Assembly (NCBI GenBank): GCA_964475265.1
Contig: CAYYVY010000001.1
Location: forward strand, 21,390 to 85,389
Direction: 5' to 3'
Origin: an uncultured Anaerolineaceae bacterium
GTDB taxonomy: Bacteria; Chloroflexota; Anaerolineae; Anaerolineales; E44-bin32
DNA: 64,000 nt
The position numbers were made by a program, and so were the translations under genes. This document shows positions 1 to 64,000 of the stretch, piece by piece. The notes beneath the pieces are model-generated. The model saw nothing but the letters and a program-made list of their open reading frames with translations. It did no database searches and had not been told where the DNA came from. Within the stretch, counting starts at the first letter, position 1; the number at the start of each line of letters is the position of its first letter.

Positions 1-918
1 TGTCTCGAGCGTCTTTAAGTCCTGCTGGGCGGATTCCAAAGCTTCGAACGCCGGCCTGGTTTCTTCTTGTACTTTTCGGGCGTTATCGGCTTCTTGTACG
101 GCTTCGTCGGAGTCGGTGCGCTGTTTGGCCAGCGCCTCCAGGCGGGCTTCGAGTGTGCGCAAGGATCCGGCCGCGTCATCGATGGCCTTGCGGTCCGCCT
201 CCAGGGTGGCCAGGTTCGTCGCCGCGGCGTCCAGGCGCTTGGCGGCTGTTTTTAAGTCTTTTTCCGTTTTACCAGTTTCGCCCTCGAGCTGCTGGATCTC
301 CCGTTTCAAATCCGGCAGGCGCTTCAACTCGCCCTGCAGCCCGGCGATGCGCTGTTCCTGCGCTTGCAGTTCGTCGCGCAGGTATCGTTGAGACTCGAGC
401 AGCCGGTGCCAGACGGTCTCGTAATCGTCGACCTGCAGCAGCGGGTCGAATTTTTTCTTCCGGGCGGCATCGTTTTCCAGGAAAGTGGCCGTCAGTAATC
501 CCTGCGGGACGCCGATCGCGTCCTCAAACAGGGCGGTCAGGTCGGCGCCGGGTTCCAAGCCCATGTGTTTCTTGAGCCAGTCGATCACGTCCTGCTTGCC
601 TTCGGCTGGCTTACGGCCGGTCTCCGCATCGGTGATCGAGAGCGTGCCACCGCCCAGCGGGCGCGTAAGTACGTACTCGCGCTCGTCGAGGGCGCTCACG
701 AAGTGCACCGCCACCTCGCCGTGCTTCTGGCCCAGGCGCAGGAAATCGTCCTGTTTGTAGGGCAGTGAGTCGAAGAGGGCGAAACCGATGGCTTCCAGCA
801 GGGTCGACTTGCCGGCGCCGTTGGGGCCGGAGATGGCGTTCACTCCGCGGGCGAAGTCAATTATGACGGCATCGGCATAGCTCTTGACGTTGTGCAGTTC
901 CAGCCGGGTGATCTGCAT
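1..918 (-). CDS. sbcC: SbcC/Rad50-family DNA repair ATPase, N-terminal part (gene continues beyond window edge)
   Basis: Reverse-strand translation from the ATG at 918 reads MQITRLELHNVKSYADAVIIDFARGVNAISGPNGAGKSTLLEAIGF (Walker A GPNGAGKST). Coiled-coil-like E/Q/L/R-rich sequence follows. It starts 6 nt after the sbcD stop. It is absent from the ORF track because it is open at the window edge. Confidence 0.8.
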   Translation of the reverse strand, partial: MQITRLELHNVKSYADAVIIDFARGVNAISGPNGAGKSTLLEAIGFALFDSLPYKQDDFLRLGQKHGEVAVHFVSALDEREYVLTRPLGGGTLSITDAETGRKPAEGKQDVIDWLKKHMGLEPGADLTALFEDAIGVPQGLLTATFLENDAARKKKFDPLLQVDDYETVWHRLLESQRYLRDELQAQEQRIAGLQGELKRLPDLKREIQQLEGETGKTEKDLKTAAKRLDAAATNLATLEADRKAIDDAAGSLRTLEARLEALAKQRTDSDEAVQEADNARKVQEETRPAFEALESAQQDLKTLET

Positions 919-923
919 GGCGC

Positions 924-2177
924 TCAGCCCTCGTCCGCCGTGCGCTGGCGCAGGGTGTCGACGATCTCGTCCGGCGGGCGGTCCGCCAGGGTCAATTGTT
1001 TGATCTCTTGGATCAGGTCGGCCCAGAATTCGGCGCGCTCGCGGTAGCGGCCGTCGCGCTGAACCAGGTCGAGGATCACCTGCCGTTCAAGCTGCCGGCG
1101 CGAGCGGCCGTCTTCGAGGCCGACCTCGAATTCAGTGGCGCGGGTGTTGTTGCGCAGGCGCGGCAGCAGCGGCTCGACGATCTCTTGCAGCAGCGCTTGC
1201 AGCTGGCCGGCGTCCAGCGCGGCCCGGTCGAAGGCCAGCACGCCTTCCAGGTTGAGCTCGACCACCGGCTGGAGATCTCCACCGGCATGCTTTCGCTTTT
1301 GGTCTTTCAGGAAGCTTTCCAATGACGAAAGCAGCGCCTCGGGTGTGGTGTAAGCATCGACCTCGAAGGTCCAGCGGTAGAACGGGCGGCGGGGGATGGG
1401 CACGTGTTCGACCCGGTGTTTGGGGTCCTGGCCGGTGTCGACGCTGACGATGTAGACCCCGCCCTGCCAGTCGCGTTCGTCCATACCGCAGGTTTCGAGC
1501 GAACCGGGGTTGTAGATCCAGTCCTGACGTTCGAAGGGCTTGTGCAGGTGGCCGAGGGCCAGGTAATCCACGTGCTCGCGCAGCGGTGCGATGGCGTTGT
1601 GCGAGACGCCGCCGGCCATGCCCGGTATTTCGCCCTCCAGGCCGAAGTGGCCCATGAGCAGGGTGTACTCGGCCGGTTCCAACGCTGCCAGCGCGGCGGG
1701 AATTTCTTCCAGGACGGTATCGATAACCGAGCCCAGGTAGGGCAGCCCGCCCAGGCGCACACCTTTAATTTCGATGCGGCCGCCCTGGTTGCCGTCCCAT
1801 AGTGGGAATCGGATGGTTTCACCTTCGAAAGAAGGGCGCAGCAGGATCAGATGGCTGCGCTCGGCCAGATAGTCGAGCCAGGAACGGTGGAAAGGGTCGC
1901 GGTAGCGGGCGCGGTCGTGATTGCCGGTGACGGCCACGACGGGGATCTCGGCTGCTCTCAGCCGGTCCAGGTTACGGACTGCCTGCAGCAGGGTCGGTGG
2001 GTCGATGGCCGATTTGTGGAACAGGTCGCCGCTGAGCACGACGAAATCCACCTGCCGCTCGAGGGCGACGTCGACGGCGGCGTCGAAGGCGCGGGCGAAG
2101 TCGTTGAAGCGCGCTTCGCTGCCGTACTGCTTGTAGCCGAGGTGCACGTCGGCGAGGTGCATGAATGTGGCCTGCAC
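924..2177 (-). CDS. sbcD: SbcD/Mre11-family nuclease (metallophosphoesterase)
   Basis: 417-aa ORF with metallophosphoesterase motifs MHLADVHLG, SGDLFH, GNHD, GHFGLEG and GHLH. It lies directly upstream of sbcC on the same strand. Confidence 0.9.
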   Translation of the reverse strand: MQATFMHLADVHLGYKQYGSEARFNDFARAFDAAVDVALERQVDFVVLSGDLFHKSAIDPPTLLQAVRNLDRLRAAEIPVVAVTGNHDRARYRDPFHRSWLDYLAERSHLILLRPSFEGETIRFPLWDGNQGGRIEIKGVRLGGLPYLGSVIDTVLEEIPAALAALEPAEYTLLMGHFGLEGEIPGMAGGVSHNAIAPLREHVDYLALGHLHKPFERQDWIYNPGSLETCGMDERDWQGGVYIVSVDTGQDPKHRVEHVPIPRRPFYRWTFEVDAYTTPEALLSSLESFLKDQKRKHAGGDLQPVVELNLEGVLAFDRAALDAGQLQALLQEIVEPLLPRLRNNTRATEFEVGLEDGRSRRQLERQVILDLVQRDGRYRERAEFWADLIQEIKQLTLADRPPDEIVDTLRQRTADEG

Positions 2178-2267
2178 GGTACGCCCTTTCCGGGGAGTTT
2201 GAGATCAAGTGTATTCTAAATGGAATCGGGGTGGATGGCGAAGATTGTTCGTGAAAATGCTGTTGTT

Positions 2268-2358
2268 CCCTCTCCCCTATCTAATCATCCTGAGCGGAAC
2301 GAGCTGCGCAGCAGTGAGTGAAGTCGAAGGATGCTTGTCTTTTTCGCAGGGGAGGGCG
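2268..2358. repeat. nested imperfect hairpin element in the divergent sbcD / cysteine desulfurase spacer
   Basis: CCCTCTCCCCT (2268-2278) is complementary at 9 of 11 positions to AGGGGAGGGCG (2348-2358). This outer pair encloses CATCCT (2286-2291) / AGGATG (2328-2333). Confidence 0.3.
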
Positions 2359-2440
2359 CTGAGAATAATAAGTTCGTCGTGTTGCTATTGATTTCGAAAT
2401 CCTTATTGTGGTGATGAGGGTGTTTTTTATTTTTATTCTT

Positions 2441-2490
2441 CCCCCCTATCATCCCCCCAAAGGGGGGATGTGGGGCTTCCCCCACACCCC
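2441..2490. repeat. poly-C/poly-G twin hairpins
   Basis: CATCCCCCC (2450-2458) - AAA - GGGGGGATG (2462-2470) is a perfect 9-bp stem. It abuts TGTGGGG (2469-2475) - CTTC - CCCCACA (2480-2486). A T-rich run lies at 2423-2438. Confidence 0.35.
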
Positions 2491-2724
2491 AGGCAAAGCG
2501 GCCAGAGAGCTTGATCGCAAACACGAGGTGGGTATGGGCCGCTGGATGATGTGGTCATCTCGACAAGGAGCTTGACTCAGCCATTCGACCTTTTCATCTT
2601 GCCTGGTTGGTGTAGAAAGGGGCTCCTTCGACTGCGGGCTTTGCCCTCCGCTCAGGATGAATGGTGGGTGACGCTGTGGAATCTGATACTATGGATACAG
2701 ATACTATCTTGGGGTTTATTTTCA

Positions 2725-3876
2725 ATGGCCGAAATGCCGATCTACCTCGATTACAACGCCACCACGCCCATCGACCCGCGCGTGGCGCAGGCGATGGAGC
2801 CATATCTCTACGGGCATTTCGGCAATCCCTCCAGCGCGCACCCGTACGGAGGCGAAGCGCGCCAGGCGGTCGAGAAGGCGCGCCGCCAGGTGGCCGATCT
2901 GCTCGGCTGCAAACCCGGCGAGATCGTCTTCACCAGCGGCGGCACGGAGTCCAACAACACGGCCATCCGCGGCGCGGCGGCTGTACTGCGCCGTCGAGGA
3001 AAACACATTATCACCTCGGCCGTCGAACATCCGGCGGTGCTCGAGCCCTGCCGTTATGTAGAACGCCAGGGATTCCGTCTTACGGTGCTTCCCGTGGATG
3101 AATTCGGCCGGGTCGATCCCGCCCACGTCGCCGCGGCAATCACGGACGAGACGATCCTGATCTCGATCATGCACGCCAACAACGAGGTGGGTACGCTTCA
3201 ACCCATCGAGGAGATTGCGGAATTGGCCCGGGAACGAGGCGTCTTGTTCCACACCGACGCGGCGCAGTCGCTGGGCAAGATCCCCGTGCGGGTCGACGAA
3301 CTGGGGGTCGATTTGCTCAGCGTGGCCGGCCACAAGTTCTACGCACCGAAGGGCGTCGGCGCGTTATTCATCCGTTCCGGTGTGGCGCTGGAGAAATGGA
3401 TGCACGGCGCCGATCACGAGGCGGGACGCCGCCCCGGCACCGAGAACGTGCTCGAGATCGTCGGACTGGGACAGGCAGCCGAGATTGTCGCCGCCGATTT
3501 GGCGAAAAATGCAGCGCATATGCTCGCTCTGCGCGAGCGGCTGTGGTGTGGTTTGCAGGAAGGTCTGGACGAACCCGATTCCGTTCGTCTCAATGGGCAT
3601 CCCGATTTACGCCTGCCGAACACATTGAGCGTGGGCTTTCGCGGCGTGGAAGCCAACACCTTGCTGGCAACAATCGCCGATCGGGTTGCGGCTTCCGCCG
3701 GAGCGGCCTGCCACGCCACGGGGGTGGATGTCTCCACTGTGCTGCAAGCGATGGGCGTGCCGCTGGAGTGCGCCATGGGGACGGTGCGGTTTTCCGTGGG
3801 AAAGATGAGCACCGCCGCGGAGGTCGATAGGGCGGTGCAGGTCGTGATTGAGACGGTACGTGCGTCGGTGGGATAA
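2725..3876 (+). CDS. cysteine desulfurase, NifS/IscS-like (class V aminotransferase fold)
   Basis: From the ATG at 2725: MAEMPIYLDYNATTPIDPRV, FTSGGTESNN, PLP-lysine context SVAGHKFYAPKGVGALF, and active-site Cys loop ASAGAACHA. The ORF-track start at 2551 adds a W/L-rich extension with no family resemblance. Confidence 0.85.
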   Translation: MAEMPIYLDYNATTPIDPRVAQAMEPYLYGHFGNPSSAHPYGGEARQAVEKARRQVADLLGCKPGEIVFTSGGTESNNTAIRGAAAVLRRRGKHIITSAVEHPAVLEPCRYVERQGFRLTVLPVDEFGRVDPAHVAAAITDETILISIMHANNEVGTLQPIEEIAELARERGVLFHTDAAQSLGKIPVRVDELGVDLLSVAGHKFYAPKGVGALFIRSGVALEKWMHGADHEAGRRPGTENVLEIVGLGQAAEIVAADLAKNAAHMLALRERLWCGLQEGLDEPDSVRLNGHPDLRLPNTLSVGFRGVEANTLLATIADRVAASAGAACHATGVDVSTVLQAMGVPLECAMGTVRFSVGKMSTAAEVDRAVQVVIETVRASVG

Positions 3877-3887
3877 CGAGTTTTGTT

Positions 3888-4130
3888 TTAGAAGAGGCCC
3901 CGCAGCAGCAGCAATACCCCGAGGATAATGAGCGGCACGCCTAAGATGGCCCCAATAACGGTCATGCTGAGGGGCACTCCAATAAGGATCATCACGATCC
4001 CCAGCACGATGGCCAGCAAACGTCCGGTTAATCCCAATATCCAACCCACCAGGCGCCACACGGCCACGAACGGCCACATGAACCAGGGATGTTTGCGATC
4101 TGTTTCGTTCACGGCACTTTCCTCCTGCAT
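3888..4130 (-). CDS. small integral membrane protein (two predicted TM helices), unknown function
   Basis: The ATG at 4130 is preceded by GGAG with 6-nt spacing. The product MQEESAVNETDRKHPWFMWPFVAVWRLVGWILGL...ILGVLLLLRGLF is strongly hydrophobic. Confidence 0.5.
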   Translation of the reverse strand: MQEESAVNETDRKHPWFMWPFVAVWRLVGWILGLTGRLLAIVLGIVMILIGVPLSMTVIGAILGVPLIILGVLLLLRGLF

Positions 4131-4363
4131 GTCTAGCTCCCGATATATTCCATTGTACCCATCTCGGTTCCCCGATGCCAACCGCGGCCTGACCCTCGCC
4201 TGACACTCCCTCGGGAACCGATTCCAGCCACTTCTCGTCTTCCTATATAAAGTACGACGGAGCGGCGAGATTTGTCGCGCTCGAAAACCCTCGCTCTGGC
4301 ACGAGAATTGCAGCCTACAGGGCGGTGAATCCCGTGCAAGCGGCACGGAGGGAGGTTGACAGG

Positions 4364-4540
4364 ATGAATTCAGAAGTATTGCAGATCCGAGGTATGTCGC
4401 GCTACGGTTTAAAGGCACGCTTGAAGACCAAGCGCGCACAGAGTCGCTGGCATTTCGGACCCAAATCCGATTTGGAGAAGGAGCCTGTGGAACGCATGGT
4501 ACGGCGCATCCGTGAAACGGGACCGCTGTGCGAACGCTAG
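4364..4540 (+). CDS. hypothetical small basic protein (58 aa)
   Basis: The ATG at 4364 is preceded by GGAGGGAGG (4347-4355). The product is K/R-rich: MNSEVLQIRGMSRYGLKARLKTKRAQSRWHFG... I recognise no family. Confidence 0.3.
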   Translation: MNSEVLQIRGMSRYGLKARLKTKRAQSRWHFGPKSDLEKEPVERMVRRIRETGPLCER

Positions 4541-4564
4541 ATTTTACACGATCCGGAGCACTGC

Positions 4565-5743
4565 TTAACGATCTTTAAGCGGCCTCATGAAACCCCCAGC
4601 GGTACGCTGCGGAAGCGGGGTCATCGAGGCGCAGAATCGAAGTTCAATATCGTCTCCAGCGATGAAGGCGCCCGTGCGAGCTGCATGGGCGCTGACCTTT
4701 TCATGTGCGCTGGAGGGCATCTTCTCGAAGAGAAACAACTTCATTTGGGATGGATTACCCTGCTCGAAATCCCACACTCCGATGATTTTCCCGTCGAGCA
4801 AGATCGTGGCGGTGGCGTTGCCCGATCGATCGAAGACGTATTGGGTGTAACGTGGGTCGAGGTAGCGCTGGCGCGCTTGATATCCCATCAGATACGAATC
4901 CAGCATGGGGAGGAAATTGACGATCTCTTTCGAACCTGCCCCGGGTCGTTCGAGTTGTCCACGCCGCTCTCGGAGGATGATGTGAGTACCTTCCAGTCCG
5001 TCGATCTCGATCGCTTCGGTTTCACCCTTTAGGGAGTCGAGGGCGCGCCGGACTTTGGCCCTGGGAAGTCCGAACCACCAGTAAATATCTTCTTCGAGAA
5101 GCGGACCGAAGCCGGCCAGGTACTGCCGGACGAGTTCGGCCAGAGCCTTTTCTTCTGAGATCGAGTGTAGATCGACGTCCGGATAATACTTGTCGAACCG
5201 TCCGTAGCGAAAACTACGGTCGCGCCAGCTGCGAAGGGGTCTACGGCGCAGCAATAGGCCCAGGTCACACATGTGGTAGAGCAGCGCTGAAAGGTCGAGA
5301 TCCGTATCCAGGGCACGGCGCATCTCGGCGGCGGACCGATCTTCATCGTCCAACAGCCCGAGTACGGTTTGTGAAAGTCGCTTGAATGTTGTTTCGTCGA
5401 TGCCGCGCCGCAGCATGTAATTGCGGGAAGCGTCCCGGGTCAGGGATGCCGTGGCGGCGTACACCGTCGGCAGGTTCGAGCGTGCATGCACGTAGATCGT
5501 GGTGCGAACGCAGCGCACTTTGGCGAAGCTCGACCGGTCGTACAGCGCCTCGTCCAGCTGGTCTTTCTCGAAACCCGCGCTGCGGGCGAAAAGCGACAGG
5601 TAGGGCGTGGTCGCAACCGTGGCGTGCAACCCGACTACATCCTGGACGATTCGTTCGACGCTTTCCGATTTGGCGTGGGGCACTAGATGCTGCTTTTCGA
5701 GCAGGAAACGGTTCACGCGTTGAAGCGTCGCTATCGATGTCAT
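4565..5743 (-). CDS. winged-helix HTH_42 family protein (AlkZ/YcaQ-like putative DNA glycosylase)
   Basis: About 392 aa from MTSIATLQRVNRFLLEKQHL... Length and N-terminal pattern (LLxxQHL ... VVGLHATVATTPYLSLFARS ... FAKVRCVRTTIYV) resemble the YcaQ/AlkZ family. The ATG at 5743 overlaps the stop of the upstream permease as ATGA. Confidence 0.6.
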   Translation of the reverse strand: MTSIATLQRVNRFLLEKQHLVPHAKSESVERIVQDVVGLHATVATTPYLSLFARSAGFEKDQLDEALYDRSSFAKVRCVRTTIYVHARSNLPTVYAATASLTRDASRNYMLRRGIDETTFKRLSQTVLGLLDDEDRSAAEMRRALDTDLDLSALLYHMCDLGLLLRRRPLRSWRDRSFRYGRFDKYYPDVDLHSISEEKALAELVRQYLAGFGPLLEEDIYWWFGLPRAKVRRALDSLKGETEAIEIDGLEGTHIILRERRGQLERPGAGSKEIVNFLPMLDSYLMGYQARQRYLDPRYTQYVFDRSGNATATILLDGKIIGVWDFEQGNPSQMKLFLFEKMPSSAHEKVSAHAARTGAFIAGDDIELRFCASMTPLPQRTAGGFMRPLKDR

Positions 5744-6813
5744 CGATCCATCCGGGTGATCTTCCATACGACCAGCGCGAGCAGCAGTACAGCGCTTCCC
5801 AGAACGACCGCCAATGAAGTCGCGATCTGGCCCATCGTGGCGCCCGTCGAAAAAGCATATCGGAACACGAGCGAAAGCGCTACCGTCGGGAACCAGCCAA
5901 GCAGGTCCCGCACGACCTGGGGAAAGATGGGATCGATAGCAGAGAGGAAGAGGGAGATCAGTAAGGGCTGCGCCAGGATCATCATCCAGGTGTTCAACTG
6001 CTGCCTGTTTTCGAAGAGCACACCGAGCAGCAAGCCCAGTGCCACACCCAGCAGCGCGCCGCCGAGTAAGCCGAATAAGGCGATGCCCCAGTGGACGACA
6101 AAGGTCCAGTTGAATGCCAGCGCCGCGGAGGCAGTGACCAGTACGAAAACCAGACCGGCCAACGCTTTGCCGGCGACGACCTGGGGCACGCTGGCGGGCG
6201 AAACCAGCAATGAGTCCATGGTTTGGGTTTGTTTCTCTTCCATCATCAAATGCGGTGTGGTGAACAACCCGACGTAGAAGAGGGCATAAACGACGATCAA
6301 GGCGGTGAGGCGGAAATCGCCCATTGCGTCCGGCTCATAGTCGACGAGTTCATCGATTTCGATGCGCACAGGAATTCCGCTGAGCGACTCCAGCCGGCCT
6401 TCCACCTTCGCTTTCAAGGCGTCTGCGGAATTGCGCCGGCTCCAGAGCAGGAAGCCGCGCAAAACAGGCACGTTTCCAGACGTTGCAGCTTGATCGTAAT
6501 CTGCTGGGATGACCAGCCCGAGTGCTCCCTGGTCTCCGTCGTTCAACAGTTCGATTAACTCGGCCCGGGATGCGGCTTTGAAAAGACGGATATCTGGCTT
6601 ATCGGTTAACGATGCGATCAGGCTGGAATCGCCGGCATCGTAATAGGTCAGGTCCAGGCGATTCGGTTTCCACAGCCGGGGCGCGAATTTGATGAGCAGC
6701 AGCAGAAGAACGAGCACGCTCAGGTTGATCAGAATCACCCTGTTCTTGAGTGCGTCTGTGATGTCCTTGGCGGCGATGGCTACGATCGTGCGCAGGTCTT
6801 GTCGGTTCGTCAT
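5740..6813 (-). CDS. ABC-2 type transporter permease, paralog 4 (NatB-like)
   Basis: 357 aa with N-terminal AAKDITDALKNR, one TM helix, a loop of about 150 aa, the motif MMEEKQTQTMDSLLVSPAS, then five hydrophobic helices. Confidence 0.8.
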   Translation of the reverse strand: MTNRQDLRTIVAIAAKDITDALKNRVILINLSVLVLLLLLIKFAPRLWKPNRLDLTYYDAGDSSLIASLTDKPDIRLFKAASRAELIELLNDGDQGALGLVIPADYDQAATSGNVPVLRGFLLWSRRNSADALKAKVEGRLESLSGIPVRIEIDELVDYEPDAMGDFRLTALIVVYALFYVGLFTTPHLMMEEKQTQTMDSLLVSPASVPQVVAGKALAGLVFVLVTASAALAFNWTFVVHWGIALFGLLGGALLGVALGLLLGVLFENRQQLNTWMMILAQPLLISLFLSAIDPIFPQVVRDLLGWFPTVALSLVFRYAFSTGATMGQIATSLAVVLGSAVLLLALVVWKITRMDR

Positions 6814-6871
6814 GGGTTGATTCCTTTCTATATCACAGTACAGTGCTGATGAAATTTCTCCGTTCGAATAA

Positions 6872-7966
6872 TCATCGATCCATCCTGCGCACGCGCGCAG
6901 TTACCAGCAGCAGGAGCAACAGCGACGTGCCGACCAGGATGCTAAAGTTGGACACTAGACTTCCCAGATCGAGCGTCTTGGAGAACGACCCGCTGAAGAG
7001 TTCGACCATGGCGACAGAGGGCAGAAACGGTAGAATGGTTTGTACAAAGGGCGGATAATTGGCGACCGAGGTCGCAGCCAGGATGACGGGCACCATCAAC
7101 AGCATTAAAGCCAATCCCATGACCATGTTCATGTTGACCTGCTGCTCGAACAGCACACCGAACAGCAGCCCCAATGAAACGGTGAACAAGGCGGACGCCA
7201 GTACTGCCAGCAATGCGAGCCAGGCATTGGCCAGCAAGCTGGCATTCAGCGTGTACACGACAGCCACGGCGATGAAACAGTAGAACAGTCCGGACAAGGC
7301 TTTCCCGACGACGATCTGCCCGTAGCTGGCGGGCGAGACCAGCAGCGCTTCCATGGTATGGTGCTCCTTCTCTTCGATCATCAGCAGCGGAACGAGCGCC
7401 ATGCCGATGGTCAGTATTGCCACGACCAGCGATATACTGACCATGAAGGGATGTCCCCCCGACTGCAGCGTGGGGTAGACTACATTGTCATTCCAGATCA
7501 GGCTGATCTCCTGATCGAGGATTTCACTGAGCCGCAGCTCAAAAAAGGCGACCGTTTCGTTAACTGAGGCGCCACGCGTCGCGTAGGCGTAAAAAGCCTG
7601 CAATTCGAGCGGTGCTTCCAACTTTTCTGGAAAATCCTGCGGCAGCACCAGACCGATCGAGCCGCTGGTGGTTGCAGCGACCTGTTCTCGCATGGCTTCC
7701 TCGGAGGGCATGGTGATCAGTTGGAAACCGTCCCCTTGCCGGTGTTCTTGCACGAAGGTGGATTGCGACTCGTCGAACACGTACGCCCGCCGCTCGGGTC
7801 GTAGTTTCAGCATCAGGGGCATCAATTGGCCGGAAAGTACGATCATGCCCACGCCCAGGATGATCGAGATGCTCAAGCGATTTTTAATGGCGTCGGAGAT
7901 GTCTTTGCTCGCCACTGCCAGCACGATGTGCATCCATTCCGTTCGTACATTGCCTTTCTTCCGCAT
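6872..7966 (-). CDS. ABC-2 type transporter permease, paralog 3
   Basis: 364 aa with ASKDISDAIKNR and MIEEKEHHTMEALLVSPAS. Topology matches its neighbours. Confidence 0.8.
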   Translation of the reverse strand: MRKKGNVRTEWMHIVLAVASKDISDAIKNRLSISIILGVGMIVLSGQLMPLMLKLRPERRAYVFDESQSTFVQEHRQGDGFQLITMPSEEAMREQVAATTSGSIGLVLPQDFPEKLEAPLELQAFYAYATRGASVNETVAFFELRLSEILDQEISLIWNDNVVYPTLQSGGHPFMVSISLVVAILTIGMALVPLLMIEEKEHHTMEALLVSPASYGQIVVGKALSGLFYCFIAVAVVYTLNASLLANAWLALLAVLASALFTVSLGLLFGVLFEQQVNMNMVMGLALMLLMVPVILAATSVANYPPFVQTILPFLPSVAMVELFSGSFSKTLDLGSLVSNFSILVGTSLLLLLLVTARVRRMDR

Positions 7967-8034
7967 AAAAGCCTTCCTTTATATCGAGAGGTATCATTTG
8001 GGATCTCTGGAATATCCGTTTATCAATTTACCTT

Positions 8035-9135
8035 TTATTGCTCCATGCGCCGCAGCAGCCAGCGATCCAACAGGAAGAAAACCAGGCCCCAGACGACCAT
8101 GATGAATATGGACTGCAGATAGGAGTCCAAATCTACGCTGGCGGTGAGTGACTGTGCCGCGGCGTTGCCCATGGCAACCGTTGGAATCCAACGCATGGCG
8201 GCGCGCAGCCCTGCGGAGACCGGCTCAAAGATTCCCAGTATCATACTGATGATCAGCGGCTGGAAGATGATGAAGGTCCATAAATTAATCTGGCGCACGT
8301 CATTCAGTCGGATACCCAGGAGCAGCCCAATAGAGACGATGAAGAACGCCGCGCATATTATCGTTCCGATCATGGCCCACCAATGCAGCACAAAGCTGCC
8401 GTAGGCGATTAATACCGCGCTGCTCATCAGGATGCAGTACACTGCCCCGACCAGTACTTTGGCGGTCAGCAGCTCCGCCATTGTGATCGGGGAAACCCGC
8501 AGGGCATCGATCGTGCGGTTGGTTTTCTCTTCGACGATGAGCTGTGGGGTGACTGTCATGCCCATTAGCCCCATCACGATCAGAAGTCCGAAGGCGATGG
8601 AAAAGGCAAAGCTGCTTTCTGGCCGGGTAAGGATTTGACGATCGAGGTGGAGTTCGACGTGCGCACCGGACAGTGAAGCGATCTCGGCTTCGATTCGCGT
8701 CTGCATGGCGGCCTCGTCTTCGTCACTTACCCAGTGATCGATCAACGCCTGCACCTCGATCGGCTCGCCGCTTTGGGCACGCTGATCGAAGTCCGCCGGT
8801 AGGATCAGGCCCATTGCGATCCTATCTTCGATGCCAACCTGGTAGCGTAAGTCTTCGTAGGATTCGGCGATGCGCAATTTGATAGCTTCACTGCGGCTGA
8901 GGTCTTGAACCAATGCTGACTCATCGGCGTCATATACCACCAGAAGAGCTGGAGAATTGGCGTTGCCGATGACGGGTAAGAAGCGGTACAACGCGACCAG
9001 GAAGGCGATCGTGAGCACGTGATTAATCATCTGACGGCGTTTCAGCCCGTCGACGAAGTCTTTGCTGGCGATAGTCCAGATCAGGCGCAGCCTCGAGACA
9101 CGGGTTGTCGTCGAAGATTCCTTTATGTTATCCAT
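8035..9135 (-). CDS. ABC-2 type transporter permease, paralog 2
   Basis: 366 aa with ASKDFVDGLKRR and IVEEKTNRTIDALRVSPIT. It overlaps paralog 1 by 8 nt. Confidence 0.8.
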   Translation of the reverse strand: MDNIKESSTTTRVSRLRLIWTIASKDFVDGLKRRQMINHVLTIAFLVALYRFLPVIGNANSPALLVVYDADESALVQDLSRSEAIKLRIAESYEDLRYQVGIEDRIAMGLILPADFDQRAQSGEPIEVQALIDHWVSDEDEAAMQTRIEAEIASLSGAHVELHLDRQILTRPESSFAFSIAFGLLIVMGLMGMTVTPQLIVEEKTNRTIDALRVSPITMAELLTAKVLVGAVYCILMSSAVLIAYGSFVLHWWAMIGTIICAAFFIVSIGLLLGIRLNDVRQINLWTFIIFQPLIISMILGIFEPVSAGLRAAMRWIPTVAMGNAAAQSLTASVDLDSYLQSIFIMVVWGLVFFLLDRWLLRRMEQ

Positions 9136-10234
9136 TTGCTCGATCCTTTCGGCGCAGGATGACGAGGATGATGATGTAGAGCACGGCCACCCATCCGAGG
9201 AGTAGTGCGGAATTCCATACCAGGGGTTGCATGGGTACCGGATTCGTAAATGCGGCGCGCACCAGGTTGATTAAGGTCACAGACGGTGTCAGACGCAGCA
9301 GGGTCAGAATTCCTGCTTTGAGGAAGGATCCCAGGGTGACCAGCAGTGCCGGGATGAGCATGGCGAACATGAGTAGGAATCCCCAGAGCGTCATTTGCTG
9401 CTTGGTCTCCATGGCGGTGCCAACGAGCAGGCCTACGGCGACGAAGAACAACGCGCCGCTCAAGCAGGCCAGGATGGCAGCCCACCACTGTGTGACCAGG
9501 GCCGCATTGATGCAGAAAGTGAGAAGGCCGGCGAGGACGGCGATCGTGCCGCCGGTGATGACCTTCGCGATCAGGATTTCAAGCTGCGTTGCCGGTGATA
9601 CCATCAGCGAGTCCAGCGTGCGGGTTTGTTTTTCCTCGAAGATCAAATGCGGCACGATGTACATGCCCCCCATGGAAAGCGCCAGCAGTACCGTCAATGA
9701 GGTCAAGAAAGCGTAGCCGCCCGAGTCTATCCGGGTGTAAAGCGTGTGGCCTTCCAGATCGAGGTGAACATCTTGGCCCAGGTCGTTGCCCAATGTTCCT
9801 TCGAAGTAACTGCGGATCGAGCCGGCAGCCTCATCTGAAGCCCAGTGGATGACATATGCGTCCAGGGTTACGCTCTCTCCGCTTTCGATGCGTCGATCGA
9901 AATCCTCAGGTAGAACCAGGCCGAGTACGATGAAATCCCTGTCCGCCACATAACGTTCCATTTCACCCATAGAGGCAGTGGCTACGAGGTCGTAGTTGGT
10001 GTCGGCATCCCACTGGGTAATCCATTGTGAGTTTCCCTGGTCGTAGACGACCAGGCGGGGAGGCGTTTCACCGCTCTCGAATTCGGGCAGAAAACGGTAA
10101 AGCCCAACCATCATGAAAACCGAAAACATCAGGCTCAGGATGTTGCGGTTCTTGAACGCATCGAGCAGGTCCTTGGAGGCGATCGTACCGATAACCCGGA
10201 GGTTTATTCCGTATCGTTTCATGGTGTGCCTCAT
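9128..10234 (-). CDS. ABC-2 type transporter permease, paralog 1
   Basis: Motifs ASKDLLDAFKNR and IFEEKQTRTLDSLMVSPAT. The start is ambiguous: in-frame ATGs lie at 10288, 10264, 10234 and 10222. The ATG at 10222 has a GAGG 7 nt upstream. The longest ORF would overlap the ATPase by 38 nt. Confidence 0.75.
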   Translation of the reverse strand: MRHTMKRYGINLRVIGTIASKDLLDAFKNRNILSLMFSVFMMVGLYRFLPEFESGETPPRLVVYDQGNSQWITQWDADTNYDLVATASMGEMERYVADRDFIVLGLVLPEDFDRRIESGESVTLDAYVIHWASDEAAGSIRSYFEGTLGNDLGQDVHLDLEGHTLYTRIDSGGYAFLTSLTVLLALSMGGMYIVPHLIFEEKQTRTLDSLMVSPATQLEILIAKVITGGTIAVLAGLLTFCINAALVTQWWAAILACLSGALFFVAVGLLVGTAMETKQQMTLWGFLLMFAMLIPALLVTLGSFLKAGILTLLRLTPSVTLINLVRAAFTNPVPMQPLVWNSALLLGWVAVLYIIILVILRRKDRANG

Positions 10235-10250
10235 TTTCGATCTTGCCGGA

Positions 10251-10979
10251 TCAATATAGTTCATTTCCGGTGAGTTTGATAAAGACATCTTCCAGCGTGG
10301 TTCCTTCGCCTTCGCCGTGCTCGGCTTTCAGCGTAGCTGGGCTGTCGATGGCGACAATCTGTCCCTGATGGATGATTGCCACCCGGTCACTCAAGCGGTC
10401 GGCTTCCTCCATGTAGTGGGTAGTAAGGAAGACAGTCACGCCTTCTTCTGCTAATTTCTCGACGATACTGCGGATTCCGCGCGCCACACCCGGATCCAAG
10501 CCTCGGGTAGGTTCGTCTAGAAAGAGTACCTTGGGTTGATGCAGCAGCGCCCGGGCGATGAGTAGTCGCTGCTTCATGCCGTTGGAGTAAGTCTTGATTT
10601 TGTCCTTGGCACGATCAAGCAGCCCTACCTGCGCCAGCGTCTCGTCGACACGGCGTTTGGGCACGCCGTACAGTCGTGCTGAAAATTGCAGATTGTCGCG
10701 GGCGGAGAGGCGCTCATATAGATTCTGATACTCGAAGACCACGCCGATCTGCGGTTTTAGCTGCTGGCGTCCCTCGACGACGTCGCAGCCGACGACCTGG
10801 GCCGAGCCGGAGGTCGGCCGCAGTTGCCCGGTGAGGACTTTGATGGTGGTCGATTTTCCGGCGCCGTTGGGGCCGAGAAAACCGAAGACCTCGCCGTACT
10901 CGACCTCGAAACTGATGCCCCGCACGGCTTTCACGCCTTTGTAGTAGCGGTGCAGGTCTTGGACTTGAATGGCTTTCAT
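10251..10979 (-). CDS. ABC transporter ATP-binding protein (canonical NBD)
   Basis: Walker A GPNGAGKST, signature YSNGMKQRL, Walker B VLFLDEPTRGLD, H-loop LTTHYMEEA. AGGAG lies 9 nt upstream of the ATG. Confidence 0.9.
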   Translation of the reverse strand: MKAIQVQDLHRYYKGVKAVRGISFEVEYGEVFGFLGPNGAGKSTTIKVLTGQLRPTSGSAQVVGCDVVEGRQQLKPQIGVVFEYQNLYERLSARDNLQFSARLYGVPKRRVDETLAQVGLLDRAKDKIKTYSNGMKQRLLIARALLHQPKVLFLDEPTRGLDPGVARGIRSIVEKLAEEGVTVFLTTHYMEEADRLSDRVAIIHQGQIVAIDSPATLKAEHGEGEGTTLEDVFIKLTGNELY

Positions 10980-11226
10980 CTCGTGTTACTCCTATGTGCC
11001 GGATGTGTTCGGGTCACCATGGATTGCGTTTGGATTTGGCCTAACGATACACATAGAAAGAGGGTGCTGCAATAAATTGCCGCCGAACGGCGGATTTTCG
11101 AAGTTGAATGGTGCACTGGTGGGGATCAGTGGAGAGGAAAATTACCCAAAAACTTCGTTAAAACAGCCAACTTTGGACAAAGCCACGTCCGTGTGGTGAG
11201 GTCGTACCGCTTTCTATGGGGTTGGT

Positions 11227-12222
11227 TCAATAGCCAAGCAAGTCTTTGAGTTCGGCAGCCGCGGTTTTACTGAGGGGAATCAGCGTGGCTTCCGAGTCGT
11301 CGAGGCGCAGGGAAAAGCTGTTGCGCGTGAAGGGTATGACTTCGGTGACGTGCTGCAAGTTGACCAGGTAGCCGCGGTGGGCGCGGAAAAAACCGCTGCG
11401 CGCCAAGCGTGTTTCGAGTTCGGACAGCGTGAATTGCGTGGGCAGCCGTTCGCCGTCCGTGGTATGCAAATCGGCGCGCCCTTCTTCAACGTCGGCGTAA
11501 ATGATGTCGGTGGGATTGATCAGAGCGACTCGTCCTTCCAGTTTCACCGGGATCTTAAACGGCGTGGAGATCTGGCGTTCTTCGCCGGGTTTGAAGGTTG
11601 ATTGGATGCGCCCCTCATTGAGCGTATGGATCGTGTTGCAGATCGGTTCGAGCAGCGTGCTGTCGTCCGCCAGAATGAGCACTGCAGTGCCGCGTTCGGA
11701 GAGGGAGCATATTAAATCGGAGAGCAGGTCGATGGATGATTTGTCACAGCGGGCAAACGGCTCTTCCAGGATCAACGCCTCCGGGTCGTGCAGGATGGCG
11801 CGTCCGAAAGCCAGGCGTCGTTGGAGACTGGATGACAACTTGGCCAATCTGGATTTGCCGTGATCGGCAAGCCCGACTCGCAGCAGGGTTTCCTGCGCTT
11901 TGGACTTCGGAAGGCCGTGCAGTGTGCCGTGGAACTGCAGGTTGGCGAACGGCGAACGCTGCTGGTAAAGTCCGTCTTCGGCGAATAGAAAACCGACGCG
12001 GCGGCTGTAATCCTCGCGATCCGCGATGGGATCAAGTCCTGCCACCCGCAGTGTACCGCTGGAGGGGCGTGATTTGCCCGTCAGCATGGCGAGCAGTTCG
12101 ATCTTTCCGCTGCCTACCGGACCGACCAAGCCCACGACCTGACCGGCCAAGATCTTCAACATCGAGATGTCGACCGCCGTGCGTTGCCCCGTGGTCTTCT
12201 GCAGATTTTTCAGTTCAATCAT
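11227..12222 (-). CDS. degenerate ABC-type nucleotide-binding domain fused to a C-terminal LytTR DNA-binding domain
   Basis: From MIELKNLQKT. Walker A reads GPVGSGKI (Ile where Ser/Thr is expected). The signature reads LSSSLQRR, Walker B reads LILEEP, and no H-loop His is present (LILADDS). The C-terminus IIYADVEEGRADLHTTDGERLPTQFTLSELETRLARSGFFRAHRGYLVNLQHV matches the LytTR pattern. Confidence 0.75.
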   Translation of the reverse strand: MIELKNLQKTTGQRTAVDISMLKILAGQVVGLVGPVGSGKIELLAMLTGKSRPSSGTLRVAGLDPIADREDYSRRVGFLFAEDGLYQQRSPFANLQFHGTLHGLPKSKAQETLLRVGLADHGKSRLAKLSSSLQRRLAFGRAILHDPEALILEEPFARCDKSSIDLLSDLICSLSERGTAVLILADDSTLLEPICNTIHTLNEGRIQSTFKPGEERQISTPFKIPVKLEGRVALINPTDIIYADVEEGRADLHTTDGERLPTQFTLSELETRLARSGFFRAHRGYLVNLQHVTEVIPFTRNSFSLRLDDSEATLIPLSKTAAAELKDLLGY

Positions 12223-12346
12223 GGCCGTTGGCAGGATCGGATGATGACTACATTCTAGCGTCATTTTACCAAGAAGGCACGTGAGTGCAGGCATCTCAGA
12301 TTACGATTTGGTGTTGTTATTTACAACGGTAATGAAGGAGGAGAAC

Positions 12347-13201
12347 GTGTCTAAAATCGCGATCGTCACCGACAGCGACGCCAGTCTGCCCGTAGATGTG
12401 GCCGCAAAGTGGGGTATCGTACAGGTTCCTGTGAACGTTCATTTTGGCGAGGAAACGTTTCGGACGAGCGTAGACATCGATGAGGTTGCTTTATTCGAGC
12501 GTATCGATCGCGAGGGTGCCCTGCCTACAACCTCCGCGCCGGCGCCCGGCGTGTTCATGCAGACCTTTCAGGACGTGCTGGATGGAGCTGCCGACTCGAT
12601 CGTGTGTTTCTGTGTCAGCAGCGAAGTGAGCGCCATTTACAGCGCGGCGTGCACGGCGCGCGATTCGATGCCGCGAAAGGACATCGCCGTCGTCGACACT
12701 CGCACGTTGAGCATGAGCCAGGGCTTCATGGTCTTGGCTGCGGCGGAGGCTGCAGCCGGCGGTGCTTCGAAAGAAGAAGTCATCGCCCATGCGCAGGACG
12801 TCGGCGCGCGCTCGCATCTATTTGCCGCCCTGGCGACACTGAAGTACCTGGCGATGAGCGGGCGCGTGGGTCACGTGGCGGCGGGCATTGCCAACGTGCT
12901 CAACGTCAAACCGATCCTCACCATCCGCGACGGGAAATTGGACTTACTCGAACGTGTGCGCACGCAAGGCAAAGCGTTCGAGCGCGTCGTCGAGCTGGCA
13001 GTGGAGGCTTCCGGCGGGAAAGCCATCGAACGCATGGCTATTATCCACGTTATCGCGGAAGAAGCCGCGCAACGATTCGAAAGCCAACTGCGTGAAAGTA
13101 TGGATTGCCCGCAAGACATCTTGCTGGCCGGGATGACGGCCGGACTTTCCGTACATTCGGGCGCCGGGTTGGTGGGCGTGACGTTCGTGGTCGAAGGTTG
13201 A
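12347..13201 (+). CDS. DegV family fatty-acid-binding protein
   Basis: (V)SKIAIVTDSDASLP is a typical DegV N-terminus. The GTG at 12347 lies 5 nt after AAGGAGG (12335-12341). An alternative ATG lies at 12332. Confidence 0.8.
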   Translation: MSKIAIVTDSDASLPVDVAAKWGIVQVPVNVHFGEETFRTSVDIDEVALFERIDREGALPTTSAPAPGVFMQTFQDVLDGAADSIVCFCVSSEVSAIYSAACTARDSMPRKDIAVVDTRTLSMSQGFMVLAAAEAAAGGASKEEVIAHAQDVGARSHLFAALATLKYLAMSGRVGHVAAGIANVLNVKPILTIRDGKLDLLERVRTQGKAFERVVELAVEASGGKAIERMAIIHVIAEEAAQRFESQLRESMDCPQDILLAGMTAGLSVHSGAGLVGVTFVVEG

Positions 13202-13249
13202 GCTGGAAACCGCCGTAGCAAGATGCATCCCACACTTGTATTTTGGGAA

Positions 13250-13279
13250 GCACCCCGGTGAGCAGCCGGGGTGCTTTTT
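13250..13279 (+). terminator. rho-independent terminator after degV
   Basis: GCACCCCGG (13250-13258) - loop - CCGGGGTGC (13266-13274), followed by TTTTT. Confidence 0.7.
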
Positions 13280-13307
13280 GTTCCACTAGATTGTACAGAA
13301 AGCATGA

Positions 13308-14024
13308 CTATCGATGATCGTCGTAATACTGTAGAGCACGCAGGTATTCGTCTTCATCGAAATCCGGCCAATAAACATCGGCGGCGTATAAAGTGGCGCC
13401 GGCGCTCTGCCAGAGTAGAAAGTTCGAAAGGCGCATTTCTCCCGCCGTGCGTATGATGAGATCCGGATGCGGCTGACCGGCGGTGTAGAGCTGCTGCTCG
13501 ACGAGGCTTTCGCAGATGGCCTCTGCCGGGGTCCCTTCGCGCAGAATTTCTCGGATGGCGTTGGCAATCTCCGCACGGCCGCCGTAGTTGAAGGCGATGT
13601 TGAGTATCAAATTCTGGTTGTCACGCGTGAGATCGATCGCTTTACGGACGTTGCGCTGCGTGGACGGGGGCAAACCCTGCAGCGTTCCAAGGTGCCGCAG
13701 TTGGACGCCTTCTTTGTGCAGTTCGGGCAGCTCGCGCTCTAGAAAAGGGTCGATGAGCGCAATCAAGCCTCTGACTTCTCCCTTCGGGCGTTTCCAATTC
13801 TCGGTGGAAAAGGCGTAAATCGACAAGTACCGGACGCCGGTTTCGACCACGACGCGTATGACTCGGCGCAAATTCTCGACGCCGGCGCGATGACCGGCGT
13901 GACGCGGAAGACCGCGAGCACGCGCCCAACGCCCGTTGCCGTCCATGATGATGCCGATGTGCTGCGGCAGCGTTCGAATCGGTGTTTGGAGATGACTCGG
14001 GATTTTTGTGAGTGTGTCGACCAT
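13308..14024 (-). CDS. uppS: isoprenyl transferase (undecaprenyl-diphosphate synthase family)
   Basis: HIGIIMDGNGRWA, plus SIYAFSTENWKRP, ...RTAGEMRLSNFLLWQ. Confidence 0.9.
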   Translation of the reverse strand: MVDTLTKIPSHLQTPIRTLPQHIGIIMDGNGRWARARGLPRHAGHRAGVENLRRVIRVVVETGVRYLSIYAFSTENWKRPKGEVRGLIALIDPFLERELPELHKEGVQLRHLGTLQGLPPSTQRNVRKAIDLTRDNQNLILNIAFNYGGRAEIANAIREILREGTPAEAICESLVEQQLYTAGQPHPDLIIRTAGEMRLSNFLLWQSAGATLYAADVYWPDFDEDEYLRALQYYDDHR

Positions 14025-14042
14025 GCGATTATCCGTTGTCGT

Positions 14043-14735
14043 TTACGCTGCCCTTGAAAGGGAAGATGGTCCCGGTTCACGTATTTGCATCAGCAAGTCC
14101 ACGATGGGTGCGCACATCAGCAGCAGGGCCAAACCGAAGAACGGCCAGGTGAACGATGAGGGCAGCGTGGTCCTGACCGCCTGCTCGCCATGCGGCAATG
14201 CGCGCAGCGCGTCCTGCATGAAAACCACCAATGCCAGGATTACACCTGGGAGGCAGAGCCACCAGGCCCTCGATGAAGGCCAAAGCTGGAAGCCCGGCCG
14301 GTCGAAAAGTGCGATCAGGGAGCTGGCCAGAGCCAAGATCCCGGCGATGATTATCGGCGCAATCACCGGTCCCCACCATGGCAGCGGTAAAAGGAAGAGC
14401 ACGTCCCAGTCCAATAACGTCCGCGGCCAACCGAGATGCAGCCGGAGAAACAGGTAATAGAAGATATCCCAGACTCCAAAGGCAAGTAGGGCGTATGCGA
14501 GCCGGGTGTGTCGATCACGACCTGTAAGGTAGCCAACCGACAGCAGCATTATCAGTGTGGCTACCTCGCGCACCAATTCGATCTGTTCGAGGTTGTTTGT
14601 GATGGGAAGTGGATTGGTTTGGTAAGGTTCGATGCGGCCGATGTGAACGCGCAGGTAGGTCACCGCGGCCGCTTCAACCCAGGCAAATGCCACGGCGAAC
14701 AGGATCACGGTTGCCCAGCGTTTGAAATTGCGCAT
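14043..14735 (-). CDS. polytopic membrane protein, unknown function
   Basis: The ATG at 14735 is preceded by AAGGAG with 6-nt spacing. Several hydrophobic helices are visible (MRNFKRWATVILFAVAFAWVEAAAV...). It lies 18 nt upstream of uppS. Confidence 0.5.
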   Translation of the reverse strand: MRNFKRWATVILFAVAFAWVEAAAVTYLRVHIGRIEPYQTNPLPITNNLEQIELVREVATLIMLLSVGYLTGRDRHTRLAYALLAFGVWDIFYYLFLRLHLGWPRTLLDWDVLFLLPLPWWGPVIAPIIIAGILALASSLIALFDRPGFQLWPSSRAWWLCLPGVILALVVFMQDALRALPHGEQAVRTTLPSSFTWPFFGLALLLMCAPIVDLLMQIREPGPSSLSRAA

Positions 14736-14898
14736 GGTGACTCCTTGGACGGTTTTTACTCGCTTGTAGATTACATCGTCGTATCTGCTGACTCCACCCC
14801 TTACATTCAGCTTTGAATGCATCCAGGTGCTTGACAGGTGTGAGCCGAGGCTTGAAAATCCATGCGAAACCACAGGCTTGTTGTTGAACGGAGTAGAA

Positions 14899-15663
14899 AT
14901 GACGGATGATCGTGTAAATCAGATACGGCTTGCCTTGGTGGAGGATAACGCAACACTGCGGGAAGCGATTCGGGAGGGATTGGAGGATTCCGGTGCAATC
15001 AGCGTTGTAGCTGAGGCTGAATCCGGAGAACATGCGGTCGAATTGTGCCTGGATGAGCCGCCGGATGCAATCCTGATGGACGTACAGCTGGCGGGCGATA
15101 CGAACGGGATCCAGGCCGCTGTGGCCATTCGCCGCGAATACCCGCGCTTGCCGGTCGTCTTCTATTCGATCCAGGATGAGGACGCCTACTACCGGGATTT
15201 CCGACGCTCCGGCATCCTCAGTCATTACGCCTACGTGCGAAAATCGAACTTCCTGCTGCCGGAGATGATCATCCCGTTGCTGCAGGATGCGATTTCCGGG
15301 CGGAGTTTCATCGATCCGGAAATCGTCTCGCGCGTTGAAGAGGTGCGCCACAAAGACGAACAATCCCCGATTGGCTTGTTGGAGCCCATCGAGCAGGACG
15401 TTGCAAGCATGCTGGCCCAGGGATTGACCAACGAGCAAATCGCAGGACGGCTCGGCTTTCGGGACAAACGTACAGTCAGCCGCATCAATGGGGCGATATA
15501 CACCGCCTGGGGTTTGGTCGAAACAGCAACGGATGAGAAGGTCGCCAGGACGCGTGCGGCAATTATCTATCAACGCGGTCAGCTCATGGTATGGGATGCG
15601 GATGGCGTTCCCAAGGTTGCCAATCGAAAGGGGGAGTGGGTGCCGTTGGAGGAGGATTCCTAG
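14899..15663 (+). CDS. response regulator, NarL/LuxR family
   Basis: Receiver domain IRLALVEDNATLREAI ... AILMDVQLAGD. LuxR-type HTH EQDVASMLAQGLTNEQIAGRLGFRDKRTVSRI. GGAG lies 5 nt upstream of the ATG at 14899. Confidence 0.85.
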   Translation: MTDDRVNQIRLALVEDNATLREAIREGLEDSGAISVVAEAESGEHAVELCLDEPPDAILMDVQLAGDTNGIQAAVAIRREYPRLPVVFYSIQDEDAYYRDFRRSGILSHYAYVRKSNFLLPEMIIPLLQDAISGRSFIDPEIVSRVEEVRHKDEQSPIGLLEPIEQDVASMLAQGLTNEQIAGRLGFRDKRTVSRINGAIYTAWGLVETATDEKVARTRAAIIYQRGQLMVWDADGVPKVANRKGEWVPLEEDS

Positions 15664-15760
15664 TCTTTGCCGTTCTCGGTAACATCTCTTTCAACCGCGA
15701 GGATGGATTTATTTTGGGTTTAATGATCTTTTTAAAACACATCCGGAGTGATTTCCATTT

Positions 15761-17887
15761 ATGACCGGTGAGTTTGCGCTGGATTGGGCCGTGCTGGCCG
15801 TTTCTCTTTTCAATACCATTATCCTGGTGTGGTTGGGTTTGGCCGTATTGCTCAATGCGGAACGCCGGCGATTGGGCGTTTGGGTGGTAGGATGCGGCTT
15901 GCTGACCGGGGGTGTCTTCTTCCTGGGGCACTCGGCGATTTTTGGGCTGGGCTTTAATTTGTTTGGGCAGAGCGTGGCTTTGTGGTGGCAGTTGAGCTGG
16001 ATTCCCGTGGTCGCCTTGCCGTTTGTCTGGTACGTCATCATGCTCTGGTATACGGGTTTTTGGGACGACGTCGACACTCCCTTGCGTCTGCGTCATCGCA
16101 TCTGGCTGCCCGCTGCCGTTTTGTTGACGGTTGCGACGGGAGTACTTTTTATCGTTGCCAACCCGCTGCCCACTTTCACGCGAGCGCTGTTTGGGAGTTT
16201 ATACACCCTGGGATCCGTGGACAGTCCGCCCATGCTCTTCCTCATTTATCCCCTGAATCTCGTTTTCTCCATCGGGTTGTCATTGGACGTCTTGCGCAGG
16301 CCAGGCCCGACGGGGCGCGTCATGGGGGACATCGCTCGCAGCCGGGCGAGGCCCTGGCTGGTGGCTGCATCGGTCGTGCTGCTCATCGTCAGTCTCCTGG
16401 TTGTTTGGGTGATGGCGGTGTTGTTGCTGGGAAGCGGTGACATCTTCCGCGCGGATATGGCGGTGCCTTTGGCGTGGTTGGATTTATGCATTGCGTCACT
16501 GATCGGCGTCGCCGTGGTCCTTACCGGCCAAGCGATCGTGTCTTATGAGGTATTTACCGGCAAAACTCTGCCCAGACGGGGTCTACGACGCTACTGGCAG
16601 CAAACCATCGGATTGGCTGCAGGCTATGCGACGTTGTTGGGTTGGAGCATCACGATGCAATTCCGCCCGATTTTCAGCTTGTTGTTGGCAACCATCATGA
16701 TGACAGTTTTCTACGCCGGGATCAGTTGGCGCTCGTATGTCGAGCGCGAGCGATACATGCAGCAATTGCGGCCGCTCGTCGTAAGCCAACGTTTGTACGA
16801 TCAGCTGCTTCGTCCATCTACGGCATTGCCGGCGGACGTCGATGTCGAAACGCCGTTCAATGGACTTTGTGAGGACGTCTTGGAGGCGCAGGTGGCATAT
16901 TTGGCGGCCTTGGGACCTTTGTCGCCGTTTACGGGACCACCGCTGCGTTATCCGCAGGATAGCGATGTGGTGTTTCCGTCACTTGTGGAAATCAAGGAGC
17001 GTTTCAAGACTCCGGAAGTGATCTGGTTGGCGCTCGATCCGCATCAGTACGGCGGCGCCAACATCGCAGTACCGTTATGGAGCGAACTCGGGTTGATCGG
17101 GGTGTTGTTTCTGGGTGCAAAGCGCGATGGCGGCCTTTACACACAGGAGGAAATCGAGATCGCCCGCACGATCGGGGAGCGTTTGATTGACGTTTGGGCG
17201 AGCGCTGAAATGGCCAGCCGGTTAATGATGCTCCAGCGGCAGCGTTTGGCCGAAAGCCAGGTGATCGACCAGCAAACACGCCGGGTGCTTCACGACGAAC
17301 TTCTGCCGCGGCTGCATACCGCCATGTTGGCGCTGCGGGGTGCGCAAATCGATGGGGAGACGGCGAAGATGCGGGCCATCGAAACACTCGGAGAAGTCCA
17401 TCGCCAGGTCGCCGATATGCTGCGCGAAATGCGCTCGACGACGGCCCCCGAAGTGGCGGCGATGGGTTTGATCGGCGCATTGCGACGGGTGGTCGAAGAA
17501 GATTTACCGCAAGCCTTCGACGGGGTTACCTGGGAGATTGAGGAAGGCGTCGAGTCGGAAATCGCTGGGATCCCGGCGCTCATTTCCGAGGTGCTGTACT
17601 ATGCGGGACGGGAGGTGATCCGCAATGCGGCGAAACATGGGCGTAGGGCAGAAAAGGGCGTTGAACTCCATCTGCGTGTGTTCGTCGCTTGTACCGATGG
17701 CTTGGAAATCTTGGTCGAGGATGACGGCAGGGGTATTGTGGAAGTAGACTCCGATCAGCGGAGCGGCGGCCAGGGACTGGCCTTTCATGGGACAATGATG
17801 GCGGTGATCGGCGGATCGTTGTCGATTGAAAGTGCGCCGGGGATTTTCACACGCGTGGTTTTATCTCTACCGAGTGATGCGTGGTAG
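15761..17887 (+). CDS. sensor histidine kinase (polytopic N-terminal membrane domain, HisKA_3-type H-box, HATPase)
   Basis: The first ~330 aa are multi-pass hydrophobic. H-box RRVLHDELLPRLHTAM. ATPase motifs REVIRNAAKHG, VEDDGRGI and GGQGLAF. Confidence 0.85.
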   Translation: MTGEFALDWAVLAVSLFNTIILVWLGLAVLLNAERRRLGVWVVGCGLLTGGVFFLGHSAIFGLGFNLFGQSVALWWQLSWIPVVALPFVWYVIMLWYTGFWDDVDTPLRLRHRIWLPAAVLLTVATGVLFIVANPLPTFTRALFGSLYTLGSVDSPPMLFLIYPLNLVFSIGLSLDVLRRPGPTGRVMGDIARSRARPWLVAASVVLLIVSLLVVWVMAVLLLGSGDIFRADMAVPLAWLDLCIASLIGVAVVLTGQAIVSYEVFTGKTLPRRGLRRYWQQTIGLAAGYATLLGWSITMQFRPIFSLLLATIMMTVFYAGISWRSYVERERYMQQLRPLVVSQRLYDQLLRPSTALPADVDVETPFNGLCEDVLEAQVAYLAALGPLSPFTGPPLRYPQDSDVVFPSLVEIKERFKTPEVIWLALDPHQYGGANIAVPLWSELGLIGVLFLGAKRDGGLYTQEEIEIARTIGERLIDVWASAEMASRLMMLQRQRLAESQVIDQQTRRVLHDELLPRLHTAMLALRGAQIDGETAKMRAIETLGEVHRQVADMLREMRSTTAPEVAAMGLIGALRRVVEEDLPQAFDGVTWEIEEGVESEIAGIPALISEVLYYAGREVIRNAAKHGRRAEKGVELHLRVFVACTDGLEILVEDDGRGIVEVDSDQRSGGQGLAFHGTMMAVIGGSLSIESAPGIFTRVVLSLPSDAW

Positions 17888-17961
17888 AAATTCCGAAACG
17901 GATTTGCTGGCTGTTTCTCTCGTTTCTTTGTTGGATGTATCCCGGCTGAGGAGCGCAACAC

Positions 17962-18978
17962 ATGCGCGTTTTAATCACGGGGGGCACAGGTTTTATTGGA
18001 AAACCGCTGACGCGTAGGGCATTGCAGCGCGGCTGGAACGTGACGCTGGTTGTGAGGACACCCGATTCGAGGGTGGCGCGCGAGCTTGCGGACCAGGGGG
18101 CCAACCTGGTCTTGGGCGACGTCACCGATCGCGCTACCTTGGAGGCGGCATTTTCGGTCACTCAACCTGAACTATTCTTTCACAACGCAGGTTGGTATGA
18201 GTTGGGAATCCCGCGTCGCATGCGAAGACGAATGTGGGCCGTCAATGTAGAGGGTACGGAAAATGCGCTGACGTTGGCAGCCGAGCACGACGTGCACAAG
18301 TCCATCTACACTTCATCCACCACGGCGCTCGGGGACACTGGAGGAGAGCTTGTGGACGAGCGGTTCACTCGTCGTGCAGAACCTCTCAGCTACTACGAGT
18401 ACACCAAGAGCGAAGCGCATGAACTTGCTTTGCGCCATCAAGCGGCCGGCGAACCCGTGGTCATCGCCTGTCCGGCGCAGGCGATTGGTCCTGGCGATCA
18501 CTCGGCTTTTGGACAATTCGTTCGTCTATTTGTGCGTGGTTTGCTGCCGCCTTTCATTTGGGGAGCGGAAAGCATCTTCACCTTCGGACATGTGGATGAA
18601 GTCGCCGAGGCGTTGGTCCTGGCGGGAGAGAAAGGAACTCCCGGGGAACTGTACTTCGTTGGGGGGAAAGAATTATTCATGCGAAAGATGGTGAATGTGT
18701 GGGGAGATGCCGCCAACCGGAAACCGCCTTTCATCTGGCTGCCCAAACCCATTGCGTTGGCGCAAGCCGCGCTCATCGCTCCACTCCTCAGGCTTGCCGG
18801 AAAACAGGCATTCATCTCGCCGGAAGTCGTGCGCAGCAGCTTCGTGTCTTTTCGTTACAGCTCGGCCAAGGCAGAAGAACAACTGGGTGCACATTTCCGA
18901 TCCGCCGAGCAAGCTTGGAGCGATACGATCGAAGCGGAGATTTCTCGCCTGTCATCGAAGAGGGGTACCGAATTATAA
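17962..18978 (+). CDS. NAD-dependent epimerase/dehydratase family SDR
   Basis: MRVLITGGTGFIGKPL Rossmann motif; YEYTK (YxxxK). Confidence 0.8.
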   Translation: MRVLITGGTGFIGKPLTRRALQRGWNVTLVVRTPDSRVARELADQGANLVLGDVTDRATLEAAFSVTQPELFFHNAGWYELGIPRRMRRRMWAVNVEGTENALTLAAEHDVHKSIYTSSTTALGDTGGELVDERFTRRAEPLSYYEYTKSEAHELALRHQAAGEPVVIACPAQAIGPGDHSAFGQFVRLFVRGLLPPFIWGAESIFTFGHVDEVAEALVLAGEKGTPGELYFVGGKELFMRKMVNVWGDAANRKPPFIWLPKPIALAQAALIAPLLRLAGKQAFISPEVVRSSFVSFRYSSAKAEEQLGAHFRSAEQAWSDTIEAEISRLSSKRGTEL

Positions 18979-18987
18979 TGCGGAAGA

Positions 18988-21900
18988 TCAATGGTTTTCG
19001 TTCGCCGGCAGCCAGACAGAGAAGCATGAGCCTTTCCCCGAAATCCCCTCGCTTTGGACGGTGATGCGTCCATCATGACGCTCTAAAATTTCCATGCAAA
19101 TGGAAAGCCCGAGTCCCGTTCCTGGGGCACCTGTGATCTTGCTGGCCGATCCGCGGAAGAAACGTCTGAAGATCATTTTTTGTTCTTCGGGCGGGATGCC
19201 CAATCCGGTGTCTTCCACCTCGGCGACGATCCAACTTTCTCCCGACTCACGCTTTTTCCGTGCTCGTAAGGTGATCGTTCCCCCGTTGGGTGTGTAATTC
19301 ATGGCGTTGGTAAGGAGGTTGGTGAACACCTGTGTTAGCAGGCGCGCGTCTCCGGTGACCCGGGGTAAATTCTTCGTCGTTTCGATGGTCAGTTTCAACC
19401 CCCGTTTTGCGGCAAGATTTTGGCGATCCGTCACCAGCGAGGTGAGAATCTCGTTGATGTTGAGGGCGACGGGAACGAATGGAACCGCATCTGCATCCAG
19501 CCTCGAAAGCGAGAGCAAATCGTCGATCAGATTGGCCAGGCGCTCGCTTTCACGATGTAAAGTCTCCAGGTATTCCCTAAACTTGTCGGGATCATCTATG
19601 CGCGTATTGAGCAAATCCAGATAGAGCCGGATGTTGGTCAGCGGCGTGCGCAGCTCGTGTGACACGTCTGAGACGAATTGTGATTTCAGCCGATCGAGTT
19701 CCTTGAGCGCACTGATGTCGTGTGAGACGCTGACAAAATTGATCACTTCTCCGGCATCGTCACAAACGGGGGTTATGGTTAACGCCGCGTCGTAGAACGT
19801 GCCGTCTTTATGACAATTGACGACCTCGCCGCGCCAGGTTTTACCTGCGAGAATGGTTTCCCACATCTGACGGTAGAACTCCTCATCGTGCCGTCCACTT
19901 TTTAGAATACTGGGTCGTTTGCCAAGTGCTTCTTCCTGTGAATAGCCGGTCAATCGCTCCCAGCCCGGGTTTACGTATTCGATCGTTCCGTCGACGTCAG
20001 TCACCATTACGGCATCGCCGATGTTGGTGAGCAGAACGTCCAGGCGATCCCGCTCGGCTTGCAGCGCAGCCTCAAGATTCTTTTGCCTGGACATATCCAG
20101 GACGAGTCCGCTAACGCCCTGGGGATTTCCGTCGGCGTCCGTGATCAAACTGGCTGCGAGCAGGACGGGGATGTGACGGTTCTGCTGGGAGGGGATTTCG
20201 ATGTCGAAGACTTCGCGTGTTCTGGGTTGGCGGGCCTTCGTCTCGTCGAATTGTTCCATAATGGGCTGCTGCAGATTGGGAGGAAAAATATCGAGCACAC
20301 TTTTCCCGATCAGATCGTCCGCATCGAAATCACACAACTCGGCCATGGCCTGATTGACATACGTGATCGTGCCCGCGGGATTGACGTGAAATATTCCCGC
20401 CAGTGAAGTTTCTACGAGGGCGCGGTAACGAGCTTCTGAGAGGGTAAGATCACGCGTGCGTTCTGCAACTTCGGCTTCGAGCTGTTGAGCTTGTGCAGCG
20501 ATTTGACCAAAGAGATGTGCATTTTCCAGGGTGACCGCAGCCTGGGTGGCGAAGGCGTTCAGCAGCTCAAGGTCTGAGGATTTAAACGGCCGTTTCAGGC
20601 CGTCGCGCTGCACGGTCATGGTTCCCATGATGCGCTGGCGTATGCTTAGGGGCGTGATCAGCAAGCACTCGAGGTCGTTGTTTGATGTGCCGGGAATCAA
20701 GACACCGCGCGGATCGTCGGCGGTGTTGTTGAGGATGATCGCTTCGCCATGTTCGGCGACGTATCCGACAAGACCCTGACCGACTTGCAGGATCAGGTCC
20801 CCGGCAGCGTCTGCGGCCGGGCCCAGGGCGATTACGCAGTTGAGATTGTTCGTTTGGTTGTCGAGCAAATGGATGCGACTGGCGTCTGCCTGGAGCAAGC
20901 TCTTCGCTTCTTTGGCGATCATGCGCAGTACGGTTTCCTGGTCGAGGGATGAGGAAATCGAACGCGCCGTGCGGATCAAGGCCTGTGATTCTAGCGCTCG
21001 TTGCGTGACGTTGGTATACAGCCGGGCATTATCAATGGCTACCGCCGCCATGCTCCCGATGGACTGAATTAGCTCGGCTTGTTCTTCGCCAAAAGAATGT
21101 GTTTTGTCGAGGATGAAGATGCCCAATCCGCCGATCGGCTTCTCGCCCACGATCAGGGGAACGCCGAGCAGCTTTTGAATCCCCGCTTTGACCCAGATCG
21201 GGTTGGCTTCCGGATGGTGCGGATAATCTGAGAGCAGGATCGGGCTGCGTGCTTCGAGCACCTTCCAGATCAAGCCCGTTCCGACCGGCGCCTGTGACAG
21301 GCGGATTTCATCCGGAAGACCGATGACGTGGGGGAAGGTGACGCTCTTGCCGTCGCTTTCGACGAGGCCGATGGCGCCTGCGTCAGCGCCTGTGACTTCG
21401 ATGGCGACGCGGATCGTGGTTTCCAATACTGTGGGTAAATCAAGAGCGCTGGTGATCGCCTGGGCGACTTCGTTGCGCAGGCTTTCGCGTTTCAATGCAT
21501 CTTGAATCTCGTTGCGTGAGCGTACGTGACCCAACGCGATGGCGATATGATCGGCGAGCGCTGAGAGAACGGACCGGTCTGCTTCGGTCAACCAGGATGC
21601 ACTGACGTTGATGGTTCCGATGGGCTTGTCGGCCAGGATCAATGGGGCGATGATGGCAGGGACCTCGCCGATGATCTTCATGATCCGGGGCACGAAGACG
21701 CGCAACCGTTCCGGGGTTAACTGCGTGACCAGTTCCCTGCGATCTGTGGTGAATACGGCTTCGCCGGTTTCAAGCGCCTGTCTGTATACATCCACTTCGT
21801 TTGGATCGAAGCGGTACCCCCGAATCGCCAATCCGGTAAGTCGACGGAGCGATTCGCTTACCGCATTGCTCATTGATTGGGATTGTACTTCGAGCAATCC

Positions 21901-22137
21901 GTCTTCCGTCAGCAACGTGGCGGACCCCCGCAGCTTTAGGCGGTGTAATTCTTGGGTAAGGGCGCGGAAGACATCGGCTTCGCTGGCGACCGCCTTGCGC
22001 GCCACACTGGCTGCTGTGCGCAGAGCTGAGACCCAAAATGCCCTCGCCTCGTGATGAGGAACTGTATCTGATGCCTTATCCACGCCGTGGTTCCCCTCTG
22101 TTAAGCGTAGTGTATCACGGAACGAAATCGGGCACAT
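18988..22137 (-). CDS. cytoplasmic multi-GAF/PAS sensor histidine kinase
   Basis: 1049 aa with no obvious TM helices. GAF-like segments are followed by two PAS-like segments, a coiled-coil linker, H-box VSHELRTPLTNI, N-box LLTNAMNYT, and G-boxes VEDTGLGIP / GTGLGLSI. Confidence 0.85.
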   Translation of the reverse strand: MCPISFRDTLRLTEGNHGVDKASDTVPHHEARAFWVSALRTAASVARKAVASEADVFRALTQELHRLKLRGSATLLTEDGLLEVQSQSMSNAVSESLRRLTGLAIRGYRFDPNEVDVYRQALETGEAVFTTDRRELVTQLTPERLRVFVPRIMKIIGEVPAIIAPLILADKPIGTINVSASWLTEADRSVLSALADHIAIALGHVRSRNEIQDALKRESLRNEVAQAITSALDLPTVLETTIRVAIEVTGADAGAIGLVESDGKSVTFPHVIGLPDEIRLSQAPVGTGLIWKVLEARSPILLSDYPHHPEANPIWVKAGIQKLLGVPLIVGEKPIGGLGIFILDKTHSFGEEQAELIQSIGSMAAVAIDNARLYTNVTQRALESQALIRTARSISSSLDQETVLRMIAKEAKSLLQADASRIHLLDNQTNNLNCVIALGPAADAAGDLILQVGQGLVGYVAEHGEAIILNNTADDPRGVLIPGTSNNDLECLLITPLSIRQRIMGTMTVQRDGLKRPFKSSDLELLNAFATQAAVTLENAHLFGQIAAQAQQLEAEVAERTRDLTLSEARYRALVETSLAGIFHVNPAGTITYVNQAMAELCDFDADDLIGKSVLDIFPPNLQQPIMEQFDETKARQPRTREVFDIEIPSQQNRHIPVLLAASLITDADGNPQGVSGLVLDMSRQKNLEAALQAERDRLDVLLTNIGDAVMVTDVDGTIEYVNPGWERLTGYSQEEALGKRPSILKSGRHDEEFYRQMWETILAGKTWRGEVVNCHKDGTFYDAALTITPVCDDAGEVINFVSVSHDISALKELDRLKSQFVSDVSHELRTPLTNIRLYLDLLNTRIDDPDKFREYLETLHRESERLANLIDDLLSLSRLDADAVPFVPVALNINEILTSLVTDRQNLAAKRGLKLTIETTKNLPRVTGDARLLTQVFTNLLTNAMNYTPNGGTITLRARKKRESGESWIVAEVEDTGLGIPPEEQKMIFRRFFRGSASKITGAPGTGLGLSICMEILERHDGRITVQSEGISGKGSCFSVWLPANENH

Positions 22138-22225
22138 TTCGTGTTGTCTTAACGGACTTCACTCGCATGATTCTATCCCCTCGATGCACTAGGCAGAGCA
22201 GATGGAATCCATATGCGAAAAGGAC

Positions 22226-22276
22226 TTGACAAGAATAATAACATAGAGTACTCTAGAGTGCAGAGAACTCTATGTT
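22226..22276 (+). promoter_or_regulatory. putative sigma70-type promoter overlapped by a palindromic operator
   Basis: TTGACA (22226-22231) - 17 nt - TACTCT (22249-22254). A perfect 12-bp palindrome TAGAGTACTCTA (22244-22255) covers the -10. A perfect 10-bp inverted repeat AACATAGAGT (22240-22249) / ACTCTATGTT (22267-22276) is also present. Confidence 0.5.
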
Positions 22277-22319
22277 TAACAAAAGGTGAATGCCAGTCGC
22301 GTATTCACGGAGGCTGAAG

Positions 22320-22880
22320 ATGGATATTTCACGTGAAGAAGCCGAACAATCCTTGCAGACGATCAGGGAGGTGCGCTCCCAAATACGCACGTCAATTGCT
22401 ACAGGCAGTGCCCCCTTGCATATGATTCTATGGGGCGCGATATGGTTTGTTGGTTATCTCTGCAACAATTTTCTAGATGTCGAAACCGCCGGACGGATTT
22501 GGACTCTACTCGCTGCTGGCGGAACCGTTGCAAGCGGCATCATGGGGTATCGTCTCGGTTCGCGATTTCGCCTGCCGGGCAGCGAGCGTATCTGGCAAAT
22601 TTGGATTTTCTTTTTCATATACGTTTTTCTATGTATATGGGTAGCCTGGCCGTTGAATACGATGCAGATTTCAATGCTCATTGCATTGTACGCCATGTTT
22701 GCCTACGTTCTCTTGGGGTTATGGCTGGAGCGTATCATTACCTGGGTTGGACTTGCAGTCAGCGCATTGGGGTTGATTGGATATTTCTTGTTTCCGGATA
22801 TTTACTACCTGTGGATGGCGTTTCTCGGAGGCGGTACGCTTTTCGGCAGTGGCATCTACATTTTGAAAACGTGGAAATGA
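22320..22880 (+). CDS. membrane protein, unknown function (about 5 TM helices)
   Basis: The ATG at 22320 is preceded by GGAGG with 6-nt spacing. A hydrophobic core follows a short polar N-terminus. It is the first gene of an operon with the wHTH regulator. Confidence 0.5.
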   Translation: MDISREEAEQSLQTIREVRSQIRTSIATGSAPLHMILWGAIWFVGYLCNNFLDVETAGRIWTLLAAGGTVASGIMGYRLGSRFRLPGSERIWQIWIFFFIYVFLCIWVAWPLNTMQISMLIALYAMFAYVLLGLWLERIITWVGLAVSALGLIGYFLFPDIYYLWMAFLGGGTLFGSGIYILKTWK

Positions 22881-22902
22881 ATGCCACGAAGGGCGATCGG
22901 GC

Positions 22903-23220
22903 ATGAGTATGTTGAATGAAATCATTCACCAGCCGGTCCGTATGCGCATCATGGCCGCGCTGATGGCTTTGGATAAAAGCGGGCAACTGGAATTCACGCA
23001 TCTGCGTGATGTGCTCTCACTAACGGATGGCAATCTGGGTGCCCATCTGCGAAAACTCGAAGAGGCGGGTTATGTCTCGTTGGAAAAGACCTTTGTAGCG
23101 CGCAAGCCGCGCACGTTCATCGCCATGACGGAGAAAGGCCGCCAGGCTTTCGAAGATCATGTAAATGCCCTGGAGCAGATTCTAAGTGGTGCGGAAATCG
23201 AGGAGGAGGGCAATACGTAG
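22903..23220 (+). CDS. winged-helix transcriptional regulator (ArsR/MarR-like small wHTH)
   Basis: IIHQPVRMRIMAALMAL...LEFTHLRDVLSLTDGNLGAHLRKLEEAGYVSLEKTFVARKPRTFIAMTEKGRQAFEDH is a typical wHTH pattern. Confidence 0.75.
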   Translation: MSMLNEIIHQPVRMRIMAALMALDKSGQLEFTHLRDVLSLTDGNLGAHLRKLEEAGYVSLEKTFVARKPRTFIAMTEKGRQAFEDHVNALEQILSGAEIEEEGNT

Positions 23221-23298
23221 CAGTCGAAGATCGCCCGCTTTGTAACAAATCCGCAGTACACGCAAGTATCTGTGCTGGAAGAACACAAGGAGATTGAA

Positions 23299-24216
23299 AT
23301 GCGTAAGGTAATCCAAACAAACGAAATAACCAAACAATACGGTTCGGTACGTGCCGTGAATGGTGTGACTTTCCAAGTCGAAGAAGGTGAGATTTTCGGA
23401 GTCGTCGGTCCCAACGGCGCAGGAAAAACCACAACCATCGAGTGCATCGAAGGTCTACGCAAGCCGGATTCCGGATCGGTGGATCTGCTCGGATATGTGC
23501 CATGGAAGGACCATCTCGAGGTAGCGGAGCGAATCGGCATCCAACTGCAGGAATCGGCGCTTCCGCTGCGCATTCGGGTGAAGGAATCGTTGGACTTGTT
23601 TGGCGCGTTCTATGCGGAGCGTGAGGATTCACAGGTCTTACTCGATCGTCTTGGATTGGCTGATAAATCGAAGGCGATGTTCAGCAAACTGTCTGGCGGT
23701 CAAAAACAGCGTTTGTTCATTGCGTTGGCATTGGTGAATAAGCCGCAAGTGCTCTTTTTCGACGAATTGACCACGGGCCTCGATCCGCACGCCAGGCGAT
23801 CGATGTGGGATCTGGTGCGCCAGATTCGCGATCAGGGCAGCACGGTCTTTCTGACGACGCATTTCATGGAAGAAGCCGAGCGTCTCTGCGATCGTGTTCT
23901 CATCATGGATGACGGGAAGATTGTGGCCCTGGATACGCCCGAAGCGCTGATTCGTTCCTTGGGCGTGGAACGTCGCTTGGTGTTCACTATTGCGAATCAT
24001 TTTGACGCTCAATCGCTCTCGGAGATGCCCCAGGTCGATCGTGTGGAGCAAATTGGAGAGCGCGTGGTGGTCTATGGAAGTGGAGAACGTTTCGCAAGTT
24101 CAATCGTCCGTGGATTGGAGACATCCGGCGTCGATTTCAGTGACCTGCGCACGCAGGATCCGACGCTGGAGGATGTGTTCCTATCGCTGACGGGCAAGGA
24201 AATCCGGGAGGCATAA
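23299..24216 (+). CDS. ABC transporter ATP-binding protein
   Basis: GPNGAGKTT, LSGGQKQRL, VLFFDELTTGLD, LTTHFMEEA. AAGGAG lies 6 nt upstream of the ATG at 23299. Confidence 0.9.
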   Translation: MRKVIQTNEITKQYGSVRAVNGVTFQVEEGEIFGVVGPNGAGKTTTIECIEGLRKPDSGSVDLLGYVPWKDHLEVAERIGIQLQESALPLRIRVKESLDLFGAFYAEREDSQVLLDRLGLADKSKAMFSKLSGGQKQRLFIALALVNKPQVLFFDELTTGLDPHARRSMWDLVRQIRDQGSTVFLTTHFMEEAERLCDRVLIMDDGKIVALDTPEALIRSLGVERRLVFTIANHFDAQSLSEMPQVDRVEQIGERVVVYGSGERFASSIVRGLETSGVDFSDLRTQDPTLEDVFLSLTGKEIREA

Positions 24217-24217
24217 A

Positions 24218-24961
24218 ATGAGAGGTTTGAAAGAACTCACTTGGATCAATCTTAAATTATTCATCCGTGAACCTATAAGCACTTTCTTCACGCTGGCTTT
24301 TCCGCCACTGTTGATTTTGCTTTTTGGGGCGATGTATGGCAACGATCCATCACCGATGTTTGGAGGGTACGGTTCGATGGACGTGAGCATGTCCGGTTAT
24401 ACCGCCGTTATTCTCAGTACGGTCGGTTTCATGAACATACCGATTACGATCGGCAACTATCGTGAACTGGGTGTGCTGCGCCGGTATCAAGCGTCGGCCT
24501 TGCGTCCGCGCGTTTTCATTACTGCCGACGTGATCGCCAACATGTTGGTGACGCTACTCGGCATGCTGCTCTTGGTTCTGTCCGGCTGGCTGTTATACGA
24601 TGTTCGTTTCGAAGGCAAAGTGCTCAGTTTCGTGCTCGGTGTTGTGTGGAGCGGTTTGGCGCTGTTTGCTTTCGGATACTTAATCGGCAGCCTGGCGCCG
24701 GGGGCGCGCGCTGCGCAGGTGATCGGGATGGTTATTTTCTACCCCATGATGTTTCTCTCCGGTGCGACCATTCCGATGGAAGTCTTGCCCGAATCGATTC
24801 AGCACATCGCCGATTATTTGCCGTTGACACACGTGGTCAACCTGCTGCGCGGGTTGTGGTTTGGAGAAGGATGGGGGGATAACATTTTGGCGGTGGCGGT
24901 CTTGGCAGGTATTCTCGTGGTGAGCACTGTCTTTGCGGTGCGCGTTTTTCGTTGGGAGTAA
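24218..24961 (+). CDS. ABC-2 family transporter permease
   Basis: 247 aa with six hydrophobic segments. It starts 1 nt after the ATPase stop. Confidence 0.8.
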   Translation: MRGLKELTWINLKLFIREPISTFFTLAFPPLLILLFGAMYGNDPSPMFGGYGSMDVSMSGYTAVILSTVGFMNIPITIGNYRELGVLRRYQASALRPRVFITADVIANMLVTLLGMLLLVLSGWLLYDVRFEGKVLSFVLGVVWSGLALFAFGYLIGSLAPGARAAQVIGMVIFYPMMFLSGATIPMEVLPESIQHIADYLPLTHVVNLLRGLWFGEGWGDNILAVAVLAGILVVSTVFAVRVFRWE

Positions 24962-25035
24962 GATGGCGAGTTTGAAATTCAATCTGCTAACGCCCTAGAA
25001 GCTAAATGCGACAGGCTCGAGCAGGATAGTTTTAA

Positions 25036-25076
25036 GCGAACAAGGTCCGCTGAGCTGGCGACCTTGTTCGCTTTTA
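25036..25076 (+). terminator. rho-independent terminator
   Basis: GCGAACAAGGTC (25036-25047) / GACCTTGTTCGC (25060-25071), followed by TTTT. Confidence 0.7.
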
Positions 25077-25135
25077 CCTTTACAGGACACGGGGGCATTG
25101 ATAGACTTTAGAAAATAGACTAAATTGAGGTGAAA

Positions 25136-26137
25136 ATGTCCCTTTTGGCAAATTGGAAAGAGGTGCTCGACACGGCCAATTTATCTCCCGACAAGGAGAT
25201 GGACATAATCAGCAAATGGATGATTATCACCCGGGCGGCAGTGTTCTCGATGACTGCCACATCGGGTTTGATCGGCGGCTTGCTGGCCGCCGCTCGATCG
25301 GACCGTCCGCATTGGTTGAACTTTGCATTGGCGCTGATTGGCTTGGTGCTCGCGCATGCGGCCAACAACATGATCAACGATTTCTTCGATCTCGAAGAGG
25401 GCGTCGATACGGATGAATACGCCCGGGCGCAGTACGCACCGCATCCGATTCTGAGCGGCATGATTTCCAAACGCAATCTCTTGCTGGCCATACTGACTGT
25501 CACGTTCATCGATGCCCTCATCATGGTGTACTTCCTCTTCAACGTGGGAAGTATGGTTCTGGTTTTCGCGTTGTCTGGCTTCTTCATCAGTGTGTTTTAC
25601 GTAGCGCCTCCGATTCGGTTAAAGCACATCGGACTTGGCGAGCCGGGTGTGTTTATCGTTTGGGGGCCGCTCATGATTGGCGGCACCTATTTGGTGACTG
25701 CCGGGGAACTGCCCACGCTGGGCATTTGGCTGGCATGTGTGCCGTATGCCTTGATTGTTTCTACAGTGTTGATCGGCAAACATATCGATAAAATCGAGGC
25801 CGATGGCGAGAAGGGAATCCGTACGTTGCCCGTTGTGATTGGAGAGCGCAATGCCTTGTGGCTCAACATGGCCTTGATGGCCGCCTTCTATCCCATCGTA
25901 GCCCTTCTCGTCCTCGCGGGCACGCTGGGCGTCTGGGTACTTCTGATCGTCCTGGCTCTTCCGCGCCTCTTGCGTGTGTTGAAAATCTATACTGCGCCCC
26001 GTCCACAGGAACCCCCGGCAGATTACCCGGTTTGGCCCCTGTGGTATGTGTCTGCTGCGTTTTTCCATAACAAGCTGGCCGGCGGGTTGTTTGTTTTAGG
26101 ATTGATCATGAACCTGATTCTCCCCATTTCGTTGTAG
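25136..26137 (+). CDS. UbiA-family prenyltransferase (MenA-like)
   Basis: Asp-rich motifs NNMINDFFDLEEGVD and GKHIDKIEAD. About 8-9 TM helices. GAGG lies 5 nt upstream of the ATG at 25136 (the ORF-track start is a GTG at 25130). Confidence 0.75.
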   Translation: MSLLANWKEVLDTANLSPDKEMDIISKWMIITRAAVFSMTATSGLIGGLLAAARSDRPHWLNFALALIGLVLAHAANNMINDFFDLEEGVDTDEYARAQYAPHPILSGMISKRNLLLAILTVTFIDALIMVYFLFNVGSMVLVFALSGFFISVFYVAPPIRLKHIGLGEPGVFIVWGPLMIGGTYLVTAGELPTLGIWLACVPYALIVSTVLIGKHIDKIEADGEKGIRTLPVVIGERNALWLNMALMAAFYPIVALLVLAGTLGVWVLLIVLALPRLLRVLKIYTAPRPQEPPADYPVWPLWYVSAAFFHNKLAGGLFVLGLIMNLILPISL

Positions 26138-26164
26138 CCATCTGTATTATCGCGGTCGTGATTC

Positions 26165-26200
26165 AAAAACGAGACGCCTTCTTCATGGCGTCTCGTTTTT
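26165..26200. terminator. bidirectional rho-independent terminator between convergent genes
   Basis: AAAAACGAGACGCC (26165-26178) / GGCGTCTCGTTTTT (26187-26200). The stem is flanked by A-run and T-run sequences, so it can serve either strand. Confidence 0.7.
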
Positions 26201-26255
26201 CGTTCTGTGTTCGTTCGCCCCAGGCTGTTGACCCGGTTCAGCAGGACAGGCGTAT

Positions 26256-27242
26256 CTACTTTTGGCTCATGAGCAATTTCACGTATTGGGCGCGTTCGAA
26301 GGCGAGGGGATCATCAACTTCGCTTTGGCTCAGCTTACCTCGGAAATCAGAGAGATTATTGTAACCGTGCTCGTCCATCCAGCCTTCCAGCTCACGCAGC
26401 ATAGTGGAAATGTAAGCTATGCCGTTCTGCAGCAGTGCGGAGGCTGATTGAATGACGGATGCGCCGGCGAGGATCGCTTTGGCGCTGTCCAGACCTGAAT
26501 GCACGCCGGTATTCAAGGCCAAGTCGGCCTTGATCTGATTGTATAGAATGGCTACCCAGCGTAGCGGGAGCTTCATCTCCTGGGGTGTGCTGTAGATCAT
26601 TTCGTTGATCAGCTCCTCACTCTTGGTGTCGATATCCGGCTGCAAGAAGCGGTTGAAAAGCACGAGGCCCTGGACTCCGCGTTTGGCTAGCTGCGCCGCC
26701 ACGTTAGCGGTGGAGCTGTAGTATGGACTGAGTTTAACGGAGACCGGGATCTTCACTTCACTCAGTACGGCATCCACGGTCTCGTAAAGCGACTTCTCCA
26801 CATCGGCGGCAGATTTCTCCACGTTGGTCACGACCGAATAAACGTTCAGTTCGAGTGCGTCCACCCCGGTGTTCTCGAGCTGCTTGGCGTACTTCGTCCA
26901 TGTACCGGGGTTGATGGCGTTCAGACTGGCGATAAGCGGCATTTTTACTTCGGCGCGTGCCTTTTCTACCCACATCAAGTGTTCACTTGCCTCACCGTGA
27001 TGCATCTGTGGAAAATAGGATAAGGCCTCCGCATATAACTCTGAACCGCGGGATAATTCTTCTTCCATACGTAAACTTTCAAAGAGGATCTGTTCTTCGA
27101 AGAGCGAGCGGATTACCAATGCACCAGCGCCGGCTTTCTCGGCGTCTTTGATGCGATCGGTGTAACTGGAGATCGAACACGCAGCGACCAGAATCGGCGT
27201 ATTGAGATCCATCCCCATGTAAGTCGTTTTTGTATCGGCCAT
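26256..27242 (-). CDS. dihydroorotate dehydrogenase-like TIM-barrel flavoprotein (non-canonical active-site loop)
   Basis: 328 aa with class-1 DHOD-like layout (LNTPILVAACSIS, GVDALELNVYSVV, ...VLFNRF..., NTGVHSGLDSAKAILAGAS). It lies divergent to nifJ. Confidence 0.65.
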   Translation of the reverse strand: MADTKTTYMGMDLNTPILVAACSISSYTDRIKDAEKAGAGALVIRSLFEEQILFESLRMEEELSRGSELYAEALSYFPQMHHGEASEHLMWVEKARAEVKMPLIASLNAINPGTWTKYAKQLENTGVDALELNVYSVVTNVEKSAADVEKSLYETVDAVLSEVKIPVSVKLSPYYSSTANVAAQLAKRGVQGLVLFNRFLQPDIDTKSEELINEMIYSTPQEMKLPLRWVAILYNQIKADLALNTGVHSGLDSAKAILAGASVIQSASALLQNGIAYISTMLRELEGWMDEHGYNNLSDFRGKLSQSEVDDPLAFERAQYVKLLMSQK

Positions 27243-27459
27243 TGTATCTCCTCTCGAAATTCAGCAGGTTATTATAGGATAACAAATAATACACCCATGT
27301 GGAATAGTGATAGGTGTCCTGCAAATTACAATGCCCTTCTACACTGTTAGAGACGCATAAAGACGAATACCGTATAAGGTGGTTTGTCGCCGATGTTTTT
27401 ACGCGCATTAATGTGATTTAAATACGAACTCATGTTAGTTCGATATGAAGGAGTTATCC

Positions 27460-30400
27460 ATGCCGAAAAAGAAAGCAGAGCGAAAGTTCGTGCCATACGA
27501 TGGCAATGCCGCCGCAGCTCACGTAGCTTATGCTACGAATGAGGTGATCGCGATCTACCCCATCACACCTTCCTCACCTATGGGCGAGATTGCCGACGAG
27601 AAGGCAGTCAACGGTCAACCCAATATTTGGGGAACGGTCCCCAACGTGGTCGAAATGCAGGCAGAGGGCGGAGCTGCCGGAGCGGTCCATGGTGCTTTGA
27701 CGACCGGCGCTTTGACGACGACATTTACGGCCTCTCAGGGTCTGTTGTTGATGATCCCCAATATGTTCAAAATCGCTGGCGAACTGACGCCAGCTGTTTT
27801 TCACATCGCCGCACGTTCCGTCGCAGCGCAAGCGCTGTCGATTTTCGCTGACCACAGCGATGTAATGACCGCGCGATCCACTGGATGGGGTTTGCTCTCG
27901 TCCAACAGTCCCCAGGAAGTCATGGACATGGCACTGATCGCGCAAGCCGCCACTCTCGAAGCGAGCATTCCCTTCTTGCATTTTTTCGACGGTTTTCGTA
28001 CCTCGCACGAGATCCAGAAGATCGAAGAGCTGACCTATGACGACATGCGCGCTATGATCGACGATGAATGGGTCATTCGTCACCGCCAACGCGCCCTTTC
28101 CCCCGACCATCCCACGATCCGTGGAACGGCGCAAAATCCGGATGTATTTTTCGCCGCGCGCGAGACGGTCAATGCCTACTACCAAAGAGCGCCCCAGATC
28201 GTTCAGGGTGCGATGGACCGCTTCGCCAAGATCGTGGGGCGGCAGTATCACCTCTTTGATTACGTCGGAGCGCCGGACGCCGAACGCGTCGTGATCATGA
28301 TGGGCTCCGGTGCGGAGACGACACATGAAGTTGTAGAACACCTCATCAAACAAGGCGAAAAAGTCGGCTTGATCAAGGTCCGGCTATACCGTCCTTTCGA
28401 CGGTAATGCCTTGGTCGCCGCCCTGCCCAAGACCGTGCGCAGCATTTCGGTATTGGACCGCACCAAAGAGCCGGGCGCGGAAGGCGAACCGCTTTACCTG
28501 GATGTGCAAAACGCAATCGCCGAAGCTGTTACCGAAGGCCGTCTCAGCCGCGACGATATACCTCTCGTCGTAGGCGGTCGTTACGGATTGGGCTCACGCG
28601 AATACAACGCCGGCATGGCGAAATCGGTATTCGACAATCTGGCCGATGACAAGCCGAGGAATCATTTCACCGTTGGCATCGAAGATGACGTCACGCATAG
28701 CAATTTGCCTTGGGATAATTCGTTCTCGTCCTTGCCCGAGGGTGTCCATCAGGCGATGTTCTATGGCTTGGGCGGCGATGGTACCGTCGGTGCTAACAAG
28801 AACTCGATCAAGATCATCGGCAAGGCGACCGACAATTACGCGCAGGGGCACTTCGAATACGATTCGAAGAAATCCGGTTCAATGACTATCTCGCATCTGC
28901 GTTTCAGTCCAACCCCCATTCGCAGTACGTACTTGATCCAGCAGGCGGAATTCTTGGCCTGCCACGCATTCCAATTCCTCGAACGGGTGGATATCGTCAA
29001 GAACCTGAAACCGGGCGGCATTTTCCTGCTCAACAGCCAATATCCTGCTGATGAAGTCTGGGATCATCTGCCGTATGAAGTACAGCAGGCATTGATTGAT
29101 AAACAGGCCAAGTTTTACCTGATCGACGCCTATTCCCTTGCCGATTCGTTGGGATTGGGGGCGCGCATCAACGTCATCATGCAGTCGGCATTCTTCAGCA
29201 TCTCGGACGTTCTGCCAGAAGACAAGGCGATGAAGATGATGGAAATGGCCGTCGAAGACACCTATGGCGATAAAGGCAAATCCATCGTCGAGATGAACAT
29301 AAAATCTGCCAACCTCGCCCGGGAACGCATCCATGAGGTGGCGGTGCCGAAGAAAGCCACATCGGATATCCACATGCGTCCTCCGGTTCCGGAAGAGGCG
29401 CCTGAGTTTGTGCAGCAAGTGACGGGTGAGATGATCGCTCGACGCGGTGCGCAGATTCCCGTTTCCTTACTGCCGAACGATGGTACCTATCCCGTCGGAA
29501 CGACGCGCTTCGAAAAACGCAACATAGCTCTCGAGATCCCGGTTTGGGACCCCGAAGCCTGCATCCAATGCAACCAATGTGCCGTGGCTTGTCCACATGC
29601 CACGATTCGGCCCAAGGTTTACGATGCCTCGTTCGCCAACGGCGATTCTCCGGAGGGTTGGCAAGCCACAGCGGCCAAGGGTCGTGGTTTCGATGGCATG
29701 CTGTACACCTTGCAGGTCTCGCCTGAAGACTGCACCGGCTGCGGCGCATGCGTGCATGTTTGCCCGGCCTTCGCCAAGGACGAGGCAGGCAAGAAGACGG
29801 ACCGGAAAGCCATCAATATGGCAGCGCAACCGCCAATCCGCGAGCAGGAAGTCGCCAAGTGGAATTACTTCCTCTCCATTCCGGATCTGAATCCCGAGTT
29901 GTTCAACCGCTTCACGACCAAAGGATCGCAGTTCATGCGCCCGTTGTTCGAGTTTTCCGGGGCTTGTGCCGGATGCGGTGAAACTCCGTATGTTAAATTG
30001 CTGACCCAGCTTTTCGGCGATCGGCTGATCATCGCCAACGCCACGGGTTGTTCATCGATCTATGGCGGCAACTTGCCCACCACGCCTTATGCGCCGCGGG
30101 ACGATGGGCGCGGACCAACTTGGTCGAACTCGCTCTTCGAGGACAACGCTGAGTTCGGTTTTGGGATGCGGTTGACGGTGGACAAACTGTCGGACATCGC
30201 GCGTAGGCTGCTGGAAAAAGTCGATCTCGCCGATAAATCCGATTTGGTGGCGCAGATCAAATCCGCGGACCTGAGCACGCCGGAAGCAATCGAGGCCCAG
30301 CGGGCGCGCGTCGAGGAATTGAAATCGGCTCTTCAAGGGAGCAAGGATGCAGAGGCCAACAATCTGCTCAGTGTTGCCGATTACCTGGTGCCGAAGTCGG

Positions 30401-31041
30401 TGTGGATCGTGGGTGGAGATGGCTGGGCGTACGACATCGGCTTTGGCGGCCTGGATCACGTGCTGGCCTCCGGGCGCAATGTCAACGTACTCGTACTCGA
30501 CACCGGTGTGTATTCCAACACCGGCGGCCAATCCTCAAAAGCAACCCCGCGTGGCGCAGTGGCGAAATTTGCCGCTGCGGGCAAAGAGATGCCCAAGAAG
30601 GATCTCGGCTCCATTGTCATGAGCTATGGGAACATCTACGTAGCGCAGGTCGCCTACGGGGCGAACATGACCCAGCTCATCAAGGCCTTCCAGGAAGCTG
30701 AAGCTTACGATGGTCCTTCCTTGATCATCGCTTACAGTCACTGCATTGCACATGGCATCAACATGACCACAGCGACCGATTTGCACCAGGATGCTGAAGA
30801 TAGTGGGTTCTGGCCGCTCTTCCGCTTCAACCCAATGCTCTCGGAAGAAGGAAAAAACCCACTGCAGCTTGACTCCAAACCACCGAAAGAGGACATTTCG
30901 GAATTTGCCTATAAGCAAAACCGGTTCCGCTCCTTGCGCGCTGCAGACCCGGACCGGGCAGAAATGCTCTTGCAAGCCTTGCGGGATGATGTAATTGCTC
31001 GCTGGAAATTCTTCGAGCAAATGGCAAATCTCGACTTGTAG
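27460..31041 (+). CDS. nifJ: pyruvate:ferredoxin (flavodoxin) oxidoreductase
   Basis: About 1193 aa. Two 4Fe-4S motifs, CIQCNQCAVACP and CTGCGACVHVCP. TPP-binding region GGDGWAYDIGFGGLDH. The ATG at 27460 lies 6 nt after AAGGAG. Confidence 0.95.
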   Translation: MPKKKAERKFVPYDGNAAAAHVAYATNEVIAIYPITPSSPMGEIADEKAVNGQPNIWGTVPNVVEMQAEGGAAGAVHGALTTGALTTTFTASQGLLLMIPNMFKIAGELTPAVFHIAARSVAAQALSIFADHSDVMTARSTGWGLLSSNSPQEVMDMALIAQAATLEASIPFLHFFDGFRTSHEIQKIEELTYDDMRAMIDDEWVIRHRQRALSPDHPTIRGTAQNPDVFFAARETVNAYYQRAPQIVQGAMDRFAKIVGRQYHLFDYVGAPDAERVVIMMGSGAETTHEVVEHLIKQGEKVGLIKVRLYRPFDGNALVAALPKTVRSISVLDRTKEPGAEGEPLYLDVQNAIAEAVTEGRLSRDDIPLVVGGRYGLGSREYNAGMAKSVFDNLADDKPRNHFTVGIEDDVTHSNLPWDNSFSSLPEGVHQAMFYGLGGDGTVGANKNSIKIIGKATDNYAQGHFEYDSKKSGSMTISHLRFSPTPIRSTYLIQQAEFLACHAFQFLERVDIVKNLKPGGIFLLNSQYPADEVWDHLPYEVQQALIDKQAKFYLIDAYSLADSLGLGARINVIMQSAFFSISDVLPEDKAMKMMEMAVEDTYGDKGKSIVEMNIKSANLARERIHEVAVPKKATSDIHMRPPVPEEAPEFVQQVTGEMIARRGAQIPVSLLPNDGTYPVGTTRFEKRNIALEIPVWDPEACIQCNQCAVACPHATIRPKVYDASFANGDSPEGWQATAAKGRGFDGMLYTLQVSPEDCTGCGACVHVCPAFAKDEAGKKTDRKAINMAAQPPIREQEVAKWNYFLSIPDLNPELFNRFTTKGSQFMRPLFEFSGACAGCGETPYVKLLTQLFGDRLIIANATGCSSIYGGNLPTTPYAPRDDGRGPTWSNSLFEDNAEFGFGMRLTVDKLSDIARRLLEKVDLADKSDLVAQIKSADLSTPEAIEAQRARVEELKSALQGSKDAEANNLLSVADYLVPKSVWIVGGDGWAYDIGFGGLDHVLASGRNVNVLVLDTGVYSNTGGQSSKATPRGAVAKFAAAGKEMPKKDLGSIVMSYGNIYVAQVAYGANMTQLIKAFQEAEAYDGPSLIIAYSHCIAHGINMTTATDLHQDAEDSGFWPLFRFNPMLSEEGKNPLQLDSKPPKEDISEFAYKQNRFRSLRAADPDRAEMLLQALRDDVIARWKFFEQMANLDL

Positions 31042-31066
31042 GTAAAGTCGTGGCCGCGTTTTTCGA

Positions 31067-31100
31067 CTCCCCGCGTAACTCTATGCGGGGAGTTTTTTTT
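31067..31100 (+). terminator. rho-independent terminator after nifJ
   Basis: CTCCCCGC (31067-31074) / GCGGGGAG (31085-31092), followed by eight T. Confidence 0.8.
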
Positions 31101-31104
31101 GTTC

Positions 31105-31335
31105 TCAAATACGTTGAGGACTCGGCGTAATGCCGCCGCCTTGCGCGAGGCTGCTGCGAATTTCCGGAGCGAATGAGTCGAAATCTTTTCTCGCCAATCG
31201 CTGCAGCCACAGGGTTTCGATCGAAGCCAGATTATATCCTTCCAGCGCCCGTGACCGATCGTTGAAGAATAACTCTCGATATTCGCTGTCCATCACGGCG
31301 CGGATGATGATCGCCTGAACATCGTGCATCGACAT
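31105..31335 (-). CDS. NHLP-clan (nitrile-hydratase-leader-like, Os_1348-like) small protein, 76 aa
   Basis: The ATG at 31335 is preceded by GGGAGG with 5-nt spacing. MSMHDVQAIIIRAVMDSEYRELFFNDRSRALEGYNLASIETLWLQRL... matches the helical NHLP-type leader pattern as I remember it. The C-terminus reads ...SSLAQGGGITPSPQRI. Confidence 0.5.
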   Translation of the reverse strand: MSMHDVQAIIIRAVMDSEYRELFFNDRSRALEGYNLASIETLWLQRLARKDFDSFAPEIRSSLAQGGGITPSPQRI

Positions 31336-31448
31336 GTTCGCCTCCCTGTTCACAAATGCGAGCGTGAACGTCTATGGCTTCATCCTCTGAAACGATGCTC
31401 GCATTGAATTTGTGACGCAGTGGAGAGAGGCAGCAGTCGTGTGTAGTC

Positions 31449-32324
31449 TTACTTGGCGATGTTGGGGCGGAGAATATCGTGAAAGTGCGCCGGGAAACGG
31501 GTCGGCTTCCCCGTATTAATATCGATAAGCACCCAGTCGGTTTGAAGCTGCGCCAGGAGTGTGCCATCATTGGCGCGCGAGAAGGCGTAATATCGTGTGG
31601 CCGATGCTGCACGCAGATCGTAGAGCCAGGTCTTGATCTCCAATTCCTCATCGAATCGAGCCGCTTGGTGGTATTTGATGCGATTTTTGCGTGCCACGAA
31701 AGCGATCCCTGCTTCTTGCCAGCGGGAGAAGGGCCAGCCGAAAGCGGAGGCTAACCGCATGGCGCAATCTTCGGCATAAGAGAGATAAGCGGCGTTGGTG
31801 AGATGGCGCATGCCGTCTAGATCGCGCCACTCGATCCAGCGTTTGAGCGAGAACGCACCGGGTGGCGGTGAGGCAGGCTCAGGAAACGCTTGGCGGGTGA
31901 TGCTCTCCCCTTTTCCTCCCTCGGGGATGTAAGCTTTTGCCACCTCGGCTGGAATGCTGGCCGGTCTGAGGCTGTCGCGTTCCAGAAAAACCCAATCGCT
32001 GTAGCCCTTTGCAAGGACATTCTCGCTTGCGGGGTCAACGAAGTGATACGCCCTGCGCGAGATAACGCGACGGACGTCGATGACCCATGTGTGCACCTCG
32101 ATTTCGTCATCGGCTTGGATCGGGCGCAGATACTCGATCTCGCTTTCGCGGATTAGCCACAACCTTCCCATTTTTCGATAGGTGGCGTAGTCGAGCCCGA
32201 CGGACGCCGAGGCCTGGAAAGCAGCTTCCTGCATGAAGCGTAAGTAATTGGCGTTGTTCAGATGCCCATAGGCATCGCATTCATAGAAGCGGACAGTATA
32301 TTTTTCAACGTGCGTCGCAGGCAT
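31449..32324 (-). CDS. tandem double-hotdog acyl-CoA/acyl-ACP thioesterase (4HBT/YbgC-like x2)
   Basis: Two repeats of the 4HBT signature: YTVRFYECDAYGHLNNANYLRFMQEA and RWIEWRDLDGMRHLTNAAYLSYAED. Confidence 0.75.
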   Translation of the reverse strand: MPATHVEKYTVRFYECDAYGHLNNANYLRFMQEAAFQASASVGLDYATYRKMGRLWLIRESEIEYLRPIQADDEIEVHTWVIDVRRVISRRAYHFVDPASENVLAKGYSDWVFLERDSLRPASIPAEVAKAYIPEGGKGESITRQAFPEPASPPPGAFSLKRWIEWRDLDGMRHLTNAAYLSYAEDCAMRLASAFGWPFSRWQEAGIAFVARKNRIKYHQAARFDEELEIKTWLYDLRAASATRYYAFSRANDGTLLAQLQTDWVLIDINTGKPTRFPAHFHDILRPNIAK

Positions 32325-32355
32325 CTCTTATGTCCCCGCTGGTTTCAATCGTCTG

Positions 32356-33336
32356 CTACAAGTATCCATGTTCGCAATACCAGTCGTAGGCTTCTTGCGC
32401 AGCCTGGTGGAATGGTTTGGGGTTCTGCAAGTTTAATTCCCGTTTCGACTTCGTTGTGTCACAGTAGAGGTATTCACGCGTCATGCGCAGCTGTGCCCCG
32501 TTGAAGGGCAGCGGCAGCCATTTTCCCAGAATGTCGCAAAGCCAGGCTGCAGGTCCGATCGCTCGAGCCGGGATTTTTAGCCACGGTGCACGCCGTCCTG
32601 CAATTTCCGTCAGCGTGCTGAAAACCTGATAATGCGATAGATTTTCGCCGCCGAGAATGTAGCGTTCACCAGAACGCCCGCGGCTTGCTGCGGCGAGATG
32701 TCCGGCGACGACGTCGTCGATGTGTACCACGTTGATTCCGCCATCCATCCAGAAAAACCCCCAACCGCGCGCGGCTTCGGTGACCATCGCCCCACTGATT
32801 TGGTTGAGGTCACCCGGACCGATGACCACACTGGGGTTGACGATCACGACCTCCACACCTCGATCGATGTATTTGAGCGCTTCCAATTCCGATTCTCGTT
32901 TGGCGTAGCCGTAGGGAAATCGTTGCGGGGGCAGGTTGAAGGTGTGTTGTTCCGTGAGCAGTTCGTCGTGCTGTGGAACCCCCAAAGCGGCCACGGAGCT
33001 GGTGAGCACCACCCGCCTTACACCAGCGCCGGCAGCGGCGCTGAGGACGTTTCCCGTGCCCGCCACGGCGGTCTGCCGGACGAGTTCAGGCTGACGCCAA
33101 TAGGCGGATTGCGCCGCGGTGTGAAAGACAAGATCTACATTACGAAGCGCTTGTGGGAGCGTGTCGGGCCTTAAAATGTCCCCGACGTAATATTCGACAG
33201 GCATCCCTTGCAGCGCTTGCAGCGATGAGGATTGACGATGAAGCGCACGGACTTCGTAGCCGTGTGAAATCAAAGCACGACAAATGGACGACCCGATAAA
33301 TCCCGTCGCTCCGGTGACGAGGACCCGTTCAGTCAA
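32356..33336 (-). CDS. NAD(P)-dependent epimerase/dehydratase-family SDR (reductase-like)
   Basis: VLVTGATGFIGS Rossmann motif; YGYAK (YxxxK). It overlaps the upstream alpha-oxoamine synthase by 8 nt. Confidence 0.75.
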   Translation of the reverse strand: MTERVLVTGATGFIGSSICRALISHGYEVRALHRQSSSLQALQGMPVEYYVGDILRPDTLPQALRNVDLVFHTAAQSAYWRQPELVRQTAVAGTGNVLSAAAGAGVRRVVLTSSVAALGVPQHDELLTEQHTFNLPPQRFPYGYAKRESELEALKYIDRGVEVVIVNPSVVIGPGDLNQISGAMVTEAARGWGFFWMDGGINVVHIDDVVAGHLAAASRGRSGERYILGGENLSHYQVFSTLTEIAGRRAPWLKIPARAIGPAAWLCDILGKWLPLPFNGAQLRMTREYLYCDTTKSKRELNLQNPKPFHQAAQEAYDWYCEHGYL

Positions 33337-34510
33337 TCAAACCCAGCTCGCGGCCGACTTCGCCCAGGATATTGAGTGCCCGGTCGATTTGCTCGTCAGT
33401 GTGGGTGGCCATGTAGCTCGTTCGCAGCATACATTGATCCGGAGGAACGGCGGGAGAGATGACAGCGTTGGTGTAAAGGCCAGCTTCGAAGCACATCTTC
33501 CAAGCCATAAACGTCTCGGACATCTCGCCGATGTGGATGGGGATGATCGGGGTCACGCTGGGTTCCGTGTTGTACCCCATGGCTTGCAAGCCGGAGCGCA
33601 TGCGTTCCGTTACTTCCCAAAGGCGTTCGTTGTGCTCGGGTTCGGTCTCCATGATGTCCAAAGCCGCCAAGACCGCCGCAACGTTGGAGGCGGGCATCGA
33701 GGCGCTGAAAATCAAGGCGCGCGAGTTGTGTTGGATGTAATGAATGGTGCTTTCGTCGCCGGCGATAAAACCGCCGAGTGAAGCGAATGACTTGCTGAAC
33801 GTGCCCATCATCAGATCGACTTGATCCGTCACACCGAAGTGAGTTGATGTGCCTCGTCCTCCACCCATGACGCCGACACTGTGCGCGTCGTCGACCATCA
33901 AACGTGCGCCGTATTTCTGACAGATGGGGATCATATCCGGCAAGGGAGCCAAGTCTCCACCCATGCTGTACACGCCATCGACGACGACCATGCACCCCGT
34001 TTTATCATCGATCTTGCTTAAGACTCGCTCGAGGTGCTCCATGTTGTTGTGGTTGAAGCGCCGCATTTCACCGAGGGACATCATACAGCCATCGACGATG
34101 CTGGCGTGATCGTCTTTATCGGTTACGACAACGTCGCTGCGGCCGATCAGGCACGAGATGGTACCGACATTGGTCTGATAACCGGTGCTGAACACGAGCG
34201 CGGCTTCTTTGCCCACGAAATCCGCCAGACGCTGTTCGCATTCCTTGTGCAAAGCCAGCGTTCCGTTGAGAAAACGCGATCCCGTGCAGCTGGTACCATA
34301 GCGCTCGACGGCGTCCATTGCGGCTTTGCGCACTCGCGGATCGGTGGTCAGGCCGAGATAGTTGTTGGAACCGATCATCAGGATCTTGCGTCCATCGATG
34401 ATAACTTCCGTGCCTTCGGTATCTTCAAGCGGCAGGAAGTATGGATAAAGCCCTTCGGCTTGCATTTGACGTGCAATCGTATAATTGCGGCACTTCTCGA
34501 AAATGTCCAT
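33329..34510 (-). CDS. alpha-oxoamine synthase family PLP enzyme, serine palmitoyltransferase-like
   Basis: SNNYLGL, DDAHSVG, and PLP-lysine motif GTFSKSFASLGGF. By memory the GTFSKS..GGF context resembles bacterial SPT more than BioF or KBL. The N-terminus contains GLYPYF. Confidence 0.75.
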   Translation of the reverse strand: MDIFEKCRNYTIARQMQAEGLYPYFLPLEDTEGTEVIIDGRKILMIGSNNYLGLTTDPRVRKAAMDAVERYGTSCTGSRFLNGTLALHKECEQRLADFVGKEAALVFSTGYQTNVGTISCLIGRSDVVVTDKDDHASIVDGCMMSLGEMRRFNHNNMEHLERVLSKIDDKTGCMVVVDGVYSMGGDLAPLPDMIPICQKYGARLMVDDAHSVGVMGGGRGTSTHFGVTDQVDLMMGTFSKSFASLGGFIAGDESTIHYIQHNSRALIFSASMPASNVAAVLAALDIMETEPEHNERLWEVTERMRSGLQAMGYNTEPSVTPIIPIHIGEMSETFMAWKMCFEAGLYTNAVISPAVPPDQCMLRTSYMATHTDEQIDRALNILGEVGRELGLID

Positions 34511-34780
34511 TCCGATGTCCTTTCCTGGTGACGAATTCCCTTGGAAGGCATAACACCATCCAAGGTCTGTCGTTCTTATTCTTTGCTGCGGCTTACGGAA
34601 TTCGTTTGTGTGAATCCCAGGGACGATACACTTGTCGGTGACCGAACGTGCATTTGATCACTTCGAGAGGATAAATGTAGTTTGCCAGAATGTCAATTCT
34701 ATCGACGAGCGTTTCGACACGATGAAATCGCATGTCAACGATCGTATCTCGGGGGGATCGAGATCTCGAAGCACGATTTC

Positions 34781-34808
34781 TTGACTTTGGTATTCGGGAT
34801 TGTATAAT
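34781..34808 (+). promoter_or_regulatory. near-consensus sigma70 promoter for the serS leader
   Basis: TTGACT (34781-34786) - 16 nt - TATAAT (34803-34808). Confidence 0.65.
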
Positions 34809-34814
34809 CGGTCG

Positions 34815-35098
34815 AAAGATACTTCGACGTATTTTGACGTGCGCGGAGATCAGTAACCGGAGTGGCTTCAACAGAGAGTCGCTGTTGGGTGGAAGGCGAT
34901 GAGGCCGCGAGGCGAATCCCCTCCGCCGTTCCCTGCGAGGGAACCGTCGCTCCTGGAGGGACAGGCAGCTGTCGTAAAGGAGCCGGGTTCGCCCGTTACA
35001 GCGTTTCGAGGCCGCTGCGGCGGTGAATGCAGGTGGTACCACGAGCGCCCCCTCGTCCTGCGGAAGAGGGGGCGTATTCTGTGTACGAGGAGGCAGGC
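34815..35098 (+). promoter_or_regulatory. T-box leader (probable Ser specificity) upstream of serS
   Basis: AG-box AGAGAG (34873-34878). Distal-loop GGTGGAA (34888-34894). GAA followed by TCC (34914-34919) at the expected specifier position. Conserved T-box sequence GGTGGTACCACG (35032-35043). Terminator or sequestrator helix CGCCCCCTC (35046-35054) / GAGGGGGCG (35066-35074), then TATTCTGTGT. SD GAGGAGG lies 6 nt upstream of the ATG at 35099. Confidence 0.75.
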
Positions 35099-36394
35099 AT
35101 GATTGATATTCGTATCATTCGCGAGCATCCTGACGAGGTGAAAGCAGCTTTACAAAAGTTACAGGCTGAGGCGCCGATCGACGAGATTCTTGCCCTCGAC
35201 AGCGCCAGACGTGACATCCTTCAAGAAGTTGAAACGCTGCGACAAGAACGGAATGAAACCTCGGCGCAGATCGGAAAGATGAAAGACCAAAAGGAACGCC
35301 AACCGCTGATCGAAGCGATGCGTGTGGTCAACCAACAAATTTCCGATCTCGAGGAACGCTTGCGCGACACGGAGCAACACTTGGAAGAGGCCATGTACCG
35401 GGTTCCCAATCTTCCGCACGAAAGTGTGCCGGTGGGCAAGGATGAGAGTGAGAACATTGTCGTACGACAAGAGGGCGAACCCAGAAGCGAAGCAGATTTT
35501 GGTTTCGATCCTTTGCCGCACTGGGAGTTGGGCCCAAGTTTGGGCATAATCGATTTTGAACGCGGCGTAAAGCTTTCGGGAAGCCGCTTTTACGTCCTTT
35601 TTGGCCTTGGCGCTCGTTTGCAGCACGCCTTGATTCAATGGATGGTCAGCTATCACGTACAACAGCATGGCTACACCGAAGTCTACCCGCCTTACCTGGT
35701 GCGAGAAGAATGTATGTGGGGCGCAGGCCAGCTGCCGAAGTTCAACGACAACATCTATCGTGATGTCGAGGACGATTTGTGGCTGATCGGAACGGCGGAA
35801 ATTCCGGTGACCAATTTACATCGGGATGAGATATTTTCCGCAGAAGAGCTGACGAAGAAATACGTGGCATATTCGGCCTGTTTTCGCCGCGAGAAATTTT
35901 CCGCGGGGCGCGACGTGCGGGGAATCAAGCGCGGCCATCAGTTCGATAAAGTGGAGATGTATAAGTTCTGCAAGCCCGAGGACTCCTATGCGGAACTTGA
36001 AGCCCTGGTCAATGACGCGGAGGACATCTGCCGTGCCCTCGGAATCCCCCACCGCGTGGTCCAGATGGTGACCGCCGATCTGGGCTTTACCGCGGCCAAG
36101 AAATACGACATCGAAATCTGGGCGCCGGGTTGTGGGGAGTGGCTCGAGGCCAGTTCGTGCTCGAATTGCGAATCGTTTCAAGCTCGGCGGACGAAGATTC
36201 GTTATCGTCCTGCGCCCGATGCAAAGCCCGAATTTGTTCATACGTTAAACGGTTCGGGATTGGCCCTGCCGAGAACGATGATCGCCATTCTGGAAAACTA
36301 CCAGCAAGCGGACGGAAGCGTTGTGGTTCCGGAGGTGCTTCGTCCTTGGATGGGCGGCGTCGAAGTCATAGAAAGCAGCGAAAATGATGGTTGA
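35099..36394 (+). CDS. serS: serine--tRNA ligase
   Basis: [14 protein letters not shown], followed by an N-terminal coiled coil. Class II motifs [25 protein letters not shown] and [21 protein letters not shown]. Confidence 0.95.
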
Positions 36395-36875
36395 TGGCTT
36401 ACTCATTATCGGCTGTGTGGTATTGATGATGATGGGCCTGATCGGGATAGTCTTTCCGGTCGTTCCGGATTTGATTCTGATCTGGGCTTCTGCTTTGGGA
36501 TATGGTTTGATTATCGACTGGGGCGAGCATGGACCGATTTACTTTACGGTGATATCCGTATTAGGGCTGGTAGGTCTCGCCACCGAATTTTGGGTCAGCG
36601 GTATCGGGGCGAAGCGCGGGGGAGCGTCGGGTGGTGCGATCTTGCTGGGTGCCGTGTTGGCTGTCGTGGCTTTTTTTGTGGCCGGACCGATCGGCGCCGT
36701 CGTCGCACTGCTGCTGGGAATTTTTATTGTGGAGTACATCCGTAAAAAGGACGTTGAAAGCGCCTCGCAGGCCATGATTGGTGCTGGGCTGGGTTGTGGG
36801 GCTTCGTTGGTGATTAAATTGCTGCTCGGCTTGGGGATGGTCGTGACCTGGGTGATCTGGGCATTTTCGGGCTAA
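36384..36875 (+). CDS. DUF456-family membrane protein
   Basis: 163 aa, 4 TM helices. The pattern [17 protein letters not shown]...[15 protein letters not shown] is typical of DUF456 as I recall it. Confidence 0.6.
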
Positions 36876-37447
36876 GCCTTGAAGAACAGCATCCCTACAC
36901 CCAAGTGTTTTAAGCCTTCTTCGGCCCAATATGTGACCAATGGTGAGGGATCGTCCAGGGCGGTGAAGAGCGCGGGTATCGTTTGGGGGTCGTGAATTAA
37001 CGCTAATGCTCTTGCCGCCTCGATACGCACGTGTGTATCTTCGGATTCCATCGCCTCGATCAACGCTGGTGCAGCCAGGCTGCCGATCGCTGCCAGCGCA
37101 TCGCCGGAAAGGCGAGCGAAAAGGCAATCGGAGTCCTGCAAAGAATCGATCAAAATCGGAATGGCCTGTGTTGAAGGTCGTTCTCGAAGACTCAACGCAG
37201 CGCATTGACGCACAGCAGCTACTGGGTCTGTGAGAGCTTGGCAGATCGCCGTTCTTGCTTCCTCTTGCTCTACACCGGACAACGCTCGCACGGCCCACCA
37301 GCGGTGATCGGGATTCCTGGCTTCGAGGAGTACTAGCAACGGACTGACGTCCGTGTCGCTCCATGCGGCGATTTGCTGTGCGGCAGCTTCCGCTCGCTCA
37401 TCGTCGTCCGAAATCAAATCGTTGATAACGGCGTCTAGACCACGCAT
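36872..37447 (-). CDS. HEAT-repeat protein
   Basis: Repeated DxxxxVRxxAAxAL-type units: DPVAAVRQCAALSL, DTHVRIEAARALA, NPDHRWWAVRAL. Confidence 0.7.
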   Translation of the reverse strand: MRGLDAVINDLISDDDERAEAAAQQIAAWSDTDVSPLLVLLEARNPDHRWWAVRALSGVEQEEARTAICQALTDPVAAVRQCAALSLRERPSTQAIPILIDSLQDSDCLFARLSGDALAAIGSLAAPALIEAMESEDTHVRIEAARALALIHDPQTIPALFTALDDPSPLVTYWAEEGLKHLGVGMLFFKA

Positions 37448-37512
37448 ACGCTTGGGATCGTGTTAGGTCCACAATAAATACTAGAAGGGATTTGTGTACC
37501 TTAACGTCTCGT

Positions 37513-37737
37513 TTAGTCCCCCGGAGGGGGAATGGGGAGATCTTCGATTGCCGTTTCGGCCCATTGATCGCCCTCGTCGATGAGCATCACCGGGATGTCG
37601 TCCTTGATGGGGTACTTGCGGTTGCAGCCTGGCTCCTGGCACACCAACCAGACGTCTTTCACCAGCTTTAAATTGCCTTCTTTCTCACGAACGCAAGCCG
37701 GGCAGCGCAAAATTTCCAGCAAATCTTGGTTGATCAT
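37513..37737 (-). CDS. Trm112/YbaR-family small protein
   Basis: LLEILRCPAC ... C..PGCNRKYPIKDDIPVMLIDE. Confidence 0.8.
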   Translation of the reverse strand: MINQDLLEILRCPACVREKEGNLKLVKDVWLVCQEPGCNRKYPIKDDIPVMLIDEGDQWAETAIEDLPIPPPGD

Positions 37738-37799
37738 GTCGCTCTCCTAAGCGCCCCGATTGTACCATCGGTGGGAGATCGAAGACGAATGGAAAACGG

Positions 37800-39650
37800 T
37801 CAATCGTCCTCGTCCTCAACGATAACGTCCTTCGGGAGCTTGGTCCCGGGGCCGTATTCGTAAATAGCTTGCCAGGGCAAGTAGCGCGTGCGTATGCTGT
37901 CCTGGTAGAGCACCTCCCCATTCCTGGTCACAGTGCGGTACACCACCACCGTCATGCCGTCGGCGCTCCAATCGATCTGCTTGATCTCTCCTTTATCGAG
38001 ATTCTTGTTCAACTTATAGAGGTCTTTCGGAGCTTCGATTTCGTCCGAAATGTCGCGGCTCCAACTTACCTCGCGTCCGTCCGACGTCGAGTAAAACTTC
38101 CATTGCAGTTGATTGTTGTTGTAGATGTATGTTTCGAGCAGGAGCCAGTATTGTGAATCGTTGGTGAATTTGAAATCGACCACGGGCACGAAAACGGTTG
38201 CGTCCAGACCCGGTCCGGGAGAGGTCGATCCGATTTCATAGTAGCCCACGCGGTAGGCATGGGGATGTCGTTCGACGATGGGATAACCGCCGAAGAAGAC
38301 TGCGCGGAACAAGGTCGTGCTTACCTGGCACACTCCGCCGCCGACTCCTTTGATCGTCCGATCTCCGTAAATAATCAACGCTTCCGCATAGCCGTTGTCC
38401 AGGCTGATGTCGCCGAGGACTTCGGCCATCGACAGAGTCTCGCCAGGCGCAATCAAGAGGCCGTGGAAGGCACTCGATGCGGTTTTGATGTTCTGGATGC
38501 GCGAGCTGCTCGACCCCGAGAAATACGTCGATTCGTCGCTGACCAGTTCGCTGATGCCCAGTTCTTCCGCGGTGACATTATCCCCGATTTGAGGATCTTC
38601 ATACACGAAAACGAGCGGCGACTCGTGTTTTCCAAGATTGATGTCCGTGTGGATGGAAGTCAGGGATGCATTCACATCGAGCGTGCGGCCCGTGACCGCT
38701 GGAGCGATCAAATCGAGTTCGTGGGTGTCGTCGTTGAAAATGAAACGTGCATTTTCCGGGTCGCGATCAAGCTCAGGAATGAGGGGATCGAGAAAGGCCG
38801 TGATTTCGCCCCCATCGAGCATTAACGTATAGGCCGCCGAATCCTCGACTTCGACGATTTCGAAGCGAAGCATATCTGCCAGTTCTGCCGGCTCGAACGT
38901 CCATGGCCCAGCTCCCTGCGCGGTCAGACTTAACGGTTGGCTGAGCAGTTCGTTGGCGATTTCTGCTTGGGCGGAGGCATCGAGGACTTTGGGGGGCAGT
39001 TCACTTATAACGAGTTCGAAGTCGGCGTCGTGAAAGACACGGATGGGCTCGGCAAGCGCCTCGAGTGTGGCTTCGATGTCCACTTGGCGGCCAATCTGGC
39101 CCGGGCTGGCGGTGACCTCCGTGCCCTGCACGGAAAGGCTGGCTTCGATCGTCGGCAGTTCGATCTCCTGGGAGATGCCGTTCAAGTAAAACTCCCCGAC
39201 CACGTGGTCGAACAGAATGATGGCAGGGATCTTGCGGCTTTGGCGCCATGCTCCGATCTGTTCTTCAAATTGATCGGCCAACGAACCTTCCCGTCCGACC
39301 ATCAACGCCCGGTGTGCCATTGCAGGAATGTCGATGACGACCCCGAGATCGGCCGGGCTGGCGGTCCAGGTCCTGTCTCCGTCGCGCAAAACGATCAAAC
39401 CGGTCTGGGGATAGGTGAGGACGTCTCTGAGTTCGGCTTCGATTTGTTCTTGCTTGAGCCCTCCCAGGTTGATGCCCACCGCATGGACACCCGGAAAAGC
39501 GCGGCCGATGTAGAAGAGGCGGACGGTGAGCAGGAAGGTAAAACTGCAGATGAAAAGCGCCACGCAACCCATCACGAACGCCTGGACGGCGCGCGTGAGC
39601 CAGATTCGTGCGTTATTCCTTGGTTTCGTCAGCGTCCGTAAGGATTCCAT
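37800..39650 (-). CDS. VanW-family protein with N-terminal membrane anchor
   Basis: One TM helix near the N-terminus. C-terminal VanW core GGGVCQVSTTLFRAVFFGGYPIVERHPHAYRVGYYE. Confidence 0.8.
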   Translation of the reverse strand: MESLRTLTKPRNNARIWLTRAVQAFVMGCVALFICSFTFLLTVRLFYIGRAFPGVHAVGINLGGLKQEQIEAELRDVLTYPQTGLIVLRDGDRTWTASPADLGVVIDIPAMAHRALMVGREGSLADQFEEQIGAWRQSRKIPAIILFDHVVGEFYLNGISQEIELPTIEASLSVQGTEVTASPGQIGRQVDIEATLEALAEPIRVFHDADFELVISELPPKVLDASAQAEIANELLSQPLSLTAQGAGPWTFEPAELADMLRFEIVEVEDSAAYTLMLDGGEITAFLDPLIPELDRDPENARFIFNDDTHELDLIAPAVTGRTLDVNASLTSIHTDINLGKHESPLVFVYEDPQIGDNVTAEELGISELVSDESTYFSGSSSSRIQNIKTASSAFHGLLIAPGETLSMAEVLGDISLDNGYAEALIIYGDRTIKGVGGGVCQVSTTLFRAVFFGGYPIVERHPHAYRVGYYEIGSTSPGPGLDATVFVPVVDFKFTNDSQYWLLLETYIYNNNQLQWKFYSTSDGREVSWSRDISDEIEAPKDLYKLNKNLDKGEIKQIDWSADGMTVVVYRTVTRNGEVLYQDSIRTRYLPWQAIYEYGPGTKLPKDVIVEDEDD

Positions 39651-39758
39651 AAGCGCAGCTCGTATTCAAGACAAAATTATATCATTCGGTCATGTGGCGT
39701 TTATAGCGCTGCTCATGCGGCACTCGCTTCCCGCCTGACGAGCGCGGGTTCTCTTTCA

Positions 39759-40475
39759 TTACGCTGCTGTTATACGCATGCTTGGCCGTTCAGAGGTAAG
39801 CAGATCTTTGATGGCGTCGCCACCGCAGAACGCTTCCAACAGGGACTGTAAATCCTGCAGGGCGGATTCGATTTCGGATGCCGCAGCCGCATGAAGACCT
39901 TCGACGGTGATGAGAACCTGTGATGCGCCCCGGCGTGCGGCGCTGTCGTCGCTCTGGCGCCAGCACCAGCGGCGTGCGACGACTCGTTTTTCCTGATCCG
40001 AGAAGACAACCTCTCCGGGTTCCGGGTTTTCATGTTCGGATATACCCAATGGCAAGAACAGCTCGTTTCCGTCGGCGAAGTGGACCGTGATGGGAAGTTC
40101 GAGCCGGCGCGTGTCGAAAACGGCAATCGGGAGCGCGTAGCGTATGCTGACCAGATTGGCCAGGTCGACCAGCGTGTTGATCGAAGGGATGTCGCCGTGT
40201 TTCGTCAACCGGCGCAGCAAGGCTTCGGCGGCGTTGCGGTACTGCGTGGGTTTGACGCCGAAATCCCGAAACACTTTGCGCCAGGCGGCGATGGATGCAA
40301 TTTCACTCAGTGGTGTCTCGCCGATGCGCTCGAGCGTACGCTTCTGTTCTTGCTCATAGCGGGAGAGCAGCTCGGGCGAGGTAGCATCGTTGTGCATGCC
40401 CTCCACGTGGATCACGCCGCCGACAATTTGCGGATAGCGTTCGATAATATCTGCATGATATTGAAATACGACCAT
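39759..40475 (-). CDS. B3/B4 tRNA-binding-domain protein
   Basis: From MVVFQYHADIIERYPQIVGGVIHVEGM ... WRKVFRDFGVKPTQYRNAAEALLRRL ... INTLVDLANLVSIRYALPIAVFD. The longer ORF-track start (40712) would run into the upstream gene. Confidence 0.7.
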   Translation of the reverse strand: MVVFQYHADIIERYPQIVGGVIHVEGMHNDATSPELLSRYEQEQKRTLERIGETPLSEIASIAAWRKVFRDFGVKPTQYRNAAEALLRRLTKHGDIPSINTLVDLANLVSIRYALPIAVFDTRRLELPITVHFADGNELFLPLGISEHENPEPGEVVFSDQEKRVVARRWCWRQSDDSAARRGASQVLITVEGLHAAAASEIESALQDLQSLLEAFCGGDAIKDLLTSERPSMRITAA

Positions 40476-40545
40476 GAGAACTCCCCATTTTACGTCATAC
40501 GTTGCTGCCAGTCGTGTGCTGACTGCCTCTGAACGACGAACCTGT

Positions 40546-41493
40546 CTATTGGATGAGCCACACTTCGACGCTTGTAAGGTGAATGATGCCGGGGATGTTT
40601 CCCGTGCTGGGTTCGTAGATGGTGATGTGCACCCACTGCTGAAAGTCGATCTGGTATGGCACTTCGACCGAGAAGGTTCCGAGTTGCCCGACGGCAGGCG
40701 CATCGAGTTCAACTTGCGCCGAACCTAACGAATCCCCCCTGTTGTTGACGATGTCGACGCTCAGCGGTGTGTCGGAATCGACCCAACCTGCGCCCTGAAC
40801 GAGAGCGACGCCTCCGCCTATGATTCCTCCCTCGTGAGGGCTGATGATGACCAATTTCTCGGTGCCTCGCCTGGCGGGATGGACCAAAGCAGATCCGGCC
40901 GATAACAATGTCAGGTTAACCGTCGAAATGTGCGTGGTTTGCCGGTCTCGCCAACTTTGTGTGCTGATTTCCAAGCGCGCTTCTTCCGCAACGTGGTCGA
41001 TGTTGAAGTAGATCGTTCCATTAAAACGGCCAGGATTGCCGGATAAAACATATAAGTAGCGCCAACCCCTGGAAAGTACGCTGCCATCTTCCCCGAGCAA
41101 ACGAATCAACACGCGATCGTCAAAACTCGGTCCGCCCCATCCGTTCATGCGAAAGCCATTGGTGACTTGTGATCCCGGTCCTGGCTCGTAGATGACGAGT
41201 TGTTCCAGCGGCATGTTGACGCCCGGCGGCAGAGGGGTCGGAGTCTCGAGATCTTGCAGCGACTCGATCACGATTGCGGAGGTCGTTTCGCTGAAGGGTT
41301 CCGGCGTGTCCATCGGTCCGTTGAGTGCGGTCTCTGTTGGAAGTGGAGCCGGCGTTGCGGCATCCGTCGGCGCAATCGGGACCTCGGTTTGCCCCTGCGG
41401 CAACGTCCCACATGCACTCGTAAAGAGGGATAGAAGTCCCAAGAATAAAATCGAAGGAAGAAGATAACGTTGGTGCGTGAAACCGCTGGTCAA
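40546..41493 (-). CDS. secreted protein or lipoprotein with two Gmad2-like Ig-fold repeats
   Basis: Signal peptide with a possible lipobox, LLSLFTSAC. A T/P-rich linker follows. Two repeats match the pattern ...GSQVTNGFRMNGWGG...LIRLLGEDGSVL and ...GGIIGGGVALVQGAGW...VDIVNNRGDSL. Confidence 0.5.
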   Translation of the reverse strand: MTSGFTHQRYLLPSILFLGLLSLFTSACGTLPQGQTEVPIAPTDAATPAPLPTETALNGPMDTPEPFSETTSAIVIESLQDLETPTPLPPGVNMPLEQLVIYEPGPGSQVTNGFRMNGWGGPSFDDRVLIRLLGEDGSVLSRGWRYLYVLSGNPGRFNGTIYFNIDHVAEEARLEISTQSWRDRQTTHISTVNLTLLSAGSALVHPARRGTEKLVIISPHEGGIIGGGVALVQGAGWVDSDTPLSVDIVNNRGDSLGSAQVELDAPAVGQLGTFSVEVPYQIDFQQWVHITIYEPSTGNIPGIIHLTSVEVWLIQ

Positions 41494-41670
41494 TGCAAAT
41501 ACTCCCGATTCAAGTCGGTGTATTCTAGCATCGAACTTTTATTCAAGCCTATTGCCTGCTGGGGATGTTTGATTCTCGGACGAAATCAGCGAGTTGTTTT
41601 AGCATAACCGCAGCACCTCATTCCGTCTAGGGAGCCTGGCGGCATGTATAAGTACGAGCATCGCGGAATG

Positions 41671-41712
41671 AGAGAAAATCCGGTCAGGCGCAGCTTTCGC
41701 CCTGGCCGGATT
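41671..41712 (-). terminator. probable rho-independent terminator after the M32 carboxypeptidase gene
   Basis: On the minus strand, AATCCGGCCAGG / CCTGACCGGATT (one mismatch) is followed by TTTTCTCTC. Confidence 0.5.
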
Positions 41713-41744
41713 CCCACGATTTACTAAAGTTGTGTTTCCACTGT

Positions 41745-43253
41745 TCAGTGTAGATCGTAAATTTCCCCAAACTTAGCGTTCAGATAGCGAAGATAAGCTT
41801 CAGCATCCAGACCGGAACCGGTAATTCGCTGCAGCAATTCCATCGGTTCGTACTTCGCGCCGTATTGATGGACGTTTTCCCGCAGCCATCCAAGCAAATC
41901 CGAAAACTTCGCCTTTTCGATTTGCTGTTGAAGGTCGGGGATGTCTGCCTGGATCTTTTCCCACAGCTGCGAGGCGACTAAATTACCGAGCGCATACGTG
42001 GGGAAATAGCCCAGCAGACCTTCCGACCAGTGAACGTCTTGCAGTACACCCTGGGCGTCGTCGGGTGGTGTAATGCCCAGGTATTCCTGCATTTTTATAT
42101 TCCACACTTCCGGCAGATCGGCGGCTTCGATCTCCCCCTCGAGAAGAGCAGTTTCGATTTCGAAGCGCAGCATGATGTGCAGGTTGTAGGTCGCTTCGTC
42201 GGCTTCGACACGAATGAACGAGGGTTCGACTTTGTTGATGGCACGATAAAATGAATCCAATTCGACGTTGCCCAACTGAGTGGGGAAATACTCCTGCAGC
42301 TTCGGATAGAATGCGATCCAGAATGACTTGCTGCGTCCGACGAGATTTTCCCACATGCGAGATTGAGATTCGTGAATCGACAGCGAGGCGCCGTCCGCGA
42401 GCGGCGTCCTTGAAAAACTCGGATCCACGCCCTGGCCGTACATGGCATGGCCGGCTTCATGCAGCGTGCTGAAAACGCCCGTGTTGAAAAATTCGGGATC
42501 GAAGCGTGTGGTAATGCGAACGTCCCCGACTCCGAAGTCGGTGGTGAAAGGATGTACCGTCTTATCCTGCCGGCCACGCTCGAAGTCGAATCCAAATGCT
42601 TTGATGACTTCCAAACCAAAGTCCCATTGGCGTTTTTCGTCGAACGATTGATGAACGGGCGAATCATCGACTCGATTGCTTACTTCGTTGATGGCGTGAA
42701 CCAGTTCCACCTGTTTGGGCCGCAGATTCTCGAAGACCGCTTTCACTTCGGCGGTTTTCATCCCGGGTTCGTAATCGTCCAGAAGGGGATCGTAGGGATG
42801 TTCGAAGGGGGTGAAGAACTCTGCGTATTGACGGCGCAGATCGATGATTTTCTCCAGGATCGACTGGAATTGCGAAAAATCGGCTTCCTGACGGGCTTTG
42901 GCCCAGGTCTTGTGCGCCAATGCTGTGGTGCGTCGGTATTCCGTCACCCATGATGAAGTTACTTTCTTCTCTTTGGTGTAGTCCCGGTCTGCCTTGCGCA
43001 CCAGGCGCGCCTCATCGGAAGGGGAATCCAGGTCCCCGACTTCAGCTTTGGCGGCCTCGATGGCGGCACCCATATCGTCGCTGGTGGTCAGTTCGTGGGC
43101 AAAGCGGCTGAGTGTGGCAATCTGCATGGCGCGCTCTTCTGCGCCTCCAGACGGCATGTAGGTCTGTTGGTCCCAGTGAAGGACTGCGATCGAGGAGGCG
43201 AGGTCTGCGACTTCGCCCAACAGCGTTTTCAATTGGTCGATTGGTTTTCCCAT
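41745..43253 (-). CDS. carboxypeptidase, M32 (Taq) family
   Basis: HEAGHAMY (HExxH), HESQSRMWEN, IRVEADEATYNLHI. Confidence 0.9.
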   Translation of the reverse strand: MGKPIDQLKTLLGEVADLASSIAVLHWDQQTYMPSGGAEERAMQIATLSRFAHELTTSDDMGAAIEAAKAEVGDLDSPSDEARLVRKADRDYTKEKKVTSSWVTEYRRTTALAHKTWAKARQEADFSQFQSILEKIIDLRRQYAEFFTPFEHPYDPLLDDYEPGMKTAEVKAVFENLRPKQVELVHAINEVSNRVDDSPVHQSFDEKRQWDFGLEVIKAFGFDFERGRQDKTVHPFTTDFGVGDVRITTRFDPEFFNTGVFSTLHEAGHAMYGQGVDPSFSRTPLADGASLSIHESQSRMWENLVGRSKSFWIAFYPKLQEYFPTQLGNVELDSFYRAINKVEPSFIRVEADEATYNLHIMLRFEIETALLEGEIEAADLPEVWNIKMQEYLGITPPDDAQGVLQDVHWSEGLLGYFPTYALGNLVASQLWEKIQADIPDLQQQIEKAKFSDLLGWLRENVHQYGAKYEPMELLQRITGSGLDAEAYLRYLNAKFGEIYDLH

Positions 43254-43403
43254 TTTTCCCTCATTTGTAAGAGACGGATTATGCCCCCGGTAAAACCTGA
43301 ATACAGCGATGAAGAGATTCTACCTTATTCGCCTCAGGATAGCGCTTTTTTTCAGCTTCGAACGAAAACAGGTAGCGGATTGAGGTCTTCTATATACATT
43401 CAT

Positions 43404-43853
43404 TCACCCCGAATAATGACCTTCGATCGATTTGAGTTCTGCGAGGCAGGCATCATCATCCGGATTCGGTTCATAATTTGTTGCCAACCAGGCTTCAAGA
43501 ATCTCCCTGGCCAGTGCTTCGGATAAGCGCCGCAGCGAAAGACAAAGCACGTTGGCATCGTTCCACAGGCGAGTACCGCGGGCAGTTTCGGCATCGTCGC
43601 ACAATGCGGCGCGCTCGCCGGGGACTTTATTCGCCGCGATGCTCACGCCGGTTCCCGTCCAACAAAATAGAATGCCCTCATCCGCTTCTCCTCGCGCAAC
43701 CGCTTCGGCGACGTCCCGGGCGACGGCAGGCCAGGCGGACGATTGATCCGCAAGAGACCCGAACGAGATGACTTCGTGTTTCAGCTCGCTCAAATCTTTC
43801 ACGACCGAGTCCGTTAGTGACGTGCGTTCGTCTGAACCGACGGCAATGCGCAT
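43404..43853 (-). CDS. rpiB: ribose-5-phosphate isomerase B (RpiB/LacA/LacB family)
   Basis: From MRIAVGSDERTSL ... GILFCWTGTGVSIAANKVPG. GGGAGG lies 5 nt upstream of the ATG at 43853. The 284-aa ORF-track version adds an unrelated extension. Confidence 0.85.
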   Translation of the reverse strand: MRIAVGSDERTSLTDSVVKDLSELKHEVISFGSLADQSSAWPAVARDVAEAVARGEADEGILFCWTGTGVSIAANKVPGERAALCDDAETARGTRLWNDANVLCLSLRRLSEALAREILEAWLATNYEPNPDDDACLAELKSIEGHYSG

Positions 43854-43994
43854 GATGTCCTCCCGCAGGTGTCCTTGACGATAGTTTATCAAGTTATGCC
43901 GTTCTGTGAATCGCCAGCGCACTCTATTCGGGCATACATTCTGCCCCGCAGCGTCGTTTATGGGATAATAAATGGCGTTCATGGAGGCGGACAA

Positions 43995-45278
43995 ATGGAT
44001 TTTGAAACCATTTGCGTTCTCGGATTGGGCTACATCGGATTGCCCACGGCGAGTACGTTCGCCACGCACGGCGTGCGTGTCGTTGGTGTGGATGTAAATC
44101 GGCGCGTGGTGGAGGTGCTGCATAACGGCGAAGTGCACATCCACGAACCGGGACTGCGCACCCTGGTGCAGGCTGCATTTCGATCGGGCAACCTGCGTGT
44201 GAGCGAAGCGCCGGAAGAGGCCGATGCGTTCATCATCGCCGTTCCCACGCCGATTCAAGAGGACAAGACCGCTGATTTAAATTTTGTGGTCGCCGCCAGC
44301 GAGTCGATCGTGCCGTATTTGAAAGCGGGGGACCTGGTCGTGCTGGAGTCCACTTCGCCGCCGCGCACCACGTTGGACATCGTCAAACCAATTCTCGAGC
44401 GATCCGGCCTCAATGCAGGTGTAGACTTCCATCTGGCGTATTCCGCGGAGCGGGTTTTACCGGGCAAGATCCTCTCCGAGTTGATCGAAAACGCACGTGT
44501 CATGGGCGGTATCGACCGGGCTTCGGCGGAAGCCTGCCGCGATCTGTATCGCATTTTCGTGCGCGGCGAGATCGCCCTCACGGACGCAACGACGGCCGAG
44601 ATGGTTAAGTTAATGGAAAACACGTTCCGTGACGTGAATATCGCCATTGCCAATGAGTTCGCCCGTCAGGCGGATCAATTTGGCGTCGACATCTGGGATG
44701 CGATCCGTTTCGCCAATTTACATCCGCGCATATCGATCCTCAAACCGGGTCCCGGAGTCGGCGGGCACTGCATCAGCGTGGACCCCTGGTTCCTGGTCGA
44801 AGCGGCACCGGATCACTCGCAGCTCATTCACCAGGCACGCTTGGTCAACGATTCCCAGCCCGCTTACGTTCTTGGCCTCATCGAGGCGGCTGCCGGCAGT
44901 CTACAAGGCAAGCGGATTGCGGCGCTGGGTTTGGCTTACAAGCCGGACGTCGATGACCTACGCCAGAGTCCGGCGATCGAAGTCGTGAGGTTGTTGGTCG
45001 ATTCCGGCGCGGAAGTGGTGACCTACGAGCCGTATTTGCTGGGTGCGGCGGTGGCCGGAACAGAATCGTCGCAATCCCTCGATGCGGCGCTGCAGGGCGC
45101 CGATATCGTCGTTTTACTCGTCGACCATCAGATGTTCTACGATTTAAATCCGGCGGCCGTTGCCGAACTGATGGCCGGAAAATTGGCCGTCGACACGCGC
45201 GGCATTTGGGATCGCGAAGCGTGGCGAGAGGCCGGATTCAACCTGCGGGTCATTGGAGTCGGAGCGCAGGATGGCTGA
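43995..45278 (+). CDS. wecC: UDP-N-acetyl-D-mannosamine / UDP-GlcNAc 6-dehydrogenase-family nucleotide-sugar dehydrogenase
   Basis: ICVLGLGYIGLPTA Rossmann motif; catalytic-Cys motif GPGVGGHCISVDP. GGAGG lies 7 nt upstream of the ATG at 43995. WbpA-type specificity cannot be excluded. Confidence 0.8.
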   Translation: MDFETICVLGLGYIGLPTASTFATHGVRVVGVDVNRRVVEVLHNGEVHIHEPGLRTLVQAAFRSGNLRVSEAPEEADAFIIAVPTPIQEDKTADLNFVVAASESIVPYLKAGDLVVLESTSPPRTTLDIVKPILERSGLNAGVDFHLAYSAERVLPGKILSELIENARVMGGIDRASAEACRDLYRIFVRGEIALTDATTAEMVKLMENTFRDVNIAIANEFARQADQFGVDIWDAIRFANLHPRISILKPGPGVGGHCISVDPWFLVEAAPDHSQLIHQARLVNDSQPAYVLGLIEAAAGSLQGKRIAALGLAYKPDVDDLRQSPAIEVVRLLVDSGAEVVTYEPYLLGAAVAGTESSQSLDAALQGADIVVLLVDHQMFYDLNPAAVAELMAGKLAVDTRGIWDREAWREAGFNLRVIGVGAQDG

Positions 45279-46407
45279 TCCACAACTGCGTGTGCTATCG
45301 ATCTTCGGCACGCGTCCGGAAGCGGTAAAAATGGCGCCGGTCATCGCCCGCATGGCGGATGAAGCGCAGATCGATTCGAAGGTGTGTGTCACTGCCCAGC
45401 ATCGTGAGATGCTCGATCAGGTCCTCGATCTCTTCGAGATCGAACCGGATTACGATCTGGACTTAATGCGTCCCGATCAATCGCTTCCCATGCTTACGGC
45501 GGCGATATTTACGGGTCTCGAGCCCGTGCTGCAGGAGGTAATGCCCGATTGGGTATTGCTGCAGGGTGATACTACAACGGTGATGGCCGCTTCCCTGCTT
45601 GCGTATTACCATCGTGCGAAGGTGGGCCACGTCGAGGCGGGCCTGCGCACGGGCGATAAGTGGCAGCCGTTCCCGGAAGAGATCAACCGCCGCGTGGTGA
45701 GCACCGTTACGGACTTGCACTTTGCCCCTACCGAGACTTCGCGCGCCAATCTCCTGAAGGAAGACGTGCCCGCAGAGAAGATAGTGGTCACGGGCAATCC
45801 CGTGATCGACGCGCTGCAATCCATCGTGGCGCGCGACTATGATTTCGACAGCGGTCCGCTGGCGCAAGTTCCCTGGGATCGCCGCGTGATACTCGTCACT
45901 GCGCATCGGCGGGAAAATTTCGGACGCCCCCTCGAGCAGATTTTCTCCGCGCTGCGGCACATCGCCGAACGATACGCCAATGAAGTCCATCTGCTCTATC
46001 CGCTGCATATGAATCCCAACGTGCGCGGCCCTGCCCGTCGGATGCTCGAGGGCGTGCCCAATATTTCGCTCGTCGATCCTTTGGACTATCTGCCCATGGT
46101 GCATGCGATCCAACGTGCCTATCTGGTGTTGACCGACTCGGGTGGACTGCAGGAGGAGGCTCCTGCCCTGGGAACACCGGTGCTGGTCATGCGGCGTGTC
46201 ACGGAACGACCGGAGGCGCTCGAAGCAGGTACCGCCCGTTTGGTGGGCGTCGAAACCGAGCGCATCGTCTCGGAAACGCAGCGCTTGTTGGACGATCAAG
46301 AAGCTTACGCAGAAATGGCTCGCGCGGTTAATCCCTTCGGCGACGGACATGCTGCAGAGCGGATCGTGCAAGCGTTACTGGATACTCGTAAATCATCTTC
46401 ATCTTAA
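45271..46407 (+). CDS. wecB: UDP-N-acetylglucosamine 2-epimerase (non-hydrolysing) family
   Basis: RVLSIFGTRPEAVKMAP, HVEAGLRT, DSGGLQEEAPALGTPVLVMR. It overlaps wecC by 8 nt. Confidence 0.85.
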   Translation: MADPQLRVLSIFGTRPEAVKMAPVIARMADEAQIDSKVCVTAQHREMLDQVLDLFEIEPDYDLDLMRPDQSLPMLTAAIFTGLEPVLQEVMPDWVLLQGDTTTVMAASLLAYYHRAKVGHVEAGLRTGDKWQPFPEEINRRVVSTVTDLHFAPTETSRANLLKEDVPAEKIVVTGNPVIDALQSIVARDYDFDSGPLAQVPWDRRVILVTAHRRENFGRPLEQIFSALRHIAERYANEVHLLYPLHMNPNVRGPARRMLEGVPNISLVDPLDYLPMVHAIQRAYLVLTDSGGLQEEAPALGTPVLVMRRVTERPEALEAGTARLVGVETERIVSETQRLLDDQEAYAEMARAVNPFGDGHAAERIVQALLDTRKSSSS

Positions 46408-46419
46408 CGAAAAGGAAAC

Positions 46420-46872
46420 ATGCCGCGTAAGGATTTTTATTCCACACTTGTATATGCTCGCCGACTTCCGTTGCTCGGTCGATTGGCATACTACATGCTC
46501 AAGCTGCTCGGCGTTGAAATCCCGCGCTCTGTCGAAGTGGGCGAAAATTTCCTCCTGGAACACGGTGGTTTTGGGGTCGTGATACACCCCCACACGGTGA
46601 TCGGCGATCGTGTGAAGCTGTACCCGGGTGTGACCCTCGGACGGGCGGATGTGCACCTTCCCGCCAGTGCCTCCGAGTTCAAACGCATCGTCATCGAAGA
46701 CGATGTCCTGCTGGCGCCGGGTTCGAAGGTATTGGGTAAATCCGGGGAACTGCGCGTGGCACGCGGCACGATCGTGGCGGCGAATGCCGTCTTGCTCCAA
46801 TCGACAGGCGAAGGGGAAATCTGGGCCGGTGTTCCCGCAAAGTGCATCGGCGTACGGGACGATTTGCAATGA
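46420..46872 (+). CDS. hexapeptide-repeat acetyltransferase (serine acetyltransferase-like)
   Basis: Left-handed beta-helix repeats: IHPHTVIGDRVKLYPGVTLG, VIEDDVLLAPGSKVLG, IVAANAVLL. Confidence 0.7.
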   Translation: MPRKDFYSTLVYARRLPLLGRLAYYMLKLLGVEIPRSVEVGENFLLEHGGFGVVIHPHTVIGDRVKLYPGVTLGRADVHLPASASEFKRIVIEDDVLLAPGSKVLGKSGELRVARGTIVAANAVLLQSTGEGEIWAGVPAKCIGVRDDLQ

Positions 46873-47906
46873 GCGTGGGCAAGCTTACACACATCTGCGT
46901 CCTGCCGCGCTTGTCCGGCATCGGTGGCATGGTTTCTTTCCGCACCAAATTCAGCGCAGGATTGCAAGCCCGCGGCGTTGCCATCTCCAATGATTTGGCG
47001 GACACGCCTTACGATGCCGTGCTGGTGATCGGTGGAACGCGTCAATTGCCCGGATTGTGGCGAGCGCGCAGGAGGGGGATTCCCATCATTCAGCGCCTCG
47101 ATGGGTTCAACTGGCTCCACCGCAAACTGCGCACCGGTCTGCGGCATTTTCTGCGAGCGGAGCGCGGCAATTGGCTGTTGGCCACGATCCGCACCCGCCT
47201 GGCGGATCAAATCGTCTATCAAAGCCAATTCGTGCGCGATTGGTGGGAAAGGGGTCACGGCGCGACGAGGGTTCCATACCACGTGGTGCTGAACGGCGTG
47301 GACCTGGAACGTTACATGCCTAACGGGCCGGAAAATCCACCGGGGGATCGCTACCGCATCCTGCTGGTGGAAGGCACCCTGGGTGGCGGTTACGAAATGG
47401 GATTGGAACACGCCATCGGACTGGCTGAAGGATTGGCCGGCCGCGTGGATCGTCCGGTGGAATTAATGGTCGTCGGCCGCGTGGCAGATTCTTTACGGCA
47501 GCGTGCGAATGAGCGCACTCGGATACCCATCATCTGGGAGGGCAGGGTGCCCGCGGAACGAATCCCGCAGATCGACCGTTCTGCGCATGTGCTCTTTTCC
47601 GCGGATTTACATCCCGCTTGTCCGAATGCGGTGATCGAAGCGATGGCCTGCGGCCTGCCGGTCGTGGCATTCGATACGGGCGCATTGCCCGAGCTGGTCA
47701 CGGGCGACGCAGGACGTCTGGCGGACTACGGGGGCGATCCCTGGGAACTCGAGCCGGCTGATATTGACGGATTGGTGCATGCCGCGCAAGAGATACTGGA
47801 AAATCAACCTCGTTTCCGCAGCGCGGCTCGAAAACGGGCGGAGCAAGCTTTTAGCCTTCGAACGATGATCGACGGGTATCTCGCGGCGATCGAGGAGGCT
47901 TTGTGA
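46869..47906 (+). CDS. glycosyltransferase family 4 (GT-B)
   Basis: ATGA overlap with the preceding stop. C-terminal E-x7-E region CPNAVIEAMACGLPVVAFDTGALPELV. Confidence 0.8.
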   Translation: MSVGKLTHICVLPRLSGIGGMVSFRTKFSAGLQARGVAISNDLADTPYDAVLVIGGTRQLPGLWRARRRGIPIIQRLDGFNWLHRKLRTGLRHFLRAERGNWLLATIRTRLADQIVYQSQFVRDWWERGHGATRVPYHVVLNGVDLERYMPNGPENPPGDRYRILLVEGTLGGGYEMGLEHAIGLAEGLAGRVDRPVELMVVGRVADSLRQRANERTRIPIIWEGRVPAERIPQIDRSAHVLFSADLHPACPNAVIEAMACGLPVVAFDTGALPELVTGDAGRLADYGGDPWELEPADIDGLVHAAQEILENQPRFRSAARKRAEQAFSLRTMIDGYLAAIEEAL

Positions 47907-49021
47907 TGGACGCCGCCCAGGGAGCTACTTTTTCGGGGCGTGTGGGTCTGCAGCAGCGGGTGCTGCCCGCCTACCGTGTAGCGTTCTTTGAACGGCTGGC
48001 CGCTGTTTGCGAGGGGGGTCTGCAAGTTTTCGCCGGTCAGCCACGCCGTGATGAGGCCATTCTGCAGGCGGCCGAGCTTCGATCGGATTTATTTTCCCGT
48101 GCAAGGAACGTTCACATTCTGCGGGGCGTGGTGTATCTCTGTTATCAAGAGAATTTGCTCCCCTGGCTGCAGGTCTGGGAGCCGCAGGTTTTAATCCTGG
48201 AAGCCAACCCGCGCTATCTCGCCAACTGGCGGGCGATGCGTTGGATGCGCGAAAGAAATCGACCGCTCATCGGTTGGGGTTTGGGTGCACCACCGCCAAG
48301 CGGTGCCCTTGCGCCGGTCCGCAAGGCGTTCCGCTCAAGTTTTCTGGGCAACTTCGATGCTTTGATTGCCTACAGCACGCTGGGTGCAGAGCAGTACCGC
48401 CAGTCGGGTTTTCGTGAAGACCGACTTTTCGTGGCACCCAACGCCGTTGCGGCCATTCCGCCTGTGTTACCGCCGCGGAAGGCAAAATCAAAAGATGATC
48501 TGCGTGTGCTCTTCGTCGGCCGTTTACAGGCACGCAAACGCGTGGACAACTTACTGCGGGCTTGCGCGGCGCTGGAGAAGGCGCCGGCTTTGACCATCGT
48601 CGGGGACGGGCCTGCGCGCAGGGATCTGGAGGCATTGTCTAGCGATGTCTATCCGCGAGCGCAGTTCGCCGGTGCGCAGCAGGGCGAAGCACTCGATACG
48701 TATTTCCGCTCAGCAGACCTGTTCGTGCTGCCCGGCACGGGTGGCTTGGCCGTGCAGCAGGCCATGGCACACGGCCTGCCCGTCATCGTGGCCGAAGGCG
48801 ACGGAACGCAGAACGATTTAGCGACACCGGACAACGGTTGGTTGGTGCCGCCCGGAAATTTGGAAGCGCTTATCGACGCACTGCGGCAGGCGTTATCCGA
48901 CCCCGAACGCTTACGATCGCTGGGACAGGAGTCGCATCGCTTGGCAAGCGAGCGTTTCAACATCGAAACCATGGCTTCGGTTTTCGCACGTGCGTTGAAC
49001 ACGGTGACCCGGGAGCACTGA
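47906..49021 (+). CDS. glycosyltransferase family 4 (GT-B)
   Basis: GLAVQQAMAHGLPVIVAEGDGTQNDL. GAGGAGG lies 7 nt upstream of the ATG at 47906 (an in-frame GTG lies at 47903). Confidence 0.75.
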   Translation: MDAAQGATFSGRVGLQQRVLPAYRVAFFERLAAVCEGGLQVFAGQPRRDEAILQAAELRSDLFSRARNVHILRGVVYLCYQENLLPWLQVWEPQVLILEANPRYLANWRAMRWMRERNRPLIGWGLGAPPPSGALAPVRKAFRSSFLGNFDALIAYSTLGAEQYRQSGFREDRLFVAPNAVAAIPPVLPPRKAKSKDDLRVLFVGRLQARKRVDNLLRACAALEKAPALTIVGDGPARRDLEALSSDVYPRAQFAGAQQGEALDTYFRSADLFVLPGTGGLAVQQAMAHGLPVIVAEGDGTQNDLATPDNGWLVPPGNLEALIDALRQALSDPERLRSLGQESHRLASERFNIETMASVFARALNTVTREH

Positions 49022-49022
49022 G

Positions 49023-50255
49023 ATGCGTCTGCTCTTCATCGCCGACGGGCGCAGCCCGACCGCCATTAGCTGGATACGCCACTTTGTGGAGGCGGATTTT
49101 GACGTCCATCTGTTGACCACGTTTGAATGCCAACCCGCATTGGAACTGTCCTCCTTGAACTTCGTGCCAGTCGCCTTCAGCGGTTTTGCCGGGAAAAGGA
49201 AGTCCCCTGCAGGATCTGAGACCCGAGGTCGGGTACTTGGCGGGGCGCGTTGGATTGGCTTACGGACCTTCCTGCGCCACTGGCTCGGACCGCTGACATT
49301 ATCGCGAGCTGCCGAGCAAGTGAGTCGGCTTGTCCACCAAATCAAACCCGATCTGATTCACGCCATGCGTATACCTTTCGAGGGCATGCTTGCCGCAGCG
49401 GCTGATCCTCCGAATCCGCTGGTGGTTTCGATCTGGGGCAACGATTTCACCCTGCATGCGCCTTCTACGCCGTTTATGGCCCGCGCCACGCGCAAAACAC
49501 TCGCCCGCGTGGATGGCTTGCTGGCGGATTGTGGTCGTGACCAAAAGTTGGCCTACGACTGGGGGCTCCCGCGGGATCGGCCGGCTATCGTGCTACCCGC
49601 AAGTGGTGGCGTACGAAAGGAGGACTTCCACCCTGCCGAATCGGAGGAAAAGACTTGGTCGGGATCGTTGGCGTTTCTCTCTGGAATAATCCCGGCAGAT
49701 GCACCTGTGGTGGTCAATCCACGCGGATTTCGCAGCTACATCCGCAACGATACCTTTTTCCGTTCGATCCCGCTTGTGCTCGAAACCAATCCCGATGCAT
49801 ATTTCCTTTGTCCGGCGATGGCTGGAGAGCAGGCAGCGCAGCTGTGGCTGGATCGGTTAGGCATCGCCCATGCGGTGCATTTGCTGCCGCGCATTTTGCA
49901 GCAGGAGATGGCACAGATCTACCGGCATGCGCAGGTGACCGTCTCGGTAAGTGAACACGACGGCACGCCCAACACGCTTCTGGAAGCGATGGCCTGTGGT
50001 TGTTTTCCGGTGGCAGGAGACATCGAATCGATCCGCGAGTGGATTACGGACGGGGAGAGTGGATTGCTGGTCGATCCGGGCGATCCGCGGTCGCTGGCAG
50101 AGGCTGTACTCCAGGCCCTCTCTGACACAGATTTGCGCAGGCGCGCAGCAGCCCGAAATCAAGCCACGATCGACGAGCGCGCCGGGCGTGAACAGGTGAT
50201 GGCCAGTGCCACGCAGTTTTATCGATCGATCGTGGAAGCAGCCGGCAAAGAATAA
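49023..50255 (+). CDS. glycosyltransferase family 4 (GT-B)
   Basis: DGTPNTLLEAMACGCFPVAGDIESIREWI. It starts 1 nt after the previous stop. Confidence 0.75.
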   Translation: MRLLFIADGRSPTAISWIRHFVEADFDVHLLTTFECQPALELSSLNFVPVAFSGFAGKRKSPAGSETRGRVLGGARWIGLRTFLRHWLGPLTLSRAAEQVSRLVHQIKPDLIHAMRIPFEGMLAAAADPPNPLVVSIWGNDFTLHAPSTPFMARATRKTLARVDGLLADCGRDQKLAYDWGLPRDRPAIVLPASGGVRKEDFHPAESEEKTWSGSLAFLSGIIPADAPVVVNPRGFRSYIRNDTFFRSIPLVLETNPDAYFLCPAMAGEQAAQLWLDRLGIAHAVHLLPRILQQEMAQIYRHAQVTVSVSEHDGTPNTLLEAMACGCFPVAGDIESIREWITDGESGLLVDPGDPRSLAEAVLQALSDTDLRRRAAARNQATIDERAGREQVMASATQFYRSIVEAAGKE

Positions 50256-50349
50256 GAAATCGATTTCGGTCACTCGTGAATCTTACGTTTCGATGTGTTG
50301 TTTGTGCCTTGGGGGGTAGAATCTCAACGACGTATTCTTGGAGGGCGCG

Positions 50350-50832
50350 ATGTCTGAATCTACGAATGACGACGATCGGGCGCTGCACGAGAGGTTTGCC
50401 AAGCAACTCAACGGACGCGTGTGGCAGTTATTGGAAAAGGGTACCCGATCAGCAGTAGAAGATGTAGAAATAGATAGCGCGGCACACACCTCACTCTATC
50501 ACTGGATGCAAATTGGAACAGGAGTCCACCATCAAAGAGGGGCTTGGATGCTTGCCCGTGTACACGCGGTGCTCGGAAACACTGCAGAAGCAATGCGCTT
50601 TGCTGGACGTTGTCTGAAACTCACTGAGAAGCACGAAGGATTAATGCAGGACTTCGACCACGCCTATGCCTTTGAGGGGGCAGCCAAAGCCCACGTACTG
50701 GCAGGAAACACGAAACAAGCACAGAAGTACATGAAGTTGGCAGAAGCTGCGGGCGATACTATCGTGGACGAAGAAGATCGCGAGATATTTCAAGGCGATT
50801 TCGAAGCTGGTGAATGGTACGGTCTGCGTTAA
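50350..50832 (+). CDS. hypothetical helical protein (TPR-like?)
   Basis: The ATG at 50350 is preceded by GGAGGG with 5-nt spacing. The 160-aa product is helix-rich and I recognise no family. Confidence 0.45.
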   Translation: MSESTNDDDRALHERFAKQLNGRVWQLLEKGTRSAVEDVEIDSAAHTSLYHWMQIGTGVHHQRGAWMLARVHAVLGNTAEAMRFAGRCLKLTEKHEGLMQDFDHAYAFEGAAKAHVLAGNTKQAQKYMKLAEAAGDTIVDEEDREIFQGDFEAGEWYGLR

Positions 50833-50883
50833 GCTGCTGACCGATTTCCGCTCGCGATAAAACGGTGAACGTGGAGGGATATC

Positions 50884-51900
50884 GTGAACTGGCAAGATTC
50901 ATTTAAGGGTGATTCACTCTCCTGGCTGTTGGAAGCCGAATCGCCGGGCGTTCGTTACCTGGCGCTGCGTGATCTGGTGGACGAGCCCGCTGATTCCGCG
51001 GCGTTGAGGTCCGCCCGGGAAGCGGCACACCGCAAAGGTCCCATTGCATCGCTTCTGGCTGAGATGCACGCGGAAGGCTACTGGGTTGAACCGGGACCGG
51101 GCTATCGCCCCAAATATCGCAGCACGGTCTGGGCGCTCATCCTGTTGGCCCAATTGGGTGCAGCGGCAGATCGAGATACGCGTGTCGCCCGGGGGTGTGA
51201 ATACGTCCTCGCCAATACGCTTTCCCCGGGAGGTCGCTTCAGTATCACGGGCGCGCCCTCGGGGACTGTGGATTGCCTGCAGGGCAACATGTGCGCCGCA
51301 CTGGTTGATCTGGGTTGGGAGGACGAACGGCTTGATGCGGCGTTCGAGTGGATGGCGCGCAGCGTGACCGGAGAGGGCGTCGCACCGATGAGTGAGAAGA
51401 AGGCCGAGATACGCTATTACGCCGGAAAATGCGGGCCGGACTTCGTCTGCGGGGCGAACAATAACCTGGCCTGCGCCTGGGGTGCGGTAAAGGTGATGCT
51501 GGCGTTCGCCAAGCTGCCGGCTGAAAAGCGGACGCCGTTGATCAAACGGGCGATCACCCGCGGGGTGGATTTCCTCTTCAGCGTCGATCCGGCCTCGGCG
51601 GAATACCCGCACGGTTATACGGATAAGCCGAGCGGTAACTGGTGGAAGTTTGGTTTCCCCGTGTTTTACGTGACGGACTTGCTGCAGACCGCAGAAGCGC
51701 TCGTGCGGCTGGGTTATGGGGGTGATCCACGTCTGAAGAATACCCTGCATATTATCCGCCAGAAACAGGATGAGCAAGGGCGCTGGGCACTCGAATACGA
51801 TTATGCCGGGAAGACCTGGCTGGATTTCGGTGTCAAGAAAATGCCGAACAAGTGGGTGACGCTGCGGGCACTGCGGGTTCTCAAGCAAACCTGTGATTGA
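50884..51900 (+). CDS. alpha/alpha-toroid (prenyltransferase / squalene-cyclase-repeat-like) protein, unknown function
   Basis: The GTG at 50884 is preceded by GGAGGG with 5-nt spacing. Repeated W/Y-rich helical-hairpin units are visible (EGYWVEP, STVWALILLAQLG, QDEQGRWALEY). The family assignment is from memory only. Confidence 0.4.
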   Translation: MNWQDSFKGDSLSWLLEAESPGVRYLALRDLVDEPADSAALRSAREAAHRKGPIASLLAEMHAEGYWVEPGPGYRPKYRSTVWALILLAQLGAAADRDTRVARGCEYVLANTLSPGGRFSITGAPSGTVDCLQGNMCAALVDLGWEDERLDAAFEWMARSVTGEGVAPMSEKKAEIRYYAGKCGPDFVCGANNNLACAWGAVKVMLAFAKLPAEKRTPLIKRAITRGVDFLFSVDPASAEYPHGYTDKPSGNWWKFGFPVFYVTDLLQTAEALVRLGYGGDPRLKNTLHIIRQKQDEQGRWALEYDYAGKTWLDFGVKKMPNKWVTLRALRVLKQTCD

Positions 51901-51958
51901 CTCGAACTAGCTGCGTGCGAATACCGATTCGCCTCGAATGTCTCACAAACCGACCTGA

Positions 51959-51967
51959 TGCTATAAT
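51959..51967 (+). promoter_or_regulatory. possible extended -10 promoter inside the glycan locus
   Basis: TGcTATAAT at 51959-51967, 79 nt upstream of the ATG at 52046. There is no good -35. Confidence 0.35.
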
Positions 51968-52045
51968 GCCCCCGAGAATCGAAACGGTAATTGGGAGGCT
52001 CGAACGGGGTTGCCGAGAATGTCACTTCCCCGTCCTACGGATTTG

Positions 52046-54214
52046 ATGAAACAAGTCGTTCAAGACGTTCGCTCCGGCAAGACCAGCGTGACCGAAGTCC
52101 CTGTGCCCGTTCCGGGTCCGGGTACGGCATTGGTGCGTACTGCGGCCTCGCTTGTCTCGGCGGGGACGGAGCGCGCTGTCGTCAAGTTTGCCGGTAAATC
52201 CCTGTTGGGGAAGGCCCGTTCACGACCGGACCTGGTACGTCAGGTGCTGGAAAAAGTACGACGCGAGGGTCTGCTGACGACCATTGAGGCTGTGCAGAAC
52301 CGGCTCGACCAGCCCATGCCGCTGGGGTACTCTTCCGCCGGAACGCTGGTGGCCGTGGGGGACGGTTTACATGGTTTCCGCGTCGGCGATCGTGTGGCGT
52401 GTGCCGGTGGGGGTTACGCCGTGCACGCCGAATTCGCCGTTGTGCCGCAGAACTTGCTGGCGCACCTGCCGGAAGGCGTGGAATTCGAAGAGGGCGCTTT
52501 CGCCACGTTGGGCGCAATCGCCTTGCACGGTTTTCGCCTGGTAGAAGCGCAAATGGGCGAACGTGTGGCGGTCATCGGCCTGGGACTGCTGGGACTGCTT
52601 TCCGTGGGCATCGCCCGCGCCGCCGGATGTTCGGTGTTCGGGATCGATCTCGATCCGGAGCGAGTCGAACGGGCGAAGACATTGGGTGCAGTGGCGGTCA
52701 CCAATCCGAACGCCGAGCAGGCGGCAGCGGCTTTCAGCCAGGGACTGGGCTGCGACGTGGTGATGATCTGCGCCGACACGCAATCCAACGATCCGGTCGA
52801 ACTTGCGGGAACCATCGCGCGCGATCGGGCGAGAGTCGTGGCCGTCGGCGCGGTGGGTATGGACATCCCCCGACGCACGTACTATCAAAAGGAGCTCCAA
52901 TTCATCGTTTCGCGGTCCTACGGCCCGGGGCGTTACGATCCGCTGTACGAAGAAGCGGGAATCGATTACCCGCCGGGTTACGTACGCTGGACCGAAGGGC
53001 GTAATCTGGGCGCTTTTCTCGAGACGTTGGCGCGAGGATCATTCGACGTTGCTTCGCTGATCAGCCACCGCTTTGCCATCGCAGACGCTGCTGAGGCGTA
53101 CGATTTGATCACGGGCAACACCAAGGAATCGTTCCTGGGTGTCCTGCTCACGTATCCACAGGAAGAAGCCATTGACGCGGGCGCGCGTCTCGTCGAGCTG
53201 GATAAGCGCAAGATTTCCACCTCGTCTCGAATACATTTGGGTGCGATCGGTGCGGGAAATTTCGCTACGGCGGTACTTTTTCCCGCCTTGCGGAAAGTAA
53301 AAGGGGTCGAGCGGATTGGTTTGGTCACAGCGAGCGGGTCGAAGAGTGCGCAGGTGGGACAGCGTTTCGGCTTCCGCTACGCTTCCACGGATGTAAACGA
53401 GGTCCTCAAGGACAAAAACATCAACACCATCGCCGTGCTCACCCGGCATCATCTGCATGCTTCGCAGGTGGTTGCGGCACTGAACGCCGGCAAGCACGTC
53501 TTCTGTGAAAAGCCGCTGGCTCTACGGCGCGACGAATTGGGCGAGATCATGCAGGCGCTGGAACAAAGCGATCGCATGCTGACCGTGGGATTCAACCGCC
53601 GCTTTTCACCATTCGCCGTTTGGTTGAAGACCTTCTTCGATGCGGCAGACGAGCCGTTGGCGATGCATTATCGCATCAACGCCGGTCAGCTGCCGCTGGA
53701 CCATTGGCTGCACGACGCCGAACAAGGCGGCGGCCGCATCATCGGCGAGGCTTGTCATTTCATCGATTTTCTTACCTTCCTCAATGGGTCACCTCCCGTG
53801 CAAATTTCCGCAGTCGGTATGCCGGACGATCAGCGCTATCGCGAGGACAACGTGAGCATTACCCTCGAGTTCGCCGACGGGTCGATCGGGACGGTGAGTT
53901 ATTTGGCCGCCGGCGACCGTGCCTTTCCCAAGGAGCGCGTCGAGATTTTCGGCGGTGGACGGGTGGCTGTGCTCGACGATTTCCGGCGAGTCGAAACCAT
54001 GCACAATGGACGGCGTAAAGTGCGTCGTGCCTGGCTGCGCCAGGACAAAGGGCATCGCCAGGAATGGGAGGCTTTTTCGAAAGCGGTCGCCGAAGGCGGT
54101 CCGCCACCCATCCCATACGAGCATTTGGTCGGCGTCAGCTTAACTTCGATTGCTGCCGTGGAGGCGCTTCGCTCGCTCACAACCGTGAAGATCGAATCCA
54201 TACCAAGATCATAA
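52046..54214 (+). CDS. bi-domain oxidoreductase (Zn-ADH/GroES-like N-domain + Gfo/Idh/MocA C-domain)
   Basis: MKQVVQDVRSGKTSVTEVPVP is a typical family N-terminus. Rossmann motif 1 is VIGLGLLGLL. The second half contains LGAIGAGNFA and FCEKPLAL (Gfo/Idh/MocA EKP motif). Alternative starts lie at 52010 (TTG) and 52019 (ATG). Confidence 0.75.
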   Translation: MKQVVQDVRSGKTSVTEVPVPVPGPGTALVRTAASLVSAGTERAVVKFAGKSLLGKARSRPDLVRQVLEKVRREGLLTTIEAVQNRLDQPMPLGYSSAGTLVAVGDGLHGFRVGDRVACAGGGYAVHAEFAVVPQNLLAHLPEGVEFEEGAFATLGAIALHGFRLVEAQMGERVAVIGLGLLGLLSVGIARAAGCSVFGIDLDPERVERAKTLGAVAVTNPNAEQAAAAFSQGLGCDVVMICADTQSNDPVELAGTIARDRARVVAVGAVGMDIPRRTYYQKELQFIVSRSYGPGRYDPLYEEAGIDYPPGYVRWTEGRNLGAFLETLARGSFDVASLISHRFAIADAAEAYDLITGNTKESFLGVLLTYPQEEAIDAGARLVELDKRKISTSSRIHLGAIGAGNFATAVLFPALRKVKGVERIGLVTASGSKSAQVGQRFGFRYASTDVNEVLKDKNINTIAVLTRHHLHASQVVAALNAGKHVFCEKPLALRRDELGEIMQALEQSDRMLTVGFNRRFSPFAVWLKTFFDAADEPLAMHYRINAGQLPLDHWLHDAEQGGGRIIGEACHFIDFLTFLNGSPPVQISAVGMPDDQRYREDNVSITLEFADGSIGTVSYLAAGDRAFPKERVEIFGGGRVAVLDDFRRVETMHNGRRKVRRAWLRQDKGHRQEWEAFSKAVAEGGPPPIPYEHLVGVSLTSIAAVEALRSLTTVKIESIPRS

Positions 54215-56460
54215 TGGCATCGTTGAGGACCATCCTGCGCGCGGTAGGTGAACTCGGTCCCAGGCCCACGCTGCTTTATGGGCTGTATCGAGTTCTCTTG
54301 CGTTCGGGTTGGTTTCGCTGGCGAACTCCACGACAAACCTGGCAGGACGTTCCGTTCACTTCCTGGCTTCGGCCGGCCATACCCAGCGATCCCGAGCAAT
54401 ATCTTCAATATCGTAAACATATCAATACGCGTTTCTTTCTCCATCCCGGCGATGAATTTGTCGGCGCATTAAAGCAGGTGATCGGTCAGAACCAGAGTAC
54501 GGCAATCTCACAAGCCGATGCGATTCTCGGGGGCAATTTCCGATTGTTCGGAGTGGATGGTAATGATTTGGGTTTCCCGCCCGATTGGGGCAGGTTTTGT
54601 CCAACACCGGGAGATTCGGCAGGCGTTTCTGTCCCCCTGAACCGCCATTGGACGACCTACGACGAAAACGACTTTGCGCAAGACGTCAAACTGCTCTGGG
54701 AACCGGCGCGATTTGGATGGGTGTTTCCATTGGCCAGGGCGTACATTTTGACGCAAGATACACGCTACGCCGAAGCCATTTGGATCTTGATTGATTCGTG
54801 GCGGGACATCAACCCACCCAACTCGGGACCGCACTGGTCTTCGGCGCAAGAGGCGGCGATTCGTTTGCTGGCGGTGATTTTTGCCCTGCACATAACCTTT
54901 GAATATATTGCCAAATCACCACAGAAGCTGTGTGAAGTCGCGAGCTTGATCGCAGCGCATGCAGCGCGAATTCCTCCGACGTTGATTTATGCCCGGGCGC
55001 AAGGCAACAATCATCTTTTGGTCGAGGCGGTGGCGCTGTACAGTGTGGGCTTGTTGTTCCCGGAATTCCGCAAGGCGAAAACGTGGAAGCGGCTGGGCCG
55101 GCGTTGGCTGGAACGATCGCTGGCGGAGCAAATCTTCGCCGATGGCGGCTACGTTCAGCACTCGACGAACTACCATCGCCTGGCGCTCCAGGCGGCTCTG
55201 TGGGCGGTTCGCCTTGCCGAAGTAAACGACGAAGCATTACCTCCTGATTTGCTGGCAGCGTTGCAGAAAGCTGCCCACTGGCTTTACAGTATGATCGATA
55301 GGAAAAGCGGACACGTACCCAACCTTGGTCCCAACGACGGTGCGCTGATCTTTCCACTGAGCACCCGTCCGTTTGAAGATCACCGCCCGACGTGCCAGGC
55401 GGCTTCGTTCGCTTTTCTGGAACGCAAACCATTCCCGGTTGGACCCTGGGATGAAGAGCTTATCTGGTTTGGTCTGCAATCCGGCGTTTCCCGGGACGAC
55501 ACCCGTCGTGGAAGTGGGCCGCCTATCGAGATTGATCGAGGCGGCGAGAAAGCTATGCAGCCAATTGGATTGGGCGATCATTTTCCCGCAAGCGGCTTTA
55601 CCATCCTGCGCGGAGAAAACTCGTGGGGAATGCTGCGCTGCGCCCGTTTCAGAACTCGACCGGGTCACTCGGATCAGCTGCACTTTGATTTGTGGTGGCA
55701 GGGGTACAACGTTGCCTGTGATCCTGGCACGTACCTGTATAATGGGAAACCACCCTGGGACAATCCTTGGATCGGGGCTGCGTTTCACAACACCGTCTTG
55801 ATCGACGACCTGGAGCCCATGCGCCGAGCGGGCAGGTTTTTATGGGTCGATTGGGCGCAGGGTGCGTTCATCGGCCGTTGGAAGTCACAGAACGGTGCCA
55901 TCGAGGTAGTCATTGGGGAGCACCACGGTTATCGGAGAATCGGGCTTGTGCACAGGCGGACGATTGCGAGGATTGGAGACGCACATTGGTTGATCGTAGA
56001 CGATGTTATTGGGTCGGGATTGCATGGCGTGTCGATCGGCTGGACGATGCCAGATTTCCCTTGGAAGCTGAATGCGCACGGGACATCGCTTGACCTCGGC
56101 GAATCTGAAATCGAGGTGAGTTTGGAAGGGCAGGTAGGAGACACGGGGCTTTATCGGGCTGGGGCCCTGGTCGCCGGAAATGGGGTATGTGCGAATCCAA
56201 ACCTGCACGGCTGGCGTTCGATGGGGTATGCGGTTAAAGAGCCTGCGCTTCGTTTGGTGAAACGATTCGAAGCGTCCATTCCGGTACGTCATTGCACTTG
56301 GTGGTCCTTCGACGCTGCGCCTCGTGACGGAGTGGAGATCGTCTGGAATGAGCCCGATCGGGATACACTGTCTTTTTCCCGTATTGGCTGGCAAGGACAG
56401 CGTTTGGAATTGAACGATGCACATCTTGTTGATTCATCAAGTTTTCGCCGCGCTGGGTGA
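54214..56460 (+). CDS. heparinase II/III-family (alginate-lyase-fold) protein
   Basis: The ATG at 54214 overlaps the previous TAA (TAATG). Motifs include GNNHLLVEAVALYSVGLLFPEF and GHSDQLHFDLWWQG, resembling the heparinase II/III C-terminal region. The size is about 748 aa. Confidence 0.65.
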   Translation: MASLRTILRAVGELGPRPTLLYGLYRVLLRSGWFRWRTPRQTWQDVPFTSWLRPAIPSDPEQYLQYRKHINTRFFLHPGDEFVGALKQVIGQNQSTAISQADAILGGNFRLFGVDGNDLGFPPDWGRFCPTPGDSAGVSVPLNRHWTTYDENDFAQDVKLLWEPARFGWVFPLARAYILTQDTRYAEAIWILIDSWRDINPPNSGPHWSSAQEAAIRLLAVIFALHITFEYIAKSPQKLCEVASLIAAHAARIPPTLIYARAQGNNHLLVEAVALYSVGLLFPEFRKAKTWKRLGRRWLERSLAEQIFADGGYVQHSTNYHRLALQAALWAVRLAEVNDEALPPDLLAALQKAAHWLYSMIDRKSGHVPNLGPNDGALIFPLSTRPFEDHRPTCQAASFAFLERKPFPVGPWDEELIWFGLQSGVSRDDTRRGSGPPIEIDRGGEKAMQPIGLGDHFPASGFTILRGENSWGMLRCARFRTRPGHSDQLHFDLWWQGYNVACDPGTYLYNGKPPWDNPWIGAAFHNTVLIDDLEPMRRAGRFLWVDWAQGAFIGRWKSQNGAIEVVIGEHHGYRRIGLVHRRTIARIGDAHWLIVDDVIGSGLHGVSIGWTMPDFPWKLNAHGTSLDLGESEIEVSLEGQVGDTGLYRAGALVAGNGVCANPNLHGWRSMGYAVKEPALRLVKRFEASIPVRHCTWWSFDAAPRDGVEIVWNEPDRDTLSFSRIGWQGQRLELNDAHLVDSSSFRRAG

Positions 56461-57649
56461 GCCGGGCGGGACGCGCCATCACGAAATGGCGCGCTATCTG
56501 GCTTCGCAGGGGCATCGTGTGACGGTGATCACGGGCCAGGTTAACTACCTCACCGGTGAGCGCACCGCAGAAGGATGGATGCAGCGGGAAACAGACGACT
56601 GCGGCGTGGTGATCAATCGCTGCTATACCTATGCGGCCTGGCATCGCTCATTTTTTCATCGCGTCCTGAGTTTCGTCAGTTTTGCCTTCTCGTCGTTTTT
56701 CGTCGGATTGAGTGTCCGTGAAGTCGACCTGGTCTGGGGCACCTCGCCGCCCATCTTTCAAGGGCTAACGGCGTGGGCATTGGCGCGATTGAAGCGGATA
56801 CCATTTCTCTTCGAGGTGCGCGATCTGTGGCCGTATTTCGCCATTGCGGTCGGTGTACTGCGCAATCGATTGCTGATTTTGCTGGCGCGTTGGTTTGAGC
56901 GTTTTTTGTATCATGCCGCCGATCGAGTGGTAATTAACTCACCAGGATTTGAACAACACGTCCGGGAACGGGGCGCTGGCGAGGTGGCCCTGGTTCCGAA
57001 CGGGGTTGACGTATCCATGTTTGATCCGGCGGATAAGGGCACGACGTTTCGCCAGGCACATGATCTCGAGGAAAAATTCGTTGTGATGTACGCAGGTGCA
57101 CACGGCATGTCCAACGATCTTGGTATGGTTATCGGAGCAGCCGATCGCTTGCGGGATCAGAAAAATGTGGCTTTTGTGCTGATCGGTGATGGCAAAGAAA
57201 AGAGTGCCTTGATGAGCAAGGCCGCTGCGCTCAAGCTTTCGAATGTATATTTCCTGCCGCCGATGTCGAAGAACAAAATCGCTGAGGCGCTGGTCGCTGC
57301 GGATGCGTGTGTCGCCATATTGAAACCCATTGATGCTTATAAAACCACCTATCCCAATAAGGTCTTCGATTACATGGCCGCCGGACGTCCGATCTTGTTG
57401 GCCATCGACGGCGTGATCCGGTCTGTGGTGGAGAAGGCTGGCGCCGGGATTTTCGTCCGGCCGGGATACCCGCAAGCGTTGGCGGGAGCCGTGAAGGTCC
57501 TCAAATCTGACCCTGATTTGTGCAGGCGCATGGGAAAGGCTGGAAGAAAATGCGCAGAAGAGCGTTTCGATCGCCGGATTTTGGCCGACGAGATGCAGAC
57601 GGTGATGGTGGATGTCTGCCGCGAAGCGAACCAAGCTGAAGGGGAATAG
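56417..57649 (+). CDS. glycosyltransferase family 4, WbuB-like
   Basis: MHILLIHQVFAALGEPGGTRHHEMARYLASQGHRVTVITG is a characteristic WbuB-type N-terminus. It also has YPNKVFDYMAAGRPILLAIDG. It overlaps the previous gene by 44 nt. Confidence 0.8.
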   Translation: MHILLIHQVFAALGEPGGTRHHEMARYLASQGHRVTVITGQVNYLTGERTAEGWMQRETDDCGVVINRCYTYAAWHRSFFHRVLSFVSFAFSSFFVGLSVREVDLVWGTSPPIFQGLTAWALARLKRIPFLFEVRDLWPYFAIAVGVLRNRLLILLARWFERFLYHAADRVVINSPGFEQHVRERGAGEVALVPNGVDVSMFDPADKGTTFRQAHDLEEKFVVMYAGAHGMSNDLGMVIGAADRLRDQKNVAFVLIGDGKEKSALMSKAAALKLSNVYFLPPMSKNKIAEALVAADACVAILKPIDAYKTTYPNKVFDYMAAGRPILLAIDGVIRSVVEKAGAGIFVRPGYPQALAGAVKVLKSDPDLCRRMGKAGRKCAEERFDRRILADEMQTVMVDVCREANQAEGE

Positions 57650-57732
57650 GCCGACTGCTCGGATTGAGTCGCTGTATTGCCGGGTGACCTATGAAAGACG
57701 TCTTTTTGCGAGAAGGAGTGCATTGACCTACG

Positions 57733-58368
57733 ATGAGCGTACCGCTGGTCATTCCTGGAATGCCGTTACGAAAGCGGCTGTTCGATTTGGTCCTGACCAT
57801 TCCCGGGTTGATCGTGATAAGTCCGCTGCTTGCGGTTACAGCTGTGCTCGTTCGAATCCGTTTGGGAACACCGATACTCTTCCGGCAAATGCGGCCGGGA
57901 TACCATGCAGTGCCGTTCGAAATCTATAAATTCCGAACGATGAACGAGGCGTGCGACTCAGAAGGCAATCTACTTCCGGATGAAGCTCGACTCACAAAAT
58001 TGGGACGTTTCCTGCGCTCATCCAGCATCGACGAACTGCCGGAGTTGTTCAACGTTTTACGCGGCGAGATGAGTCTCGTGGGCCCGCGGCCGTTATTATT
58101 GCAGTATCTCGAGCGCTACTCCCCTGAACAAGCGCGGCGCCACGAGGTGCTGCCCGGGATTACCGGATGGGCACAGATCGGGGGGCGCAACGTGATCACC
58201 TGGAATGAAAAATTTGAACGCGATGTTTGGTATGTCGACCATTGGTCGCTGCATCTTGACCTGAAAATCCTGTTCTTGAATTTTTGGAAAGTAATCAAGC
58301 GGGAGGGGATCAGCCAGCTAGGACACGCTACAGCGGAGGAATTCAAGGGGAACCGGGACGGTGAATGA
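57733..58368 (+). CDS. monotopic phosphoglycosyl transferase (bacterial sugar transferase, PglC/WbaP-C-like)
   Basis: RLFDLVLTIPGLIVISPLL re-entrant helix, PILFRQMRPG, FEIYKFRTM, DELPELFNVLRGEMSLVGPRP, PGITGWAQI. Confidence 0.9.
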   Translation: MSVPLVIPGMPLRKRLFDLVLTIPGLIVISPLLAVTAVLVRIRLGTPILFRQMRPGYHAVPFEIYKFRTMNEACDSEGNLLPDEARLTKLGRFLRSSSIDELPELFNVLRGEMSLVGPRPLLLQYLERYSPEQARRHEVLPGITGWAQIGGRNVITWNEKFERDVWYVDHWSLHLDLKILFLNFWKVIKREGISQLGHATAEEFKGNRDGE

Positions 58369-58547
58369 AACGCTGTACCAATAGCAATGTTCTTGCAATG
58401 CATGTGGATTGGCAGTTAGGAAGGCCTGATTGGGGGTTTGTCGAATAGGGCGTACAAAAGTTTGACTTGTAGGGTACACTTAGAGAGGATAAGATAGGGC
58501 CGTGTGCGAACGTTGACGGCACAACCATACTGCAGAGGAGGCGGACA

Positions 58548-58739
58548 GTGAAGGAACCACTTGAGTTTTATGATATCAAGAGTAAATCAAAGTTCACGAG
58601 CGCAAATTGGAGGATCGAATCCAAGGAATCAAAGGGGAAAACGCGGTATTTCGCCGTTGCGAGCGCTCCTGAAGGAGATCACGAGGCCTGGCGAATCGTA
58701 GCCGCTGATTTCGCAAAGAAACATATGCAATCCTGGTAA
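58548..58739 (+). CDS. small basic beta-rich protein (63 aa), unknown function
   Basis: The GTG at 58548 lies 6 nt after GAGGAGG. A strong terminator follows 24 nt downstream. Product: MKEPLEFYDIKSKSKFTSANWRIESKESKGKTRYFAVASAPEGDHEAWRIVAADFAKKHMQSW. Confidence 0.5.
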   Translation: MKEPLEFYDIKSKSKFTSANWRIESKESKGKTRYFAVASAPEGDHEAWRIVAADFAKKHMQSW

Positions 58740-58762
58740 TATTATAGCCAATCGGAAATTTG

Positions 58763-58797
58763 AAGCCGCCCTTTTCAACGGGCGGCTTATTGTTTTT
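58763..58797 (+). terminator. rho-independent terminator
   Basis: AAGCCGCCC (58763-58771) / GGGCGGCTT (58780-58788), followed by ATTGTTTTT. Confidence 0.8.
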
Positions 58798-58812
58798 GCA
58801 ATTTCGGGCTTG

Positions 58813-58821
58813 TGTTATCAT
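58813..58821 (+). promoter_or_regulatory. possible extended -10 promoter for the E1/lipoyl-acyltransferase cassette
   Basis: TGtTATCAT at 58813-58821, just after the terminator and 57 nt before the ATG at 58878. Confidence 0.3.
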
Positions 58822-58877
58822 GTCCCTGTTTCCCGATTTGCCCGGTGAGGGGAAGTGTCGGAAAGAAGTGCATTCGG

Positions 58878-59807
58878 ATGAAGAAGTCTTCCCAAAATGA
58901 CGCAGATCTCTACCGTAAGATGCTGCGCATCCGTCTTTTTGAAGAACGATTGTTGGAAATGTTCCCCAGCGGCCAGATATATGGCACGACTCACACCTAT
59001 ATCGGTCAGGAAGCTAATGCCGTGGGGGTTTTAGCGACGTCGCAGGCGGGCGATGTCGTCGTCAGCAACCATCGCTGTCACGGTCATTTCTTAGCGTACG
59101 GCGGTTCGATGCAGGCATTGGCTGCAGAATTACTTGGCCGCGAGACGGGGATTTGTGGGGGCCGTGGCGGCAGCCAGCACATAAAGTGGGAGAATTTCTT
59201 TGCCAACGGCATTCTCGGTGGAACGGTGCCGATCGCAGTGGGCATGGCATTTGCAGAAGCCGCAAAGAAGGGCAATGCGCTCGTATACACCTTCATCGGT
59301 GACGGAACGCTCGGTGAAGGTGTCGTCTACGAAGCGATCAACATGGCTTCACTCTGGCGTCTGCCGCTGTTTTTTGTCGTCGAAAACAATCGCTACGCGC
59401 AGAGCACCCCCGTGGAACTGAATCTGGCGGGCGATATATGCGCCCGGTTTGAGGCGTTTGGTATTTCGACGTTGGCGCATGAAGCAGACGACGTGCTTGA
59501 AATTATGCGACTCGCTCAAGATATTTCTAACTCGATTCGCGCTGGTGAAGGCCCGCATGCGTTGATTCTGCACACCTATCGATTCGCACCACATTCAAAA
59601 GGGGACGACACACGTGATCCCGACGAAATCGCACGGTATCGGGCGCGCGATCCGTTAAAGGCGGCTGCGGCGCGGGTGCAGCAGGCAGTGAAAGGCGAGA
59701 TTGAGAAATCGGTGGCGGCCGAAGTAGACGAGGCTTATGCGTGTGCCGAAAACGATCCCTTTCCCGCTGCGGAAACCCTTACGCCACCGTTGGATGAGCT
59801 CGCATGA
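58878..59807 (+). CDS. TPP-dependent 2-oxoacid (pyruvate/acetoin-type) dehydrogenase E1 component, alpha subunit
   Basis: LYRKMLRIRLFEERL, HRCHGH, and TPP motif GDGTLGEGVVYEAINMASLWRLPLFFVVENN (GDG-x26-NN). Confidence 0.85.
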   Translation: MKKSSQNDADLYRKMLRIRLFEERLLEMFPSGQIYGTTHTYIGQEANAVGVLATSQAGDVVVSNHRCHGHFLAYGGSMQALAAELLGRETGICGGRGGSQHIKWENFFANGILGGTVPIAVGMAFAEAAKKGNALVYTFIGDGTLGEGVVYEAINMASLWRLPLFFVVENNRYAQSTPVELNLAGDICARFEAFGISTLAHEADDVLEIMRLAQDISNSIRAGEGPHALILHTYRFAPHSKGDDTRDPDEIARYRARDPLKAAAARVQQAVKGEIEKSVAAEVDEAYACAENDPFPAAETLTPPLDELA

Positions 59808-60802
59808 CGACCGTGCGGGAAGCCCTGAACGAATCGCTTCAAGCTTGTCTGCGGGAGTCCCCCGAAGTTTATTTTCTCGGAGAGGACATCCTCGATCCCT
59901 ATGGCGGTGCGTTTAAATTAGCAGCGGGTTTATCAACGCAATTTCCGGACCGCGTGATCACGACGCCGGTGTCGGAAGCGGGCATCGTGGGTGTAGGTAT
60001 CGGTATGGCGTTGCGCGGTCTGCGTCCGGTGGTTGAAATCATGTTCGGGGATTTTGTCACCCTGGCTGCCGATCAATTGATCAATCACGCAGCGAAAATC
60101 CGTTGGATGAGTGGAGATGCAGCCCGGATTCCTTTGGTCGTGCGCACTCCCATGGGAGGCGGCCGTGGCTATGGGCCGACACACAGCCAGACGTTGGAAA
60201 AGCATTTTCTAGGGGCGCCTGGCTTGCGTGTGGTTGCCGTATCCGATTTGGATGATCCCGGCGCGTTGCTGCATCATGCTGTATTCGATGACAATGATCC
60301 GGTGCTGCTGGTGGAACATAAACTGCTCTATCCCAGCACCATCTTGGCCCTGGATAACGCGGAGGCGTACGATATCGAGCGGCAAGGAAATGGATATCCC
60401 GGATATTTCATAAAGTTACGCGGTTCACCGGAAACGCGTCTGACGATGGTGGCCTATGGCTACATGGCGACTCTGGCGCGAGATGCCATGCGCAGCCTGG
60501 CCATAGAGAAGGAAATCTTTTCTGAGCTGATTGTGCCCACCCAGCTCAGCCCATTCAAACTGGATTTCCTGTGCCAGCGTGCATCCCAAACCCGTCATGT
60601 GCTGGTCATCGAAGAAGGAACGCAGACGATGGGATGGGGTGCGGAAGTGTCGGCAGGCTTGCATGAAGCGGTATCCTCGAATTTACGGGTGGGCCGCGTC
60701 GCTGCGTTGGACATGCCCATTCCTGCCGCAGCCCGGATTGAGGCGCAGGTATTGCCCTCGGTTGAGCGGATCAAGGACATGGCCCTGGAGTTGGCTGTTT
60801 GA
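59804..60802 (+). CDS. 2-oxoacid dehydrogenase E1 component, beta subunit
   Basis: ATGA overlap with the alpha subunit. FLGEDILDPYGGAFKLAAGLSTQFPDRVITTPVSEAGIVGVGIGMALRGLRPVVEIMFGDF is a typical E1-beta N-domain. A transketolase-C-like C-domain follows. Confidence 0.85.
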   Translation: MTTVREALNESLQACLRESPEVYFLGEDILDPYGGAFKLAAGLSTQFPDRVITTPVSEAGIVGVGIGMALRGLRPVVEIMFGDFVTLAADQLINHAAKIRWMSGDAARIPLVVRTPMGGGRGYGPTHSQTLEKHFLGAPGLRVVAVSDLDDPGALLHHAVFDDNDPVLLVEHKLLYPSTILALDNAEAYDIERQGNGYPGYFIKLRGSPETRLTMVAYGYMATLARDAMRSLAIEKEIFSELIVPTQLSPFKLDFLCQRASQTRHVLVIEEGTQTMGWGAEVSAGLHEAVSSNLRVGRVAALDMPIPAAARIEAQVLPSVERIKDMALELAV

Positions 60803-60862
60803 TGGATCGACCGAAGAATGCGTACGTCCTCTCTATTTTGATTATTATTGGAGATGCGGGTG

Positions 60863-61966
60863 ATGTCGACTGCATTTGAAGTGCGTGTGCCGCTGTTGAA
60901 CCCCAATGAACGTGAGGCGCAGCTCGCGGCACTGCATGTTTCAGAGGGTAAGTCGATCTCGACGGGCGATTTACTTTGCACCCTGGAGACCACGAAATCG
61001 ACCGCTGATGTGGTTGCCGAGCGGGATGGTTACGTCGTGGGTATCCGTGCGGCCGTCGGCGATCGAGTTGTGGCGGGAGAAGTATTTTGCTGGCTGGCTG
61101 ATGATCTGGAGTGGGAAGCACCTGCTGCGGAAGAAGCGAAATCGAAGCAGGCAGCGGCTGGTCTTGATCTACACATCACCGAGCCGGCGATGGCGTTGGC
61201 CGAGAAATTGGGCGTAGATTTGGACGCCCTGCCGGGCGATGCCTGGATTACCGAGGACGTCGTACGCCGTTATGCGCAGCGTGAAACGCCGCTTGCGATC
61301 CCGAATCTGGAAATTGATTCGAAGTCGATCGTCGTATACGGCGGCGGTGGCCACGCCAAAGCGTTGATCGATTTGATTCGCAAGCTTGGGATGTTCAACA
61401 TCGTGGGAATTTTGGACGATGGTCTTGCAGCAGAAAATCAAGTCATGGGCGTCCCGGTTTTGGGTGGTGCTGAATTGCTCGAAACGCTGAAGGAGCGTGG
61501 GCTTGAGCGCGCCGTAAACGCAGTCGGCGGTATCGGCGACATGCAAAGCCGCGTGAGGGTGTTCGAAAGGCTGCGCCAGGCTGGTTTTGCTTGCCCTGCA
61601 CTGGTTCACCCCACGGCGTTTGTCGAAGAAAGTGCGCAGCTTGCGGAAGGCGTTCAGGTATTTCCACACGCCTACATTGGGAGCGACGTAGAAATCGGCT
61701 TCGGCGTGATCGTAAACACTGCCGCGGTGGTCTCGCACGATTGTCGCCTCGCGGATTACGCCAACGTTGCGCCGGGTGCGTTGTTGGCCGGGGGTGTGGA
61801 AATTGGAGCGCGGGCGTTGATCGGGATGGGCACCACACTCAATTTAAACGTCACGATCGGTGCCGGTGCACGGGTGGGAAACAGTGCGGTGGTCAAGGCC
61901 GATGTGCCTGCGAACGGCATTGTGCGTGCGGGCGCGGTTTGGCCGGAACCGAAACACAATGGATGA
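60863..61966 (+). CDS. lipoyl domain + E3/peripheral-subunit-binding domain fused to a PglD/NeuD-family hexapeptide sugar acyltransferase (no E2 catalytic core)
   Basis: The lipoyl-like motif is GDLLCTLETTKSTADVVAERDGYVVGIRAAVGDRVVAGEVFCWL, with Lys45 at 60995-60997. The linker is A/E/K-rich. The PSBD-like segment is EPAMALAEKLGVDLDALPGDAWITEDVVRRY. IVVYGGGGHAKALIDLIRKLG... then begins the hexapeptide repeats, with VVSHDCRLADY. GGAG lies 9 nt upstream of the ATG at 60863 (other in-frame starts: 60848 TTG, 60854 ATG). Confidence 0.8.
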   Translation: MSTAFEVRVPLLNPNEREAQLAALHVSEGKSISTGDLLCTLETTKSTADVVAERDGYVVGIRAAVGDRVVAGEVFCWLADDLEWEAPAAEEAKSKQAAAGLDLHITEPAMALAEKLGVDLDALPGDAWITEDVVRRYAQRETPLAIPNLEIDSKSIVVYGGGGHAKALIDLIRKLGMFNIVGILDDGLAAENQVMGVPVLGGAELLETLKERGLERAVNAVGGIGDMQSRVRVFERLRQAGFACPALVHPTAFVEESAQLAEGVQVFPHAYIGSDVEIGFGVIVNTAAVVSHDCRLADYANVAPGALLAGGVEIGARALIGMGTTLNLNVTIGAGARVGNSAVVKADVPANGIVRAGAVWPEPKHNG

Positions 61967-61989
61967 TACCCTCATCGAAGTATCTCTGA

Positions 61990-63198
61990 ATGGAGGTTGT
62001 CGGATTGACTGAGGAGCGCGGATCTACGTTTTCGATCGGCATGTCTGCGCCGGACCTGACAGACGCAGAACGCGAAGCGGTGCTGGAGGTACTGCGTACG
62101 CCGCGTTTGAGCATGGGGCTGCAGATCGAAGCGTTCGAAGCGGCTGTGGCGCAATACGTAGGGGCTAAGCACGCCGTCGCCGTCAGTTCTGGAACCGGGG
62201 GATTGCATTTGTGCGTACGCGCCGCAGGCATAACGGACGGCGATTGGGTGATCACCACGTCGTTTTCGTTCATATCTTCGGCCAACGTGATTCTTTACGA
62301 GCGTGCAACACCGGTGTTCGTCGACGTCGATCCACGCACGGGCAACATCGATCCGGCGCAAGTTGCACGCGCTGCGCAGGATCTTTTACGCGGCGGATCG
62401 TCGGCCGCGCACTGGCTGCCGAGGAAGGGCTCGCAGAGCGACGGGCGTCTGAAAGCTATCCTGCCCGTGGATGTTTTCGGTCAGCCGGCTGATTACGATG
62501 CCCTCAACGTAGTCGCCAAGGAGAACGACCTGGTAATCATCGAGGATTCGTGTGAGGCCCTCGGTGCTTGTTACAAGGGTCGTCCGGCGGGGATGTTGGG
62601 GGATGCCGGCGTTTTCGCCTTCTATCCCAACAAACAAATCACAACGGGCGAAGGCGGACTGATCGTTACGCAGGACGAGGCATGGGCGGGTACTTGCCGT
62701 GCACTGCGCAACCAGGGACGCGCCCCGGGTGACACGTGGCTCGAGCATACACACCTGGGCTATAACTACCGTTTGGATGAAATGAGCGCAGCTTTGGGAT
62801 GCGCGCAAATGGATCGGTTGACGCAGTTATTGGAAAAACGCAGCCGTGTGGCTGACTGGTACGGAGAACGCCTGGCAGAAAATTCCGGCGTTGAAGCGCC
62901 GAATCTGAGTCCGAACACCACGCGAGTCAGCTGGTTTGTCTATGTGGTGCGTTTGGCCGCTGACGTCGTGCGGGACAGTCTCGTCGAGCGGTTGGCTGCG
63001 GCAGGTATTCCTTCCCGCCCATATTTCGTCCCCATCCATACACAGCCGTTTTTTGTGGAACGCTTCGATTATCGCGTTGGCGATTTTCCGGTGACGGAGG
63101 ACCTGGGGAGGCGTAGTCTGGCCTTGCCGTTTTCATCGATCATGACGGAGAGGGAAGTTGATCATGTCTGCCGGTCACTGGCCGGGAGCATGAAATAA
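61990..63198 (+). CDS. DegT/DnrJ/EryC1/StrS-family sugar aminotransferase
   Basis: FEAAVAQYVGAKHAVAVSSGTGGLHL, IEDSCEALGA, and PLP-lysine context FAFYPNKQITTGEGG. The start is uncertain (61990 or 62041). Confidence 0.85.
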   Translation: MEVVGLTEERGSTFSIGMSAPDLTDAEREAVLEVLRTPRLSMGLQIEAFEAAVAQYVGAKHAVAVSSGTGGLHLCVRAAGITDGDWVITTSFSFISSANVILYERATPVFVDVDPRTGNIDPAQVARAAQDLLRGGSSAAHWLPRKGSQSDGRLKAILPVDVFGQPADYDALNVVAKENDLVIIEDSCEALGACYKGRPAGMLGDAGVFAFYPNKQITTGEGGLIVTQDEAWAGTCRALRNQGRAPGDTWLEHTHLGYNYRLDEMSAALGCAQMDRLTQLLEKRSRVADWYGERLAENSGVEAPNLSPNTTRVSWFVYVVRLAADVVRDSLVERLAAAGIPSRPYFVPIHTQPFFVERFDYRVGDFPVTEDLGRRSLALPFSSIMTEREVDHVCRSLAGSMK

Positions 63199-63241
63199 TC
63201 GTCTGCGTGGTTAGCTGGCAGGTCATCTGAATCACAAACAA

Positions 63242-63276
63242 CAGCCCCCTGATCAGTAAGCCGGATCAGGGGGCTG
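63242..63276. terminator. strong hairpin between convergent genes (probable terminator)
   Basis: CAGCCCCCTGATC (63242-63254) / GATCAGGGGGCTG (63264-63276) is a perfect 13-bp stem. The T-run on the plus side is weak (GATTTCTTT). Confidence 0.55.
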
Positions 63277-63299
63277 GATTTCTTTACTCAGCATGCGGC

Positions 63300-63998
63300 T
63301 TATCGAACCTGACGCCAATTGACCAGGATCAGGTTCTCGCTGCAAGAGTCGCTTGTATCGAAGTACACTTGTTCGGAAATCGGGTTGCCGTCCCCGTCTT
63401 CCAACTGGATCCACAACGTGCCGCTGCTGGCGATCGGCTCTGTAGCCACGTTGAAGAGGTAACCCCCGGGTCCGGCGTCCGGCTCACTTCCGGTTAGTGC
63501 ATAGAGATCGATCTTGCCGACACCCTCGAGTTCCCCGCTAAGGTGCACGGTTAATTCGAGAATCGGTTGACTGCTTTCATCGAATACCTGGCCGAAAACG
63601 CCCAAATAGTCGCATGCCTGTCCGTTGATGAAATTCTCGATTGGCGCCGGGCTGCCGACCTGCAGGACGAAAGGATATTCCGCCTCTTCTTCCGGAGTTT
63701 CCGTGATGGTTGCTGTGGCGGACTCCGGGGCTTCGGTGGGCGAAGGGGTCGTTTCCAGTTCGGTCGTACCGTCCTCAGTGGGAGTCGCGGTCCAGGCTGG
63801 TGGGAGCGTTCTGGCCGGTGTCTGCGTTGGCGTCGGGGATCCCAACGTGGGCGGGATGGTTGGTGGGGGAAAGGGATTGATCGAAAGGTAGGGGTTGACA
63901 AAAACGGCGACCAGCGCAACGCCCACTACCACCGTCGTCAATAGCACAATAACGGTGAGGATATTGAAAACGATGCGCCTGCAGCCCGAGAAGCTCAT
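63300..63998 (-). CDS. membrane-anchored extracytoplasmic protein with Thr/Pro-rich linker, unknown function
   Basis: N-terminal TM helix IVFNILTVIVLLTTVVVGVALVAVFV. A P/T-rich segment follows (PPPTIPPTLGSPTPTQTPARTLPPAWTATPTEDG), then a C-terminal globular domain of about 120 aa. Confidence 0.5.
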   Translation of the reverse strand: MSFSGCRRIVFNILTVIVLLTTVVVGVALVAVFVNPYLSINPFPPPTIPPTLGSPTPTQTPARTLPPAWTATPTEDGTTELETTPSPTEAPESATATITETPEEEAEYPFVLQVGSPAPIENFINGQACDYLGVFGQVFDESSQPILELTVHLSGELEGVGKIDLYALTGSEPDAGPGGYLFNVATEPIASSGTLWIQLEDGDGNPISEQVYFDTSDSCSENLILVNWRQVR

Positions 63999-64000
63999 TC

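Follow-up and report, generated by a model that had tools for sequence, protein, structure and literature searches.

The 64,000-nucleotide stretch of DNA analysed here (the window) encodes a protein that joins an ABC-type nucleotide-binding domain (NBD) deprived of its catalytic motifs, the pseudo-NBD, to a DNA-binding domain of the LytTR type at the C-terminus. Since conserved repeats with the geometry of LytTR activator sites track the neighbouring ABC-2 exporter operon, the fusion protein is very probably a one-component activator of this operon. What is new here is a conserved regulatory region with three repeats, located between the fusion gene and the gene for the canonical ATPase. The best explanation of the data as a whole, that of a one-component exporter activator whose dead NBD is an input domain sensing the transporter, has in our judgement about an even chance of being right.

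Table 1. Features of the fusion locus and of the adjacent exporter genes (positions in the window).
Feature	Position	Strand	Basis
Pseudo-NBD::LytTR fusion gene	11227..12222	(-)	ORF call; Pfam ABC_tran and LytTR
Pseudo-NBD, residues 1-215	11578..12222	(-)	Pfam, motif alignment, AF2, Foldseek
Degenerate Walker A, GPVGSGKI (Lys kept, Ser/Thr to Ile)	12100..12123	(-)	Direct reading; neighbouring NBD has GPNGAGKS
LytTR DNA-binding domain, residues 224-331, including FFRAHRGYLVNLQHV	11230..11553	(-)	Pfam PF04397
Divergent spacer between fusion gene and DegV gene	12223..12346		Cross-locus alignment
Putative operator repeat R1, CCACTGATC	11124..11132	(-)	21 nt upstream of R2; cross-locus alignment
Putative operator repeat R2, CCATTCAAC	11103..11111	(-)	CCRTTY-N15-CCRTTY pattern match
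Putative operator repeat R3, CCGTTCGGC	11082..11090	(-)	9 nt upstream of -35 hexamer
GC hairpin CCGCCGTTCGGCGG followed by T-rich run, terminator-like for the fusion gene, overlapping R3	11080..11093	(-)	Terminator scan
Predicted exporter promoter: -35 TTGCAG (11067-11072), 17-nt spacer, -10 TATCGT (11044-11049)	11044..11072	(-)	Conservation and geometry only
Canonical DrrA-type ABC ATPase, all motifs intact	10251..10979	(-)	ABC_tran E 1.6e-35; TIGR01188 (drrA) E 1.7e-84
Four ABC-2 permease genes	9128-10288, 8035-9135, 6872-7966, 5740-6813	(-)	Pfam ABC2_membrane_3, ABC2_membrane_2
AlkZ-like DNA glycosylase gene	4565..5767	(-)	PF06224, E 1.6e-51

The fusion ORF runs on the minus strand from an ATG at 12222 to a stop codon at 11227-11229 and codes for 331 amino acids, beginning with MIEL as in its homologues. 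The DNA sequencing runs that carry the locus are salt-marsh metagenomes. The Pfam profile search confirmed both the N-terminal ABC nucleotide-binding domain and the C-terminal LytTR domain of the original prediction: ABC_tran was found at residues 22-157 (E 1.5e-18, 68 bits, cut-off 25) and LytTR (PF04397) at residues 231-329 (E 2.4e-21, 76.2 bits, cut-off 22.6), the latter covering profile positions 2-97 of 98, while a Response_reg or other receiver domain was absent from the Pfam matches. AlphaFold2 modelled both domains with a mean pLDDT of 94.7; residues 1-210 form a block with pLDDT 95-98 that shows the RecA-like core and helical subdomain of the NBD fold, and Foldseek superposed the pseudo-NBD on the NBDs of LptB, MacB and FtsE with an rmsd of 2.1-2.5 Å over about 220 residues. 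For the LytTR part, the nearest solved sequence is that of 3D6W, a LytTR domain (E 2.7e-9); positions 277-291 are nearly all invariant in the family alignment, and the segment FFRAHRGYLVNLQH is almost wholly so. The models thus indicate that both domains are real and well folded. A pseudogene, a mis-assembly or a chance fusion was ruled out by the size of the family, its invariant new residues and the high-confidence fold.

A gapless BLASTP alignment to the adjoining canonical NBD, with 30% identity over 211 residues (E 1e-36), was used to place every motif. Besides the altered Walker A (Table 1), the fusion has D83 at the Q-loop position (Q85 in the neighbour), LSSSL in place of the YSNGM signature, LILEEP as Walker B with E153 replacing the Asp (LFLDEP in the neighbour), ARCD instead of RGLD as D-loop, and D186 at the H-loop position (H188 in the neighbour). 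All the motif readings made earlier (GSGKI, LSSSL, LILEEP and the missing H-loop His) therefore proved to be correct, and the fusion has none of the marks of an active NBD, namely a Walker A of the form GxxGxGK[ST], the Walker B Asp, the Q-loop Gln, the H-loop His and the LSGGQ signature.

Homologues were surveyed on the best 120 of 2854 matches (59-92% identity), all of which are from Chloroflexota and contain both domains. In these 120 sequences, Asp occupies the Q-loop position 119 times, Val stands in place of the Walker B Asp in 90, and Asp or Glu is found at the H-loop position in 107. The family signature reads L[PS][SP]GL; at the place of the Walker A Ser/Thr the residue varies, S (36), A (20) and D (16) being the commonest. 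An intact signature or H-loop was found in none of 30 more distant fusions that were examined, and the consensus of the Bacillales clade lacks the P-loop altogether and has LSYSE as signature. The claim of a pseudo-ATPase is upheld across the family by these three sets of sequences, and the motif degradation is, as judged from the alignments, a family-wide property and not a local accident. The residues conserved in the NBD half are mostly the ones required by any NBD fold; D83, C159, D160 and D187 are invariant in the family as newly fixed residues, and the D-loop Asp is conserved in both the Chloroflexota and the Bacillales clades. The protein is evidently under strong constraint despite its catalytic loss. 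Since the P-loop Lys is retained in 112 of the same best 120 homologues, with a conserved GPxGSGK, nucleotide binding may persist in the Chloroflexota clade; the P-loop has met a different fate in the two clades, so one and the same input mechanism need not apply to the entire class.

The architecture is widespread. At least 120 Chloroflexota clusters share the degenerate NBD joined to LytTR, relatives of the fusion turn up in 205 stretches of species-representative genomes, and the fusion and exporter module was found in hundreds of genomes of Chloroflexota and Bacillales. A survey of the combined ABC_tran and LytTR architecture and of its neighbourhoods, which the original prediction had called for, revealed the order fusion, canonical NBD, ABC-2 permease in 73 of the 78 Chloroflexota loci with enough flanking sequence and in all four Bacillales loci, the flanks of the latter being unrelated. 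Three loci (L001-L003) have the fusion gene 8.6 kb away from the exporter operon, and it still seems intact. A kinase was not found as part of the conserved module in the neighbourhoods of either the 78 Chloroflexota or the four Bacillales loci.

In the window, ORF coordinates and Pfam matches verified that the canonical ATPase and four permeases are located 247 nt beyond the fusion gene on the same strand. The pseudo-NBD and the neighbouring canonical NBD belong to one DrrA-type subfamily. The AlkZ-like gene and the last permease gene share 28 nt, and the former is probably the final gene of the exporter operon; the same gene order is repeated in L004-L006. The recurrence of this glycosylase is a hint of DNA-damaging natural products as substrates of some of these exporters.

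The 10980-11226 spacer, which separates the fusion gene from that of the canonical ATPase and had already been singled out for binding tests before this analysis, was found to contain a putative operator of the LytTR type placed before a conserved promoter. It consists of three 9-bp direct repeats with the consensus CCATTCANC, phased by 21 nt from start to start. The pattern emerged only by cross-locus comparison: a single-sequence repeat search of both spacers yielded nothing convincing, and the exact 14-mer of the hairpin had no match in the other loci; its 10-mer core GCCGTTCGGC gave positional matches there, which led to the repeat model. The sole match to CCRTTY-N15-CCRTTY in the window falls at the repeats, 0.21 being expected by chance. 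Of 85 Chloroflexota loci, 38 have the exact pattern between fusion and exporter genes, with about seven independent off-target matches over all flanks of the 85; the alignment of 37 loci shows R1 conserved as (G)CTCCA(T/C)T(C/G)A. Where the fusion gene is unlinked (L001-L003), the repeats, at 19249-19275, stand before the exporter and not behind the fusion gene. All four Bacillales loci (Paenibacillus, Sporosarcina, Oceanobacillus and Paenalkalicoccus) carry the same repeats with the same 9-nt gap to a weak -35 hexamer. Second pattern matches occur at about 17400 in L004 and L005 and are not conserved in the window. In the window, the only additional candidate operator copies, at 51325 and 59221, were rejected as further regulon members, being one-mismatch matches at chance level.

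The hexamers TTGCAG and TATCGT are the most conserved blocks of the spacer across loci with 50-93% protein identity; a strict sigma-70 consensus scan of 10900-12450 called no promoter, this one included. R3 corresponds closely to known 9-mers of AlgR: it matches the site CCGTTCGTC at 8 of 9 positions, and its copy in L010, CCGTTTGGC, is identical to fimU-ABS1 (PMC4064291). The hairpin stem is kept in L010 through paired changes (GCGCC...GGCGC), and the T-run that follows it is conserved in most loci. Because R3 overlaps this terminator-like hairpin, part of its conservation could stem from RNA structure and not from protein binding; the repeats could also, in principle, be bound by another LytTR protein whose gene lies elsewhere in these genomes. 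The gene order in Chloroflexota and Bacillales and the operator in the spacer nevertheless support the view, advanced from the sequence in the original prediction, that the protein is a transcription factor connected with the exporter encoded downstream.

In the published layout of LytTR activators, 9-bp repeats separated by a 12-bp spacer lie about 10 bp upstream of the -35 element (PMC6193735). The repeat geometry at the exporter promoter is that expected of a LytTR factor, and DNA binding by the fusion is predicted from it. The fusion could instead act as a repressor, which covers R1-R3, the adjacent T-tract and the -35 and keeps the exporter off until a signal arrives; indeed, the LytTR protein CoxC, which has no receiver domain and uses three direct repeats, is a repressor (PMC11347149), and R3 ends just 9 nt from the -35 hexamer. 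However, the operator of CoxC overlaps the -35 (PMC11347149), whereas the repeats found here, spanning about -95 to -45, lie wholly upstream of it; in the Bacillales loci the -35 hexamers are poor (ATGCGG, ATGTCG, CTGATT), as is typical of activator-dependent promoters, and the repeat geometry equals that of the activators in LytTR regulatory systems (LRS; PMC6193735). Repression is therefore regarded as very unlikely.

The activator reading brings the fusion close to the LRS of Streptococcus mutans and others (HdrRM, BrsRM, SMU_433/434 and SMU_1070c/1069c). These likewise rely on a LytTR regulator without receiver or kinase, and their 9-bp direct repeats, 12 bp apart, stand about 10 bp upstream of -35; in two of the LRS types there is genetic linkage to genes for ABC transporters, and a membrane component restrains the regulator, the same logic as proposed for the fusion (PMC6193735). 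Unlike the fusion with its covalent pseudo-ATPase, an LRS regulator is a small protein of LytTR alone, and its membrane inhibitor (DUF3021 or DUF2154) is a separate protein encoded on the same transcript; the gene after the fusion is that of the canonical ATPase, and none for a small membrane protein follows in the window. LRS repeats stand upstream of their own operon and mediate positive autoregulation, whereas those of the fusion are downstream of the regulator gene, before the exporter genes only. CoxC (MHYT-LytTR) and RcoM (haem-PAS-LytTR) are similar to the fusion in having a non-receiver sensor N-terminal to LytTR and in controlling the adjacent operon, but their input is a gas-sensing membrane or haem module and not a dead ABC ATPase (PMC11347149). 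The LytTR response regulators NatR, AgrA, AlgR and ComE share the output domain and the tandem direct-repeat operators with the fusion, but have a phospho-accepting receiver and a cognate histidine kinase, both of which the fusion lacks. Among them, NatR of the Bacillus subtilis NatK-NatR/natAB system controls an ABC-2 type exporter.

The fusion had been described as heading the exporter operon, and this description holds in part. The gene adjoins the exporter genes on the same strand, but the hairpin with its T-run and a separate predicted promoter intervene, so that it appears to be a separate transcription unit and not the head of the operon. The divergent spacer (12223-12346) presumably holds the promoter of the fusion gene. 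At the stringency of the pattern searches, a LytTR-type repeat pair was found neither in this spacer, the second one named for binding tests in the original prediction, nor, among the 85 loci, upstream of the fusion gene; thus autoregulation is not indicated.

A possible mechanism of action can be outlined as follows. The regulator gene would be run from its own upstream promoter region and be cut off from the exporter genes by the hairpin and T-run. The C-terminal LytTR domain would bind R1-R3, which stop 9 nt short of the -35 in the weak promoter TTGCAG-17-TATCGT, and this promoter would drive the canonical ATPase, the four permeases and the AlkZ-like glycosylase. The input domain would be a paralogue of the DrrA-type ATPase of the exporter that has kept the NBD fold and lost ATP hydrolysis, and it may bind the cognate permeases or the real NBD through ancestral NBD contact surfaces. 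The state of the transporter would then set the amount of regulator free for DNA, held at the idle transporter and released when substrate engages, resulting in exporter-coupled induction without a histidine kinase.

It is plausible that the pseudo-NBD senses the exporter, either by docking on its permeases or by forming a pair with the real NBD; since all of its motifs are degenerate, a heterodimer would have no canonical site among its two composite ATP sites, which argues against a productive heterodimer. The fuller proposal, that a catalysis-stripped ATPase paralogue reads the conformation or occupancy of its cognate ABC-2 exporter, by competing for the NBD site or pairing with the real NBD, and signals straight to the exporter promoter with no kinase, as receptor mimic and effector in one polypeptide, is a tentative one, possible yet short of probable.

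The same LytTR activator could also work with a pseudo-NBD that never contacts the transporter and serves for self-association or ligand binding, a view we hold to be unlikely, though deserving of attention. Head-to-tail homodimers or oligomers might align the LytTR domains on the repeats, with ATP as the gate in the Chloroflexota clade, or else direct binding of the exported compound, in parallel to the receiver-domain dimerisation of AgrA or ComE. NBDs are natural dimerisers, which speaks in favour of such a module. Dimerisation of ComE has reportedly been observed, in line with the oligomerisation of LytTR regulators. These regulators need to oligomerise to fill tandem repeats (PMC6193735), the P-loop with its Lys is conserved in the Chloroflexota homologues as described above, and the regulator of L001-L003 is unlinked from the exporter genes and seemingly intact. 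However, dimerisation driven by ATP cannot hold in general, since the Bacillales clade has no P-loop; every member examined has a degenerate version of the signature, the motif that closes the ATP sandwich, and the near-obligate linkage to a canonical DrrA-subfamily NBD is more easily explained by an interaction.

The pseudo-NBD could, on the other hand, be a stable structural subunit of the transporter, paired with the canonical NBD or placed at the NBD site of the permeases, which brakes or tunes transport, the LytTR domain providing tethering or a secondary regulation; the protein would then be comparable to NBDs with a regulatory domain at the C-terminus, such as MalK and MetN. In the Foldseek search the full-length protein is matched to NBDs that carry beta-rich regulatory domains at the C-terminus (MalK, CysA, MetN), with the C-terminal halves not superposed (rmsd 9-13 Å); the common origin of the pseudo-NBD and its neighbour in one NBD subfamily and the D-loop Asp kept in both clades also fit a subunit. 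Known asymmetric ABC exporters keep one consensus ATP site, whereas motifs on both faces are degenerate here and the heterodimer would be left without any canonical site. The conserved operator with exact LytTR geometry points to DNA binding as the main output, and the fusion gene is seemingly its own transcription unit. A subunit role is accordingly considered improbable.

The heterodimeric exporters TM287/288, TAP, CFTR and Rv1273c/72c, which have degenerate nucleotide-binding sites (PMC7756269, PMC12038006), resemble the fusion in keeping the NBD fold with Walker B, H-loop or signature residues replaced; in those exporters only one composite site is degraded, the other staying canonical, and the NBD stays a transport subunit, while the fusion is degenerate on both faces and carries a DNA-binding domain.

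If the fusion senses its exporter, it would join the systems in which the control of transcription is coupled to a transporter. In MalK-MalT, BceAB-BceRS and Pst-PhoU-PhoR the transcription of transport genes responds to the state in which an ABC transporter finds itself; MalK, for instance, sequesters the activator MalT while the transporter is idle. In these systems an active NBD or permease signals to a separate regulator or kinase, whereas the fusion would have built a decayed NBD paralogue into the transcription factor itself. A Bce-type module, moreover, needs an FtsX-type permease with a large extracellular domain and a BceS-like kinase, while the permeases here are ABC-2 and the module has no kinase.

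Known inputs of LytTR proteins are receiver domains, membrane inhibitors and MHYT or haem-PAS sensors. A transcription factor that has absorbed a dead transporter motor domain would, if the reading is true, represent a new kind of input module and a clear case of a pseudo-enzyme recruited to signalling. The system is compact, with one regulator, one defined putative operator and one exporter, and the operator consensus can be used for regulon prediction and for building reporters; since the module is present in cultivable Bacillales (Sporosarcina, Oceanobacillus, Paenibacillus), the way in which a cell senses a busy exporter is directly testable. No description of an ABC-NBD::LytTR protein was found in the literature searched; an early mention in Nikolskaya and Galperin 2002 or in Galperin's 2010 review is possible. 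Many relatives of the fusion are at present labelled "ABC-2 type transport system ATP-binding protein"; this label is almost certainly wrong for these proteins, and the annotation is corrected by setting them apart from transporter ATP-binding proteins.

The fusion ORF encodes a protein whose two halves are both recognised by Pfam well over the curated cut-offs, as ABC_tran (residues 22-157, E 1.5e-18) and LytTR (residues 231-329, E 2.4e-21). The nearest NCBIfam model for the N-terminal half is that of the DrrA-type exporter ATPases, with 110 bits against an equivalog threshold of 312. The AlphaFold2 model (mean pLDDT 94.7) gives a complete fold of the nucleotide-binding domain (NBD) followed by a LytTR beta-fold; in a Foldseek search with it, the N-terminal half superposes on the NBDs of LptB, MacB and FtsE at 2.1-2.5 A, and no solved protein was found that combines an NBD with a LytTR domain. 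Gapless BLASTP to the neighbour ATPase (30% identity over 211 residues, E 1e-36) fixed the motif positions: Walker A is GPVGSGKI versus GPNGAGKS in the neighbour, the Q-loop D83 versus Q85, the signature LSSSL versus YSNGM, Walker B LILEEP versus LFLDEP, the D-loop ARCD versus RGLD and the H-loop D186 versus H188. The degenerate motifs read in the original prediction were all correct. An upstream extension of the ORF, to 345 or 355 aa, is possible (12223-12294, minus strand); the majority of homologues begin at MIEL, and some databases use a longer start (the homologous proteins P0001 and P0002 have 345 aa). The extension overlaps the block GGTAAAATGACGCTAGAAT. Of the five closest loci compared, four carry this block without any change and L008 with one mismatch; it may be the promoter or 5′UTR of the fusion gene.

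Coordinates of the features in the window and of the repeats in four Bacillales loci
Feature	Position	Strand	Detail
Fusion ORF	ATG 12222, stop 11227-11229	-	331 aa
Complete NBD fold	residues 1-215 of fusion		AlphaFold2
Short linker	residues 217-220 of fusion		AlphaFold2, low confidence
LytTR beta-fold	residues 224-331 of fusion		AlphaFold2
Predicted operator repeat R1	11132-11124	-	CCACTGATC
Predicted operator repeat R2	11111-11103	-	CCATTCAAC
Predicted operator repeat R3	11090-11082	-	CCGTTCGGC
Predicted -35	11072-11067	-	TTGCAG, after a 9-nt gap from R3
Predicted -10	11049-11044	-	TATCGT, after a 17-nt spacer
Ribosome-binding site		-	GGAG, then ATPase start 10979
Canonical DrrA-type ATPase	10251-10979	-	next gene after fusion; 284 bits with the same DrrA model
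AlkZ-like DNA glycosylase	4565-5767	-	PF06224, E 1.6e-51
DegV-family gene	12347-13201	+	divergent from fusion gene
UppS (undecaprenyl diphosphate synthase)	13308-14024	-	
Paenibacillus repeats	7084, 7105, 7126		GCTCCATTCAC, GCTCCAAACCC, GCTCCTTTCAC
Sporosarcina repeats	7100, 7121, 7142		CCACTGAAC, CCACTTACC, CTATTCATC
Paenalkalicoccus repeats	7014, 7035		CCATTTAGG, CCATTTAGC
Oceanobacillus repeats	7124, 7145		CCATTCACC, CTTTTCATA

Motif loss is a trait of the family. A survey of the ABC_tran plus LytTR architecture had been proposed, and both domains are present in all of the best 120 matches in a 5.8-billion-protein collection (59-92% identity, about 330 aa), which belong to Anaerolineales and other Chloroflexota. 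In these homologues the P-loop glycines and Lys are retained (K in 112/120), the Walker A Ser/Thr position is unconstrained (most commonly S, 36/120; A, 20/120; D, 16/120), Asp replaces the Q-loop Gln in 119, the signature reads L[PS][SP]GL, Val stands in place of the Walker B Asp in 90, and 107 have Asp or Glu instead of the H-loop His. D83, C159, D160 and D187 are invariant across a spread of 14 sequences; the fixing of such new residues in the pseudo-NBD is purifying selection on a non-catalytic function. Two cysteines nearly invariant among the Chloroflexota homologues, C159 in the D-loop (window ~11746-11748; 119/120) and C195 (~11638-11640; 107/120), occur neither in canonical NBDs nor in the Bacillales clade, and a redox or metal role for them is conceivable. 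HMMER was run exhaustively against 1.84 billion cluster representatives and retrieved full-length relatives down to about 30% identity; none of the 30 distant ones aligned has an intact signature or H-loop, and their Walker A ranges from intact (e.g., in the proteins P0135 and P0121) to unrecognisable. The second large clade is from Bacillales (Sporosarcina, Oceanobacillus, Ornithinibacillus, Virgibacillus, Paenibacillus, Cytobacillus and others), with both domains in 120/120 top matches and a consensus without any P-loop ('VAIHSSxNVR'), with signature LSYSE, Walker B IFEEP and Asn for the H-loop His.

The 247-nt gap between fusion gene and canonical ATPase and the four ABC-2 permease genes are as originally described, and gene order bears out the link between fusion and downstream exporter. 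When ORFs were called in 85 Chloroflexota loci and searched with the window proteins, the fusion was followed in 73, all on the same strand, by the canonical NBD and then by one to four ABC-2 permeases, and in seven the sequence stops too early to judge. Exceptions are L001-L003, a single lineage with the exporter 8.6 kb from the fusion gene; L015 (9974-15526), a decaying module in which a stop interrupts the fusion ORF, genes for an ECF sigma factor, a zf-HC2 anti-sigma and a DUF7544 protein have been inserted, and 30 residues of the NBD are left as a remnant fused to a permease; and L054 (4045-4836), where the fusion gene and the repeat pair behind it precede a glutaredoxin-like gene in place of the ABC ATPase, the only locus seen in which the operator stands before another type of gene. 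The same core (fusion, canonical NBD of 282-284 aa and one ABC-2 permease) is present in four Bacillales loci whose flanks are unrelated, so conservation of the module extends across two phyla. The DegV and UppS genes are probably outside the module, because their synteny with the fusion gene is limited to the closest relatives (L004-L008). The closest relatives of the window are Anaerolineales MAGs; 99% of its sampled words occur in one salt-marsh metagenome run, and it is partially present in ten others.

Alignment of the spacer behind the fusion gene with those of close relatives revealed conserved blocks, found also in L010, a 74%-identity relative, and including three repeats, R1-R3, phased at 21 nt from start to start. 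The pattern CCRTTY-N15-CCRTTY matches once in the 64-kb window, at these repeats (0.21 expected). Of the 85 loci it matches in 43: in 38 loci on the coding strand between fusion stop and exporter genes, and in L001-L003 and L015 (where the pair persists at 13787-13813) directly before the displaced exporter genes instead of behind the fusion gene; about seven independent matches elsewhere correspond to the chance rate. The consensus of a 37-site alignment is GCTCCATTCAnC - GCnCCATTCnnC - GCGCCGTTCGGC - TTTTTTGTTGCA. Repeats were also read directly in the four Bacillales spacers, and in Paenibacillus ATGCGG-17-TAGGAT starts 9 nt after the last one. Since at this pattern stringency no repeat pair was found upstream of the fusion gene, either in the window spacer or in the 85 loci, positive autoregulation of the type of the LytTR regulatory systems (LRS) is not indicated.

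A terminator scan reported a GC hairpin (11080-11093, minus strand) that encloses R3 and is followed by a T-run; the stem is CCGCC/GGCGG in the window and GCGCC/GGCGC in L010 (~11131-11145), with pairing kept and both sides changed, and both hairpin and T-run are weaker in L001, which has no gene ending directly upstream. The hairpin probably terminates the fusion gene transcript, and one sequence appears to be both terminator and predicted binding site. In L010, about 540 nt (11160-11706) also separate the conserved promoter from the start of the ATPase gene, with short ORFs, one resembling a small membrane peptide (MNFDEHQKEELKQQYQGKGMGIGMALFMPFGVILWLLL...), which may be extra small genes of the regulated operon.

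Published LytTR activators bind 9-bp direct repeats separated by 12-bp spacers and located about 10 bp upstream of the -35 (PMC6193735), and the operator of the fusion-exporter loci matches them in repeat length, spacing and -35 distance; its 9-mer resembles the AlgR sites CCGTTCGTC and CCGTTTGGC (PMC4064291), and CoxC, a LytTR protein without receiver domain, likewise uses three repeats (PMC11347149). The original interpretation is partly supported: the transcription-factor role and the link to the exporter strongly, with docking and flux sensing as possible further parts of it. It is a well-supported prediction that the protein acts on the exporter promoter as an activator, with its LytTR domain bound to R1-R3; an activator fits because the repeats lie at about -95 to -45 and the -35 hexamers are poor, especially in Bacillales. 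By its LytTR domain and operator geometry the fusion belongs with the LytTR transcription factors and not with active ABC ATPases, and the system is neither an LRS, nor a response regulator, nor a Bce-type module.

The pseudo-NBD would be the input domain of this regulator. It comes from the same DrrA subfamily as the exporter ATPase (NCBIfam, BLASTP), is always found alongside it and never as its substitute, and has kept the fold while losing the chemistry. Most simply, an ancestral surface for protein-protein contact would have survived in it (the groove for permease docking or the face between NBDs), and through this surface the transporter would titrate the regulator, in the manner of MalK-MalT or of the membrane inhibitors of LRS. 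A catalytically productive heterodimer with the real NBD is unlikely, because all motifs are degenerate and neither composite site would be canonical, unlike in known asymmetric ABC exporters. In the main rival explanation, the pseudo-NBD is an oligomerisation or ligand-binding module independent of the transporter. The P-loop Lys is kept in Chloroflexota and lost in Bacillales, a distribution that excludes ATP binding as the general signal.

That these proteins carry both Pfam domains is already known from databases, which name them 'LytTR family transcriptional regulator DNA-binding domain-containing protein' or 'ABC-2 type transport system ATP-binding protein'. No paper describing or studying the ABC-NBD::LytTR architecture was found, with an early mention possible in the 2002 founding LytTR paper; what would be new is a LytTR one-component regulator with a pseudo-enzyme input domain, together with a defined operator and target.

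The AlkZ-like gene of the window shares 28 nt with the last permease gene, and homologues lie near the fusion gene in otherwise different loci (L001-L003, 7640-8812, minus strand) or directly upstream of it (L042, L043, L060). AlkZ-type enzymes repair lesions from genotoxic natural products; thus, the exporter substrate may be a DNA-damaging compound. Some Chloroflexota genomes have two paralogous fusion-plus-exporter modules (L042 and L049 in CP070708.1, L011 and L043 in DUEZ01, L072 and L081 in DUET01, L015 and L055 in VRUJ01), and their near-identical operators raise the question of how cross-talk is avoided.

Follow-up and report, generated by a model that had tools for sequence, protein, structure and literature searches.

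A lipoyl domain fused to a sugar N-acyltransferase and accompanied by its own E1 suggests a coenzyme A-independent acylation route for bacterial cell-surface amino sugars

A four-gene cassette within the 64,000-nucleotide stretch of Anaerolineaceae DNA analysed here (the window) is probably a dedicated module for the N-acylation of an NDP-4-amino-4,6-dideoxy sugar, in which a lipoyl swinging arm would replace coenzyme A (CoA) as the carrier. Because the lipoyl arm is fused to an acyltransferase and an E1 is encoded next to it, this pairing suggests a CoA-independent acylation route for bacterial cell-surface amino sugars. The sequence-only reading, which proposed a module converting a 2-oxo acid and a keto-sugar-derived amine into an N-acylated amino sugar, is thus supported by genomic and structural evidence. 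The features concerned are the following.

57733-58368, + strand: small PglC-type phosphoglycosyl transferase (PGT), 211 aa (Pfam Bac_transf, 208.6 bits)
58548-58739, + strand: conserved 63-aa ORF between PGT and E1 alpha, function not assigned
58763-58797, + strand: intrinsic-terminator-like hairpin with T-tract (folding, shuffles)
58813-58821, + strand: candidate extended -10 box TGtTATCAT (inferred from sequence)
58878-59807, + strand: E1 alpha, ThDP-dependent, 309 aa (E1_dh, 184 bits)
59804-60802, + strand: E1 beta, 332 aa (Transket_pyr, 112 bits; Transketolase_C, 56.6 bits)
60863-61966, + strand: fusion (Biotin_lipoyl, PglD_N, Hexapep)
60863-61102, + strand: lipoyl domain of the fusion, residues 1-80 (Biotin_lipoyl, 47.7 bits)
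61175-61285, + strand: PSBD-like two-helix linker of the fusion, residues 105-141 (AlphaFold2 helices, family profile)
61325-61945, + strand: PglD/PerB-type (class I) sugar N-acyltransferase domain of the fusion, residues 155-361 (TIGR03570)
61990-63198, + strand: DegT-family NDP-sugar aminotransferase, 402 aa (DegT_DnrJ_EryC1, 368.6 bits)
63242-63276, no strand assigned: perfect 13-bp hairpin between convergent genes (folding)

The genes follow each other in the order E1 alpha, E1 beta, fusion and DegT, and one strong hairpin flanks them on each side. All sequence features listed beforehand were recovered, namely both E1 genes, the ATGA overlap that places the E1 beta ATG (59804) on the E1 alpha TGA and by which translation of E1 beta appears to be coupled to that of E1 alpha, the gaps of 60 nt before the fusion ATG (60863) and of 23 nt before the DegT ATG (61990), and the two hairpins. 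The upstream hairpin comprises a 9-bp GC-rich stem (58763-58788) with a T-tract running to position 58797; its stability of -20.5 kcal/mol (z = -4.1) was reached by none of 200 shuffled sequences, and it most likely terminates the transcript of the 63-aa ORF. The closing hairpin (-27.5 kcal/mol; z = -5.4 on the + strand and -5.6 on the - strand) is likely a bidirectional terminator. E1 alpha most likely starts at the ATG at 58878, in agreement with the public gene call, and not at the GTG at 58812 proposed before. The suggested extended -10 box is present, and together with the terminator it is invariant in three related loci (L004-L006) whose flanks have diverged; likewise, the block GCTTGTGTTATCATGTC containing it is unchanged in four loci although the flanks diverge. 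However, a simple sigma-70 scan did not call a promoter at 58813-58821.

The PGT indeed lies upstream of the cassette and is likely the user of the N-acylated amino sugar, but the conserved 63-aa ORF between them had been overlooked. This ORF was found in 21 of 64 loci, exclusively in Anaerolineales; it is predicted to fold with an AlphaFold2 pLDDT of 91, matched neither a family nor a fold in our searches, and may stand outside the module. The description of the cassette as self-contained applies to this clade with its own terminator and promoter-like box, whereas in other clades E1 alpha follows closely on the PGT, in L003 after a gap of 47 nt.

The AlphaFold2 model of the fusion protein (pLDDT 89) begins with a lipoyl barrel, which is followed by a tether that is disordered at residues 91-100, by two PSBD-like helices (107-116 and 131-141) and by a PglD fold. 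The lipoyl domain superimposes on the human E2 lipoyl domain L2 with a Foldseek TM score of 0.82, and its predicted lipoyl-lysine K45 (codon 60995-60997) is embedded in the motif LETTKS. The E-T/S-x-K motif favours a lipoyl over a biotinyl domain, as do profile matches to PDB entries, with 100 bits for the E. coli E2 (about 36 bits for each of its three lipoyl domains) and 73 bits for the human E2, compared with at most 43 bits for biotin carriers. The acyltransferase domain exceeds the TIGR03570 cut-off (185.6 versus 160.8 bits) and matches PerB (4EA7) with 117 bits, a Foldseek TM score of 0.92, an rmsd of 1.2 and 38% identity. We compared 109 fusion sequences drawn from two clades whose mutual identity is only 26-35%: E42 and K45 of the lipoyl domain as well as the catalytic N285, H292 (codon 61736-61738) and G310 are invariant in all 109, and the His is followed by D/E293 in every one. 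None of 212 plasmid-borne homologs covered the lipoyl part. As for the E3-binding domain said to be retained, the fusion-family profile aligns across the AceF PSBD of E. coli and two helices are predicted, but with a Pfam E3_binding match at E = 0.13 the element is better termed PSBD-like; it could equally tether E1, via E1 beta, as well as E3.

The sugar site of the acyltransferase is preserved. The residues G8, G11, D32 and R72 form part of the NDP-sugar site of VioB (PMC9271549), and their equivalents G160, G163, D185 and R230 are conserved in both clades, the NDP-sugar-binding residues being invariant in the 109 sequences. By comparison, several CoA-phosphate contacts are lost or altered: the VioB ligand R170 is replaced by N in the Chloroflexota clade and by Y, F or L in the Bacteroidota clade, in which 42 of 49 proteins also lack the K206 tail and the conserved Gly-x-Pro turn at the C-terminus. 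Since K345, beside the position of VioB R189, and the AGxxWP turn are invariant in the Chloroflexota clade and some Bacteroidota-clade members retain the GNPA motif, the domain may, judged by its sequence, still bind CoA.

E1 alpha contains the ThDP motif GDG-x26-NN (GDGTLGEGVVYEAINMASLWRLPLFFVVENN). Its best curated match is PDH_E1_alph_y (TIGR03182), scored at 268.7 bits and thus under the cut-off of 393.85; the annotated proteins most closely related to it are AcoA-like, and among solved structures human PDH E1 alpha comes first with 144 bits, BCKDH-type E1 alpha proteins reaching 60-92 bits. In a tree with AcoA-like, PdhA and BCKDH references, the phylogenetic placement called for at the outset, the glycan-linked E1 alpha proteins are monophyletic in 200 of 200 bootstraps and lie nearest to AcoA/PDH-type E1s. 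By this placement the E1 represents a dedicated clade rather than a housekeeping PDH. It keeps the ThDP motif as well as the His of the loop (PHSKGDD), whereas the active site reads GT(T/V)HT(Y/C) in place of GF(V/C)HLY and GGSQH in place of GGSMH, with shorter loops. Given these changes, the substrate may be other than pyruvate and the acyl group other than acetyl.

The pairing was followed in 80 species genomes, mostly Anaerolineae, with testable loci as denominators. E1 beta adjoins the fusion in 74 of 75 Chloroflexota loci and E1 alpha in 64 of 66, while DegT follows the fusion in 51 of 74 and a PglC-type PGT homolog precedes the trio in 46 of 63. Both E1 subunits are likewise adjacent to the fusion in the more distant loci examined, those of Bacteroidota included. 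Hence, the co-occurrence test gave the opposite of loci that never keep E1 beside the fusion. In the distant Bacteroidota clade (26-35% identity) E1 alpha and E1 beta form a single fused protein, whose gene overlaps the start of the fusion gene, and start/stop codon overlaps occur in L003, L084-L087 and L098. In L085 and L086 a PGT, a DegT and a PglF-like dehydratase accompany the trio, and the dehydratase completes a set of the bacillosamine type. L098 has the trio between LegB/LegC/nucleotidyltransferase and NeuB/NeuC/CMP-transferase genes; a separate LegH-type acetyltransferase was not found in this cluster for legionaminic acid, in which the trio takes the place of LegH. Taken together, the invariant unit is the trio of E1 alpha, E1 beta and fusion, which also occurs by itself: in Bellilinea (L062) it is surrounded by unrelated genes.

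The DegT protein is probably of the 4-aminotransferase type, judged from its scores for the LegC family (290 bits) and PseC (284 bits), neither of which reaches the cut-off, and from its best PDB match to perosamine synthase (252 bits versus 158 bits for WbpE). In the 64-kb window no 4,6-dehydratase was found that could supply the keto sugar; this, like the 23 of 74 loci without an adjacent DegT, counts against the lipoyl-arm reading. The same holds for the lack of E3 and lipoylation genes at the level of loci, the scope covered here. In line with the earlier statement that the window encodes no dihydrolipoyl dehydrogenase, lipoate ligase or lipoyl synthase, tblastn searches of the window with the E. 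coli proteins Lpd, LplA, LipA and LipB gave no match at E <= 1e-3, and neither the window nor the 10 kb around about 90 fusion loci contained an E3, a lipoylation gene or a canonical E2 core. Many Anaerolineae are anaerobes.

The trio could also be an unconventional 2-oxo acid (pyruvate/acetoin) dehydrogenase with the beta-helix as E2 core, passing the acyl group from lipoyl to CoA, or it could supply local acyl-CoA that is used as by PglD, so that CoA would stay the carrier. We consider this unlikely. While the order of lipoyl domain, PSBD and trimeric acyltransferase is that of an E2, both cores are trimers, the Bellilinea trio is set among unrelated genes and K345, AGxxWP and the occasional GNPA could hold CoA, such an enzyme does not account for the conservation of the PglD_N lobe and the four sugar-site residues in both clades, for the DegT, PGT or nonulosonic-acid genes beside the trio at most loci in several phyla, or for the loss of the R170 and K206 ligands. 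Moreover, E3 is co-located in no locus; by contrast, of six catabolic E1 operons inspected, four encode a canonical E2 together with lpdA, and one more has a canonical E2.

Rather improbable is an accessory role, with the acyltransferase using acetyl-CoA as usual and E1 and lipoyl domain either clearing the 2-oxo acid co-product of DegT or acting as a redox/pyruvate sensor or tether that gates glycan synthesis. Clearance would pull an unfavourable transamination equilibrium, which suits DegT as the usual neighbour but not the persistence of the trio without it (23 of 74 loci; L062). The catalytic machinery is identical to that of CoA-dependent PerB/VioB and the E1 active site is altered; on the other hand, a fused lipoyl domain with an invariant lysine and a tether is characteristic of proteins that channel a substrate to their own catalytic domain, and most Bacteroidota-clade proteins are missing C-terminal CoA-contact elements. 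Finally, the adjacency might be incidental, with a housekeeping PDH or acetoin-dehydrogenase E1 beside a biotinyl or inert barrel, as the PDH_E1_alph_y and AcoA-like matches would allow. The synteny across phyla already contradicts this, and the gene overlaps, the separate E1 clade, the TIGR03182 score and the lipoyl-type motif and profile matches render it highly improbable.

The preferred lipoyl-arm reading combines traits of two enzyme classes. With class I sugar N-acetyltransferases, comprising PglD (C. jejuni), PerB (C. crescentus), the acetyltransferase domain of Neisseria PglB, VioB/WeeI (A. baumannii), EpsM (B. subtilis) and LegH, the fusion shares the bilobal fold of NDP-sugar-binding lobe and left-handed beta-helix trimer, the catalytic His/Asn/Gly and the genomic partners (DegT aminotransferase, PglC-type PGT, nonulosonic-acid genes); it differs by about 150 extra N-terminal residues (lipoyl domain, flexible tether, PSBD-like element), by the dedicated E1 and by the CoA-phosphate contacts. 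The heterotetrameric-E1 complexes PDH (Gram-positives, mitochondria), BCKDH and acetoin dehydrogenase AcoABC share E1 alpha/beta with the ThDP motif, presumably the reductive acylation of lipoamide, and the order of lipoyl domain, linker, PSBD-like element and trimeric acyltransferase. Unlike in these complexes, the operon lacks E3, the E1 forms a separate clade with active-site substitutions, and the CAT-like E2 core (2-oxoacid_dh) is swapped for a sugar N-acyltransferase, which would make an amino sugar the acceptor in place of CoA. A dedicated E1/lipoyl system serving biosynthesis has a precedent in QncN/QncL/QncM, in which an E1-like ThDP enzyme and a lipoyl domain deliver an acyl group to a non-CoA acceptor (PMC6335953). 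QncN/QncL/QncM and SclQ1-4 supply glycolyl units for nonribosomal peptides, but with a canonical E2 acyltransferase domain, an ACP acceptor, a ketose-phosphate donor and NRPS instead of glycan chemistry. In pathway logic and gene neighbourhood the module resembles the di-N-acetylbacillosamine trio PglC/PglD/PglE (EpsL/EpsM/EpsN) and LegB/LegC/LegH, taking the position of PglD or LegH; unlike these, it has a built-in acyl donor system, and the acyl group may differ from acetyl.

According to the proposed mechanism, DegT would aminate a 4-keto-6-deoxy NDP-sugar made by a dehydratase encoded elsewhere in the genome. The E1 alpha2-beta2 would decarboxylate a small 2-oxo acid on ThDP, pyruvate being the default guess, and then reductively acylate the lipoyl-lysine K45, while the PSBD-like linker would keep E1 bound to the trimeric fusion, perhaps together with an E3. 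The acyl-dihydrolipoyl arm would enter the pantetheine groove of the PglD/PerB-type beta-helix domain, where His292 would deprotonate the sugar 4-amine, which would then take up the acyl group; an E3 acting in trans would re-oxidise the dihydrolipoyl group. The N-acylated sugar would pass to the adjacent PglC-type transferase for glycan priming, and in other genomes it would feed legionaminic-acid synthesis. As acetyl-CoA is universal, a pyruvate-to-acetyl route would offer no obvious advantage. In the literature we found no description of such a lipoyl-arm sugar N-acyltransferase with its own E1; if the reading is true, the cassette would represent an as yet undescribed acyl-donor system for bacterial cell-surface amino sugars.

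The region 58878-63198 (+) is occupied by four co-directional genes, which follow a gene for a PglC-type phosphoglycosyl transferase (PGT) and a small open reading frame (ORF).

57733-58368 (+): PGT, 211 aa, upstream of the cassette; Bac_transf, 208.6 bits
58548-58739 (+): ORF of 63 aa
58878-59807 (+): E1 alpha, from ATG 58878; E1_dh, 184 bits; ThDP motif GDG-x26-NN visible in the translation
59804-60802 (+): E1 beta; Transket_pyr, 112 bits, and Transketolase_C, 56.6 bits; its ATG overlaps the stop codon of E1 alpha as ATGA
60863-61966 (+): lipoyl-acyltransferase fusion, 367 aa, beginning 60 nt 3' of E1 beta; Biotin_lipoyl, PglD_N and Hexapep
61990-63198 (+): DegT aminotransferase, beginning 23 nt 3' of the fusion gene; DegT, 368.6 bits

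The ThDP motif, the ATGA coupling and the gaps of 60 and 23 nt described in the sequence-only reading were all confirmed from the sequence, and both proposed hairpins are genuine, folding far beyond shuffled sequence (z = -4.1 for the upstream and -5.4 for the closing hairpin). The proposed E1 alpha start GTG 58812 was replaced by ATG 58878, which is most likely and corresponds to the public gene call. Moreover, the upstream hairpin, taken as a terminator preceding the cassette, lies after the conserved 63-aa ORF, which had not been listed; since this ORF is located between the PGT gene and the terminator, the latter probably ends the transcript of the small gene. Neither the terminator nor a TGtTATCAT box (58813-58821) varies among three related loci in which the neighbouring intergenic sequence has diverged; this would fit the idea of a separate cassette promoter in this clade. 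A simple sigma-70 scan called no promoter at the box, and Rfam revealed no RNA element or riboswitch upstream of E1, neither in the whole window at gathering thresholds nor in 58300-58950 at E <= 1.

Pfam and NCBIfam models assigned residues 6-75 of the fusion protein to Biotin_lipoyl (47.7 bits), followed by PglD_N and Hexapep, and TIGR03570 (NeuD/PglB/VioB) scored 185.6 bits, above its cut-off of 160.8. An AlphaFold2 model built with 109 homologs as input (mean pLDDT 89) begins with a barrel of the lipoyl type (residues 1-80); a disordered tether (91-100) leads to a pair of helices at 107-116 and 131-141 (pLDDT 70-85), and residues 155-361 adopt a PglD fold. Using Foldseek, the N-terminal part was matched to the human E2 lipoyl domain L2 (TM 0.82) and the C-terminal part to the Caulobacter GDP-perosamine N-acetyltransferase PerB (TM 0.92, rmsd 1.2, 38% identity) as well as to Neisseria PglB, C. 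jejuni PglD and A. baumannii VioB, with TM values of 0.84-0.92 including PerB. The fusion protein yielded no match to 2-oxoacid_dh, the CAT-like E2 core, the place of which is occupied by the beta-helix PglD domain, and neither 2-oxoacid_dh nor a PP-binding domain was found in any of the four cassette proteins. E1 and the lipoyl domain are genuine components of 2-oxo acid dehydrogenases, and the C-terminal domain is a genuine sugar N-acetyltransferase of class I.

An E3-binding domain had been described as retained in the fusion protein. PSBD-like helices are predicted, and the N-terminal 155-residue profile aligns unbroken across lipoyl domain 3 and PSBD of E. coli AceF; the match of the two-helix element to the Pfam family E3_binding is weak (E = 0.13), and the GTGxxGRI loop is absent, so that the element can be called PSBD-like only. 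In the PDH of Geobacillus the PSBD binds both E1 and E3, so that by analogy the PSBD-like element could tether E1. PDB 1W85, an E1 entry from this family, is among the PDB matches of E1 alpha and beta.

Among 109 fusion proteins compared, which belong to two clades with a mutual identity of only 26-35%, the lipoyl-motif residues E42 and K45, the latter being the predicted lipoylation site, are invariant (109/109). Residues N285, H292 and G310 are invariant or nearly so, with Asp or Glu at position 293 after the His in all 109 proteins; they align to N128, H135 and G153 of VioB, which represent the conserved Asn, the catalytic base and the oxyanion Gly, respectively (PMC9271549). The NDP-sugar-site residues G160, G163, D185 and R230 are likewise kept and correspond in the alignment to VioB G8, G11, D32 and R72 (roles from PMC9271549). 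At the CoA-phosphate ligand R170 of VioB, the Chloroflexota clade carries Asn and the Bacteroidota clade Tyr, Phe or Leu, and the equivalent of R189 is variable, the adjacent K345 being invariant in one clade. Of the 49 Bacteroidota-clade proteins, 42 have neither the Gly-x-Pro turn at the C-terminus nor the K206 tail, and a few proteins of this clade retain GNPA; in the Chloroflexota clade the turn is changed to AGxxWP. These substitutions point to a loosened constraint where the nucleotide part of CoA would bind, the retention of K345 and GNPA counting against proof.

The fusion family is large: a word-indexed search returned 2122 proteins at E <= 0.001, and at least 126 of the best 150 representatives (50%-identity clusters) have the lipoyl domain N-terminal to the acyltransferase. 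Public annotation names the fusion proteins merely 'EpsM' or 'NeuD/PglB/VioB family acetyltransferase'. When one genome per species was scanned, relatives were found in at least 275 species, the best 80 of which are nearly all Chloroflexota, chiefly Anaerolineae. The neighbours in these best 80 loci were scored by tblastn with the window's proteins, taking testable loci as denominators. E1 beta is located immediately upstream of the fusion gene in 74/75 loci and E1 alpha upstream in 64/66; DegT follows within 2.5 kb downstream in 51/74, and PGT lies upstream in 46/63. The co-occurrence of the fusion with E1 alpha and beta, DegT and Bac_transf, proposed as a check of the dedicated module, is thus borne out; the outcome named as refuting it, homologous loci in which E1 alpha/beta are never beside the fusion, did not arise. 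In a Bellilinea genome, E1 alpha, E1 beta and the fusion gene stand by themselves between plsY-like and crcB-like genes, indicating that the invariant unit is this trio. Among 212 PglD-like genes on sequenced plasmids, the lipoyl part was covered in none.

The distant clade has members in Dokdonia, Polaribacter, Chitinophagaceae, Bacteroidales and Armatimonadota, where E1 alpha and beta form a single protein of 640-685 aa, the stop codon of which overlaps the start of the fusion gene. In two comparison loci (L085 and L086) the order is E1 alpha/beta, fusion, Bac_transf, DegT and a PglF-like dehydratase (Polysacc_synt_2), which by its gene content is a full bacillosamine-type set, and a further locus (L099) contains E1 alpha, E1 beta, a fusion with a long linker and PGT. 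In the locus L098 (2661-13509) the trio resides within a complete legionaminic-acid-type cluster, flanked on one side by LegB (479.7 bits, cut-off 475), LegC (490 bits, cut-off 420) and a CBS-nucleotidyltransferase, and on the other by a NeuB-type synthase, a NeuC-type epimerase, a CMP-transferase and WbuZ/HisH. As no acetyltransferase besides the fusion was found in the L098 cluster, the trio, judged by gene content, occupies the LegH position. These contexts suggest that the module plugs into differing amino-sugar pathways, each time at the N-acylation step.

Several further observations were made in these loci. The E1 beta gene of L098 is called as two ORFs (127 and 201 aa), indicating a frameshift or a split gene. 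A MAG labelled Methanosarcinales archaeon (JAIWHF010000009.1) contains a locus with PGT, 63-aa ORF, E1 alpha, E1 beta, fusion and DegT that is 54-71% identical to the Anaerolineales locus; this most likely reflects contamination during binning and not a true archaeal occurrence. In an uncultured Dokdonia (L084, 1-11110), the fused E1 alpha/beta and lipoyl-PglD genes directly follow NRPS genes (AMP-binding, PP-binding, Condensation) and a TonB-dependent receptor, and are followed by Wzi, a context that hints at a siderophore-linked or non-glycan use of the module. The 63-aa ORF occupies the interval between the PGT and E1 alpha genes in 21/64 loci of Chloroflexota, in Anaerolineales only. Its product is basic, and the gene, which is followed by a strong terminator, has a Shine-Dalgarno sequence of its own. 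An AlphaFold2 model (pLDDT 91) predicts a C-terminal helix and a five-stranded sheet, and family, sequence and fold searches with this protein gave no match.

Among solved structures, E1 alpha is closest to human PDH E1 alpha (144 bits), with BCKDH-type E1 alpha at 60-92 bits, and E1 beta matched its PDB relatives with 122-154 bits; TIGR03182 scored 268.7 bits on E1 alpha, under the cut-off of 393.85. The closest annotated plasmid-borne relatives of E1 alpha are Thermus AcoA-like proteins (41-45%), followed by generic E1/PdhA (36-40%), BCKDH being far lower. In a neighbour-joining tree (Kimura distances, 200 bootstraps, small reference set), the E1 alphas of fusion loci, from Chloroflexota and Bacteroidota alike, group together as a single clade in 200/200 bootstraps, apart from the AcoA-like, PdhA, acetoin-operon and BCKDH references. 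The placement proposed for guessing the substrate therefore gave E1 a clade of its own and did not pin the substrate by homology. Both the ThDP motif and the loop His (PHSKGDD) persist in this clade; around the active site, GT(T/V)HT(Y/C) and GGSQH replace GF(V/C)HLY and GGSMH of PDH/AcoA, and the loops are shorter. Given these substitutions, pyruvate would be the default guess for the substrate and not a conclusion.

In agreement with the earlier remark that E3, lipoate ligase and lipoyl synthase are not in the window, E. coli Lpd, LplA, LipA, LipB and AceF gave no tblastn match in the window at E <= 1e-3, homology to AceF being expected in the lipoyl/PSBD region only. Likewise, none of these queries gave a match spanning half the protein at E <= 1e-8 in any related locus (for Lpd, within 10 kb of about 90 loci). 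For reference, canonical E2 and lpdA are present in four of six catabolic E1 operons (Phaeobacter, Enterococcus, Leisingera and C. difficile), and canonical E2 in a fifth, on a Desulfotalea plasmid. The latter operon (Desulfotalea psychrophila plasmid NC_006139, 37566-43895) encodes acsA, pdhA, E1 beta, E2, a phosphopantetheine-binding protein and a lipoate-protein ligase; located on a conjugative plasmid, it looks like an acyl-supply system of the QncN/L/M type, from E1/E2 to ACP.

The glycan locus of the window (43.8-63.2 kb) contains WecC-like and WecB genes, GT4 glycosyltransferases, an ADH/GFO fusion oxidoreductase and a heparinase II/III-like protein. The window yielded no PglF-like match to a 4,6-dehydratase, just two generic SDRs 25-40 kb off; in related loci this enzyme does occur (Polysacc_synt_2 in L085/L086, LegB in L098). 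The GFO-type oxidoreductase, WecB and WecC upstream suggested a 3-amino (WbpB/E/D-like) pathway, which was rejected as the primary reading because DegT and the acyltransferase are nearest to 4-amino enzymes, DegT scoring 252 bits with perosamine synthase vs 158 with WbpE and the acyltransferase domain reaching TM 0.92 with PerB vs 0.23 with the 3-N-acetyltransferase WlbB, and because the oxidoreductase block is found in only part of the family. This block (52010-56460, +), comprising the ADH_zinc_N-GFO/IDH/MocA fusion oxidoreductase (734 aa), the heparinase II/III-like protein and GT4, recurs 5' of PGT in some 20 related loci; it may serve in the formation of a keto sugar or in a chemistry resembling that of uronate epimerases/lyases. 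The locus also contains a 338-aa ORF without Pfam or NCBIfam match (50884-51900, +). At the window end, a convergent ORF (63300-63998, -) has an N-terminal third made up of a hydrophobic stretch and then a Pro/Thr-rich low-complexity segment; its sole Pfam match is a weak, sub-threshold one to Med13_C.

From the observed anatomy, conservation and synteny we infer each chemical step of the following route. E1 would decarboxylate a small 2-oxo acid and reductively acylate lipoyl-K45, and the fused beta-helix trimer would receive the acyl group from the lipoyl arm in its pantetheine groove, where His292 would activate the 4-amine of the DegT-made NDP-sugar. The arm would be re-oxidised by E3 supplied in trans. 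The overall balance with pyruvate would read oxo acid + amino sugar + NAD+ -> CO2 + N-acyl sugar + NADH. In a bolder version, E1 would use the oxo-acid co-product of DegT, one amino acid giving both the nitrogen and the acyl group.

Other explanations were weighed against this route. The beta-helix domain, standing where an E2 core is expected, might act as an E2 surrogate producing acyl-CoA, with K345 and the retained GNPA as candidate CoA contacts; this view is weakened by the conserved NDP-sugar lobe and by the glycan context across phyla. The fusion protein could also be a normal acetyl-CoA enzyme with the E1/lipoyl part as an accessory, a view weakened by the lost CoA contacts. An incidental adjacency of E1 and fusion is weakened by the pairing statistics. 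On balance we lean, by a modest degree, towards a new lipoate-dependent class beyond PDH, OGDH, BCKDH, acetoin dehydrogenase and glycine-cleavage H, in which the acyl group would pass from ThDP via lipoyl to the amino sugar without a CoA thioester, and which may install a non-acetyl N-acyl group. Such a system would in effect be an 'E2' with a sugar N-acyltransferase as its catalytic core.

The cassette shares E1 alpha, E1 beta and a lipoyl domain with a predicted lipoylatable lysine with the 2-oxo acid dehydrogenase complexes, but does not belong to them because it lacks both their CAT-like E2 core and their co-encoded E3. With sugar N-acetyltransferases of class I, the fusion shares a TIGR03570 score above cut-off, the bilobal PglD fold and the catalytic and NDP-sugar-site residues, whereas their CoA-phosphate ligands and Gly-x-Pro turn are lost or altered. 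A small monotopic PGT and DegT next to the acyltransferase are common to the bacillosamine pathway (PglF/PglE/PglD/PglC; EpsC/N/M/L), the NDP-sugar 4,6-dehydratase of which is not in the window. By analogy, the nearest functional precedent is QncN/L/M (and SclQ1-4), where a glycolyl unit destined for ACP is produced by an E1-like enzyme together with a lipoyl/E2 protein (PMC6335953); QncN/L/M, however, has a canonical E2 acyltransferase domain and an ACP acceptor, whereas the cassette is devoid of 2-oxoacid_dh and PP-binding. Full-text literature searches, combining lipoyl with sugar N-acetyltransferase names and E1 with glycan terms, retrieved no description of a lipoyl-PglD fusion. In one apparent match (PMC4875605), 'lipoylation' stands for fatty acylation, and the presence of E1 genes in the Legionella LPS locus finds no support in the main text of PMC3766260.

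Since E1 stands apart as a clade and its active site is more polar, the trio may place a non-acetyl N-acyl group on surface glycans of Anaerolineae and Bacteroidota and on N7 of legionaminic acid, which gives a testable prediction for the N-acyl chemistry of the carriers' envelopes and of some legionaminic acids. To our knowledge, lipoic acid is regarded as serving few enzyme systems, each of them part of central metabolism, and acyl-CoA is regarded as the donor for sugar N-acetyltransferases. If true, the proposed route would therefore represent a new biological role for lipoate and define a CoA-independent route to N-acyl amino sugars. Moreover, it would offer a compact set of three proteins with which nucleotide sugars could be N-acylated enzymatically from inexpensive oxo acids, and would explain the presence of this gene trio in hundreds of uncultured Chloroflexota and in Bacteroidota.

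Follow-up and report, generated by a model that had tools for sequence, protein, structure and literature searches.

The window, by which we mean the whole 64,000-nucleotide stretch of the Anaerolineaceae contig analysed here, carries on its + strand a run of genes centred on a fusion protein of 367 amino acids (aa), encoded at 60863..61966, in which a lipoyl domain, a linker, a peripheral-subunit-binding domain (PSBD), a further linker, a PglD_N domain and a left-handed β-helix follow one another in a single chain. The open reading frame starts with ATG at 60863, with GGAG 10 nt upstream, and its stop codon ends at 61966; the coordinates given in the earlier note are thus correct, while its product length of 368 aa is one residue too long. 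Upstream lie, also on the + strand, the genes for E1α (58812..59807; Pfam E1_dh 3.7e-54; likely true start the ATG at 58878) and E1β (59804..60802), the start of the latter overlapping the stop of the former (ATGA), and before these a small PglC-like polyprenyl-phosphate phosphoglycosyl transferase of 211 aa (57733..58368, +; Pfam Bac_transf E 6.7e-62; NCBIfam EPS_sugtrans). Downstream follows a DegT/PglE/LegC-type sugar 4-aminotransferase (61990..63198, +; Pfam DegT_DnrJ_EryC1 4.7e-110), for which NCBIfam ranks LegC and PseC highest, each scoring under its cut-off. Between the phosphoglycosyl transferase and E1α is a conserved 63-aa ORF (58548..58739, +) without a Pfam match, for which tblastn finds a counterpart in the corresponding place in 19 of 80 related loci (60-92% identity); it is not certain to be part of the system. 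Rfam has no match in any part of the window, the 500-bp gap in front of E1α included.

The lipoyl domain occupies residues 6-75 of the fusion (60878..61087, +; Pfam Biotin_lipoyl E 2.6e-11), and Lys45 (codon AAA, 60995-60997), which lies in the family motif E-[TS]-[TS]-K, is predicted to carry the lipoyl group; both the motif quoted by the earlier note and the lysine codon that it named are there. Lys45 is kept in 343 of 344 family members and Glu42 in 341 of 344, down to 31% identity. We consider it highly improbable that the N-terminal domain carries biotin, or is a structural barrel without modification, instead of carrying lipoyl: although Pfam Biotin_lipoyl includes both kinds of carrier, Foldseek matches the N-terminal part to lipoyl and BCCP domains alike, and ETTK departs from the canonical E-T-D-K-A, E2 lipoyl domains match this part best and outscore biotin carriers (sucB 6.7e-10 vs 3e-7 or weaker). 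Moreover, the fusion has neither an MKM motif nor a carboxylase or carboxyltransferase neighbour, its lipoyl domain is accompanied by a PSBD and E1 genes, and an unmodified barrel has no need of an invariant lysine.

For the PSBD (residues ~103-141; 61169..61285, +), an E3_binding match had been expected; on the single fusion sequence the Pfam score is not significant (E = 0.073), and a profile of the segment built from Chloroflexota members only was marginal, but the expectation stands at the level of the family, where a profile from 49 diverse members matches almost exclusively solved PSBDs, with E from 1.4e-5 to 4e-3 (1w4i at 1.4e-5, 1w4j, 2cyu, 1w4h, 1bal, 2btg, and 2eq8). Since this broad-family profile is joined by two helices in the AlphaFold2 model of the segment (107-116 and 131-141), we take the PSBD to be real. 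Its loop is three residues shorter than that of a classical E2 PSBD, and the domain presumably lacks two of the three arginines that form the E1/E3 “electrozipper” in the Geobacillus E2, which counts against the docking complex proposed below. One family member alone lacks a PSBD, and it alone has no E1 neighbour.

Residues 156-367 are wholly covered by a Rossmann-like PglD_N domain (156-237; 61328..61573, +; Pfam PglD_N 2.9e-13; pLDDT about 90) and a left-handed β-helix acyltransferase domain (~243-355; 61589..61927, +; Hexapep 5.6e-11). TIGR03570 (NeuD/PglB/VioB, NCBIfam) is matched over residues 156-354 with a score of 185.6 bits, which exceeds the cut-off of 160.8. In Foldseek the C-terminal half matches PerB, PglB-ATD, and PglD, and for PerB (4ea7) the TM-score is 0.85 (target-length normalised), the rmsd 2.1 Å and the identity 40%. 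The PglD_N domain of PglD and PerB is the nucleotide-sugar binder. The catalytic His292 (codon CAC, 61736-61738) aligns with PerB His141, the residue exchanged in the deposited mutant entries 4eaa and 4eab (H141N and H141A); the counterpart in PglD we take to be His125. His292 is kept in 342 of 344 family members, and across the family sequences the putative cofactor Lys45 is as constrained as this catalytic base. AlphaFold2 models the fusion as a monomer, with moderate confidence (pLDDT 72; 50-60 in the β-helix), and this model is silent on docking. Close stand-alone homologues of 220-238 aa (53-60% identity) do without the lipoyl and PSBD parts. There is no sign in the fusion sequence that the CoA site is lost; CoA contacts in the NeuD/PglB/VioB family are mostly made by the backbone, so that sequence is not diagnostic here and cannot by itself tell a kept site from a lost one.

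A 2-oxoacid_dh core (PF00198) has no match in the fusion protein at E ≤ 0.01. As the CAT-like core with its DHRxxDG motif is absent, the fusion is not a member of the E2 family, though it may work like one. The domain reading of the earlier note (lipoyl domain, linker, PSBD, PglD_N, and left-handed β-helix with a catalytic histidine) therefore holds as a whole, its expected Biotin_lipoyl, PglD_N, and Hexapep matches and the missing PF00198 included. Its phrase “E2 core replaced” is right in that there is no E2 core, but gives only one of two evolutionary descriptions: because close stand-alone PglD-type homologues exist, a PglD-type enzyme that gained a lipoyl-PSBD module is, from the sequences, equally possible.

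At least 344 full-length relatives (31-100% identity) were found in Chloroflexota, Bacteroidota, Omnitrophota, Gemmatimonadota, Armatimonadota, and a spore-former. The architecture is common to >120 clusters at 90% identity, and among the best 150 representatives at the 50% identity level about 105 have it in full length; a family so large and old points to selection on the fusion. Such recurrence across clusters also rules out chance or chimerism: an assembly chimera or a mis-called ORF joining two genes is refuted by the uninterrupted architecture, which hundreds of independent assemblies, megabase-size contigs among them, share across several phyla, and we give it practically no weight.

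The two genes upstream encode a heterotetrameric 2-oxoacid dehydrogenase E1. E1α, the ThDP-binding subunit, has human PDH E1α as its best PDB match, with the GDG...NN ThDP motif and the histidine of YR..HS aligned, and scores 268 bits with TIGR03182 (PDH_E1_alph_y), under the cut-off of 393.85; E1β, with pyrimidine-binding and C-terminal domains (Transket_pyr 2.9e-32; Transketolase_C 3.1e-15), aligns over its full length with the T. thermophilus and human subunits. In the gene neighbourhoods of the fusion family, E1α and E1β lie directly upstream on the same strand in 66 of 66 informative Chloroflexota loci (within ≤250 bp in 59). In other phyla, E1, either split or as a fused α-β chain, lies directly upstream in 9 of 10 loci, and in the seven of them with the fused form the end of E1 overlaps the start of the fusion gene.

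No gene for a classical E2 core accompanies this pair: 2-oxoacid_dh was found neither in the window genes scanned (43.9-63.2 kb) nor in those scanned around one further cassette (L029), nor in the Pfam gene lists of nine E1-fusion loci outside Chloroflexota; eight of the neighbourhoods so scanned or listed hold the E1-fusion pair together with amino-sugar genes. An acyl-lipoyl arm would thus have no other evident outlet around the cassette. The E3/Lpd active-site motif was found neither in the window nor in 90 related loci (1.3 Mb in total), and there is no lipoate ligase among the window genes scanned with Pfam; re-oxidation and lipoylation would therefore depend on genes elsewhere. The ~1.4-kb insert that separates E1β and the fusion in some loci was considered as an E3 gene, and its translation is an NHL-repeat-like membrane protein.

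The other neighbours belong to amino-sugar biosynthesis: DegT aminotransferases, the PglC-like phosphoglycosyl transferase and nonulosonic-acid genes. A DegT aminotransferase follows the fusion within ≤800 bp in 48 of 76 loci, and the PglC-like phosphoglycosyl transferase is found upstream of the cassette in 44 of 60 Chloroflexota loci. In other phyla the cassette takes the usual N-acetyltransferase slot, in legionaminic/pseudaminic-type (L083, L086), perosamine-like (L087), and 3-amino-sugar (L088) clusters, and in one cluster (L084) it occurs alongside an ordinary PglD-like acetyltransferase. In two flavobacterial loci NRPS genes adjoin the cassette instead, with the E1 and fusion genes at the end of NRPS clusters; the scanned cluster of the window (43.9-63.2 kb) has no ACP or NRPS genes. 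A PglF-type dehydratase was not found near the cassette, and the only candidates are two distant short-chain epimerase/dehydratase genes (17962-18978 and 32356-33336). The window also carries a PFOR gene, so that the E1 of the cassette is not the sole route of the cell from pyruvate to acetyl-CoA.

Taken together, the sequences suggest an undescribed and widespread route by which surface sugars would be acylated straight from a 2-oxoacid without acyl-CoA. We consider it probable that E1 loads the acyl group of a 2-oxoacid onto the lipoyl arm and that the fused transferase passes it to a sugar amine, and give the same weight to E1α, E1β, and the fusion forming a small, dedicated 2-oxoacid:amino-sugar N-acyltransferase complex. 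The proposal of the earlier note that the lipoyl arm feeds the fused acyltransferase thereby gains strong support, at the level of sequence, from the E1 linkage, the invariant lysine, the amino-sugar neighbours and the missing E2 core gene; in it we infer that Lys45 is lipoylated, that the fusion trimerises and docks E1 on its PSBD, that the acyl group passes directly from sulfur to nitrogen, which group this is, and that E3 is needed.

The fusion would presumably be a trimer held together by its left-handed β-helix, like PglD and PerB, with each chain carrying lipoyl-Lys45 on a flexible arm and a PSBD that would dock the E1 α2β2 tetramer and perhaps E3 too. E1 would use ThDP to decarboxylate a 2-oxoacid, for which pyruvate is the default guess because E1α is closest to PDH-type E1, and would reductively acylate the lipoyl disulfide. 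The S-acyl-dihydrolipoyl arm would then take the place that the pantetheine arm of acyl-CoA has in the β-helix active site, where His292 would deprotonate the 4-amino group of a UDP-4-amino-4,6-dideoxy-hexose, the amine predicted to be made by the DegT aminotransferase (61990..63198), and the acyl group would move from sulfur to nitrogen. The PglC-like transferase, predicted to use the N-acylated UDP-amino sugar, would load it on undecaprenyl phosphate and so prime the polysaccharide encoded upstream (43.9-58.4 kb), while a lipoamide dehydrogenase encoded elsewhere would re-oxidise the dihydrolipoyl arm.

The β-helix might instead keep acyl-CoA as its immediate donor, with E1 and the lipoyl arm making acyl-CoA locally (the acyl group being moved from dihydrolipoyl to bound CoA either in the β-helix site or by a housekeeping E2), or with the lipoyl-PSBD part merely tethering or regulating the enzyme. 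Every characterised relative, namely PerB, PglD, PglB-ATD, and VioB, binds acetyl-CoA or CoA in crystal structures, and the stand-alone homologues, together with the PSBD-less variant that has no E1 nearby, suggest that a soluble donor, probably acyl-CoA, can serve the β-helix domain. In an organism with PFOR, moreover, the gain over acetyl-CoA is hard to see if the acyl group is acetyl, which speaks against direct transfer. The same PFOR gene, however, makes a private acetyl-CoA generator seem redundant, the genes around the cassette that were scanned or listed with Pfam encode no E2 catalytic domain, and the near-absolute conservation of Lys45 together with the E1 adjacency favours a catalytic arm over a tether; on balance we judge a CoA-mediated reaction rather unlikely. 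Still further down the scale, and in our view very unlikely, is a role of E1 in carbon branching, the fusion then being an ordinary N-acetyltransferase with an accessory domain. In avilamycin and paulomycin biosynthesis, PDH-E1-like pairs have been reported or proposed to add C2 branches to keto-sugars (PMC4425429), and E1 stands in a sugar cluster here too; yet that description mentions no lipoyl protein, whereas here a lipoyl domain with an invariant lysine and a PSBD are fused and sit beside E1, and the cassette is paired with aminotransferases and fills the acetyltransferase slot in nonulosonic-acid clusters.

Direct transfer from the lipoyl arm, the reading that we prefer, would leave the choice of acyl group to E1. 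It is possible, and we offer this tentatively, that the cassette is a portable, CoA-independent acyl-installing module in which E1 specificity sets the N-acyl group, that this group is non-acetyl in some lineages, and that in flavobacteria the module feeds an NRPS line. Candidate groups are glycolyl, propionyl, glyceroyl, and hydroxybutyryl, from the matching 2-oxoacid or ketose. Hints of a non-acetyl group come from the coexistence of the cassette with an ordinary PglD-like acetyltransferase in L084, from the PFOR-derived acetyl-CoA of the window organism, and from the nonulosonic acids of Tannerella, for which the origin of the N-glyceroyl (and proposed N-glycolyl) group is stated to be unknown (PMC5378307).

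In hundreds of genomes the fusion family bears the annotation “NeuD/PglB/VioB family sugar acetyltransferase”, while its E1 genes are labelled pyruvate dehydrogenase; both annotations probably mislead metabolic reconstructions, for instance where a PDH complex is inferred in anaerobic Chloroflexota. Neither a lipoyl-sugar N-acyltransferase fusion nor its chemistry was found described in a full-text search of literature with few subscription journals, which agrees with the earlier note in knowing no characterised example. The one paper that matched on NeuD and lipoyl (PMC4875605) uses “lipoylation” loosely for fatty acylation. If the mechanism is true, the protein-bound acyl-dihydrolipoyl arm would be a third type of donor for left-handed β-helix acyltransferases and a new job for the lipoyl cofactor. 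The donors of these acyltransferases have so far been acyl-CoA and acyl-ACP, and the functions of the lipoyl cofactor are few, almost all of them in central metabolism. The logic of the E2 scaffold would then be modular, with the swinging arm, docking domain and trimeric transferase reusable with an unrelated catalytic fold. The cassette would also be a candidate for the enzymes that add non-acetyl N-acyl groups, which shape antigenicity, to surface sugars and nonulosonic acids and, if the non-acetyl reading is true, would supply missing enzymology for unusual N-acyl groups on bacillosamine-, perosamine-, and legionaminic/pseudaminic-type sugars.

Among known systems, the E2 of PDH and BCKDH complexes with heterotetrameric E1 (Gram-positive/mitochondrial type) shares with the fusion the order of lipoyl domain, Ala/Pro/charged linker, PSBD, second linker and trimer-family acyltransferase, as well as a gene directly after E1α and E1β. 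Unlike E2, the fusion has a PglD/NeuD-type left-handed β-helix with PglD_N as its core in place of the CAT-like 2-oxoacid_dh, a predicted sugar amine in place of the CoA thiol as acceptor, E-[TS]-[TS]-K in place of E-T-D-K-A at the lysine, the shortened PSBD loop and no linked E3 gene. The C-terminal ~210 aa, with the catalytic histidine aligned, match PerB, PglD, PglB-ATD, VioB, and LegH (TIGR03570), and the setting is theirs as well, either with a DegT aminotransferase and a phosphoglycosyl transferase as neighbours or within nonulosonic-acid clusters; the differences are the ~150-aa lipoyl-PSBD extension with its obligate E1 partner and the predicted donor, its own acyl-dihydrolipoyl arm instead of acetyl-CoA.

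AcoC, the acetoin dehydrogenase E2 (NF011457, which the lipoyl domain of the fusion matches at 3.6e-7), likewise joins a lipoyl domain to a non-canonical catalytic domain and works with an E1α/β partner; its C-terminal part has an α/β-hydrolase fold and still makes acetyl-CoA, and it differs in having no known glycan role. AviB1/AviB2 and Pau11/Pau12 are PDH-E1-like, with pyruvate as the source of their C2 unit (PMC4425429): they too are E1α/β homologues inside sugar-biosynthesis clusters, but the reaction proposed for them is C-C branching of a 4-keto sugar, with no lipoyl carrier mentioned, whereas the present cassette has a lipoyl carrier and an N-acyltransferase in one chain. In quinocarcin and scleric acid biosynthesis, QncN/QncL/QncM and SclQ1-4 combine a ThDP E1-like enzyme, a lipoyl domain and an acyltransferase to deliver a C2 (glycolyl) unit (PMC6335953), and so place E1, lipoyl and acyltransferase functions outside central metabolism, as would the fusion cassette, which stands by NRPS genes in two flavobacterial loci. 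Compared by description, they differ in that an ACP thiol receives the acyl group, by way of a domain that the authors name an acyltransferase catalytic domain, in other domain fusions, and in that no sugar acceptor or left-handed β-helix is described. AcoC is a partial precedent for non-canonical E2 cores, and QncN/QncL/QncM are one for E1/lipoyl modules outside central metabolism.

The fusion is encoded by an intact ORF at 60863–61966 (+), with an ATG at 60863 and a GGAG 10 nt upstream; the coordinates proposed in the earlier note stand, while its length of 368 residues becomes 367. Starting at an in-frame TTG at 60848 would add five residues, but homologues begin at the ATG at 60863. As the earlier note had expected, Pfam finds Biotin_lipoyl (residues 6–75, E 2.6e-11), PglD_N (residues 156–237, E 2.9e-13) and Hexapep, with no 2-oxoacid_dh. 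Among NCBIfam models, residues 5–98 score higher with E2 lipoyl domains than with biotin carriers, and residues 156–354 match TIGR03570 (NeuD/PglB/VioB sugar acetyltransferases) at 185.6 bits, against a curated cut-off of 160.8. The PDB entry closest to the C-terminal half is Caulobacter PerB (E 8.5e-33), followed by PglB-ATD, VioB and PglD, and His292 (CAC, 61736–61738) aligns with PerB His141, the position altered in deposited structures of the mutants H141N and H141A. The codon that the earlier note suggested for the lipoyl-lysine, 60995–60997, is AAA and encodes Lys45. AlphaFold2 (27-sequence alignment, mean pLDDT 72) lays out a β-barrel (4–79), a disordered linker (90–100), helices (107–116 and 131–141), a Rossmann-like domain and a β-helix, and Foldseek matches one side to PerB, PglB and PglD and the other to lipoyl/BCCP domains. 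Judged by score, fold and catalytic histidine, the predicted protein is a bona fide NeuD/PglB/VioB member; lacking the catalytic domain that defines E2 proteins, it falls outside that family, yet it probably works like an E2.

The peripheral-subunit-binding domain (PSBD) was the weakest element of the earlier domain reading, as the single sequence gives only E = 0.073 with Pfam E3_binding. A profile of this segment from 22 Chloroflexota relatives matched two PDB chains, both PSBDs, with marginal E-values, but when the profile is built on 49 varied members of the family, PSBDs are nine of the top ten PDB matches: 1w4i (1.4e-5), 1w4j, 2cyu, 1w4h, 1bal, 2btg, 2eq8, 6zzl, and 2eq9. In the profile alignments the loop is three residues shorter than in classical PSBDs. 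With this profile added to Pfam, NCBIfam, AlphaFold2 and Foldseek, all four proposed domains are real.

The architecture, moreover, is that of a large family. Among 5.8 billion proteins searched, more than 120 clusters share it at 54–81% identity, with named members from Chloroflexota and Anaerolineae. A species-level genome scan finds relatives in 437 genomes; the best 80 matches are fusion genes from MAGs of Chloroflexota, and almost all of them align over the full length. Of the best 150 matches in an exhaustive HMMER search over 50%-identity representatives, about 105 are full-length, reaching down to 31% identity, and a search seeded with a distant member names relatives from Armatimonadota, Omnitrophota, Gemmatimonadota, and Bacteroidota (including Polaribacter and Dokdonia). 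An assembly chimera is ruled out by this recurrence. Aligned full-length members keep Glu42 (341/344), Lys45 (343/344), and His292 (342/344), with a lipoyl signature of E-[TS]-[TS]-K against the canonical E-T-D-K-A; an invariant lysine in an otherwise variable barrel is as expected for a cofactor attachment site. Stand-alone homologues without the N-terminal module exist at 53–60% identity. Two proteins from the HMMER search, P0158 of 865 aa and P0242 of 638 aa, string together three or four whole PglD-like units (each PglD_N with β-helix) in a single chain, an unusual concatenation for an enzyme that is normally homotrimeric.

In the window, the fusion sits at the end of a polysaccharide cluster that begins near 43.9 kb and contains a UDP-ManNAc dehydrogenase, a 2-epimerase, four GT4 glycosyltransferases, a Zn-ADH/GFO oxidoreductase, and a heparinase II/III-like protein. 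This end runs from a PglC-like phosphoglycosyl transferase (57733–58368) through E1α (start 58812 or 58878, end 59807), E1β (59804–60802, with an ATGA overlap with E1α), and the fusion to a DegT/LegC/PseC-type aminotransferase directly after it (61990–63198). The gap of about 500 bp between the phosphoglycosyl transferase and E1α holds a 63-aa ORF (58548–58739, +; MKEPLEFYDIKSKSKFTSANWRIESKESKGKTRYFAVASAPEGDHEAWRIVAADFAKKHMQSW) with no Pfam match; of the 80 related Chloroflexota loci, 19 have it at this place, with 60–92% identity. Upstream, a 734-aa protein (52010–54214, +) joins a Zn-alcohol-dehydrogenase-like half to a GFO/IDH/MocA oxidoreductase half, and its gene overlaps by about 150 bp the start of that for the 798-aa heparinase II/III-like protein (54064–56460, +); this pair and the next GT4 gene also precede the cassette (E1 plus fusion) in some related loci (among them L001–L003, L014, L024). 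Elsewhere in the window, four successive paralogous ABC-2 membrane-protein genes (5740–10288, −) are followed by an ABC ATPase gene and an ABC-ATPase/LytTR fusion (11227–12294).

E1α is closest to human-type PDH E1α, with the GDG...NN ThDP motif present and the YR..HS histidine aligned, and at 268 bits it lies below the PDH equivalog cut-off of 393.85. E1β aligns end to end with the T. thermophilus and human subunits, and has what we take, from the human enzyme, to be the ThDP-activating glutamate (TPVSEAG) and the histidine of the ‘THSQ’ stretch. The window also encodes a single-chain, 1198-aa pyruvate:ferredoxin oxidoreductase (27445–31041, +), which gives the organism acetyl-CoA without a PDH complex, by an anaerobic-type route independent of the cluster E1; the E1 pair is best regarded as reserved for the glycan module. 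A search for the E3 active-site motif found none in the window or the 90 related loci (1.3 Mb in total), and none of the scanned window genes was recognised as a lipoate ligase.

The same pairing recurs in the 80 related Chloroflexota loci: 66 of them have 2.3 kb or more of sequence upstream, and in all 66 E1α and E1β lie upstream on the same strand, with the end of E1β within 250 bp of the fusion in 59. A phosphoglycosyl transferase lies upstream in 44/60, and DegT within 800 bp downstream in 48/76. One locus (L029) is an isolated five-gene module, with Mfd upstream and a formyltransferase gene downstream, beyond which the genes have no evident tie to sugar synthesis. In L011, a 427-aa protein (6695–7978) lies between E1β and the fusion; its N-terminal zinc-ribbon-like motif, membrane segment and NHL-type repeats led us to reject it as an E3. 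Gaps of similar size (about 1.4 kb) separate these two genes in L013, L017, L047, L069, and L078.

Outside Chloroflexota, E1 is directly upstream in 9 of 10 loci (fused α–β in seven, split in two). In the legionaminic/pseudaminic-type nonulosonic-acid clusters of L083 and L086 the cassette takes the place of the 4-N-acetyltransferase, while L084, also of nonulosonic-acid type (NeuB, CMP-transferase, two DegT), has both the cassette and an ordinary PglD-like gene. In L085 the host is a nucleotide-sugar cluster, in L087, from a spore-former, a perosamine-like one, and in L088 a 2,3-dehydratase/3-amino-sugar cluster. In two flavobacteria (L081, 5954–9110; L082, 5990–9113), fused E1α–β and the fusion stand at the 3′ ends of NRPS clusters with condensation, adenylation and PCP domains (L082 also has a thioesterase domain and a PPTase), with no sugar genes found nearby; reminiscent of QncN/L/M, the cassette may also supply acyl units to non-ribosomal peptide lines. 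In the Gemmatimonadota locus L090 (5010–8131), fused E1α–β and the fusion form a bare pair between VapB-like and ParE-like toxin–antitoxin genes on a 10-kb contig without sugar genes, a setting that hints at joint mobility of the two genes. The remaining protein, P0216 (L089, 7001–7960), lies between upstream glycosyltransferases and a downstream DegT; it keeps the lipoyl domain (LETSK) but has no PSBD, and the 7 kb around its gene hold no E1. Although only one example, it agrees with the PSBD serving as the dock for E1; P0216 may be a decaying or re-purposed form.

With architecture, conservation and synteny established, functional coupling of the lipoyl and E1 parts with the fused transferase is strongly supported, and to this extent so is the earlier proposal that the arm feeds the transferase. 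Lipoylation and docking, the directness of the transfer, the nature of the acyl group and reliance on E3 are what we infer in the simplest model that uses every conserved part. E1 would decarboxylate a 2-oxoacid and reductively acylate the lipoyl group on Lys45; the acyl-dihydrolipoyl arm would then enter the β-helix active site where the pantetheine of acyl-CoA usually lies, His292 would activate the sugar amine, and the acyl group would shift from S to N. The N-acylated product would pass to the phosphoglycosyl transferase, and the arm would be re-oxidised by an E3 encoded elsewhere. As extended chains, the disordered linkers flanking the PSBD in the AlphaFold2 model (about 23 and 13 residues) seem of sufficient length for the arm to get to E1 as well as to the transferase. 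PglD-family enzymes such as PerB and PglD are trimers with active sites between subunits; by analogy the fusion would be so too, and such a trimer would mimic the trimer-based logic of the E2 core by an unrelated fold.

Some results speak against this model: the stand-alone homologues do without the N-terminal module, and neither an E3 motif in the window and related loci nor a lipoate ligase among the scanned window genes was found. The donor could be otherwise, too: P0216, without PSBD or E1, suggests that something soluble can serve the β-helix as donor, and CoA may then still have a part. We rank low the alternative that the cassette E1 adds a C2 branch to a keto-sugar, which draws on the PDH-E1-like AviB1/B2 and Pau11/12 that are reported or proposed to do so (PMC4425429). 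If the lipoyl arm hands on acetyl, the gain over acetyl-CoA is unclear; this doubt, the ordinary PglD-like gene of L084, and the clusters of variably N-acylated sugars raise the possibility of another acyl group. Sugars of the cassette-bearing cluster types are known to differ in the N-acyl group they bear. For Tannerella nonulosonic acids, the enzymes behind the N-glyceroyl and a proposed N-glycolyl group are explicitly stated to be unknown (PMC5378307), and we found no direct tie between those strains and the fusion family.

The family is widely distributed under annotation that is generic or misleading, and the literature searched yielded no published description of a lipoyl arm with a left-handed β-helix sugar N-acyltransferase. 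Partial precedents exist. AcoC, whose NCBIfam model the lipoyl domain of the fusion matches, joins its lipoyl domain to a catalytic domain of non-canonical type, but not to such an acyltransferase; AviB1/B2 and Pau11/12 likewise lack the combination. In QncN/L/M and SclQ1-4, an E1-like ThDP enzyme works with a lipoyl domain and an acyltransferase to put a glycolyl unit on an ACP (PMC6335953), whereas in the fusion the lipoyl arm is joined to the left-handed β-helix sugar N-acyltransferase itself.
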